A stretch of 63,266 nucleotides of DNA, the filler included, from Atractiella rhizophila (lineage: Eukaryota), in assembly GCA_021432655.1 (NCBI GenBank). It is 10 parts of 10 records of this genome, joined end to end, with 100 filler letters (N's around TTAATTAATTAA, not from the genome) between each part and the next. Parts side by side here need not be neighbours in the genome. Positions count along the whole stretch, not along the records: positions 33,110 to 37,133 come from MU272297.1; 9 more parts are not named here. The stretch is one strand, 5' to 3'. A program made the position numbers and the translations under genes. Positions 1 to 63,266 of this stretch are shown here, piece after piece (position 1 is the stretch's first letter; each line of letters begins with the position of its first letter). The notes under the pieces were generated by a model. It did no database searches. It was not told where the DNA came from and was given only the letters and a program-made list of their open reading frames with translations.

Positions 1-2095
1 AAACATTCTTGAAGACTAGTCTTGATAGGTTTGCTCAGTGAGGCGGCGTGAGACTGGAAAGCCTTTGTCAGAGCGGCAGCAATAATGGACGACGGGGAGC
101 CTTCTTCCTCAATTGCCATTTCTGTCTCCAGTTCATTATCAGAAACCAAGCCCGACTTTGACCTTTTCGATTTGGAATTTGATTTTGGAAGGTCTTCAAC
201 CTCTTTGCGTTTCTTGCCCTTGGCCATGGCTGGCTGCGACTCGACCTCGACCACTTTCGACTCTGATCCCTTCCCATTCTTCTTCTTTTTCGCTGCCCTC
301 TGCACGGGAGGAACCTGTTGAGTTTTCGGAACGTTCTTCTGGCGTTGTAACCGTTTCTCTTCATCGATGTCCGATACCTCCTCGGATGGAGGAGAACAAC
401 CTACTTTGGACCTCTTCACTTTCTTTGGAGGGGACTCGTCGGCTCTGTCCTCTTCGTCACTAGGCGCATTTCGCGTTTTCCTCTTTGCGTTCCGAATTTG
501 CTGAGCAGGAACGGGAGGGGGAGAATGAGGAGGTTCGAATTCGACTTCGACGCCGACATCTGCAATCTTCCTCTTCCGTTTATTTGCGGCCTCTTTCGAA
601 TTTGCAGGCTCAGGTGCTGATATTGTGGGGATGGCCTTTTCCTTGTGATCCATATTTTCTTCCTCTGTTCCGTCAGATTGGAGCTTCGACCTCTTCACTC
701 TCTTCGTAGGCCCATCCTCCTCCTCGCCAGCAGCACCCTTCGTCCTTTTCCGCTTTGAACCCGTCTCTTTGTCCTCAGATGCAGGCGACACCTTCTTTCC
801 CTTCTTTCTTAATTCTCGATCCACCTGTTCATTTTCTTCTTCCTCTTCGAGGGCCTTCTTTTCCTTTCTTGACTTCTTAACAGATATCTCGACCGGCATT
901 TCTGGTTCCTTCTCTCTAACCTTGCCCTTCCGTTTGGTTTTCTCGATTGAATGTAGATCCTCCTTCACGTCCACGTCTTCATCCTGTTTCCGGAGTTGTT
1001 TCTTGCGCGTACCTTTTCTCGGTTGCTCCTCCACGTCTCCCTCGTCCTCTTCTTCCTCTACCACCTTTCGTTTGCTCTTCGCTGTCTTACTTGGCATCTC
1101 CTTCGCGAGAGTAGTGTCCTCTTTGCTCGTACGGTTCTTTCCCTTTGCCTTCCTTCTCTTCTCTGTCGACTCCCCATTTCCATCACTATCTCCAGCTTCT
1201 ACAACCTCTACTGGAGTCAGGCCTCTCTTCCTCTTCGACTTCCCTTCCTTCTCCCCCTTCTTCTTCGATGGCGAGGAAATAGGAGGTCGCACAGTCTCCA
1301 TCTCTCCAGCCGCCGTCTTGTTCCTATTCCGGCCCTTACTTGTGGGAGGAGGCGGGCGAACTGTCCCTTCCGAGCTATCGGTCTTCGTGCGCGTTCTGGT
1401 CCTCCCGTTTCGCGTTGTTGGAATTGTGGGCACCTCATCGACCTCGACCTGAGGAGGAGAGTGCGGATTTGTATTTGGATTGCGAGAGGTCGCCGCGTTC
1501 GCTGCTGCTCGTGAGGTGGACGCTGGATGGGGAGGTTCGTCTACCATTAGAGGTGCAGTGGAGAAATCGAAAGAAGCTTCTGTGCCATCTGAATCTGAAT
1601 CGAACGTTGTATACTGAGTTCCGGCGGTGTTCTTTCCCACGCGCGTGTTCGTATTCTTTGTAGTGGAGACTGAGGTCTGCTTCTCGCGCTCAATTAGCTT
1701 TCTCTTCATGCAAAGTGATATAGAAAAACGAAAGATAAATAAATAAACGGAGACATGGATATATTGGATCACAGCGTACTTTTGGTGAGTGTGCACGGCT
1801 ATCAACATTGTGACCCTTCAAAGCACTTGCCGCGTTCGATTTTTGGACGTTTGGCACACCTGGAAGGTGTGTAGGTACTACGTAGTTCTCCCATACCCTA
1901 TTACCACATCAGAACCATAAGTATTAGCGTAAGTAGCTTATGCAAGCAAGGCAGTTTGAGTTGGAACACGGAGAAGACGCACTTGAGATCCCCTTTGATC
2001 CGTTTCCTCAGCTTCTCCTCGTGCGTTAGGATGCGATTTGGGTCTGGAGCAGGCGATTTTCGACGTAAGATGACATTGGGCGAGTCCCAGGGCAT
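1..2095 (-). CDS. Large K/E/R/S-rich, probably disordered protein of unknown function; 3' end runs off the window
   Basis: Minus frame appears open from ~1676 to position 1 (...QTSVSTTKNTNTRVGKNT... to ...SLSKPIKTSLQEC); both ends read in the same frame, middle not fully translated. It has no stop inside the window, so it is absent from the ORF track. A putative upstream intron (GTACGC...CTAAT...CAG, ~1778-1677) links it towards the ATG at 2095. Confidence 0.6.
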
Positions 2096-2483
2096 TCCTT
2101 ACGTCCGACCATGGACCGTTAGCTGTGAGCAATGAGCTTCGGAGGGCATACGGATTGGAGACATGTGGACATCCATCTTGCCAATTTCTCACTAATTAAC
2201 CGAGTTATCTGCACTGTCCAGCTCCGAATGCCCTGAGCCTAGCCCCCAAACACGTCCTTGTGAACTTGGAGGTCTCGATCGCGAGTAACTGTCAGAGGAG
2301 TAACAATGCGACGACGCGCGCTCACCCGCGCCCTCTGCGCTTCGGCCACGTAAACGGATTGAGAAATTCAGTGACTTCATTCTTCGACCACTTTACTTTT
2401 CTTCGCCACTCTCCAACAGCTACCCACTGTAGCCTACCACTTCTTAGGAGACCCTTACTAACTCAGAGATATTGGTTGCAAAA

Positions 2484-3527
2484 ATGTCGTTCCTGGGTCT
2501 TGATTTCAGTTGGTTGTGGAATATTCTTGCCTCTTTGGGTACGTCGCTCCTTTGCCACAGTCACAGTAATGGTGGCTCTGTGGGGTTTGCGTTTAGGCAT
2601 CCTTTGGAGAGAGAACTGACATTTCTCTGGTAGGGCTCATGAATAAGAATGCAAAGATTCTCTTCTTGGGGCTCGATAACGCGTTTGTCCCGCCTTCTCC
2701 TCTTCCAAACTTTTCTTACTTGTACCGGTGCTTCTAGCGGAAAGACTGTGCGCTTTTTTTCTGGTATTCGCTGTTTGGGGGTATCGAGAGAGTGAATGGG
2801 TGATTGACAGACCTTACTCCACATGTTGAAGAACGACCGACTGGCTACCCTGCAACCGACCCTCCACCCAAGTGCGCTTTACTCTTAGACTCTTCAAAGG
2901 TGTAACTGAGCCGCTCTCTACTGGGTTATAGCGTCAGAGGAACTGGCTATTGGGAACATTAAATTCACCACATATGACCTTGGAGGACACGAGATTGGTA
3001 TGTCTTTATCTTTCCTTCTTCCTCTCTAGATCGTGTCGATCAATTGCTCATAACGTGTGCTGTGTTTCAGCTCGCCGACTATGGAAAGACTACTTTCCCG
3101 AAGTCGACGGTATCGTCTTCCTCGTCGATAGTGCAGACAACGAACGGTTCCGAGAGTCCAAGCAGGAATTAGATAACCTGCTGAGCATCGAACAGCTTAG
3201 CAATGTGCCCTTCCTCATTCTCGGAAACAAGATAGACGCGATGGGAGCCGTGAGCGAGGATGAACTGAGACACCACTTGGGAATGTATCAGACCACTGGA
3301 AAGGTGCGTCTTCTGGTTTATTCTGCAAGTAAATGGAAACCTGAATTAATTTGTTTGTGGTGATAGGGAAAAGTACCTCTCAATGATATTAGACCGATTG
3401 AGATCTTCATGTGCTCTGTAGTGATGAGGCAGGGGTATGGTGAAGGTATGTCCTCTGTCTCCGCTTCTTTTACTTTACTCACAGAGTCGCCGAATCAGGC
3501 TTCCGCTGGCTGGCACAATACATCTAA
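2484..3527 (+). CDS. SAR1: Sar1 small GTPase (COPII), multi-exon
   Basis: Spliced translation: [107 protein letters not shown]. Confidence 0.97.
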
Positions 3528-3818
3528 ACCCGAACTCCTCTCCGAATCCACTGGCTTGAGATTTCCTTACTGTCCATTTAAACCTCATACATTTCCATTT
3601 TCTCTTCATTCTTGTCATCGTTGTCGTCGGTCGGGTTCAGACTCGTTGCATGGTTCGCCAACTTATTCTTTCTTTCTCTTCTCGTTGAAGTTCGAGGTGA
3701 CGTTCATGATATCTTTATGATTTACATGAACCAGAATCGATAAACGCTCTAACTCCACATCCCTCCTGGGAACCTTTTATCTTTGAGTCGCCGACATATT
3801 CCAATGTAAGGTTTGCGT

Positions 3819-5001
3819 TCAAGTTCTAGAAGTCCTCAGATCGGTCAATCCCACCGTCTTAAAATCTTCAATATCCAACGCAAGTCTAACGATTTCCTCC
3901 CACCTCAACTGTCCTTTACTATGTCTCCTGAATCCATACAACCTCACAAATTCTGTCTCTTCCTCCTCTACCTCATTCCCCAATCCCTGAAAAATGATCG
4001 ACTCGTCCTCCTCACAGTGCAGCGCGATCAGACAAGTTGTGATGAGTATGTCAGCGGTGAGACCTGTGATTGCAGTATGCTGGGATGGGGACGGAGACGC
4101 GAATCGGTGGAGCCGATAGGGACGGGACGAGAGCCAGGTCAGGTCTTGGTATGAGTATTCTAGGGCTGGTGCTACGACGGTTGCGGTGGCGACAGACCTG
4201 TTAGTGTGATGGAGGATGCTGTGCGGTGAAAAGGAGAGGAGGGAGAGGAGTGGGAGGTGGAAGATGGCATCTACTTCGTCTGGGTTCGCTTGGAGGGAAG
4301 AGAGGATGGTGGTGCTCGGAGATGTGGACGTGGATGCGAGGAGGTACACTACTGGGATGACGACGAGGAGGGTGCGGGAGGTTGTTGCGGGCAGGGTAGT
4401 CAAGTAGAGGAGTGGAGAGGAGGGAGGAAGAGGGAGACCAATCTCTTCATGCGCTTCTCGTAGCTGTCATGCCGGCGGAGTGTTAAGCGTTGCATTGGGG
4501 TGACAGAGGAAGAACTCACGGCAGTCTCCCTCACAGTAGCATCTGTTTCATCTACCTTTCCTCCAGGAAGCGCAGCTGCATTCCATTGTCCGTCAGCATA
4601 TTCTATTTCACGTCAGAAAATGGGAATGGAAACACACTCTCTCCCGGATGCGACCGTAACTTCTTCGACCTTGTCGTAAGCGTCACTTGCAGATCACCAT
4701 TCTCATTGATGGAGAGGAGAACGAGAACAGCGGCTAGTCTCTTTCGCGGGAAGCTATCTACACCAGCGCGTTCTCAGTCATTTGTCGTTGCTGGAAACAC
4801 GGAGAAGCGGCACGGAGGGACAGACTCTTGTTTTGCTGGTGGTGCTCCGTATGAGCTCAGGTTCTCGATATACTGTTTCGCCAGAGCGTTTGGTGCGGGA
4901 TTCAAAGACGAATAATCTATTGTTGTTCGAATCGATTGGGCATCGAACTGAGCAGGAGCTGGACTCGTAGCTGCAACTGCTGTAAGCTGGATCTGGGCCA
5001 T
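3819..5001 (-). CDS. PCD1: Nudix hydrolase, CoA diphosphatase type (Pcd1/NUDT7/8-like)
   Basis: Spliced minus strand gives RLAAVLVLL...TLTTRSKKLRSHPGE, Nudix box ALPGGKVDETDATVRETALREAHEEIGL, then ANPDEVDAIFHLPL and ITGLTADIL. Confidence 0.85.
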
Positions 5002-5245
5002 TTTTTCAAGCTTTTTCTTCGATAAAGCATCCAACTGGATAACGCTGAGAACAGGGCTCAATCAGCACCCGCATAAATAATCTGGTAAAAGGTGCTTACC
5101 TATTCTCGTCTGAAGGTTGTCAACTTGAAGTGCACTGATCAGCCCCCTTGGCTTCGCTTAACCCCCAATCTCAGTCTCACGAGAGGATCTCCTTTAAATT
5201 CAGCATCTGTTCACTACTTTGCCCCTTTCTACCAATAGGTCTACC

Positions 5246-6538
5246 ATGGCAGCCCCAGTCGATCGCAAAGGCCAAACGGAACGAGCATTGGAGCAGATTG
5301 CTGCCCGGTAAGTCTCGTTCCCGCAACGGAGTGATCTGAACTCATGCCTGCGTGGATACGATCAGCAAGGCGAATCTAAACGAGAGTGTCTCTACCTCCG
5401 ATTTCACAATCGTTATTCAAGATGATGGGACCGAGGTATCCACTCAGGAAAGGGTGGTGAAGGAAGTTCAGGCACCAGCTTTCTACAAACCGACAGACGA
5501 ACAATTCTTCTCGAGCACGGATAAGACCAAACCCGATGTGGCTTTTTTGAAGAATCACTTTTATAGGGAGGGGAGATTGACGGAAAAACAAGCGTTGTAT
5601 ATTTTGGAAAAGGCGAGCGAAATTTTGAAGAGAGAACCCAACCTACTCACTGTCGATGCTCCTGTAACTCGTACGCTTTCTCTTCCAATTCATGTTTGTG
5701 AATGGACGGTAATGGGTGAATGGTTGGACACAGTTTGTGGTGATGTGCATGGTCAATATGTGCGTCTCATCCCATCAAATCGCAACGAATAACTGAAGCT
5801 GTGCTGCCTTCATAGTACGATTTGATGAAGCTTTTCGAAGTGGGAGGCAATCCAGCTGAAACACGTTATCTTTTTCTCGGCGATTACGTAGATCGTGGCT
5901 ACTTCTCGATTGAGGTTTGTCTTTCATTCATCCCAGATCCAAGACAGAAGTTGATGCAGAGTCTCCGTCGGGTGGCAACAGTGCGTTCTCTATCTGTGGG
6001 CTTTGAAGATTTGGTATCCCGACACTCTCTTCCTCCTACGTGGTAACCACGAATGCCGGCATTTGACAGATTATTTCACCTTTAAGCTCGAGTGTATGTA
6101 CATCCTAAGCCTTGGTAGTAAGTCCGGAACTCGGAGACGCTGAGATTGGGTCACAGGCAAACATAAGTATTCGGAACGAGTGTATGAGGCGTGCATGGAG
6201 AGCTTTTGCTGTCTCCCTCTCGCCGCTGTCATGAATAAACAATTTCTATGCATCCATGGTGGACTGAGTCCCGAACTTAACACCCTCGACGACATTCGGA
6301 AAGTGCGTGGTTCGAAGTTTCTTCAATCAAGACAGTTGCTGATCGAGGATGCCGATATACAGATTGACCGTTTCCGTGAACCTCCTACTCAAGGAATCAT
6401 GTGCGACATCCTCTGGTCCGATCCGATCGAGGACTTCGGCTCTCCGGACCATCAAGACCACTTTGTGCACAACCATGTTCGCGGTTGCTCCTACTTCTAT
6501 ACGTTCGTCATTCCCTTTCCATCATTGTGCCTTCTGAT
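5246..6538 (+). CDS. CNA1: Calcineurin A catalytic subunit (PP2B), truncated at the scaffold end
   Basis: [115 protein letters not shown]. Confidence 0.97.
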
Positions 6539-6638
6539 NNNNNNNNNNNNNNNNNNNNNNNNNNNNNNNNNNNNNNNNNNNNTTAATTAATTAANNNNNN
6601 NNNNNNNNNNNNNNNNNNNNNNNNNNNNNNNNNNNNNN
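6539..6638. other. Artificial scaffold-joining linker (44 N + TTAATTAATTAA + 44 N)
   Basis: Identical 100-nt spacer with stops in all six frames. It recurs at 13176, 19807, 26422, 33010, 37134, 43707, 50260 and 56769. Confidence 0.97.
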
Positions 6639-6815
6639 GTTAGCCTCTTCCATACATTCCCATTACATCTCGCTTATCTATGGGGCATCCTCTCAGCTCT
6701 CTATCCCTTGCGGCCATACTCCATCTTACTGCCATCGTATCCACCACTTGATTGGGCCTAGGTGATACGCTGATTCGTGACGTGTGTCCTTCTTTCCATC
6801 ATTAAACAATTTGTT

Positions 6816-9028
6816 CTAAGCCATTAAGTCGCATTCTGATCTTCTCCTGGCTATGGGACAACGAGCCAATACTTCTGACTTACGCTCACTTTGCGTTGGG
6901 AAGGGGCATTGTTGGAAAGATTTGCCAGAAGAAACCCGCTCCGCACTCCAGCATGAATTCTCTACGCAACGGTGGATCAAATTGAGCCACCTCGCCACAA
7001 TCTTTTGCGTCTTGCAGCTCAATTCATATCAGTGGATCCTGAATCAAGACCGTCGCTGGACAAATTTTTATCAGGGAGAAAGGAAAAAGAGAGCATTGGA
7101 ATCAGTCGATTGGAAATTTTGGATTAGGAGAGTGAAAGCAGAGAAACTCAGATTGAAAACCTTAAAGGGAGACGTCTCATTACTTGTTAAATCTGAAAGA
7201 CGTGTTCGAAAAAGTGTTGCTTTTTTGTCGTTTTCAGCAACCATCGGACCTTCGAAGTTATCCAAAACAAGAAGACATTTTTGACTTCCGAAGTAGGTGG
7301 CCAGGTTCTCAAGTGAGGTCTTGCTAGACTGGGACAGCACGAAGATATCTTTGCAAATGTGGTCCAAGCCTGGAAATAGTGAAAGTTGTCACAGCGAACC
7401 CAGAAGCTGAAATCTTCTCGAAGTGCAACGGTGGATTTTCCATTTCCAGCTCCACCGACAATCACGACGTGGAGGCGGTTAAGTATAGGTTCTCTGGCAA
7501 ATTGGATCTCAGCCTCTCCCCAAAGCAAGATCCTGGAGGTGGTAACGGATACCTTGGACGGACTGCAATCCGTTCACTGCACACTATCGGACCATCGACA
7601 TGATGTCGAAACAGGAGGAGAAAGATCATACCTTGAACGAAGTGGTCTGTAGCATTGGAAGTTTCATGACCCATATATGCCTTCGTACGGTCGTCCACGA
7701 CCTGGTTCGATCCCACTCCCACTTTATGCATTCCACCGTATGGACGGAAAAGCGATGGTTGATCTTGCACATCATCATTTTCACCCAATTCGCTACACGG
7801 CAGCCATCCTCGATGATGGCCTTCACAGCCCCCTCAACCTTAGCTATTGTTGTCGGACGCAAAGCGAAAGTTAGGACATCAAGGATGGACAGATCTTCCT
7901 GTGCTGAGTGAAGAACTCGTAAGGTCTCATGAAGTAATCATGAAGATGTGAAAAGCGTAACTTGTAGTTTGCACATCATGACAAGCCGTCAAAGATGTGT
8001 AATATAAGCACTTTCTGGCAGTAAGTTGCATCACTGAGAAGGTTGATGGCGCCGATCCAGAACACCTTCGAAGATGCAGCCGCTTCCAGTAACAGGTCTT
8101 GGATGGATGGATGTAGATGACCAATCCTGAGCTTTGACTGAGGCTCTCAGAAAGATGAAGATGATAGACTGATAGACAGATATCATGAAGTACAGGGTAG
8201 TAAACAACAGAACCAGGTCACTTTTATTGCAGAGAACTCACAACGAACGTGAAATCCTGCAGACTGTGCACAAGCGGAGCAGTCATCTCTCTAAAGATGT
8301 TCATCAGTTTTGCAGGGCCAATATGCATCTGTCATGGCATGTACGCAATCGTTCATTATATCTCGGACAAGCTGCAGAGAGTGGGCTTATTCCTGAGCTG
8401 GGCAGACAGTGAAGGTACATCGTAGTCTGAGCCTCCCTATTTTCAAATGGATCAAACTCTGCATTTGACTGTGCAGGGCACGGCTCATTTCAGATAATTT
8501 TCCAACAACAGTGTACTGATCCCCCCCAGGCTCACAAATCTACATTTCGTAACTAAGATGAACTGGCCGTACCTCTGGAATAATGCGGAACTCAAAGCTC
8601 ATCAGCTTTACAGCCATGCCTGGTTTCTTCGAAGGAGAGCTAAACGCTCGATGGTGTGGGGATGTTGGTGGTGACGACGATCGAGGTAGCCGAAAGGCAG
8701 GATGTCCATGTATACTGGCGCATGCATGACTGTGCGTCGATGATGGCTGACGCTGACAGTTGTGGAATGCCTGATAGTGGAAAGAGGAATTCTCCATTCT
8801 ACGAGGTATGGTCGCAATGCGGTGATGGGCAAAGTAGCACTCGCGTAGAAGACACTCGCGTAGAAGGGATATCTTGGGTACTATCTCACTCCCTCGTATT
8901 TCGAGCAGATCAGCTGAGCTACTGGAGGATGTGAACCGGCGACGAGGTGTGGGGTTGAGAGGACTTTTGGGGAGGAGGATGTCGCAGTGTGGAAATGCCA
9001 GGTCAGCTGGTTCAGCCATGGGTATCAT
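6816..9028 (-). pseudogene. Degraded STAND/NB-ARC-type (fungal NLR-like) P-loop gene
   Basis: Walker A LHVVIVGGAGNGKSTVA and FWVRCD lie in ORF 7187-7528. Walker B KCLLVLDNFEGP lies in a different frame (7071-7367). Upstream helical and S/P-rich fragments are broken by stops. Boundaries are uncertain. Confidence 0.6.
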
Positions 9029-9773
9029 GGACTGCTTCCATCTGCATCATACTGGTCGGATGGATTTATTCATATCTATGACACAAGGAAATAGAGAAGT
9101 GAGAAACTGACAAGTCAACCGGCGTACCTACAGCGCTATCTGTTCAAGTTTACCTGCCTCTCCTAGGTTATTTACAACTCCGGAAAACCAGTGTCTTCAA
9201 CAAGCTAGGATCTAAAATTGCCTCCTACTTCCCCATCGGTTCCTAACTGGTTTGCTGTTACTTACTATCTTACTTTTTCTTTGAAGTTTCTAGAACAATG
9301 TTTTCACAAGTATATAAAGCCTCCAAAAAACCAAACAATAATTATTACATTCTACAATAACAACACAAATAGCCCTAGATCAAAACTGTGGGAACAGTTT
9401 TAGGTTTGGCACACTTGCTGTGACGAGTGCCTGCACAGTCGTTCCTTTCTCGCTTTACTATACAATCCAAAGCAGTACTCCATGCTAGCGTGGGTGATAA
9501 CTTAGAATCGAGGGTAAACAATTCATGTTGCCATGAGCCTGACGCCATGGAAGGAGGTAAATAGACACAGAAGCATGATGCAGACCAAGCTGTGCTCCCA
9601 AGAGACGCACCGTGACGTAGGCACATAGAAAAGGAGACTGTGAGACTGAAGAGCGTGGAACAAATTAGAAACGGCTCAATCATGAAAGGAGAAAGAATGC
9701 CCCAAGTCCATTTCTTGGCAGCGGTCGTTGTGCAAGTCGGTTTTTGACCGGTTCGTCTTCCTCGTCTTTCGCC

Positions 9774-11521
9774 TCACACATTGGATAGGATCCGAAGGGA
9801 ATCGTTCCTCATGCGCTCTCTTGGGTTGGCGTTATCCAGAAGACGTCCATTGGAGAAGGATGGCTGCAGTCGTACAGTTTTCAACACTCGAAGATTCGCA
9901 TCGCCCAGGATCCAAGGGTGTTGACAAGCTTCTGTAACGCTCATCCGCTCATCTACCCTTGGTCTGCATAGCCCATAGAGGAAGTCGTAACCTGTACATC
10001 ACTTTAACACTATGCAGCAATGTATCAATGAGATCTGTCGTACATTCAGGAGAAGTACCCTCCGGCAAATCGTTCCACTTGAAAACACGCCTTTTAAGAC
10101 GCGTGACAAGAGGTATTTCCGAGTTTTCGCCGTCGAAAGGAATTGTATTGATCATGCAGTAGAAGATGATGAGGCCTAGAGCCCATGCATCACATTTATC
10201 GGTAAACGGACCGAATTCGTTCGCTATGACCTCAGGAGCCAACCTTTACAGATCCATTATCAGCAACGAGTTCGAAAAGGGCAGCAAGGAGAGGTGTACC
10301 AAGTCGTCCTCAACTCGCTTTCCTGAATCATGTTGGCTAAGCTAAAATCTGCAATCTTTACGACAGGGTTTATTTCATGAGTAATGAGAATGCTAGCTGG
10401 CTTGAGATCCCGGTGAACAATCCTTTTGGCGTGAAAGACAGCGATTGCTGGGAAGAGCATCTTAGCAATCTGTCTCGCCTCTTCCTCTAATAAACCTCCG
10501 CGTATTGAGACGTAACTGAGGAGGTCTCCACCATTGATGTATTCAAGGACCACACAAAGGTCATTATCGTCGTCAAAGCATTCGATAAGCTTGACGACGT
10601 TTGGATGGTTAATCTCGTTTAGGATCGCCATCTCTTTTTCAATCATTCCCTTGTTCGTTTCAGACTTTAGTCTCGACTTCCTGATATGCTTCACGGCTCG
10701 TAACGTGCTCGTCCCACGCTCGATCACGCGACATACCTCCCCAGAAGAATCCCTGCCACAATGAAAGTAAATATGAGACGACATGGCAAGAAAGATAGCT
10801 GCGGACATTCTGAGTGCCTCAATGAAATCATACTTCCTCCAAATACCTCCGCAGAATGCCAAAGGATCCTGAGGGAGAGGTTTATTCGGGTCTTGCCAAA
10901 GAAAACCTACATCGCAGGTAGTCAATACCTGCAGTGGTGGGAAAGAAAGGAGGCCCACAATATCCTGTCGAGTGACTTCCGAGTTTAATCTATGGACTCA
11001 TCAGCAAAAACGTCATCGACACAATATTAACAATCACCGTGTCCCCGTGCATGAGTATTGTACTAATTCCTCTCCCGACTTTCTGCTCCCTTACATACGT
11101 TCCATTCGACGACGTATCCTTCAACCAAACTTCCCCATTGAGATCTATCCAAATCGCGCAATGAAAATTAGAAAGAATCGTCGCGTCCAAGCAAACGTAA
11201 TTTTTTCTTGCGCGTCCAATAGTAAGTGTTACTCCTGGAGGCTGGCTGAAAGGGATGGGGCGGCTGCAAAGGGAAGGGCAGGTGGGCAGCATTCTATCCG
11301 CCGTATCGCAAGCACCGCATGAACAAAGTAAGCTACTTGGAGAATTGAGCAGGAATGAGACGCACACCCCCCAAAACCCTATTAATGCCTTCCGATGTTA
11401 GCTGTCTGTTGCGTTAAGCGAAGCAAGGGAGAAAAAACGGACCTGGAGGTAAAGGCTTCAAATAGCCTGCATCATCACCTCTCTGTGTCGCCTGCTGAGT
11501 TAGCTCAGCCTCTTCTTGCAT
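9774..11521 (-). CDS. Rad53/Chk2-like SCD-FHA-kinase protein with degenerate catalytic motifs (probable pseudokinase)
   Basis: N-terminal MQEEAELTQQATQ (TQ cluster); FHA LTIGR...SNFHC...DTSSNGTYV; kinase RAVKHI, HPNVVKL, VLEYINGGDL, HRDLKPAS, KIADFSLA, APEVI, DKCDAWALG, RMSVTEACQHPWI. GT-AG introns join the exons. Confidence 0.8.
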
Positions 11522-12084
11522 CAAGGTATTAGTCACTCCTCGTGGAGAGAGGGAAACAATCAATCTGATAAGGCAAGTTTGGGTGAGAGGATGCAGAACT
11601 ATTCGCTGTATTCGCGCTACAGTCGCTGAGCGAGTAAAATGTGGTAAAGGGATGGAAGAAACCGTAGTTGTAGCAATTCTATGCGTCGTCTGCTTGTTTA
11701 TTGGTGAATCCCAGCTCTTTTAAAGGGAAGCGGAATAAGCACGGCAAGCCAAAGAATCTTTGTGCTCGTTGAGTGAACGACTGCCGATGAAGTGAACGCC
11801 GAAATCCGCTCTATTTGGTTCCTTTCCATTTCATGGACACTTCGATTCATATTAACAGCGCGTCACTGAATGGACGGGCGATAAGATTTGTCATAATCGA
11901 TTCTGTCATAGTTGCGAAACAAGCGGCCGATATTGCACACGCCGAAATCCGAAGAGATTTTCGCGATTTGCAAGCACTTGCATTGTAATCTCTACAAAGA
12001 AAGTAGAAGAGAAGGGGTTATGAAGAAGAATGGTTGTTTTTGTCGAGGAAGAAGTCTATGATTGGGAAACAGTATCACGCATGC

Positions 12085-12246
12085 CACACTGGTTTCAGCC
12101 TGGGTCCCGATTCTGTGTAGGTAGTCGTGCAGGGAGATGTGCCCAGATCGGAGCTGGACAAAGATGGATGCTTGAGCTCTGGGCATCAACGCTATCATCT
12201 CGAAGGACACGTTTGGAGGATCCCTACAAACACGATTATGGGACAA
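12085..12246 (-). mobile_element. Non-LTR (LINE, Tad1-like) retrotransposon ORF2 C-terminal relic
   Basis: MPRAQASIFVQLRSGHISLHDYLHRIG matches the R..AS.L.QLRTGH..L..YL.RI motif that precedes the C-terminal zinc finger in fungal LINEs. Confidence 0.6.
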
Positions 12247-13938
12247 GCAATGGCAGTATAATAGTGATCATCTTTTAGAGCTGGATAGTAAGCTACTCAT
12301 CTTAACATTAGAATAATACCTCTAAGTAGATCGTCACATAGCTATAGCCCTCAAGGTGCATCAATTATTGAATCCACTCTACGTCAAGAATGGCAATCTG
12401 ACAGCATTGATTTTCAACAAACAAAACCATTATGGGCTAATGACCAGGTGCTACAACTATTGCTCGTTCCACAAATTGCAGTATGGTTAATTTCGGAAGA
12501 TTTCCTAACGTTGGATTTGCAGCAGGCTAATAAGCTCAGAAAGGAGTCATACTTCTTTGGATTTGTGCTTCATCGTAGGACCAAAGCAGCATACAAGCTT
12601 GAGGTAACAAACATAGTATAGGAGAGAATCAGCTAATCGTGTGTAAGGTGAAAGTAAAAAGAAGCTCCCTGAATTCCCCTTGAAAAGTAATGTTGTTGAT
12701 GAGAGTAAGAAGCAGATGGGGGGTTACTGTGTTGACACCAGAACCTTAACAGACCCAGATCCATAACACCACATATTAATGTCCCTCAAAATTCGCAGCC
12801 CTTAGATATTCTGGATTCAAGATCTTCGCACCTGTGTGCAGATTTTGTCTCCAAACAGCGAGACCATTGCTTGTAATCTCTCAGAGATATCAATGAAAAC
12901 GTAGTGTTTCATAAAATCTGTGTTTTTCAACTACCTATTTGCAATTACTGGATTTTTTTCTTCGTAATCTCAAGAATTAGGTCAAGTCTTTCATATCCCA
13001 AACATCCTTAATGATCTGATTGCAAGTTGCTGAAAGACAGCCTGTTGAAGGCAATCCACTTGAGGAGGCAAAGTGCACAAAATGCGCAAATTAGAGTTAA
13101 AGTGGGCAGCATGACACGCTTTTGGGTCACATGCAAGCGGAACAACCGCGCAGTCTGTTTGATTGTCTTTGATTGNNNNNNNNNNNNNNNNNNNNNNNNN
13201 NNNNNNNNNNNNNNNNNNNTTAATTAATTAANNNNNNNNNNNNNNNNNNNNNNNNNNNNNNNNNNNNNNNNNNNNTTTACTGGGGCAAAACATTTTGTCG
13301 TCACGCCAAAAGGCAGGCGATGACTCTGTGAGCGAGAAGGCAATTCTTGCTCTGGAAAGTCTCCTGATTCTCCCGGATTCGAAAAATCCCGGAACCTTTG
13401 TTTTCACACTCAGCGGTTAAAAGGTAAACTCCTCTTTGCTCAAACGACTCCCATCTTCAAATTACTTGACACTTTTGCTTCTCCATCCAGCTCGCCTCTC
13501 AATCAGACCCCAGCTGCTTTGTTCAGTCAATTCCGAGCTGTTAAAATCGCAGAAAGTGAGTGTTTCTTGTTGCATTCTTCATATTCTTTTATCCTGCGTC
13601 CGATCTTTCGCGAAGCTGCTTTCTGCGCAGGAGTTGGTACAATGGGCTATTCTTGACTGCTCTCTATCCTGCTGCGCGACGCTGCACGCTTCCAAGTTGC
13701 AGCCTGGTGCGAAATGCTCATTTTGTTGCTCCTTGGATCGCTGCTTCCAGTCGTGTGAGCGGCTTCCCTTCTCCCGCTCAACTTGCGAACCCCGCACCCC
13801 GCGTTCGTTGTACGTCATAGATTTAATTAGCCCATCGGGGGCTACATCTGCTTGCCATTGCCCGATATCGCCCGCCCGCTTTGATCTTGCAGTTGCATGA
13901 TAAGACACGGCATCAACCGACCAAACAGATCTTTGGGG

Positions 13939-13947
13939 CTATATAAG
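13939..13947 (+). promoter_or_regulatory. TATA-like element upstream of PCK1
   Basis: CTATATAAG about 80 bp before the PCK1 ATG. Confidence 0.4.
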
Positions 13948-14022
13948 CTCTCTAGAGTCGTCTTTAGAACCAGATTTCTCTCCCAGACATCGACTAGAAA
14001 CGATAAACTGACAAGAATCATC

Positions 14023-16198
14023 ATGCAGCACCCAGAAATTCTATCCCCGCAACCATCAAAAATGCCTTTCCTCCCTTCTCATCTCTCCAGGACTCATACT
14101 CCCATGGTCCACTATGAAGAGGATAGCTCCCACTACGATCAGTGAGCTCTACTTGTTCTCTCAACACCATCCTGACATGCTGATGATCTCGATCACAGTC
14201 ATGGACCAGATGCTGCCTATACCCTTCTGGGGAAGGATCTCAAGCTCTTCTCTGATGCTGGGTTCGACATGGAGAAGATTCATCTGAAACGCAATGCTCC
14301 TGTCGCCCAGTTATATGAAGATGCGATCAAATACGAAGGAGCCGTCATCTCATCCAGCGGAGCCCTGATCAACTTCAGCGGAAAGAAGACGGGTAGGAGC
14401 CCTAAAGATAAACGAATTGTCTATGAGGAGACGTCGAAGGATGACATATGGGTCCGTCTTTCCTTTGCATGATTGTAGGGGCTTGCGGTTTATGGTCCTT
14501 CCATGGTATGCAGTGGGGATCTGTTAACATCAAGATGGACGAGCACACTTTCGAAATCAACAGAGAAAGGGCCATCGATTATTTGAACACGCGAGACAAT
14601 GTCTATGTCTTCGACGGATTCGCAGGCGTAAGCTTCTATTCCTCCAACCCTAGCGCACTGTGCTAAATGATTATCCTAGTGGGAGCCAGCTTATCGGATC
14701 AAAGTCAGAGTTATCTGCGCTAGGGCATATCACGCTCTCTTCATGCACAACAGTGCGTTCGCATGTCCCGCTGTGATCTCCAACTGACGACGAGAGTGTA
14801 GTGTTGATTCGCCCGACTGAGGATGAGCTGAAGAACTTCGGCGAGCCTGACTTCACCATCTACAACGCTGGACAGTTCCCCGCCAACCGTTTCACCGCCG
14901 GCATGACCTCCACTACTTCCGTCGAGATCAACTTTAAGCGAAAGGAAATGGTCATTCTCGGCACTGAATATGCTGGAGAGATGAAAAAGGGCGTCTTTTC
15001 CGTGATGGTATGTCTTCCTATACTTCTGTTGCGGAGAGAGACTGACGAAAGCCATAGCACTATCTCCAACCCGTTAAGTTTGGCCAGCTTTCTCTTCACT
15101 CTTCTGCCAACGAAGCGAAAGAGGGCGGCAACGTTACCCTCTTCTTTGGACTTTCCGGAACCGGGAAGACGACTTTGTCCGCTGATCAGAACCGAGCGCT
15201 CATTGGAGATGATGAACATGTCTGGTCCGACAAGGGCGTCTTTAACATTGAAGGAGGATGCTATGCCAAGACTATTGGTTTGTCGAAAGAAAAAGAGCCA
15301 GAGATCTTCAGCGCCATCCGATTCGGTTCTATTCTCGAGAACGTCGTTTATGATCCCGCAACCCGAATTGCCGATTATGATCTCGACACCATCACTGAAA
15401 ATACTCGCTGGTGAGCTTTTACCGTCCCTTGTCAGAAGGCATCGAGCTAACGAAACGACAGCGCTTATCCCATCGAGTTCATTCCCAACGCTAAGATTCC
15501 TTGCTTGACCAGCCATCCTCCTACCAACGTCGTCTACGTAAGTCACTGTTCCTTTCGCAGGTTCCGATCAGTTCGCTGACATCTTTTCAGTTGACCTGCG
15601 ATGCTTATGGTATCCTTCCTCCCGTCAGCAAATTGACTCGCGAACAAGCCCAATACTGGTTCATTCTTGGATACACCTCCAAGACTCCCGGAACGGAGGA
15701 TGGAGTCGTCGAACCCTCTCCCACCTTTTCGACCTGCTTCGGTCAACCCTTCATCGTTCTTCATCCTTCGCGCTACGCGACCATGTTGGCTGAGAGGATG
15801 GACGAGACCAAGGCTAACGTCTGGCTCATCAACACCGGTTGGGTCGGTGGCAAGTTCGGACAAGGGAAGCGATGCCCTCTCAAGTACACCAGGAAGATCA
15901 TCGACGCCATTCATGACGGTACTCTCGCCAAGGGAGAGTTCGAGACCTTCCCCATTTTCGACCTCGCCATCCCCAAGAGCCTTGAGAACGTCCCTGATGA
16001 ACTCCTCGACCCTAAGAAGGCTTGGAAGGATTCGGAGAAGTTCGAGGCTGAGCGAACCAAACTCGCCAACATGTTCACTGATGGTGGGTCTCCTTTCTCA
16101 AATGTATCCACACACTAACATGAGTTTGTGACATAGCTTTCAAGAAATATGCTTCTGACTGCTCCCCTGAGGTTTGCGCTGCCGGACCTAAGTTTTAA
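14023..16198 (+). CDS. PCK1: Phosphoenolpyruvate carboxykinase (ATP)
   Basis: [100 protein letters not shown]; ends AAGPKF*. Confidence 0.97.
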
Positions 16199-16544
16199 GT
16201 GGTTGATGGACTGACTCTTGAAAGAATCAATTCTGGGCTTCTACTTCTTTGGTCATTTTCGTGCATTTTCCGTCGCATTTCTCTTATTCTTGAATTCTGA
16301 TCATTTGCACTCTGAGTCTAGGCTTTGGATCATTGTACTGAATAAGAGAGATCTCATTCAACATTCAATGTATAGTGGTATATTCCCTTATTACTGTCCC
16401 CTCGCAACAATGTTGGGTGGGAAGCGGTTAAGAGCTGAGAAGCAAGTCACTACGAAGGAATGATGAAACTGAATTGCTGTTGACTTTGCTAACTGTTTCT
16501 TACACTGGTACATGCTTCTATTACTTGCTCACAACTTTGGCACC

Positions 16545-18025
16545 TTAGGCAAGAAAACAGGATTTAAAACGTTTCAGGGAAACCATCTCCTTCGCCCCAA
16601 ACGTGCCCCTCTTGCCTCCCACCCCGAAGGTCAAATTAGGGACGAATGGAGAATTGGCAAATGTGCCATTGTCCAGTGCTGGCCAAGAGCGGAGATCTTC
16701 TTTTTGAAGAACAATTTCTGCTTTCTGAACACCCATATTAGTGACGGTAATAGCCAACGAGAATGAGGGAAACACGAACCGTGCTCATGATCTTCCATGA
16801 AACATTTATCGGGAACGATTCGGTCCAAAAAGATTGAAAGATTTGACGTATTTCTTATTGTTTGGAAGGAAGAGTTGAATGTGCATCTGTTAATGCGCAT
16901 CAGCATGAAGTGTCTAGGTTTCAGTGAGAAAGGGATGGCATACTTGTTCTTCTGTAAACTCGATTTTCGATTTTTCCTTATCTGCTCCCTTCCCAAATAC
17001 GCTTACAATGACTTGATTAGGGGTTTGATAATGGTCTGTTCGAAGGGTGATAAGTTCATCCTTATATTCGCAATCAGTGATGTGTGTCTAAGGAAGTGAA
17101 GGAAGTAGACGTGCCAGCTCTGACTCCTCCTTTGGTTTTTTCCTACAAAAAGANNNNNNNNNNNNNNNNNNNNNNNNNNNNNNNNNNNNNNNNNNNNNNN
17201 NNNNNNNNNNNNNNNNNNNNNNNNNNNNNNNNNNNNNNNNNNNNNNNNNNNNNNNNNNNNNNNNNNNNNNAGAAACTCGTCAAACTCCAGAACCTTCCTC
17301 TTGCAACACGAATATCCTTTTGAACCCTCATGGAAAATGGGCTGCAGGGCACTCAGTCATTTCCCTATGCTTGGTTTCTGCACTCACAACACCAGGATGA
17401 AAGCGACATTCATCATCCTTCCTCTCTTCTCCTTCATACGCCTTCCCACATGGCTTCCTCTTGCACTTCATTCCCTTCTCAACCTTCACGTCCACTGGGT
17501 CTTCTTCAATCACAACCTCCTGTGGTGTCGGCGGCTCCGCTTTCGGTTCGACCTTCAACTCCGAGACGATTTTTGGCGGAGGCGGAAGAGCGCCATACAC
17601 CTCTGTTCCGTTTTGAGATACCATAGTTGGCTTGTCTGCTGTTGCAGCAGGCTTGGGGAGATTCGGCAGCACAGTCGATGGATCGGAGGAGTGAGAGCCT
17701 ACCACACATCCTTTGATCGCCATAAATTCGTCAAAATCTAGGACGGCTGTAACATCAAAGAAAATTAGCAATTCTTGATGCAGCAAATTTGGTCTGTACA
17801 TGCAAGGTCGGGGCACGTACGTTTGTTTACGTCCTTACAGCAGCTCCAGCTTTTCAGACCTTCATGAAAGATTGGATTGCCAGGATGAAAGGTACATGCT
17901 GAATAAACCGTCAGATTCAAGCTTCCTCCTTTGCATTTTGATGGCATACCCGTGCCAGAATTGGAGGATGAAACGTCGTCTGGGTCGAATTCTTGACCAC
18001 ATCCATGTCGGGTGCAAGTAACCAT
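16545..18025 (-). CDS. CHORDC1: CHORD-domain Hsp90 co-chaperone (2x CHORD + CS domain); internal gap and apparent indel errors
   Basis: [16 protein letters not shown]...[37 protein letters not shown]...[31 protein letters not shown] domain [18 protein letters not shown]...[18 protein letters not shown]. Confidence 0.9.
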
Positions 18026-18241
18026 GATCGCAGTGTAATGTGCTGCTATAAAGTCGCGATTAGAGAACGCGTATACAACCCGAAAGAAAACTCACACGCT
18101 TTACTGCTTTTTGATATCTCGATTGTTCTCCTCGATCGAGCTTCTCGAATCGTCCACTCCCTCCAATACCGTACCGGAATTCATTCACACTCCGGCACTC
18201 CGTAACTTTATTTGGTGACCATCCACGACGCGCTTCTTTGA

Positions 18242-19355
<1,114 letters not shown>

Positions 19356-19906
19356 TCAACATCATTTTCATTTTTCCTTTTGGCTGCATTTTTCTGTGCC
19401 TGTTGGTCGATGTAGAGATGCTACGAGTTCGTTTAATTGGGAAGCATTATTGAGACCTGCGAAGTAGAACATCAGCCTTAAAACCATTGCTCCCAGTTGA
19501 AAGACTTTGCACATTTTGGGAGAAGCTGCGATCAAGTACTGAATGGAAAAATACGGTAAATGTCCAGAAACGAAGCCTTGAGAACTCGAGTGATATTGGA
19601 GTCCCGCTCGTAGAAATCAAATCCGGAAGAGCTCACGAAACAGACGCCTAGCGGTCGGCACTTCACCTCAATCCTTCATCCCGGAACCACTTCCTCACGA
19701 TCCTCGAAGGGATCCAGCAAGTTCGTTTTCTAATATCGAGCTGAAGGTTGATACTGCCACCATGCAGAGAGCAATAAACATCTATTGGGACTTTGAAGAG
19801 CTTGACNNNNNNNNNNNNNNNNNNNNNNNNNNNNNNNNNNNNNNNNNNNNTTAATTAATTAANNNNNNNNNNNNNNNNNNNNNNNNNNNNNNNNNNNNNN
19901 NNNNNN

Positions 19907-20446
19907 ACTTCCACAGCACCCGCTCCCTCGCCCTCCCTCGTCCGATTCGCCTCCAGCGTGCTCTCCCTCCTCCGCTCCTGGTCCGCACTCACCCTCGTCC
20001 TCTCCCACAACCCCACCACAGGCTGCACCGTCGAATCCTTCGCCGAAGAGATCGTCTCCCTCTTCCTCTCCGAAGAGACCATCCCGTCCCAAGAAGCGGT
20101 CGAGGATTTCGTGCTCGCGTATTTCGATGAGGACCTTTCGACGAGTTTGGAGGATGGGTCTGAGGTCGGGGTTGCGAGGGATTTGAGGATGTTGTGGACG
20201 GAGAGTCTTGCGGAGGGCGAGGGGGAGATGATGCGGAGGGTGAGGGAGGTGGAGGGGAGGATGAAGGGGAAGAAGGTCGAGGTGAAGGTGGATGAAGATG
20301 AGGAGGTTAGTGGGAGTGACAGTGAGGAGGAGAGCGGAGAGGACGATGTGCAGATGGATGTTATGGAACCTTCTACTAAGGGAAGAACAAAACCTGAGCC
20401 TGTTGTCGATGAGGACGGTTTTACGTTGGTTCAGAAGAAACGGTGA
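19907..20446 (+). CDS. TSR2: Pre-rRNA-processing protein Tsr2, 5' truncated
   Basis: FASSVLSLLRSWSALTL, VEDFVLAYFDEDLSTSLEDGS, an acidic tail, and the C-terminal PVVDEDGFTLVQKKR typical of Tsr2. Confidence 0.85.
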   Translation, partial: TSTAPAPSPSLVRFASSVLSLLRSWSALTLVLSHNPTTGCTVESFAEEIVSLFLSEETIPSQEAVEDFVLAYFDEDLSTSLEDGSEVGVARDLRMLWTESLAEGEGEMMRRVREVEGRMKGKKVEVKVDEDEEVSGSDSEEESGEDDVQMDVMEPSTKGRTKPEPVVDEDGFTLVQKKR

Positions 20447-20857
20447 TGGTGAGCTTTTTATTGTTTGTTTGGGATCCAGTGTATTCATACAAATCAAGTG
20501 TAAAATGTGTCTCTCCTGCTTCCAGACGGTCTCGATCTCGTGCAACAAAATGCTCCTTTCCATACTACATCAACGCGTCAACAAGCATCGATCGTAACAT
20601 GCAAAAAGTAGAAATTCAGATCTGTGACGTCATATGTCGTTGTGTCCAGCGTTCTGTTTTCGGTTTCTTCTCCATTTCCATTTAAATGCTGCCCTGCTCT
20701 ACCTACTATCGATATAATATCCTTGGAAGGAGCATCCCAGCAAGCATCCCATATCCAACAAGCAAGGGCATCGGCCAATCCTCGCTCCCGCGCCGACTGA
20801 ACTCGTATATAACAAAGCTGAACTTGAATCTGATACCAAGAGCTTGAGACGATCAAC

Positions 20858-23293
20858 ATGGCTCCCACTCTTCCAGAGGTACTGTACACGCTCCATGCCA
20901 AAGCTAGAAATGCTGAACGCACGGCTCAGGATGCAAGGAAAGGAAAGAAGTGAGTATCATCCCAGCGCGCTGTACCGCCGCGTACATCCATGGACTCATA
21001 TAATTGACGATGTTGGAAAGGCCAACGGAGGAATCAGAGGCACATCGAATCTTCAGAAGCTACCCAGGGACGACTCCGAAGAAGGAATACCACCATCATC
21101 ACAAAGCGAGGAAACATGGAATTCCCACTCCCAGTTCGGCCGTTGGGGTCCTCAAGAGCGCCATTTCGCCTGATGGTGGGTTAAGGAATGAGGAAAAGCA
21201 GAAAGAGGCGGAGAAAGAGATGGAACAGGATAACCATTCTGAACCTTTACCTGGAATTCAGAATCCTGGAGGTCTGTTCGTAGTTTGGTTTCTACTGTGG
21301 TTTGCTGATTATCGTTACAGCTACGGGTGACCCACTTCTTCTACGCTCGGCGCTGATGATGTCTAGGGACTGATTCGAGGGGACGGCAGGTGTAATCTTC
21401 GTTATGGATCGAGCGTTTGCGAACGGGTTCACATATACAAGCGATGAATGGGCGAATTTCGGACAAGGTCCCTTCTGCTGCTTTGGATATTGCCTGGGTG
21501 ATTAACACGAATTGTGTAGGCGCACCGGAAGTGGGAGAGATCCCCGGAGCTCCACCTCGTCCGAAATCGATCTCGCTCGACAGCACACCGGACATCAACG
21601 AATATGCTCCGACCACAGGAGTGAAAGAGCTGAGACAGGCTGTGGCGGATTACTATAACTATTCGTTTAGGGAAGGGAAGGAGTCCAAGTACACTTACGA
21701 GAACGTGTGTATCGTGCCTGGCGGACGAGCTGGTAGATTTTCTCTCACCATTCAGTTTACCTGCTGACGAGTAGTTGAAGGATTGACGAGGGTTGCGGCT
21801 GTTGTTGGAGACGTTCTTGTTTCCTATTCCTTGCCTGAGGTTAGCCCATTTCCCTCTCGTAGACTAAGCCTGAATAGTCCCACGGATAGTACACCGCATA
21901 CGATCAAATGCTGTCTGTTTTCAAGAGAATGGTGCCCATACCCACGTCGCTTGATGCTACGGTCAGTGTTCCATTTCCCTGTTCCCTGTAGAGCATGCTG
22001 AACCGGTTCACCACAGGACAATTACAGGTTGAATGTGGACAAGCTTCGAGAGAACATCCATAAGATGGGCTTATCGGTGGTAGTCGTGTCCAATCCCAAG
22101 AATCCTACTGGTCAGGCGATCGAAGGTTCGTTTCTTGTTTTATGGTAATGGTTTGGATTTTTGCTGACCAAATGATCATTCAGGAGAGGAATTGGAACGC
22201 CTTGTGTCTTTGTCTCGAACAGATCAGACCACGCTAGTCCTCGATGAGTTCTATAGCGCCTATAATTACGAGGGAAAAGAAGGAGACGCTTTGAGCGCTT
22301 CGAGATACATTGAGGATGTCAACAAAGATCCTGTCATTTTGATCGATGGTCTTACGAAAGGATTTCGGTATGTTCTGCTATTCACATTACCCTGAATATT
22401 CTTGCCGATCGTCTTCAGGTTGCCTGGATGGAGATGCTGCTGGGTTGTCGCTCCGCGAAACATCATCTCAGCCCTCAGCGTAAGTTTCTCCCTTGATACC
22501 GGTTCGCAATCCGAGCTAGGATTTCTCTAGCAATCGGGTAGTTTCCTTGACGGAGGCGCCTCTCATCCAATCCAGATCGCTGCCATCCCATTCCTGAAGA
22601 AGGAATTCGTCATGCAAGACCGCCTTGCTCTTCGTTCGTCCACTCCTCCTCTGTGGTTTCGTCTTATCAGTTGAATTGAACAGAGCGACACTTCAAGATG
22701 AAAAGAGATCACGTCTTGAAACGCTTGAAGGACATGGGGCTGGAAGTCAAGGTTCCACCTAAAGTGAGTCTCCCCACACAGAGCAGAGAAGACTAGTTCC
22801 TGAGACTGGTCATAGTGGACTTTCTATATCTGGTTGGACCTCTCCGGCCTTCCTGAACCTCTTAGCTCCGGCTTGGTATTCTTCGAAGAGCTGCTCAAAG
22901 AGAAGTGTATTGTAGTCCCTGGCCTCTTCTTCGACATGTGCGATTCCTTCCCTTCTGCTCCCTGATTTCCCTGACGTTTGTGCGATAGAAACCCGTCGCA
23001 TCGAAGAAACCTCAGCGATTCTCCCTGTCACCATTTCGTCCGTCTGTCCTTTGGTCCGCCCCTCGAACAACTGGACAAAGGTCTGCCTCCCCCTTCTTCT
23101 TGTCGAACTAGAACGTTGATGGCTAAACCTGTTTGGCATAACAGGACTGGACTCGATCGAAAGGGTGTTGAAGAAAGCTCGCGCACACATGGAAGAGAAG
23201 GGTCATTTGAACGAGTTCGGCCAGAACCTCAAGTTCAGCGGTCCCTCGCATTTCTCCAATTCGTCGACGCACGGCAGACCCGGTTGGTCATGA
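20858..23293 (+). CDS. PLP-dependent aminotransferase class I/II, many exons
   Basis: WANFGQGAPE, NEYAPTTGVKELRQAVADYYN, ENVCIVPGGRAGL, SNPKNPTG, LVLDEFY, DGLTKGFRLPGWR (PLP lysine), FVRLSFGP. Confidence 0.9.
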
Positions 23294-23474
23294 ATACCAT
23301 GAATACGAAATGTGATGGTGAATCTGTAACTCGATCGAATTCCATGGTACGAATACAATGATGTGCCGTCGTCTCAATAGTGTACATAGTCAAATGCGAA
23401 GGAATATATACAAGAAATCATCAAATGCCCAATTTTGACGTGATGGATTAAGCACTCAGAGATCGAAAGAGGGA

Positions 23475-26344
23475 TTAACGAACGAAGACACGATAGGTGA
23501 TCCAAGCGCCGCAGATTGCTATTGCTGCCAACCCTGCAAGGATGGAGAAGAACCAGTGAAGGTTCTCCACGTCCTGTCCGGGAACATGGACGTTCATCCC
23601 CCATAGACCAGTGATCAAGCTGTTTCTCTCTCAGTGCGAGTTGCGATCTAGTGAGAGTGAAGGGGACAAACTTCATTGGGAGAAGGATTGTACCTAGAGC
23701 TGTGAGGCGACCGAGCACGTCGTTGATTTGATTGTTCGCCTCCGTCACTGTACCCAACGAGAATCAATATCTGCTAGCTCTATTAATGCAAAGGGAGAGA
23801 GAAAGAGCGCACTCTCGATTGATATTTGTGCAAGGTAATTCGAATGCGACCTCGACAGGATCTTTTCGTAATGATTCAAGTTCTGGGTCATGGTGATCAA
23901 GTGATCCTATCATCGAAACATCCATCAGCACATCCACCGTACAGTTGTTGATTGATGAGGTGTGAGATGATAGAGAGGGACGGCGCACCTGGATATCCGA
24001 GAGATAAAGCCCGATATCACTCTTGGGAGCCACGCTCCAATTCTCATTACACCTCTTCGCGAGACCCTTCACCACATCCGCCTTATTTCCCATCAGCCTC
24101 AACAAACCCATCACCTTCTTCCGACACGTTCCTATCCTGCGTCCCTCCCCTCACCTCAGCCACATCCGCAACCATGGGAATGAAACCATGGGGAGGGAGG
24201 GAGGAGAGGAGACGCACCGACGGAGCATGTCGCTTTGTTCGGTCTCCTTGAGTATGAGCACGAGCTCGTCCACGCTGTCTACTTCGTATTCGATACCTTG
24301 AATCAAGGGACCGAAAGCGTCGGTGATGTCGTCGATCAGCGCATAGGATATCCAGTCCGATGTGACGTTGATGTAATCCTTCAGTTGTTTTATCCTCCTC
24401 CTCACGTTCTGAGGATGAGGTGTGCCTCTGAAATGAAACTGGCATGACACACCATATCAGCAAAAAGGAGAGGGTAATCAAAAATGAAAAGAGATATGAC
24501 ATACGGAGAGAGTGCCCTCTCGGAACACTATGATATACATATTGAGCGGTTCGAGATAGGTCCTAGAATAAGGATCCTGGTCGAAAGATCGGAAAGAGAC
24601 AAGGTAATAATTCCTAAACAACTCGATCTTTTCACGCGTTTCTTCCATCAAAACGTCCTCCGTAGTGAGCGGGTGTATCCCGAACGCCTTTCGTCACTCA
24701 TCAGAATCCTCCTCTCATCCTCCTCCTCCTTCTGCAAAGGCATAGAGAGATATGAGAACGGACCTTGGAGAGGACCTTCATCTCCCCATCCGTTGGGCAT
24801 AACACGTCCAACCACCAAGTGTTGGCTTCCGCATCCTCATCGCTCCTCACCAAACCCATCATTCCTGACATACCCGCTCCCATAGCAGCCGACGCTCCAT
24901 ACTCCCTCCTTTTCGTGCCCGCACCTATCGTTCCCATCCCAGCGGCACCATCCCTAGCATACCCCATCCAGCGTCCTGCGCCGACCTCCTCGACGTTTGT
25001 GTTTGTGTTCGTGTTGGTGGTGGCACTGGCGGTGGTTGAGATTGTGGGACTGGGTCGATTTCCGACAAAGAGTTCTTCGAAACTCTGGTCCTCTGAGCTG
25101 GGGAGCTCGGAGAGAGATTTGGCGTGGATGGTGGCTGGGAGGGAGTTGGAGTAGAACGAGAAGCGATATGGACGTTCGTCTACCGACGAGGTCGTCGTGT
25201 CTTTCCTCGTCGGAGAGGCTGCGGACGCTGATGGTTGACGATGGGCTGAGGAGGGTTTGAAGGTTTGAAAGTCTGGACGGTTATCTGTTGCTCCACTCGC
25301 ACCAGTGCTGGGTTGGTGGGAAGAAGAGAGGAGAGGCGTCTTTTGGTCTGCCTTCGGTTTCACTCCTCCTTCTCCACCTTGGCGACCGAAAGGAAAAGCG
25401 CCGAGAGCGGCCCCCTCTTCGAAGAGAGCCAATTTCTTCTGTCTAACCGGGCCTATACTCTCGCTCAATCTCCTATTCGGCCTCCTCTTCATTCCCTCCC
25501 TCCCTCCTCCGGGCGCTCCTCCCTCACCGGGAGAAGAGGATGACATGGCGGCATTGACGAAAGCGACCCTCCTCCCCTCCTCTTTCTCCCTCCTCAAACT
25601 CTTCCTCTCCTCCCTCGCCCACTCCTCCAACGCTCCAAAGTCGAAAGGATACAAGAAACCAGGCAAAACCCCAGGTAGCCCTCTCGGCCTCTCCGTCCCG
25701 ACTCCCTCCTTCTCGATCCCGTCGCTCGACTTTTGGGAGCCCGAGTCTGGCGCAATGTCGGCAGAGGTGGGAAGCGGAAGAGGGATCGGGATGGAAGATG
25801 TTGGCGCGGGGAAACAGACGTCAGATTCAGGGTCGGCCAGGAGGGAAGGACGGCGTGAGAGGTCGGGAGGGAGGTGAGGGTCTGCGTGAGCCTGGACATT
25901 CGGATGGATGTGGGAATGAGACGGTGTGTCTTCTCCTCCATCGTCCATGTCGATAGCCGACTCGTCCGGTAGGTTACGCGAAGCCAGCTTAGATGGAGAC
26001 TGGACCAGTGTGGCACTCCTCCCTCTACCCACAGCTGCATTATGGGCCAAAGAGATCGAAGGAGACGTATGCCTGTGATCTATAACGCCGTCATTCTCCT
26101 CCCCATCCGTCTCGTCGCCATATCCACCAGCAAACACCTCCCCACCCTCCTCTCCCTCCACATCCTCCTCGCTCCTCCGCTTCCTCCGTGGACGCTGGTG
26201 CGGATGGGGATGGGGACGGGTGAAGGAGAAGAGGCGGTTGGTGTGTGAGGACCCGATGAGCGAGGTGGCGAGGTGGGCGTCCTGTGCTGCTTGGTGGGAG
26301 TCTACGCTGTTCCGCCGTGAGGAAGGGAGCGAAGGTGATGCCAT
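23475..26344 (-). CDS. ALR1: CorA-family Mg2+ transporter (Alr1/Mnr2-like) with a long disordered N-terminus
   Basis: WWLDVLCPT, AFGIHPLTTEDVLMEETREKIELFRNYY, DWISYALIDDITDAF, IGLYLSDIQDH, and the GMN motif LWGMNVHVPGQ. Confidence 0.9.
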
Positions 26345-26521
26345 GTCTTTATTTTTATGTCGTCGTTTTTGGCAGTGGAATTCTTGGAGTGGAATGCGTT
26401 GCGTTGTTGAAAGTTGGCTTGNNNNNNNNNNNNNNNNNNNNNNNNNNNNNNNNNNNNNNNNNNNNTTAATTAATTAANNNNNNNNNNNNNNNNNNNNNNN
26501 NNNNNNNNNNNNNNNNNNNNN

Positions 26522-26917
26522 GGCGGAAGTTGGACGAGTTGAGCTGAAGAATCCACAGTGTTGACCTTCCGTTAGGTCAAACAGCACTGGAGGAGGAACG
26601 TAGGTTGGATTGATCACATGATGACTGTTAGCAGATGCGTTAGAGCTCGAGGGGACCGCAGGATGGTTTGGGATGCTGGGGCATTGATATTCCGCCAAAG
26701 GTTGTTGCAGGTCTTGATTCCATGATTCGCCCACTGGGACTGGCTTAGCGTTAACCAGATCGAGCGGAGGATGAGGCTTGTTATAAAGTGTAAATTGCGC
26801 GCTGGACAAGGTAGAAGTTGGAGTGTGAAAGGGATGTGGTGGGACCAGCTCTTCAAAGTTTACCAACGCACGATCAAAGGATGGGCGTGGCCAGTTGTTG
26901 AGGTGAGAATCTCCCAT
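26522..26917 (-). CDS. Hypothetical P/H-rich protein N-terminus, truncated by the scaffold end; likely paralog of the 30530 gene
   Basis: Open frame MGDSHLNNW...PSIPNHPAVP...HHVINPTYVPPPV running into the gap. Confidence 0.45.
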
Positions 26918-27118
26918 GTTGGTCGAAATGAAGGGTCCCCAAAACGTTGAGCTGAAGTGCAATAAACACCATCAGAGGAAAAGATCCTGAGCAATCCCCT
27001 TTTATAAAAATCCTTTCGGGAGGAGAGCAGAACAAGGTGTCGAGGCGCTCGGGTGCTGAAATCGGAAGTTGAGATTCTGTATGAGAAAGGCGGGTTGGAC
27101 CACCCAATATACTTGCAT

Positions 27119-27210
27119 TTACCTTTCGTACGAGAGCATTACCTTTCGTACGAGGGAGTGGTCTGGATCACGTAAACAGTTTTGTCTGAGAAGCTTTCGT
27201 ACGAGAGGGA
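27119..27210. repeat. Three copies of CTTTCGTACGAG (palindromic core TCGTACGA)
   Basis: TTACCTTTCGTACGAG at 27119 and 27139 (20-bp period); third copy GCTTTCGTACGAG at ~27193. Confidence 0.7.
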
Positions 27211-29337
27211 GAACCTTGTCAGATCAGGTAACCATATTTGCGGCTCATCCCCTCTGACTGAAGGGACCTGCATCTGTTTCTTGTGATCGCTCTCGATGAG
27301 AACTTTTCCCTCCTGCTTGGTTCTGTTACGAAACACACTCAGAAGATGAAAATACGGCACGGTATCAGTGCACACACGGCTCCGCTGGCGGAGATGAACC
27401 TCTGGCTCCGCTCCGCCAATGAAGATGAAAAGCAGAACAGAAATGCAATAGCTTGGTCCGTGATGTGATGAGAAATGCGACGGGGAGTTGTTCCGTGATT
27501 GAATTTCGACGATCATTCATAAGGTTTACAAAAAAGGTTAGTTTGAAATTCCTAATGTTCGCTATTTGCAATCAATAAGCGCGATCTTCTTCCCAATCAG
27601 TGAGCGCTCTTCTTCTCATCACTGTTTGGCGCTACTTTTCTATCGATTGAGCGTCCACATCTCTTTACAGAGTCCAACGGCCTCCTAGAACCTCATCTAA
27701 CTTGCCCTCTCTATCAGTTTCATAGTTCAAGAGTGCCACCTCTTCCACGCCGCCAAGGGCTCTCGTTCGCCACACCAAGGTGGCGAATTACTATTGGAAT
27801 AAAGCTGCCCTTTGCCTTCAGGCAAGCAGCCAGTGAATATGCGAAGTAACCCTCCAGATTTAACTTTGTAAAGGCCAACCAATTTGTGGAAGCTCTCAGA
27901 CCGGCAGCTGAAGCAGTTGAGTGTACACTAGAGAACGAAATAAAGATAACTTGCATGTCGGCGGAGGCACAACAAGATGCGTTACTCTGATTTAACCTCT
28001 CCACCCTCGCCGAAAACCCACCATCTGTCCCCCAATTATGCGTATTAAGACCTTCCATCAAGGACTGTAATCTAAGGTTCTATGGGTATGAGACTATAGA
28101 GCGATACAAGGGCATGAGGGGGATAAATTACGATTTACAAATCGATTGGATGGATCTAGGCAAATCCGAACACGGATGCTATTGCTCCAACGGTACTATT
28201 CACACGCGCTTTCCCTGACACAATAATCACTCACCAGTTCTTCCCAACGCTCTAAGGAAGTAAGAAAGTACCAACCTGGGACGGACGGAAGCCCATTGAG
28301 ACAGCAGAGACTAATACTGCTCGATAACACGTCTGTGCTACAGCGACTCCGTCTTCTTTTGGTGCTGAGCACAGTAATGCATCCACCTATGCCAACAAAG
28401 GAAAGCCCAATCTTGACTGGGATGTAACAGAAACCAAAGCCAGGCGTTGAAGAGCGGAGCGAGTTTCTTGACAATTTAGAAAAGTTGATGGATGCGAGGT
28501 TACGGGGCAAGAATCTCCTTATATAAAAAGCACGACGGGTTTGACCATGACTCACGCATGTACTTTTGAGCTCTTATATCACCGCCCACAACAACCCTGT
28601 CAGAATTCTGAGCATACCAACAGAATACGCGTGTCTGCGCCCTTCGAACCGTATACAGCAAAGCCTGTTTAGAGACGAAAAAAAAATTGTTTTCCTGACT
28701 GAGTCAGGTGACTTCTCACCGAGGGCTGCTCAGCTAGGAGAAAAGCCGCAGACGAGCATGTTTCATGGGGCCGATCTCATGGTTTGTTGGTGGCGTTGGT
28801 CCGCATCTTGCTTTGGGCAAAGCCAGCCAATTCCAGCCTTCCAGCCGATGCTGTACGTTCTGTATTTCCAGCATTAGCGGTCGTAAGCATTGAATTAGAT
28901 GGCATTGCACCTTATTGGATAAACACAAAAGGAATGAAGACAATGTGATGCTACTGAATGCTACGCAGATGATGTCCTGGCTGCTGGTGCAAGTGGATGA
29001 AACGACGATGATGTACTGTCAAAGCAATGACGAAGACAAACGAGGCACAACAAAGACTTCAAGCAGTGAAACCAAACAGGAGGAGTTAGGACCGAGGAAA
29101 TGAGAATCTATCTTTTGGAGACATGGACACTGAACGGAAACGATTAGACCACAGACAAGACAGATGACGAGGTTTAAAGTAGAGTCCTGTTTTTCATAGG
29201 GCACGGCACCATTCTGCATATTGAACCAAGTCGGGATGCGTCGTGTGCAGCGTGCAGCTTTCTTTGACCAGATGAGACCTACATCAATGCATAAGCAAGG
29301 AGAGGGAGACCTGAAGGTAGCAAACAAAGGCATTGAC

Positions 29338-30530
29338 TTACAAGATGACTGACGGTCGTTTCCCTTCAAACTTGAACGAGGGTTTGTGGGCACAGTCACC
29401 TATAAGCCAAATTCCACTGTTAATTTGAGAGGTGACGACAAACTGGTGAAGGGGCTTACCGATCCACTTCAATTGGCCTTTTAGGAAATCTACTCTGCAC
29501 GTCAGAAAAGGAAGCGGGAAACGCTTAAGCGTACTATTTCGCTCCCTCTGATTCCTAGCGGAAGGCAAACACTCCTTTCCGCAGCAAGTGACCCTCATAT
29601 ATGCCGGACTACTGAACATAACAGGGCCATCTAAGCCTTCTTCCCTTGGGCTACGACCAAGATCCAGAAGTTCTTGCAACATCCAAATCTTTTTCCCTTC
29701 CCTGTCGAAATAGAGAATGAGCGTTCGTGCAAGGGGAGTAGTCTTGAGCAGTTTCTGAGAAGTAGCTCCTATTTTATTTCCGCTTGAGCATAAGTATCAG
29801 CTGTGGAAGCATCGTACTGTCTACCCTGTGCCCATTGGTATAATCGATCACTTCACCTGCAACGGTGTTCTCATGTCCTATCCAAGGGTTAGCACTCGCA
29901 ACGCTCGCTGCAGCAGGAAAATCGATCAATCCCCATCTGAATCTGAAGTAATGGTATAAAGACTTACCCGGCGTCCCAAAGTTGACTTGGGCTGCATAAG
30001 AAGGAGAATCTCTGGCGATCCTCCGATAGTGTTCAGCGAGGGGTAGGACTGGCGGCGGATGGGAATAAACCAGGTTCTGGAAGTCTGTGGAAACGTGTCA
30101 TCTTTTCGACTGCACGGAAAGCGGAAAGCACAGCAGCGGACGCACTGGGTGCGGTGGGCATTAGATGCGTTGGTACATGATCTTGAGCATGTTGGGTCTC
30201 GAATGGCCCCACTGGGGGAGGAAGATAATAGGGATTAACAGGATGGTAGTTCCCATGAAGCGAAAATGAGGGCTCATAGGTGACAGGAACTGCAGGCACG
30301 TTTGGGAAGGACGGCGCTATCCATCTGTGATCGAAGGAAACATGGGAACTGTCATACGGATCCATATGAATCGACGAGTTCCACCAGGATCCAGCATTGG
30401 ACCTAGGAGGTGATGGAACCTGATGAGTCTGGTATGGATATGGTTGGACATGATGGTCATCTGCCGTCGCTCCTGCATTAAAGGACGCAGCATCTGTGGT
30501 CCAAGGAATATCGCCATGAAAATCTTCCAT
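29338..30530 (-). CDS. Hypothetical multi-exon protein (P/H/Y-rich first exon); may extend to ~27600
   Basis: ORF MEDFHGDIPW...PSFPNVPAVP...YHPVNPYYLPPPV, followed by a GTAAGT donor and further short open frames. Confidence 0.4.
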
Positions 30531-31644
30531 CCTCTCTTGCTCGGATTGAACACTTCTGCACGCAAAAAAACGAGCTGATGCGTAATAGCACCTGAGAAGC
30601 TCTTCCCTTCTGAGCCACTGCTAGGTTCCGTTGGAGCTGGGCCCTCAGGGTCCGGTCTGGCCAAATATCATCGTCGCCAAATAATCGTCATTCAAACATC
30701 TGTCTGTCGGGTCTGCATATATCCCCACCGTCCGTCCGCTCTGTCACATCTGTTTCTTATTCCTATCACGGCGGCATTTATCCACTCCATCAAAGAACAA
30801 GAAAAAGACGAAGAGTGTTTGCACACATAGAATGAAAGCCACAGGAGAGACGCAGGCTGCAAATTCCCAGAGAAGTATGATTGTCAATTTCAATTTGGTC
30901 CTGTGTGCTATAACGGACGTACGTTCGCCTTATGTCAGCGAAATCAAAGGACACCTGTCTGTCTATTCAACTGAAGAGGACCATTATGCCTGCTGAGCCA
31001 CAGCTTACATTGGCGAAAATTACACCACTCTTCCCATTGACTGGAAAAACAAGAAAATACTCACCATTGCAGAGCAGGCCATACTCTCTCCCCTTTTCTC
31101 CCAAATTCCACCATCTCATGCCTTAAATAAAGTCATCGCCCCACTTCGATCATTCTAGCCAGCATTCTAGGATGATCAACGGAGGAGAGAGGCGGAAGGG
31201 GATGGAATGGGTGCAAAACAGTTAAAGATCGAAGGGAGCGATTTGGATAGGGGTGGCTTGAAACCAGATGCTACTACTCCACTACTATTCATCGACCTTC
31301 CCTTTTCTTGAGGTTTTCGAAAGACAAGCATACCAAGTCAAGACAGAGCGCCATTAAAACGGCATCTAGGATCGCTGCTCCATAACGTCTTCAAAGATGT
31401 GTCCATCCTGCCACTCGGAAGGATGTCTGCTCTGCTATCAGTGGCGAGATCACTGTTGCACCCATCAGATAGAGGCAACATTATTAAAGGGCGAAACATA
31501 CCAAAAGCATAGAAGAGTTTCCCAAAGCCAGATATAGATGATAAGAGGCTACGGGTTGAGCCGTTATTATTAAGCCTGAAGGGATGGCGGGGGACGACAA
31601 CGAATAAGGCCATTTATAACACAATCCTCCGAGCAAGCAGAATC

Positions 31645-31743
31645 TATTGCACCTGTCAACGTTTCCCGCAAGATGAAGGTACTGTATTGCACCTGTCAAT
31701 GTTTCCCGCAAGATGAAGGTACTGTATTGCACCTGTCAATGTT
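31645..31743. repeat. 40-bp tandem repeat, ~2.5 copies
   Basis: TATTGCACCTGTCAA(C/T)GTTTCCCGCAAGATGAAGGTACTG starting at 31645, 31685 and 31725 (partial). Confidence 0.9.
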
Positions 31744-32550
31744 GTACGATTCGGAAACCCGTCGTCGAAGTTCGCCAAACTTCAACAGACCCTTCAGCCT
31801 CCAATTGTTGACTGGTTTAAATGGCAGAAACTCTGTCAACCTGGTTATCTCGAACAGCTGTCAATGTTCGTGGCTGTTTGGACTTAATTTTTTTTTAAAG
31901 TTTTGCCTTCCTTGCATGGTCACAATGCCCAAAGTGCTCAACAGACAGACAAACAAACCTTGACAGGTAGCAAATGATTGGTGTGCCTCCAGATCCATAT
32001 TACATCTATGCCCTGCTCCATGGCCTCCATTACAGTAACTTTGTGGCCGTACGGCTCAGCCCCTTAGTTCCATGTCAGTTTGTCAAAATGTATGGGCCGC
32101 CAGTGCCCTGCCCTCGTCTCGACACTCCATAGACCGCTGCAACAAATATCAAGTGCGTTGGCCTTCCAAAACCTGCATTGTCACAATATGGAGGGCAGTA
32201 ATGTTGAGATCAGAGACGTAGTGCCACACCAAATTACTTATGCATTTACGATCTCACATGCTGGTACGGACCACAAGCACACATGTGCTCCTGTCTGCAG
32301 GTGGAACAATGCACGGGAAGGGGAAAGAACACCTGACTCTGACTCTCGAAACCCGGCACTTCGAAGAAGCCTGGCATGTCACCACCTACAATTTCAATGC
32401 ATCTTTCGAACAAACAGCGTTGCAATTCGCATGTTCTCATGGATATGGTGAGGATATGGTGAGGGAAAGTGAGACTGGGGGTGGGATAGATAAATTACGA
32501 TTACATGTCGTATGGAACGGATGTAGACAAATCGAATCAAGACGAATGCT

Positions 32551-32973
32551 TTAAAGCCGGATGCTGCTGCTCCTCTGGTACCTCCTATTCACTCCCGCCT
32601 TTCCCGACACAATCAATCATTCCTCTGCTCTTCCCAATGCAGAAAGAAAGTAAGAGAGTACGAACCTGGCATGCACAGAACCCCATCAAGACAGCATACA
32701 CCACCGCTGCTCCATAACACGTCTTCGCGACAGCATGTCCGTCTGGCGGTGACTCTTCAGAGTCGAGTAATACATCCGCCTACGCCAACAAAGCCCAGGT
32801 CACTGAGACAGAAACCAAAGGGAGGCGCCGAAGAGAAGAGGGGAGAGAGTGAAACATACCCCATTGTCGAAAGCGAGCCCAATGAAAACAAAGAAGAGGA
32901 TGCCAAATATGGAGAATATGGAGTAGCAAGATGCGAGGCCGCCAGGTACAAGTGGTTTGATTTGAATCGCCAT
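32551..32973 (-). CDS. RNASEK: V-ATPase subunit f / RNase kappa-like small two-TM protein, 3 exons
   Basis: Spliced: MAIQIKPLVPGGLASCYSIFSIFGILFFVFIGLAFDNG|ADVLLDSEESPPDGHAVAKTCYGAAVVYAVLMGFCACQ|AGVNRRYQRSSSIRL*. Two hydrophobic helices and the DG.AVA..CYGA.VVY pattern of this family. Confidence 0.8.
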
Positions 32974-33109
32974 GCTGCAGGTTCGGAAACGTTTGAGACT
33001 GAGAAGGAGNNNNNNNNNNNNNNNNNNNNNNNNNNNNNNNNNNNNNNNNNNNNTTAATTAATTAANNNNNNNNNNNNNNNNNNNNNNNNNNNNNNNNNNN
33101 NNNNNNNNN

Positions 33110-34429
33110 AGTTCCTTGTGGGGACTGGGCATTGGGATGCCGCGGCTTATGGAGTAAAGAGGGTCAACCACGAGGGCATAGCTACGGTGTTGTTCAGCTA
33201 GGCCGAATGTAAGTCAGTGGAGAACAAGGCGTTGTTCCCTACTCTGGACATCGTGGAGACGGATCAGCACGCTTGCATAGGGTCCTAGGGGTTATAGAAG
33301 TCATGAAGGGTGTCCGCCGTCCAGGGCAGTCTAACCGTCGCGGGGTCATGGTTGTTATAGGAGGAGAACACCGCTGAGGCTTAGTCTAAGCTATACACGT
33401 TTGCCTCGTCCCTGAGCAAGGACATTGTAACAATCGCGTTGGGCCTCCTAGCGTTCTCATAGTGGTAGGAGTTAACTACGTGAGTGTCGTACAGCCGCAC
33501 GGACGACGGGTTGGAACCTAACCCGGAGTTCTAGCGGCAAAGAGTTTGCCTATACGTTATGGAGTCGTATCATGGAGTCGAGGACCTATGAGTTTACCTC
33601 ACTGGCAGCGTTAAGGGGTCCAAGGGTACTAACCAATGGGAGGGCGCAGGTGCCCCTGCTACCGCGTTAGAAATGGAGTCGGAGGAGTTGCGGGCGGAGT
33701 GTACGTTGTTTTTGGAGGCTGAGGTTTTTGGAGACTACCTTCGTTTCTTGCACCTCTTCTTTTAGTGCTTTTTAAGCGGACGTCGAGGAGGCCGAGTTAG
33801 AGTTGGACACTACCGCGGTAGTCGTCTTGTACAACAGCCCGTAGTTAGGGTAGCAAGGGCAGTACCTAGGTTCGTACAAACAGAGCGTTTTGGGACCGAG
33901 TAGGAGGCGTCAACCTAACCGACGATTTGTAGGAGGTAGCAAGGGAGGAGGAGTGTACTGCTACGGCGGAGTCGTACAGCATGTTTGCTACTCTCGCAGT
34001 GGAGAAGACCGGTTCTCTAGCATAGTGCGCTACCTTCCGCGTGGCTACGGGTGACAGTTGGGTTTCCTTGACGGCTGGGGATAAGGGTACAAGCTAGGGA
34101 CGGTAACCTGTAGCCGGCGGTACGTACCGGGAAGAGGGCGGAGGTGTCGTTGGTAGGAGTGGGGAGTACGATTGGGTAGCGAGGAGGTGTGATGGGGAGG
34201 TCTTCAAAGAAGTCTGAGCAGTTGGGGGCGAAGGAGCGAGAGCTTACCAGGCAGAGGAGTGTTGGGTGAACGAACACGTTATGGAAGCCAGTCAGGCGGT
34301 CCCCGGAAGGGAAGCTACTGCCACCTTGTCTACAGAGTCGACTCCTTCGCATTCTACCCTCTCTACGTCCTGCATCCTTGTAACTTACTGTTACCCTAGT
34401 TCTTTAGTGCAGACCCGTACTTGTGTACT
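33110..34429 (+). CDS. Cryptic gene 3' part, visible only after complementing: P/Q/S-rich protein with basic C-terminal NLS-like motifs
   Basis: Complement translates QGTPLTRNPTAPNTSFLPVGAPVSMPQQVDPAYIQSPLVPQQ...MSQLRKRKMGEMQDVGTLNDNGIKKSRLGMNT*, with two apparent single-base frameshifts near 33730 and 33840. Confidence 0.75.
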
Positions 34430-34994
34430 TGTTAGCAGCGTAACTTATAAGACCTAAAAGAACCTATTTTTCCTAGTCTAGCAAATTACTAAGGATTACA
34501 AACAGAATAGCAAGCTAACTTATCCTCAACACGGTACACTCTTACGCAACACTGCTTATTGACCAAATCGAACAAAAAGTCTAAGCGTACAGCAGGAAAA
34601 ATATATAACGAATACTAAAGCTAAAGCTCCTTTCTTCACAGGGCTGCACCAAAGAAGTAGCAGTTATCGAAGTAATAACATCGTTATTGTAGGAGTTTTA
34701 CTATGTATGTAGGAACCTCTCATAGATCCTTCTTTTGGCTAGGAAATCCCGCTCTAACATGAGTCTTATTTAAATCTTCCCCTTTTCCCGCACTTTGAAC
34801 TGTATTGTTCTTTATTACTGTTAATTTGTTCCGACCTCGTCAAGGCTGCTAGGTAGCTACGAGATGTTAAGGACTGAGAGGAGGTGACAGACGAGGTTTC
34901 AGAGAAGCACAAGGGGCAGAACGAGGACTCTGAGCAGAGGGAGAGGGAAAGGTTGGTAAAGGGTCTCGAAGCCGACCCCAAACTGGAGCTATAG
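33110..34994. other. Block complemented in place (not reversed); hides the 3' parts of two convergent genes
   Basis: The base-by-base complement read left to right gives long P/Q-rich coding sequence ending at TGA 34427-34429. Reading the given strand backwards from 34994 continues ORF 34989-35498 in frame. Confidence 0.9.
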
Positions 34995-36700
34995 CGGCTT
35001 CCCAAGTCCAACCCTATTGAACTGCGTCCGAGCTGATAAGTTCTGGTCCTCAAGCTTCTTCTTCCTCCGCCGCCGAGAGAACGAACGGACACCGGGTTGA
35101 GTCTTGAGTCGTGGTGTAGGAAGTCCTTGCGACATAGCTTGCTGCATGGGTACCTGAGAAGGCATGACGGGAGCAGAGAGGGCATGAGACAAAGGAGCGA
35201 GCGACGGTTGAGTCGACGCCTTCGACATCCAAGTCGGGAGCTGGTCGGCATGAGCGTTGGGGGCGGGACGAAGCGGAGTAGGCACTGCCTGAGCTCGCGG
35301 ATCTGTCTGGAACTGACTTGGTGGTCGCATAAGAGGTGTTGGAATAGCATGCTGAGCACCGTTTTGGGTAGCTTTCGAAGACGTAGGTGCGTAAGAGGTC
35401 CTCGCCAAGAAAGGCGAAGAAGACGGTAGTTGATTAGATGAACTAATCGCAGGAAGGCCATGGAGTTGCATCGAACCTGTTGGGAATACGATCAACAAAA
35501 AAATTTGAGTTGGAACTCCAAGACTTTACCGTTTAGCTGCTGCAAACCATATCCTCCGTATGGCATTCCAGCTGCATTCGGAACAGGAGATGCGGTTTTC
35601 AACCCCTGACCTTGTCCTGCATAAGGCGTTCATCAGCACAACACAAGTCACGGGGCGAAGTAGCTCGTCCTACCATAACCCATGTTCTGATTGTGGATGT
35701 TGGGCACTCCCTGAGCCCCATAGTTCATTTGAAGATTTCCATTCGGGTTTATATTGAATTGAGGGACAGGCGTCATCCCTATTCTCGGCTGCGGGTAAGT
35801 TGCCGGAGGTCCTTGAGATCCTAATCAACGTCTGTGAGCTGGTTCTCTGGGTGCGGAGGTTGTGACCAACCTCCTCCATTAGCTCCTGTCCCATTTCCAT
35901 ACCCTAACATGCCATTCGCAACGGTCGGAGCTTCAGACCCTTGAACTGGAGCCTGAGGGAATTGGCATTTTTGCCCCGGGTGACCTTCCCGTTCACCGTC
36001 AACGCTTGAACAGGGAATGAAAAGGAGACGAACCGGATGTGTCCTTGGTACTTTGAATGGGGACGAGACCCATAAAACCGCTCGCCTTCGCCGACACTGT
36101 CGAAGTTGACGTCGGCTGTACGGATTGTTGTCCTTGTCCCACGGCGGTTTTCGGGGTAGGCGGTTTGAAGTTGAAGAGATTTTCATCCTCAGCCGATTTT
36201 TCGTTGGTAGTACCACTACTCTGAATAGAGCTGAATAAGGCCAAAAAGTCCTCATTGCTCATACTTCCGGGTCCCGCGACGGCGGGCAAGGATGACAGAG
36301 CGGGAACGGGGTCCGAAGTTGTCGATGTCGATGCACCGAAATTGGAGAGGTCAAGGTCGAAGAGATTGAAGTTTCCGGCGTTGTCTTTGAGGGAAAGAAA
36401 GATGTTCTCAGACCCACGAACTCGTTGACGTATGACACAAACGGCGACTCACCCGTGCCCAGATTGTCCAAGTTGGATAAAAAATCATCTCCAAAGTTCT
36501 GTGGCAGGGACGGGAGTGCAATGTTGTTTCCTGTAGCGACATTCGACAGGCCATCCTGATTTCCTGGATCTGGAAACAGCTCTGCAGAGAGCTGCGCGAA
36601 AATACTGTTTGTGGTCACTACGGGCCCTTGGCTAGGGAATAAGGGGCGTACTGTTCGACATCCAACTTTTCCTCCATCTATGCGATATGCTGCTGGGCGT
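34863..36700 (-). CDS. Low-complexity (S/Q/P/N) multi-exon protein of unknown function; C-terminus lies in the complemented block
   Basis: Exons ...PSLPQNFGDDFLSNLDNL, FNLFDLDLSNFG, MSNEDFLALFS, PMQQAMSQ...RRRRKKK...VGLGKP, then in the corrected sequence DIEVKPQPKLWEMV...EESQEL*. 5' end uncertain. Confidence 0.55.
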
Positions 36701-37423
36701 GGGAGTGGGTCAGTGCAATGCTGGGCAGGGAATATGGCAGCAGGGGAATGGATTTGGTTGAAATTGGAACCAACGAAATGGACGGAGTCGATCTGAACCT
36801 TGCGGCAATTCCTCATCAAGCAGGACAAAGAAACTTTAAAAAATTCGATCTTGCACGTCGAACCCACAACTCACCTCACTTGAACTCGTCTATTACTACC
36901 GTAAAGGACTTGCTAAGAGGTGTTTGGACAAGAGAAAGTGGGTTGAGCAACTGCTATGCGCGAGGAAATGTAGGATGACCAACGCAGATATAGCTGGGAG
37001 GAAGTGCGAAGAAGCGAAATCAGATGCGGTTGTACTGACAGGTGTGTGTCCTATCAATTTTGTCTTTATTATACTGGTGTGGCTTCCGCTGGTTCATTGC
37101 TACACCAACGCATACCATCCCAGAGCGAGCAGANNNNNNNNNNNNNNNNNNNNNNNNNNNNNNNNNNNNNNNNNNNNTTAATTAATTAANNNNNNNNNNN
37201 NNNNNNNNNNNNNNNNNNNNNNNNNNNNNNNNNCCAAAAGTATATAGGCAGGAAGAAGAGGTCCCCCGTTACCTCGACTCCCTCACCATTACACCTAGTC
37301 CTTCGAACTTCAGAAACCACGGTACCCAGTGGCCACGGTATCATCGTTTCACGTCGCTTGGCCCTTTCCATCGCAGCCTACAAGGATTCACTTTCACTCC
37401 TTGCCGTCCGTCCCCGCTTCTCG

Positions 37424-37615
37424 ATGCAACCACGTCTCCCGCCAATCTCAACCTTCGACCGGCCCCCCGCTTTCCTGAGGAAGAGGAGAAACGCGATTGT
37501 GGACGCGTTGGATGGAAATAGTATCTTTGTCGCTTGGCAGAAAGCAGCGGGTTTGGAGGAGAGGAGGAGGATGCTTAAACTGAAGGGTAAGGAATATGTG
37601 GGAGTTGAGGACTAA
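37424..37615 (+). CDS. Small 63-aa ORF containing RRNAIVD
   Basis: MQPRLPPISTFDRPPAFLRKRRNAIVDALDGNSIFVAWQKAAGLEERRRMLKLKGKEYVGVED*, preceded by TATATAGG at ~37241 and a pyrimidine-rich leader. Confidence 0.4.
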   Translation: MQPRLPPISTFDRPPAFLRKRRNAIVDALDGNSIFVAWQKAAGLEERRRMLKLKGKEYVGVED

Positions 37616-38299
37616 GGGTTGCGTTGGTGAAGTGGGTGAAGAAGCTTGAATTTGCTAAATGAGTATATTAAAGGGAAGAAAGATGGGAAATTGTTGTAAG
37701 TCGATCGGTCGGTCTGCCTGGCCAAGGGATGCTGATGCCCTTCGCGTTACAGATATCGTTACTCCGCCACAATCTGTGTATACTGCCAACCCCACCCAGA
37801 GGCCATTCCACATCATGACTTCTCCATCTACAAACACGCTTGATCACTTTTCTATGCTGTTCTCATCCTATTTGTGCAGACCAATCTTTCCTGTTCTGTA
37901 GTTACAAACCTGCTCATCTGAAAGAGTCAATTTGTGCACAATTCGTTATTCATATTATCCAGAAGCAGAGATGGAAGTCGTTCATTCCGATTGGACACGA
38001 AGCACAAGCTTTGTAACAATGGAGGATATCAAATGAAATTACTGCTGCTTCTACCATACATGGGAAGATATGATATAAATACTATCGGCTCTTCTTCAAG
38101 AGCAGAGCTCACTTGAGTGAGGGACGAACGGTAGTCATCGCTCTTCCAACAGTTCATCATTCCTTCTTGATGAGCCGTCCATTAATTCAATTCAGGTTGA
38201 GTTATTGTCGACCGTCTCTGCTTACAACAGGACGGCAAGGAGATCAATGGAGTCCTTCTGCATCACAACACCAATATCAAGGAAGTTTGACGAAGATAA

Positions 38300-39398
38300 A
38301 AGAGAAGCAAGTACCCGTCGGTGTCCACAACGGGGTCGGCAGCAGGGGTGAAGGCCGAGACTAGGTCAGCAACGGATGAGTAGCTTTTCTCTGACAAGCG
38401 ACAGCGATGATTGCAGCGAGACCGGGAGCAGCCATGCTAGTGCCGGAGGGGTAGCAGTGAAGGGGATCCAGTGTAGATTTGCAATCGCCATAGTTCCTCT
38501 CTGTCAACAGGCATGATAGCGGAAGCACTGACGGCAAGGACGTTGACACCAAGCTTCCAGGCATCGAGCATGGGGCCATAGTTGCTGAACGAGGCCTTGA
38601 TGTTGGAAGGGCCAACAGCTCCAACAGTGATAGCGGCCTGGATTGATCATTAGCGGTGACAGGATGACGGCGATGCAGTAATCACTTCAATGCGAGCAGG
38701 GGAGGTAGTAGAAGAGCAACGTTGTAGTTTCCGGCAGCAATGCTGAGAGGAACATTACAGTATAGATCAGCGTAACCATGGAAAGTGATTCCCCATGTAG
38801 CATGGCCACTAAGTGCTTCATGTTCAACGTAAACACCAGTGTCGACGGAGTAGTTGTTGACGCCTTCTCCGGTGCCTGGCTGGCGTTTCATGAACTTTCT
38901 TCACGTCACCGGACGAGACGCCTTCAGACACTCTACAATTCATTTTCATCCATAAGCTGGGTATGAATGAAACGTACTTGGGGAGAATTCCATCTCCTAA
39001 ATACTCGACGTTAGGGTCGTCCTTGACCTGGTCCAACGCGGCACCTTGGCATCTTATCCATTCGGGACTACGGTGATCTCTTGCTTGAACAAGAATGAAG
39101 AGGGGAGAAGAGAGACAAACCTTTCCCGTGGTTGTAATGACTTCCCCAATGGTGCCGTCCTCACTTCCGAACATAACAGACGGGTTGCTCATAACCGAGA
39201 GCCTTTGAACCGCCACCCTTCAACTTGATGATCTATTGTCCGGGCTGCTCGTTAGAACCCTGGGAGATTGGATTATCAGCAGGGGAGAGAAGTAGCGTAA
39301 GAGACATACGATCGAACTGGCGACGCTCTTGATTGTGTGATCGTTGTTCCTTACAGCGGGAGCAGCAAGAGCGGACGACGGCAAGGAAAGCGACCCAT
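38300..39398 (-). pseudogene. Subtilisin (S8A, proteinase K-like) pseudogene
   Basis: Fragments: signal/pro region ALAAPAVR, GEGVNNYSVDTGV..EHEAL.GHATWG, IAAGN, AITVGAVG...ASFSNYGP, SGTSMAAP. The catalytic-His HGTH block is not found, and frameshifts are present. Confidence 0.8.
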
Positions 39399-39544
39399 GT
39401 GATAGACTCGGAGTTGAGAAATTGATTCTAATAATAAGGATAAAATTGAAAAATGGAGGGCTCCGAAGTCTTGCGAACACGAGAAGCTGTTCGAGAGTGA
39501 AAAGCGGATTGAAGGATGAGGGAACAGAGGTAAGGAATGGTGTC

Positions 39545-41144
39545 TTTTATATTGAGGGCATTTGAGAGGGCCACTGAGTGTGAGATGGATTCCTTCGACG
39601 TTTGACCCCACTCTGCAACCATCTCCGCCCATTTCATCTCGAATTCACGTTCTCCTTCAATCTTCATAGCCATCATAAAGTCCCGAAAGCCTTTCTTTCG
39701 TAGCTCCTTATTCCAGACCTTCTGTACTTTTGAGGCCGCTGTCGCTGCACTTTTAGTCACTGAGATCTTCCAATCTGCCTATTAGTAAGGGCTCGAAGAA
39801 GATGCCAAAGGCAATAATTGATGGAGACCCACGGTTCCACATTCATGAAGGCTAAGGCTTTTGGCTTTGGTGTCCGAGTAATCAATCATGAACTGTGTAA
39901 TCTTCTCCTTCCATGCAGGCAAAGCCTCCATAAGCTTTTGAAGCCATAGTTTGACAGGGTAGTGTTCTCCCAAAGCTGTAAACATCCAAGTCACGGGTTC
40001 TCCTCTTTCAGTGTCTTGATTCTTCACGATTAGCGAATAGAGAAAAGCTTTCGGTCGAGCCTTCCTTCTGTTCCCCTTGCCTCTCTCATTCTCCTCCTCT
40101 TTCTCGTCGTGGCAGGCCTCATCATTATTTCACGCGTCCATGTGAAGGATGTGCCATGTGTGGAGTCCATGCACCCCCTGGAGCCATATCGAATGAGTTG
40201 ATCATGCTGCCATGTGGAGCAGAAAGCAAACATAAGGGAATCATGACTTCCACCTGGAATATAGGCAGGATTCTTCTCCAGAAAACAGAGCCAACCTTTC
40301 GCCTCTAGCTTTTTCTTCCATTTCTCAAGGCTCTTGAATCCATTGGGTCAAGTTCTGCCTTTTCTTTGAGTTTTTTCGCGACCCGATTATAGACATCTGC
40401 TCGTCAGCACCTGAACACATCAGGAATTTCGAAGGCGGCCTGGAAACTTGTATTGAAGGAATGGAACAAAAGTCGTGTGTCTCCTCCTATCCTCGCTCGC
40501 TCCGTGCTCTCAAGTCTGTCAAAGGATTGTCGCATCAGGGCTTTGATTGCTCGTCAGTCCATATTGTGAGCCACTTTGTCATCTAACCAGGCACTGAGCT
40601 TGGGAGGTAAACGGGAACGCTGAAAGTCAACAAGTGAGTGAGGGTTGTGACCATCATGCATCTCGTTCTACGTAATCTGAAGAATAGGTTTCCCACATAA
40701 TTTCGCTATTGTTAGCCATGCTCGACAGCCCACACGGGTAGAAGGAGCTTGCTGAGGTCGAAGCATAGGAGCTGGTCGATCAATGGGCTGGCGAGAATGA
40801 TTGCAGCACCAGTACTGGATCCAATCGTAAGCTTCTTTCCTCCCACCTAATATCTCTGTGAGCCGTGTCTGATATGTGATCATAGACTAGCCTCTTCCTT
40901 TCTTGCCCTCCTGCATATTCTTCTGGGTTCTTGCTTTATTTGAGGGTTTATTCTCGTCTTGATATTCCTTCAGGCGCCATTGCGTCGCCCCGTCATGTTC
41001 AAAATCCCAGAAATCCTCAAGTTCTTCCTCCAGAATTTCTATTTCTTCCTTTCCTTCCACTTTTTGTTTCTTTCTTTTCTGTGTGCCCCCTTCGTCTTCC
41101 TTCTTTTCGTACACCCTTTTTGAGCTTATGTGGACAGCATTCAC
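39545..41144 (-). mobile_element. Mutator/MULE-like transposase relic
   Basis: Zn-ribbon-like YWCCNH...STRVGCRAWL...HDGHNP, then FAFCSTWQ, CMDSTHGT, GEPVTWMFT and FMIDYSD. Several stops and frameshifts. Confidence 0.7.
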
Positions 41145-41169
41145 AAGACGTGTGCTTGTTGAATAGTCT

Positions 41170-43055
41170 GGATTGGTTGTGAGAATAGTTTGGACGCTGT
41201 TTCTTCTCTGTTTACGGATTCACCTTCTACAACGGTAAAGTTACGGGCAGATCTTGAGAAAGAACATCCTTCATTGCTTATTGGGCCATGTTCTCTGCAT
41301 CACTTTGCTCTTTTGATCCGTGACATTTGTAGTTTTGTCGAAGCTTCTTCACTTATTAAAGAAAATTCTGCTATTATTCGCTTTTACAACTTCTCATATT
41401 TGGAAAGCCAGATTAGGCGACATACACAAGCTTGAGAATGTTACCTGTGGCTTGAGAAGTGAAGTCGCAAACAAGATGGTACTATATTGGACATCTCCTC
41501 CATGCTCTTATTGGTCACAAGTATGATGTCTATCTTTTCACTTATTGACAGATCCACTAATGTAAATGTTAGTATTAGGTCTGCTTTCGGAAAGATTAGC
41601 ATGCATTTAGAGGCAACAGATCGCAAGGGGACGGGTATCAATGCCAATGTCCTCACTTCACTGCGTCGTATCTCCTTCTTCCCAGACAACAAGCTCCTTC
41701 TCAGGGTTGTCGGTCCTGTAGTGGATACGATTGGAAAGCTGGAGAGGTCCGACTGCAGGTTGGCCGACGTTGCGCTTGAGCTGCTTTATCTTGCAAAGCA
41801 CTTCGATCAAATGGATTTGGAGCAAGAGGAAGACCCCGATTGAGTATGCAGTTTCATGTTTCAAGACCATCGATTCCGACCTCCTTTTCGTCGCCCTTTA
41901 CCTTCATCCAATGTGCCGTGGAATTGCCGTCTCCCGACACGTAGCGAACTCTAGCAACCTCACCGATGTCAAATCCTTCTTACTTCGACTTGCAGAGTGC
42001 TGGAAGCTTTCCAGCAAAGCCTCCGCCCTTCTTTGCGACAATGTCGACGAGTATCATAACTTTGAGGGGAAGTTTGCGGAAACCTCCCTTAATGCTGAAG
42101 TATTGGGAGGAATTGGCCCTTCCTCCATCGCAATATCCACTCATTTCCGTCGCCACTCACATCTTCAGCGTGGTTCCACATGCTGGGGTTGATGAAAGTA
42201 CCTTTTCTGTTCTCAGTCGCATTCATACTCGAGATCGCAATCCTCTTACAGTCTCCAAGCTCAAGCAATTGGTCATGATCAAGCGATGGACCACTTCAAC
42301 AAGAGAGAGAAAGGAGAAGGGAAAGAATTTCAACGGAGAAAAGGGGAAGACAAGACAAGTTGGAGACACAAACCGTCAAGGAGATGAAGGTTTGTTTTTT
42401 CCAATTTCTTGATGATCTTGCAAGCTATTTACACCGTAGATTACAACGAGCTGGATATCATTGGAAACCTTGAGGAAGCTGTATCTGCCGATGAGGATCT
42501 TGTAACCACTTTACTGCAGGAGTTGAAGAAGGCAAAGGAGGAAATGGCTGAAGCGACACGACTTGGACGAGAGTCACCTTCCCCGACCCTCTGACCACTG
42601 CAGTCTCATTGCTTACGACGGGATGCTTCAGAATGTAACAGTAGCTAGGACGACGAGACCGTCATTGTCGGAACATCAGGGCACTGCAGATTTGGTGCCA
42701 TGGAATGCAAATGAAATTCTTCAAGTAAATCTCGCGAAGTCTCAGCAGTGACACGGCAACGAAGAGCGCTTCTCAAGGAGTGAAGGAGGGTCGTCTTCTG
42801 TGGTATGTATTCCTGCAGCTTTCCTGATGGTTCGAAGAGCAGAAGATTCAAGATCAGATGTCGCGAGCAAGCATGCCTGTCTCAATTGACCATTTGAGCC
42901 ATAGGAATCCCTTTATTACATGCTTCTTTGAAATAAATGATATTGCCTGACTGCTAGATATGCCTACAATCCTCTGAAACTGCAATTTAGCGTTCTGTAC
43001 TTCTGCCATGGCAATACCTTATGTTCTGCCACGCCCCAAAATCGTATTGCCCCTA
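41170..43055 (+). mobile_element. hAT-like transposase relic with a probable right terminus
   Basis: TDSPST...PCSLHHFALLIRDI, PVVDTIGKLE..DCRLAD, ALYLHP, and the C-terminal dimerisation motif YW...IFSVVPHAGVDESTFS...TRDRNPL. Frameshifted. Ends in ...GTATTGCCCCTA. Confidence 0.75.
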
Positions 43056-43972
43056 AGGCTACGTAAAGCTCTATAATTGACATCATCATCATCATCAAGG
43101 CGGCTCGGACATGTCGGGTCCGCTGTCACTTCCCTCCCGCTCTCTCAGGCGACATTGGCGAGCTTCAGCGTCTTCAACATTGGTGATAGCGCGAAGCCTC
43201 CTTCTGCTTCCGTATTATTCGCCCATCCTTAGGATCTCCTCAGACTCCAGCTCAGACTCCTTCCTCGTCCCCTACACGATACGCGGCCTGGGTTTCTTTA
43301 CCCTTAGCCGTTTCATAGCGATTTGGATGATTTTTTATTTGCGGTCTTCAAGAGAGATCGCATAGCGACAGGCAGGCATTGACGACAAACGCGCTCTTAC
43401 TCACATCCGGCAAGCTGGACCTGCTACACTATTTGTCGCCACCAGCTTCTCTTTGTTCAAACATTGCATCTTTGTTGCCCTTCATCGAACACGGTGAAAG
43501 GGAACCAGCCTTGTGTGACGACCTTGCTCGAAGATTTAAAACATTCACTTTCTGCTCCTACTACCTGCGAAGACGGTGCGATCCAACATGACATCTTCAC
43601 AATATCCACGAGATTGTACAACTGGGGAACCTCAGGATCCTGGAGGAGGCAGGGCTAGCCCTGATTCAACGGCTACCAACTCCAGGCGATTCTCTCATCC
43701 CTTCCTNNNNNNNNNNNNNNNNNNNNNNNNNNNNNNNNNNNNNNNNNNNNTTAATTAATTAANNNNNNNNNNNNNNNNNNNNNNNNNNNNNNNNNNNNNN
43801 NNNNNNGGTTGCTACCTTGCCCACATCGATACGGTTATTGGGAGAAGCTGAGTTCGTGGAAAGCGCATAAGCAACTGTGAACAGGAATGTAAGGTAAAAG
43901 CATTGTGATGTGAGAGAGGCGCAAAGGGGCCGTCGAAGAGTCAAGCAACGATTGAGAGTGAACGACATCATA

Positions 43973-45010
43973 TTAAGCATAAACAAATTGGAAACTGTAC
44001 TAACCAATCAGCATTCCCATCCTCCTTCTCACGACAAGAGAATGACGAACCTATAAGTCTTCGTATCCAAATCCCAATGACTCCAACTCTTTCCTTCCGT
44101 AGCATCGATCTCTTTGGCCTGTATCCTGAAAGATATCGTTTGGTAGGGTTCAGCTGCAATCTGCTCCCAAAATATTATCACCACTTCAGCTGTAGCTTAC
44201 TGGTTTTAAGGAAGGTAACGACGTACAAGGACGTATTGCCAGTCCTTATTAGGTGCCTCGACATGTTGCTCGAAAGAAGACATGAAACGGTGTCGCGGTT
44301 TCACGCCTTCCTTGATTTGGGGATAATGGACCTGAAACAAGAGTCCCAACTGACCAGTGATGGGGTCTCGAACCTTGGTAACCTATACCAACCAACCATC
44401 AACAAGGAGGCTGTAGGTCGGGAGGCACCCACTCTATATCCAGGGCTTCCAATCTTGATAAAGCTCTTCAAAGGCGTTTTGTTAGCCTGTACAACGGCCG
44501 CCTGGTGCGCTGCCAGCTGAGCCTGGTAAAGGGACGAGTCCTTCGCATCTTTCGCCGCTCGTCGTGCGAGGTTCGTCTGGTGCTTTTTACCCTGAGTGTG
44601 CGCGAGGTAGGACCCTTCGTTGGTGTGCAGGGTGAGACAGAGACGGCATTCGAGTCCCCCAAGGTGGTTGCGGAGGATGTAGGGGTCCTGAAATCATCAC
44701 CACAGGATGCGTTAGGTTACTTCGTGCTGTAGGTGTGGGAGAAGAGGAGGAAAGGACGGGCTTTGGCTAAGTCAATGGTTTCTAGAGCAAGCTTTCGTAG
44801 TCGCTCCCGACGGTCTACGTTCGTTTCTGAAGCCCCTGCCACACCTCCACCACCAAATTTCGAGCCGACACGATTCTAATTTCGGTCATCCAGTCGCGAA
44901 TGAGCTTCCGGCAGAGCACGAAAAGACTGGATAAGCCACGCACCTGGAAATCTATTTGCATTTCACAACGCTCAGCAGAGAGCAACAGTAGAGAGGGAGA
45001 GCTTACCCAT
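43973..45010 (-). CDS. SF3A2: Splicing factor 3A subunit 2 (SAP62/Prp11)
   Basis: Spliced: MDFQNRVGSKFGGGGVAG...RRERLRKLALETIDLAKDPYILRNHLGGLECRLCLTLHTNEGSYLAHTQGKKHQTNLARRAA, FIKIGSPGY, PRHRFMSSFEQ, AAEPYQTISF, WSHWDLDTKTYSFQF. Confidence 0.95.
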
Positions 45011-46422
45011 GGTACGATATCGTCACGGCTTGAGCTCTCTCAAAGGCAAACAGAGGGAAATGTCCGTCGGGTCTGGAAGTTTTTCAAGGCAGTCACATTA
45101 AGTGTCTGTCTCCGGCAATGTAGTAGGACGACTTACCCTGTTATTACGTGTAACAAATTGAGTGCTCGAATTCGATGGCGTTAATGCCGTCGCCCTCTGA
45201 ACTTGCAGTGCCGGAACCGATGCAATAAGACAAGGAACTTTGCAAACCTTATTCGCCACCCCTTGAAATACAACACGTTGAAGGACGGTTAGGCTACACT
45301 GGGGAAGCTCTGGTGGGAGCGAGGTAGAATATGCAGAGTTTGTGATGGAATATAATCGAATTTCTACTGATTAGGAGGTGCGCCGGACTCATTCCACCAT
45401 TGCTGTTGCGAAATATAGAGCCTGTTTGGATCGCGATACCTGCTCTCTTGTTTCTCAGTATATATGCAGGAACAGTTTACTTATTCTTGTGATGTTTTAA
45501 GATACATGTACTTTCTCTGTCATGGGCTACCAAACAATATGAGCTCATATCTCGCGGTCTTCGCGAGACGTTCATTGACTTCTTTAAGTCAGCTGCAGGG
45601 AACATAAGATGTCCCTCTCCTAGCTTACCTCTATTTTCAGGCGAAAAGAGAGCGCGACGCATCATTACATGAGGGACAACGGCTGCCTCAGTGGCCCTTG
45701 CAAATTCACTCAGCACATCAGTTCTCAGTTGCTGCCGAATGTCTTCATCTTCTTTCTTGTTATATGATATCTCTATCTTTACTATTAGGAAAGTCATGGA
45801 AGGTTGTATTAGCCAGATTAGACGAAGAAATGTAGCCTTGCTGGAATCCTTTCTCCCGTTCTTCACTCGCGGATTGATGAATAAGTTGCCTTTCCTTCTT
45901 GGCAGCACGCATTTCATGCTGAAGCAGCAAATGAAGTTCAGTTTGACTGAAGGATATGTCTCCTAAGCTGGTACGGAAAGGGCCACGGAAACTTCCTGAT
46001 TTCCCGGGAGTATTCCCAAAAAACCGTCTTCCCTCTTGCATCTCATGGTGCGATGTTCTAGTTTTTTCTTACCCATCCTGTGCCTCATGCATCTTGTATT
46101 CTCTGCCCCCCCTCAGACAAAAATGTCGTACTCGCCAAGCATCTGTCCCCCCTTCGGAACTCTCCGTTTATGATTGCTCATGTCAGGCTCCACTTACTCT
46201 CGGGGCGATATTATCCATTTCCGCCTCAAATCCCTTTTGGCCAGCGCGATGGTCCGGTATAGACGCTCCTTCCTAACCCGACTTACTTCGTAGCGGGGGA
46301 GAGGGAAGGAGATATTTGGTCTTGCTGCAATTGCCGGGCTGACCTATAAAATGAGTTAGGCCTTCGATGGTCCCTCAACCAGCAATTCAAGTCGGTTCCA
46401 TCATCTACAATTCTTATTGAAA

Positions 46423-47217
46423 ATGCTCCACCTCTTTGCCCTTCTTGCTCTCCTAGTTCCCCCTTGGTTAAGGCGATGCCTACGCCAGAGGCTGCGCAGG
46501 CACAGGAGATGCATGAGTNNNNNNNNNNNNNNNNNNNNNNNNNNNNNNNNNNNNNNNNNNNNNNNNNNNNNNNNNNNNNNNNNNNNNNNNNNNNNNNNNN
46601 NNNNNNNNNNNNNNNNNNNNNNNNNNNNNNNNNNNNNNNNNNNNNNNNNNNNNNNNNNNNNNNNNNNNNNNNNNNNNNNNNNNNNNNNNNNNNNNNNNNN
46701 NNNNNNNNNNNNNNNNNNNNNNNNNNNNNNNNNNNNNNNNNNNNNNNNNNNNNNNNNNNNNNNNNNNNNNNNNNNNNNNNNNNNNNNNNNNNNNNNNNNN
46801 NNNNNNNNNNNNNNNNNNNNNNNNNNNNNNNNNNNNNNNNNNNNNNNNNNNNNNNNNNNNNNNNNNNNNNNNNNNCGGCTTCGGACAGGGGACTCTACGG
46901 ATCTTTGCTATGGGATATCTTCCCTCATCACTGCTTCGATTCCCAGAGCATGGGACAATACCGGTAAGTCACTTTTTGTTCATTCTTGACTTAGTTCATT
47001 AACTTTGACTTTTAGGGAAGGTGCGAGATGTCTGTTACCCCGGTAAGTTTATCGCCATCTTTTTCGTTAATGCGCTAGACTGATGCACCGTCTAGGTGAT
47101 GGGGTGTGTTGTGGTCTAGCCATCACAGCGCCACATTTGCTTTACGGCACAGATCCTGGCACTCAGACTTTGGGTACTACATTCATTACCTCCAGGTTGA
47201 GGGCTGCTGGTTTGTGA
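46423..47217 (+). CDS. Secreted cutinase-like esterase (CE5; resembles basidiomycete-yeast CLE-type enzymes); middle hidden by an N gap
   Basis: Signal peptide MLHLFALLALLVP after a TATA-like CTATAAAA (~46344). Spliced C-terminus SIPRAWDNTGKVRDVCYPGDGVCCGLAITAPHLLYGTDPGTQTLGTTFITSRL carries the cutinase C-x3-D-x2-C and His motif. Confidence 0.8.
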
Positions 47218-47629
47218 TGTGATCAAAACAAAAGGATGGAACATGGAACCAGAATTCATTTTTGCCGAAGTAAACTCTCATCTACAATCAATGAAGCTTT
47301 TTGGAATGGAGAAGTTGCCACAGCCCAACACGATTCATAGTTTCCGTCATCATAAGTTTCCAGGGAGGAGTTTGGCATCTTGAACGAAAATTTTCATCTA
47401 CTTAGCGGTTCGTGATCCGGGTTCACATGGAGCAGCCATGGTAAGTTAGAGTACAACCTCGCATATTTGCAAAGCTAGCTACGACTCTCTATGTGGGGAA
47501 AGCTAGATTTGAGACAATCCGACTCAAGACTATATGCCACAGAGTTTAGCGGAGTATTTATTCGTCACGTAGCAGACAGAAATGACGGTTCGGGATGTGT
47601 GGAACCTACAATGCTTATAAAGCTCATCT

Positions 47630-49069
47630 ATATTACAATGATGAAGCGTCTATGAGGATTTTGACCAATGGAAGATAGTGGACCGTTAAGGGAATCCTGC
47701 TTGGTAGCAAGCTCTTCATTCTGCTTGGAGGCCTGGATAGCAAGGAGGAGTCCCTAGACAAAAGCAGCAGTTTACATCAGAGCGCACATTCCCACAATTA
47801 AGGCAAATATACTCCCCCAGATTATGAAATGTTGTCCTCGAATGTTTCGACTGATATCCCGCTTCAAAGATTGATGCCATGACTTGCGGTACTTGATCAG
47901 CCTGTCCAAGTTGTCTATCCTAGTTGCTAGAACCTAGCAGTGAATCAGTTGTGGAGAACGAGTTAAGGTGGACTGTCTCACATTTGGACTCGTGCTCATC
48001 ATTTTGCCATATATTCGCATCGCCCGATTGACAAGCATTTGTTGCCTTTCTGATGTTGGTATTAGGCGATGAGCCTTTGCCAGCTCGAAAGTATGATCCG
48101 CCCCAAAAAGTCCATGAAGTGAGGCCAGAACCTCAGCACCCAAGGACTGAACATCCAATGCACTGATAAGGCCATCAGCTTCATTTGATGACATGACTGG
48201 GCTGGGAATCTTACATGGCAAGCCGATTACAGTCGAAGTGTGTAAGGCTAATGAGATGCTCCTCCTCCTCACAACGCAAAATCCTCACCTCCTCCTTCAC
48301 GGTTGTCAAATGGTCCTCGACCTTCGATGTAGTCGCTACTTTTAATCCCGCGGCTAAAATATCTTCAAGGCTGATATTGAACGAGCGAGGTCTAGCCGTG
48401 GTTCTCATAGGCGGAAAGATGGTATGAAATGACTCCTTGAACGTTGAGCATGAACTGCCTGCATCCGTACACGATAGGATGTTGAAAAACATTCCGCGAG
48501 CATTGGGGCAGCAACCCTGTCAAGCGTTGTGAGGACACAAATGAATACAAAGAGCTGGAATGACTGACAGATCCTGATAGTTGAGGTACATTATCAGTTC
48601 TATATCCTTCGCGCCATTGGAGTGTGTTCCCAATCAGTTTGGAAAATTCTTGAACACATCCCTCTGGATCCTCTTCGATGAATTCCACAAGAGCTTTATG
48701 AAGTTGGATAACTTCGGCTGGCCCAGTACAACTAGCAGAATCGGTAAGCACCCGATGGCTTATTTCGATTGGATGTGGTCGCTTATTGGTGAATCCGAAG
48801 TAGTGAGTAGCATCACGGCGGTATAAGGCGTTGATCAAGTTCTCTCTGTCTCGGGGTGACCATGCACCGGAGGGTGCTAGGATGTCCCATGCGCTTCGCG
48901 GTACGTGATCATTTTCGACGCTGCCCTCAGGACTGGTCGACCAGTTAAGTGTGAATAGACTGAGTCGCGGAGATCTTACGAAGAGCTGTGCCACCGTAAT
49001 TGGGGACCCATTTATAAGTATGTTTCCCAGGAACCTGAGGATCTGAAGCGAGAGACCAATGCGACACAT
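47630..49069 (-). CDS. Uncharacterised fungal protein with a hydrophobic C-terminus
   Basis: Exons RENLINALYRRD..., FNISLEDILAAGLKVATTSKVEDHL, AEVLASLHGLFG, KSWHQSLKRD...HFIIWG. Exon boundaries are approximate. Confidence 0.45.
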
Positions 49070-50210
49070 CGTGAACAGTCAACTTCCTCTCCTTTATGAG
49101 CGTCAATGAGCGCTAAGAGCCCGCATTTTCGACACATTTTCGAGCTCGTACGTGTGTAAAAAGTCCATGAAGTGAGGCCAGAACCTCAGCACCCAAGGAC
49201 TGAACATCCAATGCACTGATAAGGCCATCAGCTTCATTTGATGACATGACTGGGCTGGGAATCTTACATGGCAAGCCGATTACAGTCGAAGTGTGTAAGG
49301 CTAATGAGATGCTCCTCCTCCTCACAACGCAAAATCCTCACCTCCTCCTTCACGGTTGTCAAATGGTCCTCGACCTTCGATGTAGTCGCTACTTTTAATC
49401 CCGCGGCTAAAATATCTTCAAGGCTGATATTGAACGAGCGAGGTCTAGCCGTGGTTCTCATAGGCGGAAAGATGGTATGAAATGACTCCTTGAACGTTGA
49501 GCATGAACTGCCTGCATCCGTACACGATAGGATGTTGAAAAACATTCCGCGAGCATTGGGGCAGCAACCCTGTCAAGCGTTGTGAGGACACAAATGAATA
49601 CAAAGAGCTGGAATGACTGACAGATCCTGATAGTTGAGGTACATTATCAGTTCTATATCCTTCGCGCCATTGGAGTGTGTTCCCAATCAGTTTGGAAAAT
49701 TCTTGAACACATCCCTCTGGATCCTCTTCGATGAATTCCACAAGAGCTTTATGAAGTTGGATAACTTCGGCTGGCCTAGCATAGCTAGCAGAATCGATAA
49801 GCACCCGATGGCTTATTTCGATTGGATGTGGTCGCTTATTGGTGAATCCGAAGTAGTGAGTAGCATCACGGCGGTATAAGGCGCTGATCAAGTTCTCTCT
49901 GTCTCGGGGTGACCATGCACCGGAGGGTGCGAGGATGTCCCATGCGCTTCGCGGTACGTGATCATTTTCGACGCTGCCCTCAGGACTGGTCTACCAGTTA
50001 AGTGTGAATAGACTGAGTCGCTGAGATCTTACGAAGAGCTGTGCCACCGTAATTGGGGACCCATTTCTAAGTATGTTTTCCAGCAACCTGGGGATCTGAA
50101 GTGAGAGACCAATGTGACACATCGTGAACAGTCAACTTCCTCTCCTTTATGAGCGTCAATGAGTGCTAAGAGCCCGCATTTTCGACACATTTTCGAGCTC
50201 GTACGTGTGT
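48105..50210. repeat. 1,053-bp direct tandem duplication (48105-49157 / 49158-50210)
   Basis: Both copies start AAAAAGTCCATGAAG and end GTACGTGTGT; the ORF track shows duplicated ORFs offset by 1,053 bp. Confidence 0.95.
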
Positions 50211-50359
50211 GACGTTTCGTTCTAACGGTTGTAGCCGTTTATGAAGTCTGCTGAATTGANNNNNNNNNNNNNNNNNNNNNNNNNNNNNNNNNNNNNNNNN
50301 NNNTTAATTAATTAANNNNNNNNNNNNNNNNNNNNNNNNNNNNNNNNNNNNNNNNNNNN

Positions 50360-53300
50360 GTACCAAAGCGGACGGTGGATACTGCCATCGAGCAGCTTAT
50401 CAACCATGTTCTGGGTCCGACCGAGGATTCGATACCCGCCATCTATACGATAGAAGGCTCTCAAATTGTCCCTCCAACCAGTATTCATCCCCCCGCACGA
50501 TATGGCAGTCTAGACGACTGGTCCTTTTCCACGGCTGAGTCTTACAAAGCTGTTTCAGAGGAATCAGAAAACGCGAACGAGACTGTCCAGCTCAGCGACC
50601 AGGAGGTAGAGAGTCTGGCGGCGGAGCTCAAGTCGTGGGCATTGGAGCAGCACGAGAACACTGTTCAGCATCTTGTTTTGAAAGCGAAGCAGGACGCCGT
50701 ACTTTTGGCGGCCAAGACGGCCGTTCAGAAGGATGTGGTGGAAGCGGTCGGAATCGCAGTGAAGAACGATCCGGAGAAGGCGCACCAGATCCAGCCTGGT
50801 GTGGTGGCTACCAACCTGACGCAGAAAATGGACCTTTCTGGTTACTCAGAACGGTTCAAGGTGCAGCTTGAGAACCTCGCATCAGGATATTACGCGACTT
50901 TACATAAGGAGATAGTGAGGAAGCTGGAGCAAGAACAAACTGGCTCAAGCTCAACAATGACGGAGGACTCGAAACAAATCCAAGCTAGTGCCGTCGCTGC
51001 GCTCACCGCTACTCTCGTAGCTGCTACAGATGTGCAGAAAAGGGCGAGTCTTGCATTGCACCAAATGGGAATTCCGCCTACTGCCGTCGCCTCCACCCTT
51101 CCCACCACCATCCCCCCTCAACCATCCGGATCGGCTTACACACCATCTCCACCCCAACCTGCACAGCAGAGGGTTCAACCCCCGCCTCCCAAACCGGACA
51201 TCCCGGCTGAGCAGTCGATGAGAGCGGTACTAGAGACGGTACAGAAGGAGGGCAGGTGTACGGAAAAGACGAGAGACTATTTGTTGAGCGCCGCCCATGT
51301 CTTGTATATCAGGGCCCCAAAAGACGACTACTTGCTTGGACTTCTTCACACTGTCACAGATTTGCATCCAACGCATCTCCCGAGTCTGTTGCTCCTTAGT
51401 TGTGTGTATTACTCGAGAGGCGATTTGGTTGGATCTGTGGCGCAGAATGCAAAGATATTGGAAATTGACCCAAATTATGTAAGCTTTTTGGTCCTCTTCT
51501 GTCGACAGACTCTCACCGAAAGGCGGTTAGGTGGAGGCGATGAGCAACTTAGGAACGACTTATCGTGCAATGGGGAGGACAGCTGAAGCGGAGACGTGGT
51601 GGAGACGAGCGGTTGGAATACGTCCTTCATATTTCGACGCTTTCGACAACCTCTTGGGCGTTCTCTGCAACCCCAATCCTCAGAAACCTCAAGAGGGCCC
51701 TCGCTACCGCGAGGCCTTAGAACTCTGTGAGCAGGTGGAACGTGGGATATACGTGAACGGCTTTGATGATACCAACGGGCAAATACCCCTGAGACCTCTC
51801 GTACTCCCAAGCTTTATACCCATCGATCACGTCCACCGACTGCAGAACCTTTTCTACGCTAAAGGCAACCTTCAATCGGCTCTTGGCAACCCTTTGGCTG
51901 CTCAAGACGAATACATTAAGGCTGTTGAGATTGCGCTCTCAACTCCAGTTCGACGACTATCTGAAGTCACCTCCCGTCCAAACATCAAGGATCTTATTCT
52001 CGGATCGACAGCTCTGGGATTTGTGCTGATGCGTGGAATTCAGGGAATGGATTGGAAGTCAAAGCAGGAGTTTGGGACTCAATCAGTTCATACTGCCCTG
52101 GACCTCCTAGGCGTAAAAGAGTACATACTTAGGCAAGGGCAGGCGGGGCAAAACCCAACCTTTCTCAAAGCAGCCGAACAATTTTCTTCCAGTCTCTACA
52201 CTCGATTGCACCAGTTAGGAAACGGGAATCTGCCTACCATTCTCCTACCTCCTCAGGTGCTCGATCGATTTGTCAAGATGCTCTTCGGCGGGTGTCTTCC
52301 TGTTCTTCTAGGTCTCAATAATCCCTCAGTTCCCCCAGAAACGAGGGCACAGACCATGGCTTCCGTCAATTCGACCACGAGTACCATTCTGCTCACTCTA
52401 GCCAAACTCTTCCAAGACGCCAGCACGTCTCCAAATGGCCCCATGGCACAGGCTATACGAGCTTCTGGATTCCAACCATCCGTACCTCTTCTCCTTTCTA
52501 TTTTCTACAGCGCCATCTCCATACATGATTCCCCTTCGACTGCCAATAATCTTGGGATCCTCCTATCTACCATCCCTTCTCAACCTCAGCCTGGTCAGAT
52601 CCCCGGCACTCCTGCTCCTAGTGGTCAGGCTCTCGCTCTCGAATTTTACCGATTTGGTCTTTCAAAAGACCCCAACCATCCACATCTCTATACTAATTAC
52701 GGATCGCTTCTCAAGGACATGGGTCACATTGCTCTTGCAGTGGAGGAATACAAGAAAGCAGTAGCATGTCAGCCGAACTTTGCGGTGGCTTTGGCAAATC
52801 TAGCTAATGCCATCAAGGACATGGGGCGTGTTCAAGAGAGCATCGAATATTATCGGCGAGCTGTTGAAATTGAACCGAACTTCCCGGAGGCAGTCTGCGG
52901 ACTGGTGAACGCTTTAGGAGGGGTCTGTGATTGGAATGGGAGAGGAAGTGTTGGAGATGATCCCGTTGTAACTGAAGACGGGAAACTGTTACCTGTCCCC
53001 ATGCCCGATGCGAATGGCAAGTACCCAGCGAGTGGTTGGATGGGTCGGATCGTTACACTAGTTGATCGTCAGTTAGAGGAAGGGAAGAAGTTTGGAAGGG
53101 GAATCTTGAAGGCAAATAACAACCTAGAATATTGGATGGATTTCGTCGCATGGATCATGACAGGAGAACGGAAGTCTGCTGCGCTCGGCAGGCATGAGGA
53201 GATCTGGAAGAAGAGTCTACAAGTCTTTCTCAATGGCGGGCTGCACCCGTACAATGAAGGAGGCTTCCTAGTTCGTCTAGTTGAGTTAGGGATGCGACGA

Positions 53301-55171
53301 ACGCAACATCGCTGGTACCGAGACTCTTATGGGAAAGCCCTCAATGCTTTTCCAGGAATGCAACTCAACAACGATACAACTGCGTACCAACGACCTACTC
53401 TTCCCTCCAATCTGCCAGGTCCAGCAGTTCCAACCGTCCTCCCTTTTCACACATTCACATATCCCCTCTCCGCAAGACAGGTGCGCCTAATATCACACCG
53501 AAACGCGCTCAAAATTTCGTATTCCACTCTCATGCAACCTTGGATGCCACGAACAGTTTTTCCACCACCCCCACCTCCCACGAAGCTCAACATAGGTTAT
53601 GTCAGTTCCGACCTCAACAATCATCCCCTCGCACACCTCATGCAATCTGTTTTCGGTTTCCACGATCAATCTCGGTTCAACGTTTTCTGTTATGCCACTA
53701 CCCCTTCTGACAACTCCCCTTACCGTATTAAGATCGAGCGTGAAGTTCCACGATTCTTGGACGTGTCAACTTGGAGCACAGATCAAATTGTGAATCGTAT
53801 CGCTCAGGATGGAATACATATTCTGATTAATTTAGTCTGTCAATCACATGTCCTTCTCCGTGTGCTGACTGGAGTCGCAGAATGGTTATACGAAAGGAGC
53901 ACGAAATGAGGTGTTTGCAGCACGGCCAGCTCCGCTTCAGATGGAGTTTAGTATGTAGTTCTTCGACCAAAGTGTTCTGAGACTCACTGTAGTTATTTAG
54001 TGGGATTTGCTGGACCTCTTAGCGGCGGTTGGTGCGATTATGTAGTCGCTGACGCAATAGTGTGCCCGCCTGAAACGGCGGCTGCAGAGGAATGGAGGCG
54101 GCGAAAGGATCAAGGAATTCCTGAATCCCCTGCTGACCTCCCAGGCGACATCGACCCCGAGGAAGCCTCAGACAGCTGGGTCTACAATGAGAAGTTCATC
54201 TACATGCCGGACTCATATTTTGTCTGCGATCATGCACACAGTTCTCGTGACGCTTTGTCAACTCTTCCTCCAGACCAGCGGTGGTCTGTCGAAGAAGATC
54301 TGCGATGGAGAAAACGCAGAGAGTTGTTCCCCGGTCTGAGGGACGATGTGGTCATCTTTGCCAACTTTAATCAGCTCTACAAGGTGATCTGCTTGATCAT
54401 TCTCCGAAATCGAAGCTGAACTCTCCTTAGATCGACCCTGCAATATTTCAGTCCTGGCTGAAGATTTTGCGAGATGTTCCAAATTCTATCCTCTGGCTGC
54501 TGCGATTTCCTGCTGCTGGGGAACCACATCTCCTTCAAACGGCTTCTTTGTGGGCAGGTTTGGAAGTTGCCAGCCGGATACGATTCACCGACGTGACGAG
54601 TAAAGACGAGCATATTGCGCGCGGTAGAGTTGTCGACCTTTTCCTTGATACAACCGAGTGCAACGCTCACACTACCGCTTGCGAGTGAGTTTTACGATTT
54701 CAACTTTCTGTACTTGTACTTACAAAATTCAACAGCATTTTGTGGTCGGGCACACCCATGATAACCTATCCTCGTCGGGAGTGGAAGATGTGCTCAAGAG
54801 TCGCCGCGAGCATTGTCAGCGCCACAGGTTACGGTTCACAAATGACTGTGTACAGCTTCGAGGAGTACGAGCGACGAGCGGTAGCCTTAGCATCATCTCT
54901 CCGATACCAATATACATCAGAAATAATGGACGGCCTCGTCGTCAGCCATCGTCGAGGGCAAGGCGAGCTGATCGAACTTCGAAAGAATCTCTTCTTGTCT
55001 CGAGAGACGTCTCCTTTATTCGACACTCGAAGGTGGACCCGAAATCTGGAGAAAGGGTACATTGCTGCTTGGAAGCGATGGGTTGATGGGACGGAATTTG
55101 AAGAAAGTCCAGATTGGGAGAACGAGACTGAAATCGGTCGAAGTGGTTCGATTTGGATCCAGAATAATTAA
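50360..55171 (+). CDS. OGT: TPR-containing O-GlcNAc transferase-like protein (GT41), 5' truncated
   Basis: TPRs (EAMSNLGTTYR, HLYTNYGSLLKDMG, ALANLANAIKDMG). Catalytic motifs IGYVSSDLNNHPLAHLMQS, NGYTKGARNEVFAARPAP, FANFNQLYKIDP, DLFLDTTECNAHTT..DILWSGTPMIT. Confidence 0.92.
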
Positions 55172-55520
55172 TTGAATGTTCATATTTCTTCATTCAGTGA
55201 TCATGTGTACTCAGTCCCTGTTAAGTTCGTGATTCTGTTTACCTTCTGGACTTTGGACTGATCAGTTACGTTTTTCCTGTTTTCACTTGGTTGATGTCAA
55301 AATAAGATAGATGCTCTTACCAATTCCAGCTGTTATCTCACTTTCCACTTCAAGCTTTCTCGCTCGTGAATAGTGTGGCCTTTCTATCTCATTTGTGCTG
55401 TTTTATAGCCACCACCAGCTGTGATCAGTCCAAGGCTGCATTTTTATTGATACATTTTCCATCTCATACTCTGTATAAATTGAATACATATCTTAGACTC
55501 ATATTGATATGCTCCCTGCT

Positions 55521-56768
55521 TCATAGAATCTTATGGAGCTGCTCCAAAGTCATTGGCAATCCGCAAACCCGGTTTTCGCACACTCTGACGTTTGGTTCTA
55601 CCGCCTCCTTTCCTTCCAGAGAAGCTAGCAAACCTTTCACTGTCTCGTTCCTGTCTCGCAACAACGCTGACGGATTCTGTGGGTCGACGTGGATGAGCAC
55701 TCGATTTGGAATGAATTTCTTCCTAATGGCGGCAAGAAGCTGACTTGTTTTCTCATCGCAGATGGGACCGTATAGTAGGAACTGTGGAAGATTTCATCCA
55801 CAGTGTCGGAATGGAAGGAAGAGCAGAAGAGACCCACCTCTCGCGCCCCTTTCTCTTTCATCCACATTCCACACACTGTTGTCCCGAAAGCCCTCGGGGC
55901 TTTCTTCAACATATCTTTATTTTGCTCCAATATCAAGTCGCACTTCTTATCCCATTCTCCAGTTTTATCATGGAAGAAAGCGGCGAGCCGCTGGAGGTTA
56001 CTCAGAGCGATTCCGTTAGCAGAGGGTTCAGCACCATCCTGAGAGTCCTTCATTCGAATCTGTGTCCTCATGCATTAGGTACATATCGGGGGATGAGAGG
56101 AATGGAAAAGAAAAGTGTACCAGGATGGAAGGATCGGGGGGAGAGTTAAAGTATCCTCCCTGACCATCGTCCCAGAACTTGTCGTCCAACGTCTGCTGCA
56201 ACTCCAGCGCAAAGGCGAGGTACCGGTCATCAAAAGTGCGTTCGTATAAATCGAGCAGACCTGTCCGTCATTTCATATTGTAGTTTCATGTCGTATGACG
56301 AGGAACAGATAAGCAGACCTTCTACGACGAAAACATAATCATCGCTTTGACCCCTCGGTCCAACCCTTCCATCTCTCCAGCTCCTACACAACTCCTTTGC
56401 TTCTACGTTCCACATCTTCTCTTTTATGAACCTCACCGCCTCTTCCGCAGCTCGCACTCCCACTTCAGAGGGCGATTGGGCAAGGGCTGATATCATCAAG
56501 CCCTGCCAGGCGGTTACGATTTTATCATCAAGATGTGGTCGCGGTCGGCGGTCCCGCGCTTCTTTCAAAGTCGCTAGATTCGTGATGATAGCATCGGGAA
56601 GTTGGGAAGGGTGAGGGTCGGTTAGGACTAACATGTTCTTCATCCAAAGTCAGCTGGTCTCTTTCGATTGTAGCACATACAGATGAAGAGAAAACAAACT
56701 TTCCCTGTGAGCTCTCCATGCGGATCGCTCTCCTCTTCGATATTTCCGTCTTCTTTCACTCCAAACAT
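55521..56768 (-). CDS. SPATA20/YyaL-like (thioredoxin + six-hairpin glycosidase-like) protein, C-terminal part
   Basis: RRPRPHLDDKIVTAWQGLMISALA, GQSDDYVFVVEGL, FWDDGQGGY, DGAEPSANGIA..NL.RL, VCENRVCGLP. Confidence 0.88.
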
Positions 56769-56868
56769 NNNNNNNNNNNNNNNNNNNNNNNNNNNNNNNN
56801 NNNNNNNNNNNNTTAATTAATTAANNNNNNNNNNNNNNNNNNNNNNNNNNNNNNNNNNNNNNNNNNNN

Positions 56869-58774
56869 ACCTCCATTTGCTCTACCTTCGCCTGCTCTTC
56901 CTTTTCATCTTCCACATTGGGTAAACTGGCATCCAACAACGTCCTCCACCACATCGTGACAGGCGGTAGCAGGTGTGCTGGAGTCTCAAGGAGCTGAAGT
57001 GCCCGCTCTTCCCTCTCCTTCTTCTCCTTGAGGTCTCTCCAACCTTTCGCATCCGGCACATCGACCATCTCCTCTCTCGTTGCCGTGAGCTCTGCCCCAA
57101 AAAGATCCTCAAACAAGCTCCGCTGTTGGGGTTTCGAGGTAGAGATAGAAGATAGGGACTGGGTTGTGACGTTTAACATGTTTTTCCTCACGTCCTCACC
57201 CAGCATCACTAGGTCTCCTGAGGTCGTGATGCATGCGAGCACCAAAGCATACGTTGTTGGATCGAAGGAATAGACGAGGGCTGACTTGATAGATTGCGGA
57301 TGGCTAAATTTTCGGATATCAAACGATGGCTCGGACGTGACGCGAATTAACTTGATTTTGGTACGTGTTTGCTTGGAGGCATCCGTGGACAGGAGGACAA
57401 AGAGGGGAGAAGGGACCGAAGGCACTATAATTGAGGTAACTGGGTCAAACGAAGTCCAAATTGCTGTTCCAGCCAAACGTCAATAGTCAACCAAGGAGGC
57501 AACGGAGGAAAGGATCTCACGTTCCCACGTCCTGAGATCCCATCCCACTGCCCCAGTCTCTCCACCGGCAACTAAGGTCAGATTATCTTTTCCTACGAAC
57601 TTAACATTGCGAGCAATCACTCCTGCGGTCGGTAGGCTCTTTACGAGCGCGTTCGTAACGCTGTCCCAGATTGTGACCGTGACTCCATGAGCAACAGCAA
57701 AGAGGGTGCTGTCATCAGAGAATGCAGACCCAAGTGCCGGCAGACTTCTATGAGTGAAGGAGGCACGACAGCGCCAGCTCGCACCTGTATAACGCTTAAA
57801 ATGACAAGGATATCGAGATCAAACGTACTTCGGTTGTTCCCGTCTAATGCCCACAACTTGATCTCGCCGCCTTCTGCGGTGGTAAGCAGGAGCGGAGCAG
57901 AGTCAGTGTTAGAAGCAAATTCCAAACGGATCGGCCGAGAGAATGAGAGGGACGTCAGCGGACCTTTGTGTGGATTATCCACACGAGTGTTAACACGGAA
58001 CCTGGACAACGATCAGAATTGTAGACAACAGATATATTGTAAACGCACTCAAAGGAATTACCCTTGACTTTCCAGAACTTCAGAGACGCCTCTTCACTAA
58101 ATCTATCCTCCCTATCCTGCCACCTCTCCATAGTTGCAAGCCACCGAACACCGGTTTCCTTCTTGAGATCCATCTCTTGACTGATAGCGACGTGTTCCAC
58201 AACTGTTTCGGTGATTTCGTCTTCGTCTCGACGAGTAACGCGATTAGTTGGTGCCACACTGAGCTCGTATAGATTTGAGTTAAGGGAGGGAGAGAAGAAT
58301 TGAAGCGCTGAGGTGTTTGACGAGGGGAAGATCAGGGTCGAAGTCGACTGATGCAGAGCTAACGGCACGCTTGGGCATGCTGACTTTGCAACTGTGGCAG
58401 CTTCAGATTTGAGGGCAGGACGAGAAGAAAAGCATACTCAGTTTGACGCCTCCAAGGCGTCGTACCACCCTGCGATCTGCAAGCCAAATCACACTTCCAT
58501 CTTCGAGGCCAAGGACGATCTCAGTTGATTGGTCCTTATTCGCTCCCATGTATACTCTCGAGCTACCCCGAATCCAGGCACCTTCACCTCCCAGTCGTGG
58601 AACATATTCTCGATGGTCAAAGTTGTTTGGATTAAGTGGCCATTTCACGAGCACTGCTTCTTCTCCAATTGATAAGAGGCCAGAAGTCTCGTTGAAGGTT
58701 GGGGCAAGTTTGCAAGCATGAGCATGCCAATGCAGCCCACGAGAAGGCACGGAAATCTTCTCTGAGAAACGAGC
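56869..58774 (-). CDS. UTP17: U3 snoRNP WD40 protein Utp17/Nan1/WDR75, C-terminal half
   Basis: LHWHAHA, LLSIGEEAVLVKW, YVPRLG, LQFFSP, WLATMERW, LKFW, NTRVDNPHKG, SLFEDLFG, PAHLLPP. Confidence 0.88.
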
Positions 58775-58799
58775 NNNNNNNNNNNNNNNNNNNNNNNNN

Positions 58800-61018
58800 T
58801 GAAGGATACGAAACAACTTTGAACCGACACTTTGACACTTAGTGTTCACGCCTCACATCAAGGCAGTGTTAGTGGTTGACAGGTTGCCTCCTTTACTGGA
58901 CCGTAAGTTTATTGGGTTTCCTTGTTGTTAGCTTCTATACACTGAGCGGGGAGTTTTCGCATGTCGCTAAGAAAACTAGTTGCGGAACAAGACCGTACTT
59001 CCGTAAACCAACGTGGTTTAGACGTCCTAGTTTAAACTCTCACTAAACCCTGATACGAGGTTACAAAGGAAAGAGCTTTGCGTCTTTGTCTTCTTTGTCT
59101 GACGGGATCGCGCCCAGGCGCGTACGCTCAGTCCGTGTTGTCCCTAGTACTATTGCGCAACCGTCCAAAGACGAGCGCTTTCCTTTCTTTCTGTGAGTGG
59201 AAACCCATAATACACAGGAGGTCTGGGGGGTTTTACGGGTTTTTGGTGCTTCGACACCAGCAAAAAACTTGCGGAGCAACATCTTCTGCCGCGGACTGTA
59301 AGTCTTACGCGAGTTAGGAATACTTCAATTATAAACCCAAGGCTTTGAAACCTTCGTGATGCGCTGGATGCTAACAAGGACAAAGAGGACGACTAAACCT
59401 TCCGAGCAACGTCGTGGAATATTAAAAAAAAACCGGAAATGAGCAATAGCCCTTCGAGGAATGCTCGTCCGAACAATGCGATAAGAATGCGTAGTGCTTC
59501 AATGGTACGGATGTTTTGGGAACGGTGGATTTCTGCGCCTCTCCGGCTTTTTCAGACCAGAACCCTTCAGATGTTTGCTGTTGTCTCGTCTCCCTGACCG
59601 TAATCACTCCACCTCCTCGGTTGTTGACCACTCGTGCAGAGTTTCGGCTTCTTTTTCTTCGTTTTTTCGTTCTAACCCTGGCACCTGCTTCTCCCTCTAC
59701 ACTGGTACCGAAGTCAGCTCGGCCGTCGACTCTAGTTCGGTTACCCGCTACGACAGCTCAGACGATTTCTAGACCTCGGTTGTTCCTTCTTCTTCTTTTT
59801 CGCATGCTTCTTTGCACGAGTCTTACTCCTGCGACGGTTGCTGTGGCAGCGAGGAAGGCGACTTCCTCTTGAAGACTTCGCTGTTGCGGCCTTTCGTTTC
59901 TTTTCGTTTGTCCAAGTCCTGCAACTTCACTGTCTTCTCGAGTGCGAACGACTACTTCTAGAGAGGCATGTTTAACTCCTCGGGCGTCTTGGTCGAATGC
60001 TCCTGCGTTTTCGTCAACCTGCTGCACGCTTCGTCTTCCGACGGTCTAACCCACTGGTCGCGCCGCATACCCTATAGTCACTGCTGCTTCCTCCACATCT
60101 TCTCCTTCACCTTGACCTCTCCCTCCGCGCCTTCTGCTATCTTACCCTTAGCTAGTGAAACGACCCACCGCGCTCTCTCTTCCTCGCCTGCTTGTTCTAG
60201 CTCCAGCTTTAAAGTCTCCTACCTTCCACGCGAAAAGTGGAGCTGCTCCAAAAGAAACGAGTGAGCGGCCGTAATCTAAGCAGAAGGTAGGACAACGTAG
60301 CTAGTATGTGTATATGAGCAATGGACTAGATTGGGGACAGAGACACGACAAAGGAGGTTGTAGAGGAAGCAGTCCGAGAGTCTGACAGGAAGGCGGTCGG
60401 AGCGGTCCTCTTCAGTGAAGGGAAAGAGACGTGGGTGTTTTAGGCGACGTTGAGGAACAACCTATGAGGAGTCCGAAATAAAAGCAGACCCTAACCCACC
60501 TACCTTGCCAAAACTTGCACTAACTACAAGTGTATCACGAAGGTCATCTTCTCGTCCTCGTCTTCTTCGACTTCTTCCCCTTTTGCTCTACCCTGCAGGA
60601 GTATGGAGCCCTAAGCGAACCGTTCGAGTTCTTGGTCTAACAAAAGCCTCGGTGGCTCCAAAGGTGTGCTTTCAGACTCCAGGTTGCTAGGAAGCAACGG
60701 TAATATAGGTGGAGAGTTGGAGAGCGAGGAATGAGGTTCCCGCTATTCCCGGCTAGTAGCGAAGAGAAGTTCGAGCCGGGACTGACACGGCGCTTTCGTG
60801 ATACAGTGAGAGCGAGCGTGTGTCAGCAGTACTGGTGTTGGAGTTAGCAGCAGGAGGCAGGTCCATTTTTTGACGTGAAATGTCGGGTGGACCGGTCGGG
60901 TCCGCAGCCAGCTGGTAGCAGAGACAGTCAGAGAGCTAGGCCACTACTCAGGTGGCAGCTTTCCTCGGAGTCGTAGCGACACAGCCTAAGAGTCCCGTTC
61001 TGAGTGTCAGAGATACAT
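58800..61018. other. UTP17: Block reversed in place (not complemented); contains the promoter and 5' half of UTP17
   Basis: Complement read left to right: ATG at 59506, K/E-rich stretch, GT-AG intron 60227-60276, then FVFHPVASIIHIYSL...VTSLSLHPQNPLQLLVGYSSGFIFVWDWVDG...IAVSDSQGK. Right boundary is approximate. Confidence 0.88.
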
Positions 61019-61149
61019 GTTATCAAATCAAGTTCCAAGGAGTGGGAACGGGAGATAATAGACATCACACTATCTCCCTTACTTCTTCAGAACTACAGAT
61101 GGGTTCTTTTAGCGTGTCAACTGACTTTTCCGGGCCAGCGGCCATTTAA

Positions 61150-63215
61150 ATGGCAGATCAGCTGGTTATGGAACAGCCCATGGACTTTGATGAAAATATG
61201 AGCCCTGAATCAGGGCCAACGCAACCTGAAGGTAAATTCACGTCGCACCGTCGTCCCATCTGCTTAGATTGTATTGTGTCAGACGGGGAGTTGTGTAAAT
61301 ACCTCAAATTCGATCACGATGAATCCCCTATACCTCTCGGACGCGCGGGGCTATCCTCGTGGAATGAAGGAAATGGATTCCTCCAGGAGGAAGCATCTCC
61401 TGCCAGCGAATATCATTCTCATGGTAAGTCACGTCGCCGATGGACGAACATGACCTTGACTATTTTCTAGACGCTTGCATGGACTCGATCGAGAACGCAA
61501 CGGGAACAACGGAGGAGTTGTCTGTCAATGAAACCATTCGAGGTGCCCAGTCATTTCTATCTCTCATACACTACTCAGACTACCGTGCAGTCAAGGAAGA
61601 GTTCTTGAGATCACGTCAAAACGACGAAGAGGAGTTCGTAACCTACGAAGAGGACGCTACCTCTATTCAAGGTATGTGGATTTGTCGCCTGTCCTTCTTT
61701 CACTCAAATTTCGTAGCCCTTCAGCAGATGATGGGTTATCTTAAACGCACGGCTCGCAAGGGGAAACTATCTCAGGAAGTTTGCTTTCGTGAGTTTATCA
61801 TCACCTTCTGCTTGTTATCCATACTGAACAATGCGGCCAGACTTGGGTAAGGAGGTCCTGAAGGTTGAGGAAGGGCTTCTTAATATTTTTCGACAATGTC
61901 GGTCTTTCCCTGCTACTTTCCCTCTGAATTACTGATGCTCCCATCAGACGGCGCCGTTGCGGTGTACGAGATTATGCTGAAGCGAATGCCCCTTTACGCT
62001 CAACTAGAAATTTTCCGACTGGAGAGTTTGAGCAGCTTGGGCATCACCGAAGGGACAACCCCAGAGCTGGCCGAAGACAAATCGTCCTCGGAGGACGAGG
62101 AGGATGAAGCGATTGGTTCGCATGCTGTGTTTTTGGTATTGCTTTGCGACTGATCGTTTTCTCAGTGTCACCTTGCAAACAAGAGCTTCTCTCCTCCCGA
62201 GAACAAACCCCATGCGAAACTCCCTCTCCCAGATTTGGTGAATCCCAACCAACTGCCTTGGGTGCTCCCCACTTATGCTGCGCCTGTGCTTAGCTTCACC
62301 CTGCAAGCAAGAGCGATCGTTCGCTCCTCCAATCACTAGGTCGACATCTCTTGACACAACAGCCTCCTTACAACTGTCGAACACTAAAGCTCAGCAGCAG
62401 GCCTCAAATCCTCTTTCCTATCCCCTAACATCCCAAATCGCTCCCAATACCACAAAAACGGGAGGATGGGAACAGAATGCTTTGAATATCTTACCAGCCC
62501 CTGATTGGATAGCAAACGTGAATTTTAGGCTTTGGTTGCTTGCTGGCACGTCTGATTAGGGATACAGGAGGATGACGTGCTATCGGAGTTCGCTCATCCT
62601 GACACCGTCCTTCCTCTCACCACTGACAAGTCCAAGCCCATCTATTACCAGCATACACCAAAGGAAGGATCCGTTCTATTCGCCATGCCACAAGATCCAT
62701 CATATTATCCCATCTACCGAGCTCGGAGATTTCACGAAGATGAGGCAATGAGGGAACGATACCCACCCATGTGCGAACTGGTGGAAGATGTCGCCCAGGT
62801 CACCCAATTGCACGCTGAGTTCGACAATCGACAGACCAACATCTTTTCCGACAGCACCAACACGCTGTTTGTTCGCCTCCGGCCTGAGCGTTTCGATCAG
62901 GTTTACCTTCGAAAAAAGTCGATGAAACCGGAGAATGCCCAAAAAATCAATCCACTCAACAATGCCAACGTCTGGCTGAGGGGACAACTTGCTCGTCGAC
63001 CCAACTGCTCCACGAGGCGTGGATGTCGGCAGTTCGAAGCGACTACGAGGGCGTACCTAGGACGGGATGGAAGCTTTCGCCGTGTGCCGGAAGGTACAAA
63101 GAAACCTAGCGATATTCGAAAGCACTTCAACGGAGAAGATGACGGACCTCCATGTGGACGCATGGATATTGATGAGGACTATCGAATCATGAACATCCTC
63201 GTCGACGCTTGGTAA
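61150..63215 (+). CDS. Hypothetical multi-exon protein; may continue past 63215
   Basis: MADQLVMEQPMDFDENMSPE, followed by GTAAAT/GTAAGT/GTATGT donors, acidic exons and a 212-aa open exon. No family recognised. Confidence 0.55.
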
Positions 63216-63266
63216 GCTTTCTTTCACAATATTTATAATGACTAACCTGCCGATTAGCGGCTTGTT

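Follow-up and report, generated by a model that had tools for sequence, protein, structure and literature searches.

Mirror-written sequence blocks beside scaffold gaps in the genome assembly of Atractiella rhizophila

The window analysed here, a stretch of 63,266 nt of the Atractiella rhizophila assembly GCA_021432655.1 that consists of small scaffolds joined by 100-base spacers, contains two kilobase-sized blocks in which the true + strand is written backwards without having been complemented. The original prediction concerned only the first of them; a second one lies in the same window and many more are scattered over the assembly, next to gaps of N. These mirror blocks are almost certainly the product of an assembly-software error, a fault of the data and no feature of the organism. 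They hide the ends of genes, among them those of a cohesin subunit and of a WD40 protein.

Polarity and edges of the two blocks

The genome (G000; contigs and scaffolds are numbered C) comprises 51.5 Mb in 1998 contigs and is intron-containing. The assembly holds two haplotypes that are ~98% alike, and for most unique stretches the allele is found elsewhere in it. Positions 33110-37133 of the window are MU272297.1 (G000:C1118:2456-6479). Polarity was scored with a cross-validated Markov model that compares the sequence as given with its complement under three penalties, and 67 overlapping control windows served as ORF controls. The elements that frame the blocks are as follows.

33010-33109, no strand assigned: spacer of 100 bases; in C1118 a 1326-N gap stands here, preceded by 1129 bases outside the window
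33110-35118, no strand assigned: mirror block 1, of 2009 bp; the true + strand in reverse order and uncomplemented, a one-sided extension into the scaffold gap
58775-58799, no strand assigned: gap of 25 N that precedes mirror block 2; the allele has ~33 bases there
58800-61000, no strand assigned: mirror block 2, 2201 bp, on scaffold C1122; same geometry as block 1

For block 1, the model preferred the complement at 33140-35140 under all three penalties. When the genome was searched with 33110-37133, the allele (C291:40919-42939) covered 35119-37133 only, and 33110-35118 as given matched nothing in the genome besides itself; with no as-given match elsewhere, a true inversion was rejected. The complement of the block matches the allele at C291:42941-44957 with 97.7% identity. 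Because this match starts at C291:42941, directly after the match of the flank, the left end of the block truly adjoins position 35119. Reversing 33110-35118 in place results in a single 4042-column alignment to the second haplotype (97.9%), whereas complementing either 33110-34994 or 33110-35118 in place leaves two pieces in opposite orientations relative to the allele. Block 1 is the true + strand backwards or, equivalently, the true - strand complemented without reversal. The earlier wording, a block complemented without reversal, holds relative to the opposite strand only; its repair, a complement of 33110-34994 in place, fails to make the sequence collinear with the allele, and the right edge that had been set at 34994/34995 lies at 35118/35119, as seen both in the alignment to the allele and in the contigs of sequencing runs.

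Four of 24 public runs, chosen by the largest share of words, were compared as Logan contigs, not as raw reads; they represent at most three samples, because X1 and X2 come from one sample, possibly the one that was assembled. Contig depth was zero in all 14 bins of 33110-34999 in each of the four runs. In all four, a contig begins at 35119 and carries an identical set of 30 loose letters, which agree with the allele at 30/30 positions and with the reversed left end of block 1 at 27/30; they do not fit the continuation that had been predicted. The sequence as given is without support from the contigs of the 4/4 runs (at most 3 samples), in line with the expectation expressed at the outset.

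A complement in place, which might arise, for example, if lower-case filled bases were reversed without complementing while a whole scaffold was flipped, would leave the contig-adjacent base where it was and would let the minus-strand ORF at 34989-35498 end in a peptide beginning DIEVKP. Such an event is suggested by the protein encoded in the complement and by the backwards read from 34994, which is in frame with that ORF. It nevertheless yields the two opposed pieces described above, the loose ends at 35119 fit the left end of block 1 and not the right one, the DIEVKP peptide belongs to the C-terminus of Rad21/Rec8 (see below), and the contig-adjacent base was found at the gap edge in 7/7 checked scaffolds. 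It would survive only if the exact mirrored segment had in addition undergone a real inversion, seven times over, and we consider it very improbable. A bug confined to the reverse-complementing of lower-case letters is rejected on the same ground, since it predicts a complement in place.

Block 2 repeats the arrangement: the complement was preferred at 58808-61022 under all three penalties, it matches C216:40782-42980 with 98.7% identity, and reversing 58800-61000 gives a single 6408-column alignment to C216 (98.0%). In both blocks of the window the match of the complement extends 6-7 bases beyond the junction, with one mismatch. We take this overlap as chance because two further mirrored scaffolds, C955 and C900, show none; the exact edge that falls one base short and the 6-7-base mirror overlap were accordingly dropped as clues to the mechanism.

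Together, mirrored bases make up 4210 of the 61,975 called bases of the window (6.8%). Weaker Markov calls in the window arise only at the two lower penalties. Several other candidates were rejected as blocks: the complement ORFs at 20038-20571 and 44550-45203, which other scaffolds match as given (95-97%); the complement ORF at 10965-11522, inside a repeat that matches other scaffolds as given at about 90%; and the weak Markov call at 9093-9519, where 9444-9732 matches other contigs at 84-85%. The 100-base spacers (starting at 6539, 13176, 19807, 26422, 33010, 37134, 43707, 50260 and 56769) carry an all-frame stop motif and separate distinct scaffolds of the genome, none lying within a scaffold; C1116 and C1118:1-2455, each with a gap of more than 1 kb of N, are absent from the window.

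Genes hidden by the blocks

Two gene ends had been proposed to be concealed in block 1 by a software error, and both are there, as the mirrored ends of a P/Q-rich gene and of a Rad21/Rec8 gene. Their pairing, however, has to be swapped, since the block needs a reversal and not a complement in place. The gene parts concerned are listed below.

33110-34429, no strand assigned: 3' part of the P/Q-rich gene; plain complement, read left to right, within an allelic stop-free frame of 574 codons
35119-36677, - strand: 5' portion of the P/Q-rich gene, written in normal polarity; ATG predicted at 36677, interrupted by six GT-AG introns
35477-35529, 35617-35673, 35821-35870, 35985-36033, 36385-36452 and 36605-36651, - strand: GT-AG introns of the P/Q-rich gene
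34863-35099, read backwards only: 3' end of the Rad21/Rec8 cohesin gene, including the DIEVKP peptide

As first noticed, block 1 is poor in ORFs, with no six-frame run of more than 128 codons; this poverty is less distinctive than it seemed, as 8 of the 67 control windows likewise have no longer run. The complement is more telling: none of the 67 overlapping control windows has a complement frame of at least 282 codons. Read from 33111 to the TGA at 34427-34429, the plain complement does encode the P/Q-rich protein over a span of ~440 codons, although the frame is broken near 33725 and again near 33817, each time by a one-base insertion not present in the allele. In the allele, a stop-free frame of 574 codons (C291:42533-44257, P0001) connects the P/Q-rich frame with the minus-strand ORF; the two belong to one gene of about 850 codons. 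The ORF was supposed to run on into the DIEVKP peptide; allele and run contigs join it to the P/Q-rich frame instead. At the end of the ORF, ~43 codons (34989-35118) result from misreading mirrored DNA, and at its start the ~8 codons from 35498 on fall inside the intron at 35477-35529. The six introns appear as joints in the contigs of X3 and X4, and the spliced frame stays open from the predicted ATG at 36677 to the junction at 35119.

Neither P0001 nor three of the 5' exons had a match in a search of Pfam, and a homologue search with P0001 over proteins 315-1005 residues long found none at E ≤0.001; in the atlas it met low-scoring, low-complexity look-alikes only (best 0.81). As a guess, the product might be a disordered regulatory protein.

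Reading the given strand backwards from 34994 does produce the 43-residue peptide that had been quoted, with its stop at 34863. It is the C-terminus of a convergent Rad21/Rec8 cohesin gene whose other part lies beyond the gap. On the allelic frame C291:44938-44690 the C-terminal domain PF04824 (Rad21_Rec8) was found with an E value of 4.3e-12 and 45.6 bits (cut-off 22.7), and the N-terminal domain PF04825 (Rad21_Rec8_N) at C291:47499-47038 with an E value of 1.5e-28 and 99.6 bits (cut-off 23.1); the latter region is mostly allelic to C1118:1-1129, the 1129 bases that lie outside the window. The upper limit of the mirrored 3' end, 35099, is that of the stop-free frame in the allele; the true start of the exon may lie lower by a few codons. 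With both domains above the Pfam cut-offs, the allele conforms to the Rad21/Rec8 kleisin family, whereas the gene in the record departs from it in being split by an N gap and in having its last exon mirrored. At position 34881, the acidic tail of Rad21 in block 1 lacks 12 bases relative to the allele, which is an in-frame difference of a repeat unit. When metagenomes were scanned with the Rad21 tail, 11 distant relatives turned up, with 40-57% identity across short segments; the junction could not be judged from any of them.

What block 2 conceals is the 5' portion of a WDR75/Utp17-like WD40 gene; the rest of the gene is found at about 56869-58774 on the - strand. Hits to the Pfam WDR75 propellers on allelic single exons had E values of 3.5e-10 and 7.4e-4; with 40.1 bits the first stays under its curated cut-off of 45, and with 18.8 bits the second stays under its cut-off of 27.

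Distribution over the assembly

Fifty-nine scaffolds of 6.8-10.4 kb were picked by number alone, six of them represented by 10,000 bases each; 36 are gap-free and 23 contain 26 gaps, and large scaffolds lie outside this random sample. A mirrored flank was found at 9 of the 26 gaps and 17 gaps were without one, while in the 36 scaffolds without gaps the only call was a weak one of 118 bases at an end. By a hand sum that excludes N, mirrored bases amount to about 17 kb of the 471 kb in these small scaffolds (~3.6%). Weakly negative polarity scores were also recorded to the right of a 395-N gap in C940 (L024:3906 onwards) and at the scaffold end in C957 (L072:8741-8858); both might be short mirror blocks and are left uncounted.

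The mirror geometry was verified against the allele in all seven scaffolds checked, namely C1118 and C1122 of the window and C955, C900, C1000, C1030 and C952 of the sample, with the mirror in place on one or the other side of the gap; in each of the seven the block touches a gap of N. Four further blocks of the sample (C1005, C1040, C1080 and C977) are called by Markov score only, as are two blocks to the right of 25-N gaps in larger scaffolds: one of ~2.5 kb in C216 (C216:52700-55207, L060:701-3208) and one of ~5.9 kb or more in C288 (C288:49880-55999, L088:3881-10000). Gaps of 25 or 26 N had a mirrored flank in 7/7 cases (four in the sample plus those of C1122, C216 and C288). Over all blocks seen, 11 lie to the right of a gap and 3 to the left.

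The block of C1000 includes a 369-base repeat (L041:2006-2374) that is absent from the allele. As given, it matches C288 and C121 at 95-98%; its complement matches ordinary copies, and the copy in C288 is itself mirrored (98%). Mirrored repeats thus match each other and produce a phantom repeat family.

The same match could be cited, together with the fact that the sequence stands in the record, for a real event in which reversed-polarity copying, by parallel-strand or mirror synthesis, rewrote kilobase segments of one haplotype. We regard this as exceedingly improbable. The match between C1000 and C288 is one of mirror to mirror, with both copies next to 25-N gaps, and blocks in general adjoin N gaps; depth over block 1 was zero in 4/4 runs; divergence has stayed at the level expected of alleles (10 substitutions/kb in blocks vs 14 in flanks); and the cohesin gene and the WDR75/Utp17-like gene would be destroyed. 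Polymerases and recombinases are well established to keep 5'-3' polarity.

Origin of the blocks and their consequences

The software error that we favour would occur in gap closing. At this step the end of a contig would be extended into the scaffold gap by a consensus of long reads, and the strand flip of the extension would be only half done, that is, the extension would be complemented without reversal or, which is the same, reversed without complementing. The true sequence would come to stand in reverse order, and the base that belongs at the contig would occupy the edge of the gap. Because short reads cannot map to mirrored DNA, polishing would leave errors of the consensus uncorrected, and annotation is unable to read the genes.

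The fills are one-sided extensions, because the contig-adjacent base sits at the gap edge and because the leftover N fit the remaining span of the allele (1326 vs 1338 in C1118, 25 vs 33 in C1122). In C1030, the two extensions span the same allelic 1.1 kb and were left unmerged. Extensions range from 0.4 to >5.9 kb in length. Relative to the allele, the blocks have 14 one-base insertions and no one-base deletion in 9671 bases, as compared with 5 and 5 in 12,594 bases of flanks (binomial p 0.0075 for the insertions). Errors of PacBio CLR reads lean to insertions, and the excess points to an unpolished flank extension by long reads; a long-read origin of the extensions is, in our opinion, very probable. 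Some points count against this reading: 17 of the 26 sampled gaps are without a mirrored flank, correctly placed extensions are indistinguishable from ordinary contig, and a strand-symmetric bug does not obviously predict the excess of blocks on the right side.

PBJelly may leave exactly 25 N in gaps that it has overfilled. From the pattern as a whole, this tool or a script built on it is somewhat more likely than not to be the source of the blocks. The likeness is found in one-sided extensions that shrink a gap, in the 25-N unit and in overlapping extensions that stay unmerged; according to passages of the PBJelly paper (English et al. 2012, PMC3504050), the program extends flanks so that a gap shrinks, recognises 'overfilled' gaps and defines a gap as at least 25 N. 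The polarity error differs from anything in those passages. Excerpts of four other papers (PMC6618069, PMC6191289, PMC7872254 and PMC8081667) mention PBJelly without such an error, and our search of the literature, which left most subscription journals and software forums outside its reach, found no report of a polarity error in PBJelly or in any other gap filler.

The same artefact may have had another origin, be it a gap filler for short reads, the merging of assemblies or a custom script; this explanation overlaps with the one preferred here. Its attraction is that the blocks, being ~98-99% identical to their alleles, are clean for low-coverage long reads, and the right-of-gap excess (11 vs 3) could indicate a bug of leftward extension. 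We still think it unlikely, in view of the 14 vs 0 one-base insertions and deletions, extensions that reach from 0.4 to >5.9 kb and the 25-N gaps, and the unmerged overlap in C1030 suits an overfilled gap as passages of PMC3504050 describe it.

Mirror blocks of this kind are to be distinguished from two familiar situations. They resemble an ordinary mis-oriented contig or inversion misassembly in that a segment disagrees with the allele and independent contigs break off there. A misassembled inversion, though, is a reverse complement, hence valid DNA that is found by BLAST and six-frame translation, whereas a mirror block is missed by both and cannot be polished by reads. Synthetic negative controls that are reversed but not complemented undergo the same string operation, which keeps composition and destroys coding and motif content; they seem to belong to designed regulatory assays and to involve no assembly fault.

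No new biology follows from these blocks, and their value is one of data quality control. BLAST, read mapping, polishing and gene finding cannot read mirrored bases, and genes appear cut short, as do those of the cohesin subunit, the WD40 protein and the P/Q-rich protein in this window. Any odd finding beside an N gap in this genome should first be checked for polarity. It is possible, though less likely than not, that some long-read gap filler in wide use has half-done reverse-complementing as a systematic and so far unreported fault. Were that so, kilobase mirror blocks would stand beside gaps in many public hybrid assemblies, genes would be lost from annotations, and phantom unique sequence and phantom repeat families would be introduced; a k-mer polarity score could then locate mirror blocks without reads.

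Some other features of the window were recorded. Scaffold C1127:1-6340 (L014) is redundant, its 6340 bases being 100% identical, on the opposite strand, to those of C1117 (window 26670-33009). By eye, from translation, we take 14777-16118 (+) to resemble a PEP carboxykinase, 50312-55171 (+) a TPR-containing O-GlcNAc transferase and 3819-4466 (-) a Nudix hydrolase.

Follow-up and report, generated by a model that had tools for sequence, protein, structure and literature searches.

Where is the 5′ half of the UTP17 gene on the last scaffold of the window analysed here? The window is a stretch of 63,266 nucleotides in which 10 small scaffolds of the Atractiella rhizophila assembly (G000: 51 Mb, 1,998 scaffolds) are joined by 100-bp linkers; its last piece, scaffold C1122, carries native exons for the C-terminal part of the protein, which end at a gap of 25 N. 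Utp17, known as Nan1 in yeast and as WDR75 in humans, has two WD40 propellers and is part of the UtpA complex in the SSU processome, where its role is nucleolar and involves binding of the 5′ ETS. A sequence-only reading had proposed that the DNA to the right of the gap is written in reverse order without complementation (a mirror block) and holds the missing half of the gene. We find that this block is almost certainly an assembly artefact, a data error and not a feature of the organism; there is no new biology in it, and the locus beneath is an ordinary UTP17/WDR75 gene.

Coordinates of the features discussed in the text (positions in the window unless a scaffold or locus is given)
Feature	Position	Strand	Description
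Scaffold C1122	56869-63266		last piece of the window; sole internal gap is 25 N at 58775-58799
Native 3′ half of UTP17/WDR75	56869-58774	-	residues 492-1061, LHWHAH, second propeller; four introns
Residual gap	58775-58799	.	25 N where the allele has 33 bp coding for P0002 residues 481-491, IHVLNFDIPTY
Mirror block	58800-61000	.	2,201 bp; true sequence reversed without complementation; matches C216:40782-42974
Donor-like motif AAG/GTGAGT	59191-59202	+, read backwards	G+1 at 59199
UTP17 exon 1	59506-60226	- once corrected, complement left to right	ATG and ~238-aa Lys/Glu-rich low-complexity N-terminus
Frameshifts	59574-59592	.	two 1-bp insertions relative to the allele, ~59574 and ~59592
GT-AG intron	60227-60276	-, as complement	50 nt; identical at C216:42201-42250
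UTP17 exon 2, 5′ part	60277-61000	-, as complement	residues 240-480, first WD40 propeller
Native sequence	61001-61149	+	true left neighbour is base 58800; within 852-bp head-to-head spacer
Neighbouring gene	61150-63064	+	resembles P0003, with no family above cut-off; X3 has 9 spliced joints; right end approximate
Second mirror block	33110-35118	.	G000:C1118:2456-4464; reversed in place; right of 1,326-N gap
Mirror block	L002:743-3541		allele on C158
Mirror block	L007:4342-6308		allele on C54
Mirror block	L057:2758-3567		allele on C284
Candidate mirror segment	L054 ~6440-7008		mirror/natural test only

A block of mirror text and its allele

When all four readings of the block are translated, long ORFs appear in the complement read left to right, and no UTP17-like text is found on either true strand. 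A Markov model that treats both strands alike was trained with the suspect blocks left out and applied in 500-bp windows. It scores the block as mirror text at -17 to -25 bits per 500 bp, compared with mostly +5 to +40 elsewhere; it also calls the region at 33110 mirror text, and almost all of the remaining windows natural. One further window, 9001-9500, scored -8.6 bits and was taken as noise, a larger model making no mirror call there. The odds of ApT are 0.42 for the block, against a background value of 0.97.

The genome has a second, intact copy of UTP17 on scaffold C216. Identity to this copy is 98.7% for the complemented block, 98.0% for the left flank and 98.8% for the right. Of the 2,171 31-mers of the block as written, none occurs in this allele on either strand, whereas 1,592 of the 2,171 taken from its complement do. 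Since base 58800 corresponds to C216:40782 and base 61001 to C216:40781, the two must be adjacent in real DNA, and comparison with the allele places the other end of the block, base 61000, at residue K480, with 33 bp missing beneath the 25 N. The proposal that the block is reversed without complementation is thus upheld by the allele, the 31-mers, the Markov test and the run contigs described below. Its extent, given as 58800-~61018, is right at the left edge only: the block stops at 61000, 18 bp earlier, and 61001-61018 is native.

C1122 is a second-haplotype copy of the C216 region. All five small scaffolds compared have a larger counterpart with 94-99% identity (C1122/C216, C1118/C291, C1005/C54, C1000/C158 and C955/C284); both haplotypes have therefore been kept in the assembly, and gene counts are inflated. 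Elsewhere in the window, the minus strand of 55500-56768 has exons with text such as KIVTAWQGLMISALA, which we take to resemble YyaL/SPATA20 thioredoxin-domain glycosidase-like proteins.

Sequencing runs across the block

Four sequencing runs were compared with C1122 (X1 to X4; X1 and X2 share a sample, and each of the runs may be kin to the source). The best of them contain 0.51 and 0.50 of the sampled words, against a ceiling of 0.65 if the block as written does not exist. Depth is zero in all 10 bins from 58795 to 60934 in all four runs, although X4 is sparse and covers just 9 of 30 bins, so that its lack of cover over the block carries no weight. The contigs of X1, X2 and X3 cover both flanks and break at 58774 and 61001, where their loose ends go on in unlike letters. 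To the left of 61001, the 30 letters are those of 58800-58829 backwards in each of the three runs, and the loose ends behind 58774 code for the missing segment, apart from strain differences; compared by eye, the loose ends of the runs differ from C216 in 3 of 30 letters. No single run contig covers the whole of the corrected locus and 30 letters are visible per loose end, so it is the allele, not the runs, that supports the join of 61000 to the 33-bp segment. Mapping of reads to both new junctions had been suggested as a check, and reads in favour of the orientation given would have spoken against the proposal; the X1-X3 contigs instead break at both junctions as written and continue in the corrected order. 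Spliced joints are visible in contigs of X3 and X4; no run is recorded as RNA, but X3, being spliced, is RNA-derived.

The gene beneath the block

A 1,112-aa protein, P0002, was found with the native exons left of the gap. The C216 gene with its intron spliced out is identical to P0002 in all 603 residues compared, and P0002 is therefore apparently the assembly's own C216 gene and not independent evidence; the idea that P0002 and P0003 stem from an independent assembly was dropped on the same ground. Independent support comes from the sequencing runs and from 47 other homologues (P0004-P0063, 820-1,200 aa, of 150 listed), from which a profile was built with P0002 left out.

The complement of the block has the ATG at 59506, the intron GTGCGC...CATTAG and an ORF that contains the WD40 text HPQNPLQLLVGYSSGFIFVWDWVDG and ends at IAVSDSQGK, all as the sequence-only reading had it, and the block does hold the 5′ half of UTP17/WDR75, residues 1-480. 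Matches to P0002 residues 1-24, 30-264 and 239-484 have 92-98% identity (E 1e-125 to 1e-149), and P0002 residues 1-484 match the block's complement only. Among the four arrangements tried, reversal in place is the only one that brings all P0002 matches into line on the minus strand; neither the complement in place nor the reverse complement in place yields a collinear gene, and with the latter nothing matched residues 1-480. Reversal in place makes the gene collinear, as had been anticipated, but does not make it intact: the 33 bp are missing, and the two 1-bp insertions in exon 1, probably consensus errors, cause the frame from 59506 in the block copy to stop after 65 codons. The block also differs from the allele by one in-frame 3-bp insertion, which may be allelic.

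Alignment to the N-terminal propeller of Utp17, on which the proposal had been staked, is supported by the 47-homologue profile. The complement ORF scores 58.8 bits (E 4e-18) at profile positions 83-169 of 967, which are N-terminal to those of the native exons, and positions rise along the corrected gene from 83-169 to 312-854; none of the other non-native ORF pieces among the 233 scanned exceeds 3.3 bits. The expected order relative to LHWHAH holds as well: the HPQNP segment aligns to human WDR75 residues 60-96 and LHWH to ~244, and a C-terminal TPAH stretch, alone not significant, aligns to 731-786. After correction, the N-terminal propeller, the HWH motif, the second propeller and the TPAH segment follow one another collinearly along the gene. 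The native 3′ half is cut by the scaffold end, and its spliced joints are visible in X3.

Family assignment follows from the whole protein. The native exons left of the gap match both WDR75 Pfam models, PF23769 falling below its cut-off piece by piece, and the block part alone matches generic WD40 Pfam models only. P0002 scores 75.7 bits for the second propeller (PF23769, cut-off 27) and 38.7 bits, under the cut-off of 45, for the first (PF23869, E 9e-10); all five of the profile homologues that were scanned pass both models. In a one-way search, the closest characterised relative of P0002, and its best match among solved structures, is human WDR75 (PDB 7mq8 chain LH, E 9.7e-21), the next match being Prp17 at E 5.6e-4. 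Like its relatives, P0002 has PF23769 above cut-off and HPQNP followed by LHWH in the order of the human protein; unlike them, it has a ~238-aa Lys/Glu-rich N-terminus, whose segment in the allele has no Pfam match, and a divergent first propeller. Its HWH lies at residue 505, compared with a median of 328 and a range of 175-539 in 45 of the 47 homologues. Neither the long N-terminus nor the divergent first propeller stems from the artefact. By the tests run, all at the level of sequence, the gene is classed as an ordinary Utp17/Nan1/WDR75 whose N-terminus is long and charged and whose first propeller is divergent.

The head-to-head neighbour

UTP17 and the gene at 61150 had been expected to diverge, and in the allele they do lie head to head, with 852 bp between their ATGs. 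The donor-like motif that was said to point towards the 61150 gene does occur in the allele, 549 bp ahead of that gene's ATG, but the inference of a divergent promoter from it does not hold, as a donor is no evidence for one. Since the X3 contig begins just 93 letters before 61001, splicing from the motif is not visible there, and counts of donor-like hexamers, 7 versus 8, do not separate the readings. A hidden small gene at the motif was considered: none of the three spacer ORFs has a Pfam match, and a 115-aa ORF across the motif has an Atlas score of 0.78, which leaves such a gene without support and its absence unproven. The X3 joint at 62237-62292 is apparently read through by the P0003 model, and the gene model may be wrong there.

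Other mirror blocks

The block at 33110 had been read as the opposite type of error. This is refuted by its allele on C291, where base 33111 corresponds to C291:42941 and base 35119 to C291:42939; this block, too, is reversed in place. Both blocks had been described as starting right after an N run, which is true at 58800, whereas the run before 33110 is a linker; in C1118, the block nevertheless follows a true 1,326-N gap. At 33010-33110 the window omits C1118:1-2455, that is, 1,129 bp and the 1,326-N gap, and it has only 10 pieces although C1112-C1122 are 11 scaffolds. The complement of 33110-35118 has a 282-codon Pro/Gln-rich ORF, open at 33111, which seems to continue a native minus-strand gene right of 35119. 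A protein search with the gene beside this block found no relative, and the block was settled by the allele.

Recurrence was assessed in 90 sequences with 764,622 called bases, comprising 60 small scaffolds whole or nearly whole, the first 10 kb of 20 large ones and the 10 pieces of the window. Six mirror segments were called, all at a gap; four are new, all on small scaffolds, and the starts of the 20 large scaffolds (first 10 kb each) have none. Mirror segments are thus present in four of the 80 scaffold samples and in two of the 10 pieces of the window, in a sample biased to small scaffolds that gives no genome-wide rate. All five blocks tested against alleles are reversed in place, join one flank with base-exact precision and touch a gap.

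Within the L002 block, 369 bp at L002:2006-2374 are absent from the allele; read backwards, this insert has TG...CA ends and a 4-bp duplication, and presumably resembles a solo LTR. The insert matches C288 and C121 as written, and both of these loci score as mirror. At L103, no N lies within 1.5 kb of the match to the insert.

How the blocks may have arisen

The N runs that remain beside the blocks are close to the number of allele bases missing (904/907, 1326/1338 and 25/33), and 25 N are also found where the extension overlaps the far flank, by ~18 bp and by ~1.8 kb. Of the 25-N gaps, three of four (the focal gap included) border a mirror block, compared with 3 of 27 other gaps (p 0.016). 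Over 8,154 bp of blocks there are 19 one-base insertions and 3 one-base deletions, and over 19,559 bp of flanks 22 of each (binomial p 0.0009, Fisher p 0.006). These counts were made relative to the other haplotype and so have real allelic indels mixed in; one block, L007, contributes 10 of the 19 insertions. Insertion-biased single-base errors are the profile of a noisy long-read consensus, and gap leftovers would be set to 25 N by PBJelly. A flank is continued into a shrunken gap in all five tested blocks and the insertion bias is present, as in a long-read-type fill; the error profile suggests a long-read origin of the blocks, and a PBJelly-like tool is a plausible candidate for the gap filler.

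Starting from the observed geometry, base-exact joins, gap arithmetic and recurrence, we posit that a captured gap of ~2.2 kb lay over the promoter and 5′ half of UTP17 on C1122, and that a gap filler lengthened the right-hand contig into it by 2,201 bp. The N run would have shrunk to the remainder, 25 N for the true 33 bp, and the extension would have been pasted with half of a reverse-complement operation. In the simplest case, a minus-strand consensus would have been complemented and not reversed, which equals the plus strand reversed and not complemented. PBJelly extends flanks to reduce gaps, also overfills them, and counts runs of at least 25 N as gaps (English et al. 2012, PMC3504050). 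Its fills and the blocks have in common extension into a shrunken gap, overlapping fills and an error profile like that of a noisy long-read consensus, and may also share the 25-N smallest gap; in the accessible part of that paper, output that is reversed and uncomplemented, as the blocks are, goes without mention. In the accessible parts of the literature, including PMC3504050, PMC8848313 and 10.1101/029199, we found no description of a mirror-block fault, which is weak evidence and leaves its absence from print unproven.

The same artefact could have come from a short-read gap walker that extends leftward base by base and never flips the string; this would change the tool and not the status of the block as an artefact, and we regard it as improbable. 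Such a walker would produce the same reverse-in-place geometry from a single fault, and four of the five tested blocks do lie to the right of their gap. The fifth lies to the left, although a later flip of the scaffold could explain this, while the insertion excess fits a noisy long-read consensus instead, and the overlapping fills that end in 25 N match the gap definition in the accessible text of PMC3504050. Very improbable is a fault after assembly, in file conversion or in the joining of the window, such as a case-sensitive reverse complement of whole scaffolds. In its favour, the comparison was made with a copy of the genome whose C1122 is identical to the window piece, and the joining does drop sequence, as the absence of C1118:1-2455 attests. 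A whole-scaffold flip that skipped letters would, however, leave blocks complemented in place; all five are reversed in place and each was therefore handled as a unit, and the block edges coincide with gap edges and the blocks have an error profile of their own. A real rearrangement, whether an inversion or a genuine mirror copy of the DNA, has nothing in its favour beyond the written sequence and can be practically dismissed, given that the reverse complement in place matches nothing in residues 1-480, that the block does not match C216 as a reverse complement, that 0 of its 2,171 31-mers as written occur in that allele, that the runs break at both edges and go on in the corrected order, and that, to our knowledge, no templated polymerase makes a mirror copy.

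Implications

BLAST, gene callers and read mappers all miss mirror blocks, which pass for gene-free or strain-specific DNA and yield false truncated genes. It is conceivable, though we consider it rather unlikely, that the half-applied reverse complement comes from a long-read gap filler in wide use, not from this one project, and that mirror blocks of kilobase size lie next to gaps in many public draft genomes. If so, real genes would be hidden from six-frame search, annotation and read mapping, and the blocks could be found by a natural-versus-mirror k-mer test and then read. For findings beside an N gap in this genome, the mirror reading should come first. As for the organism, its UTP17 is ordinary and intact on C216, and the block is without biological consequence.
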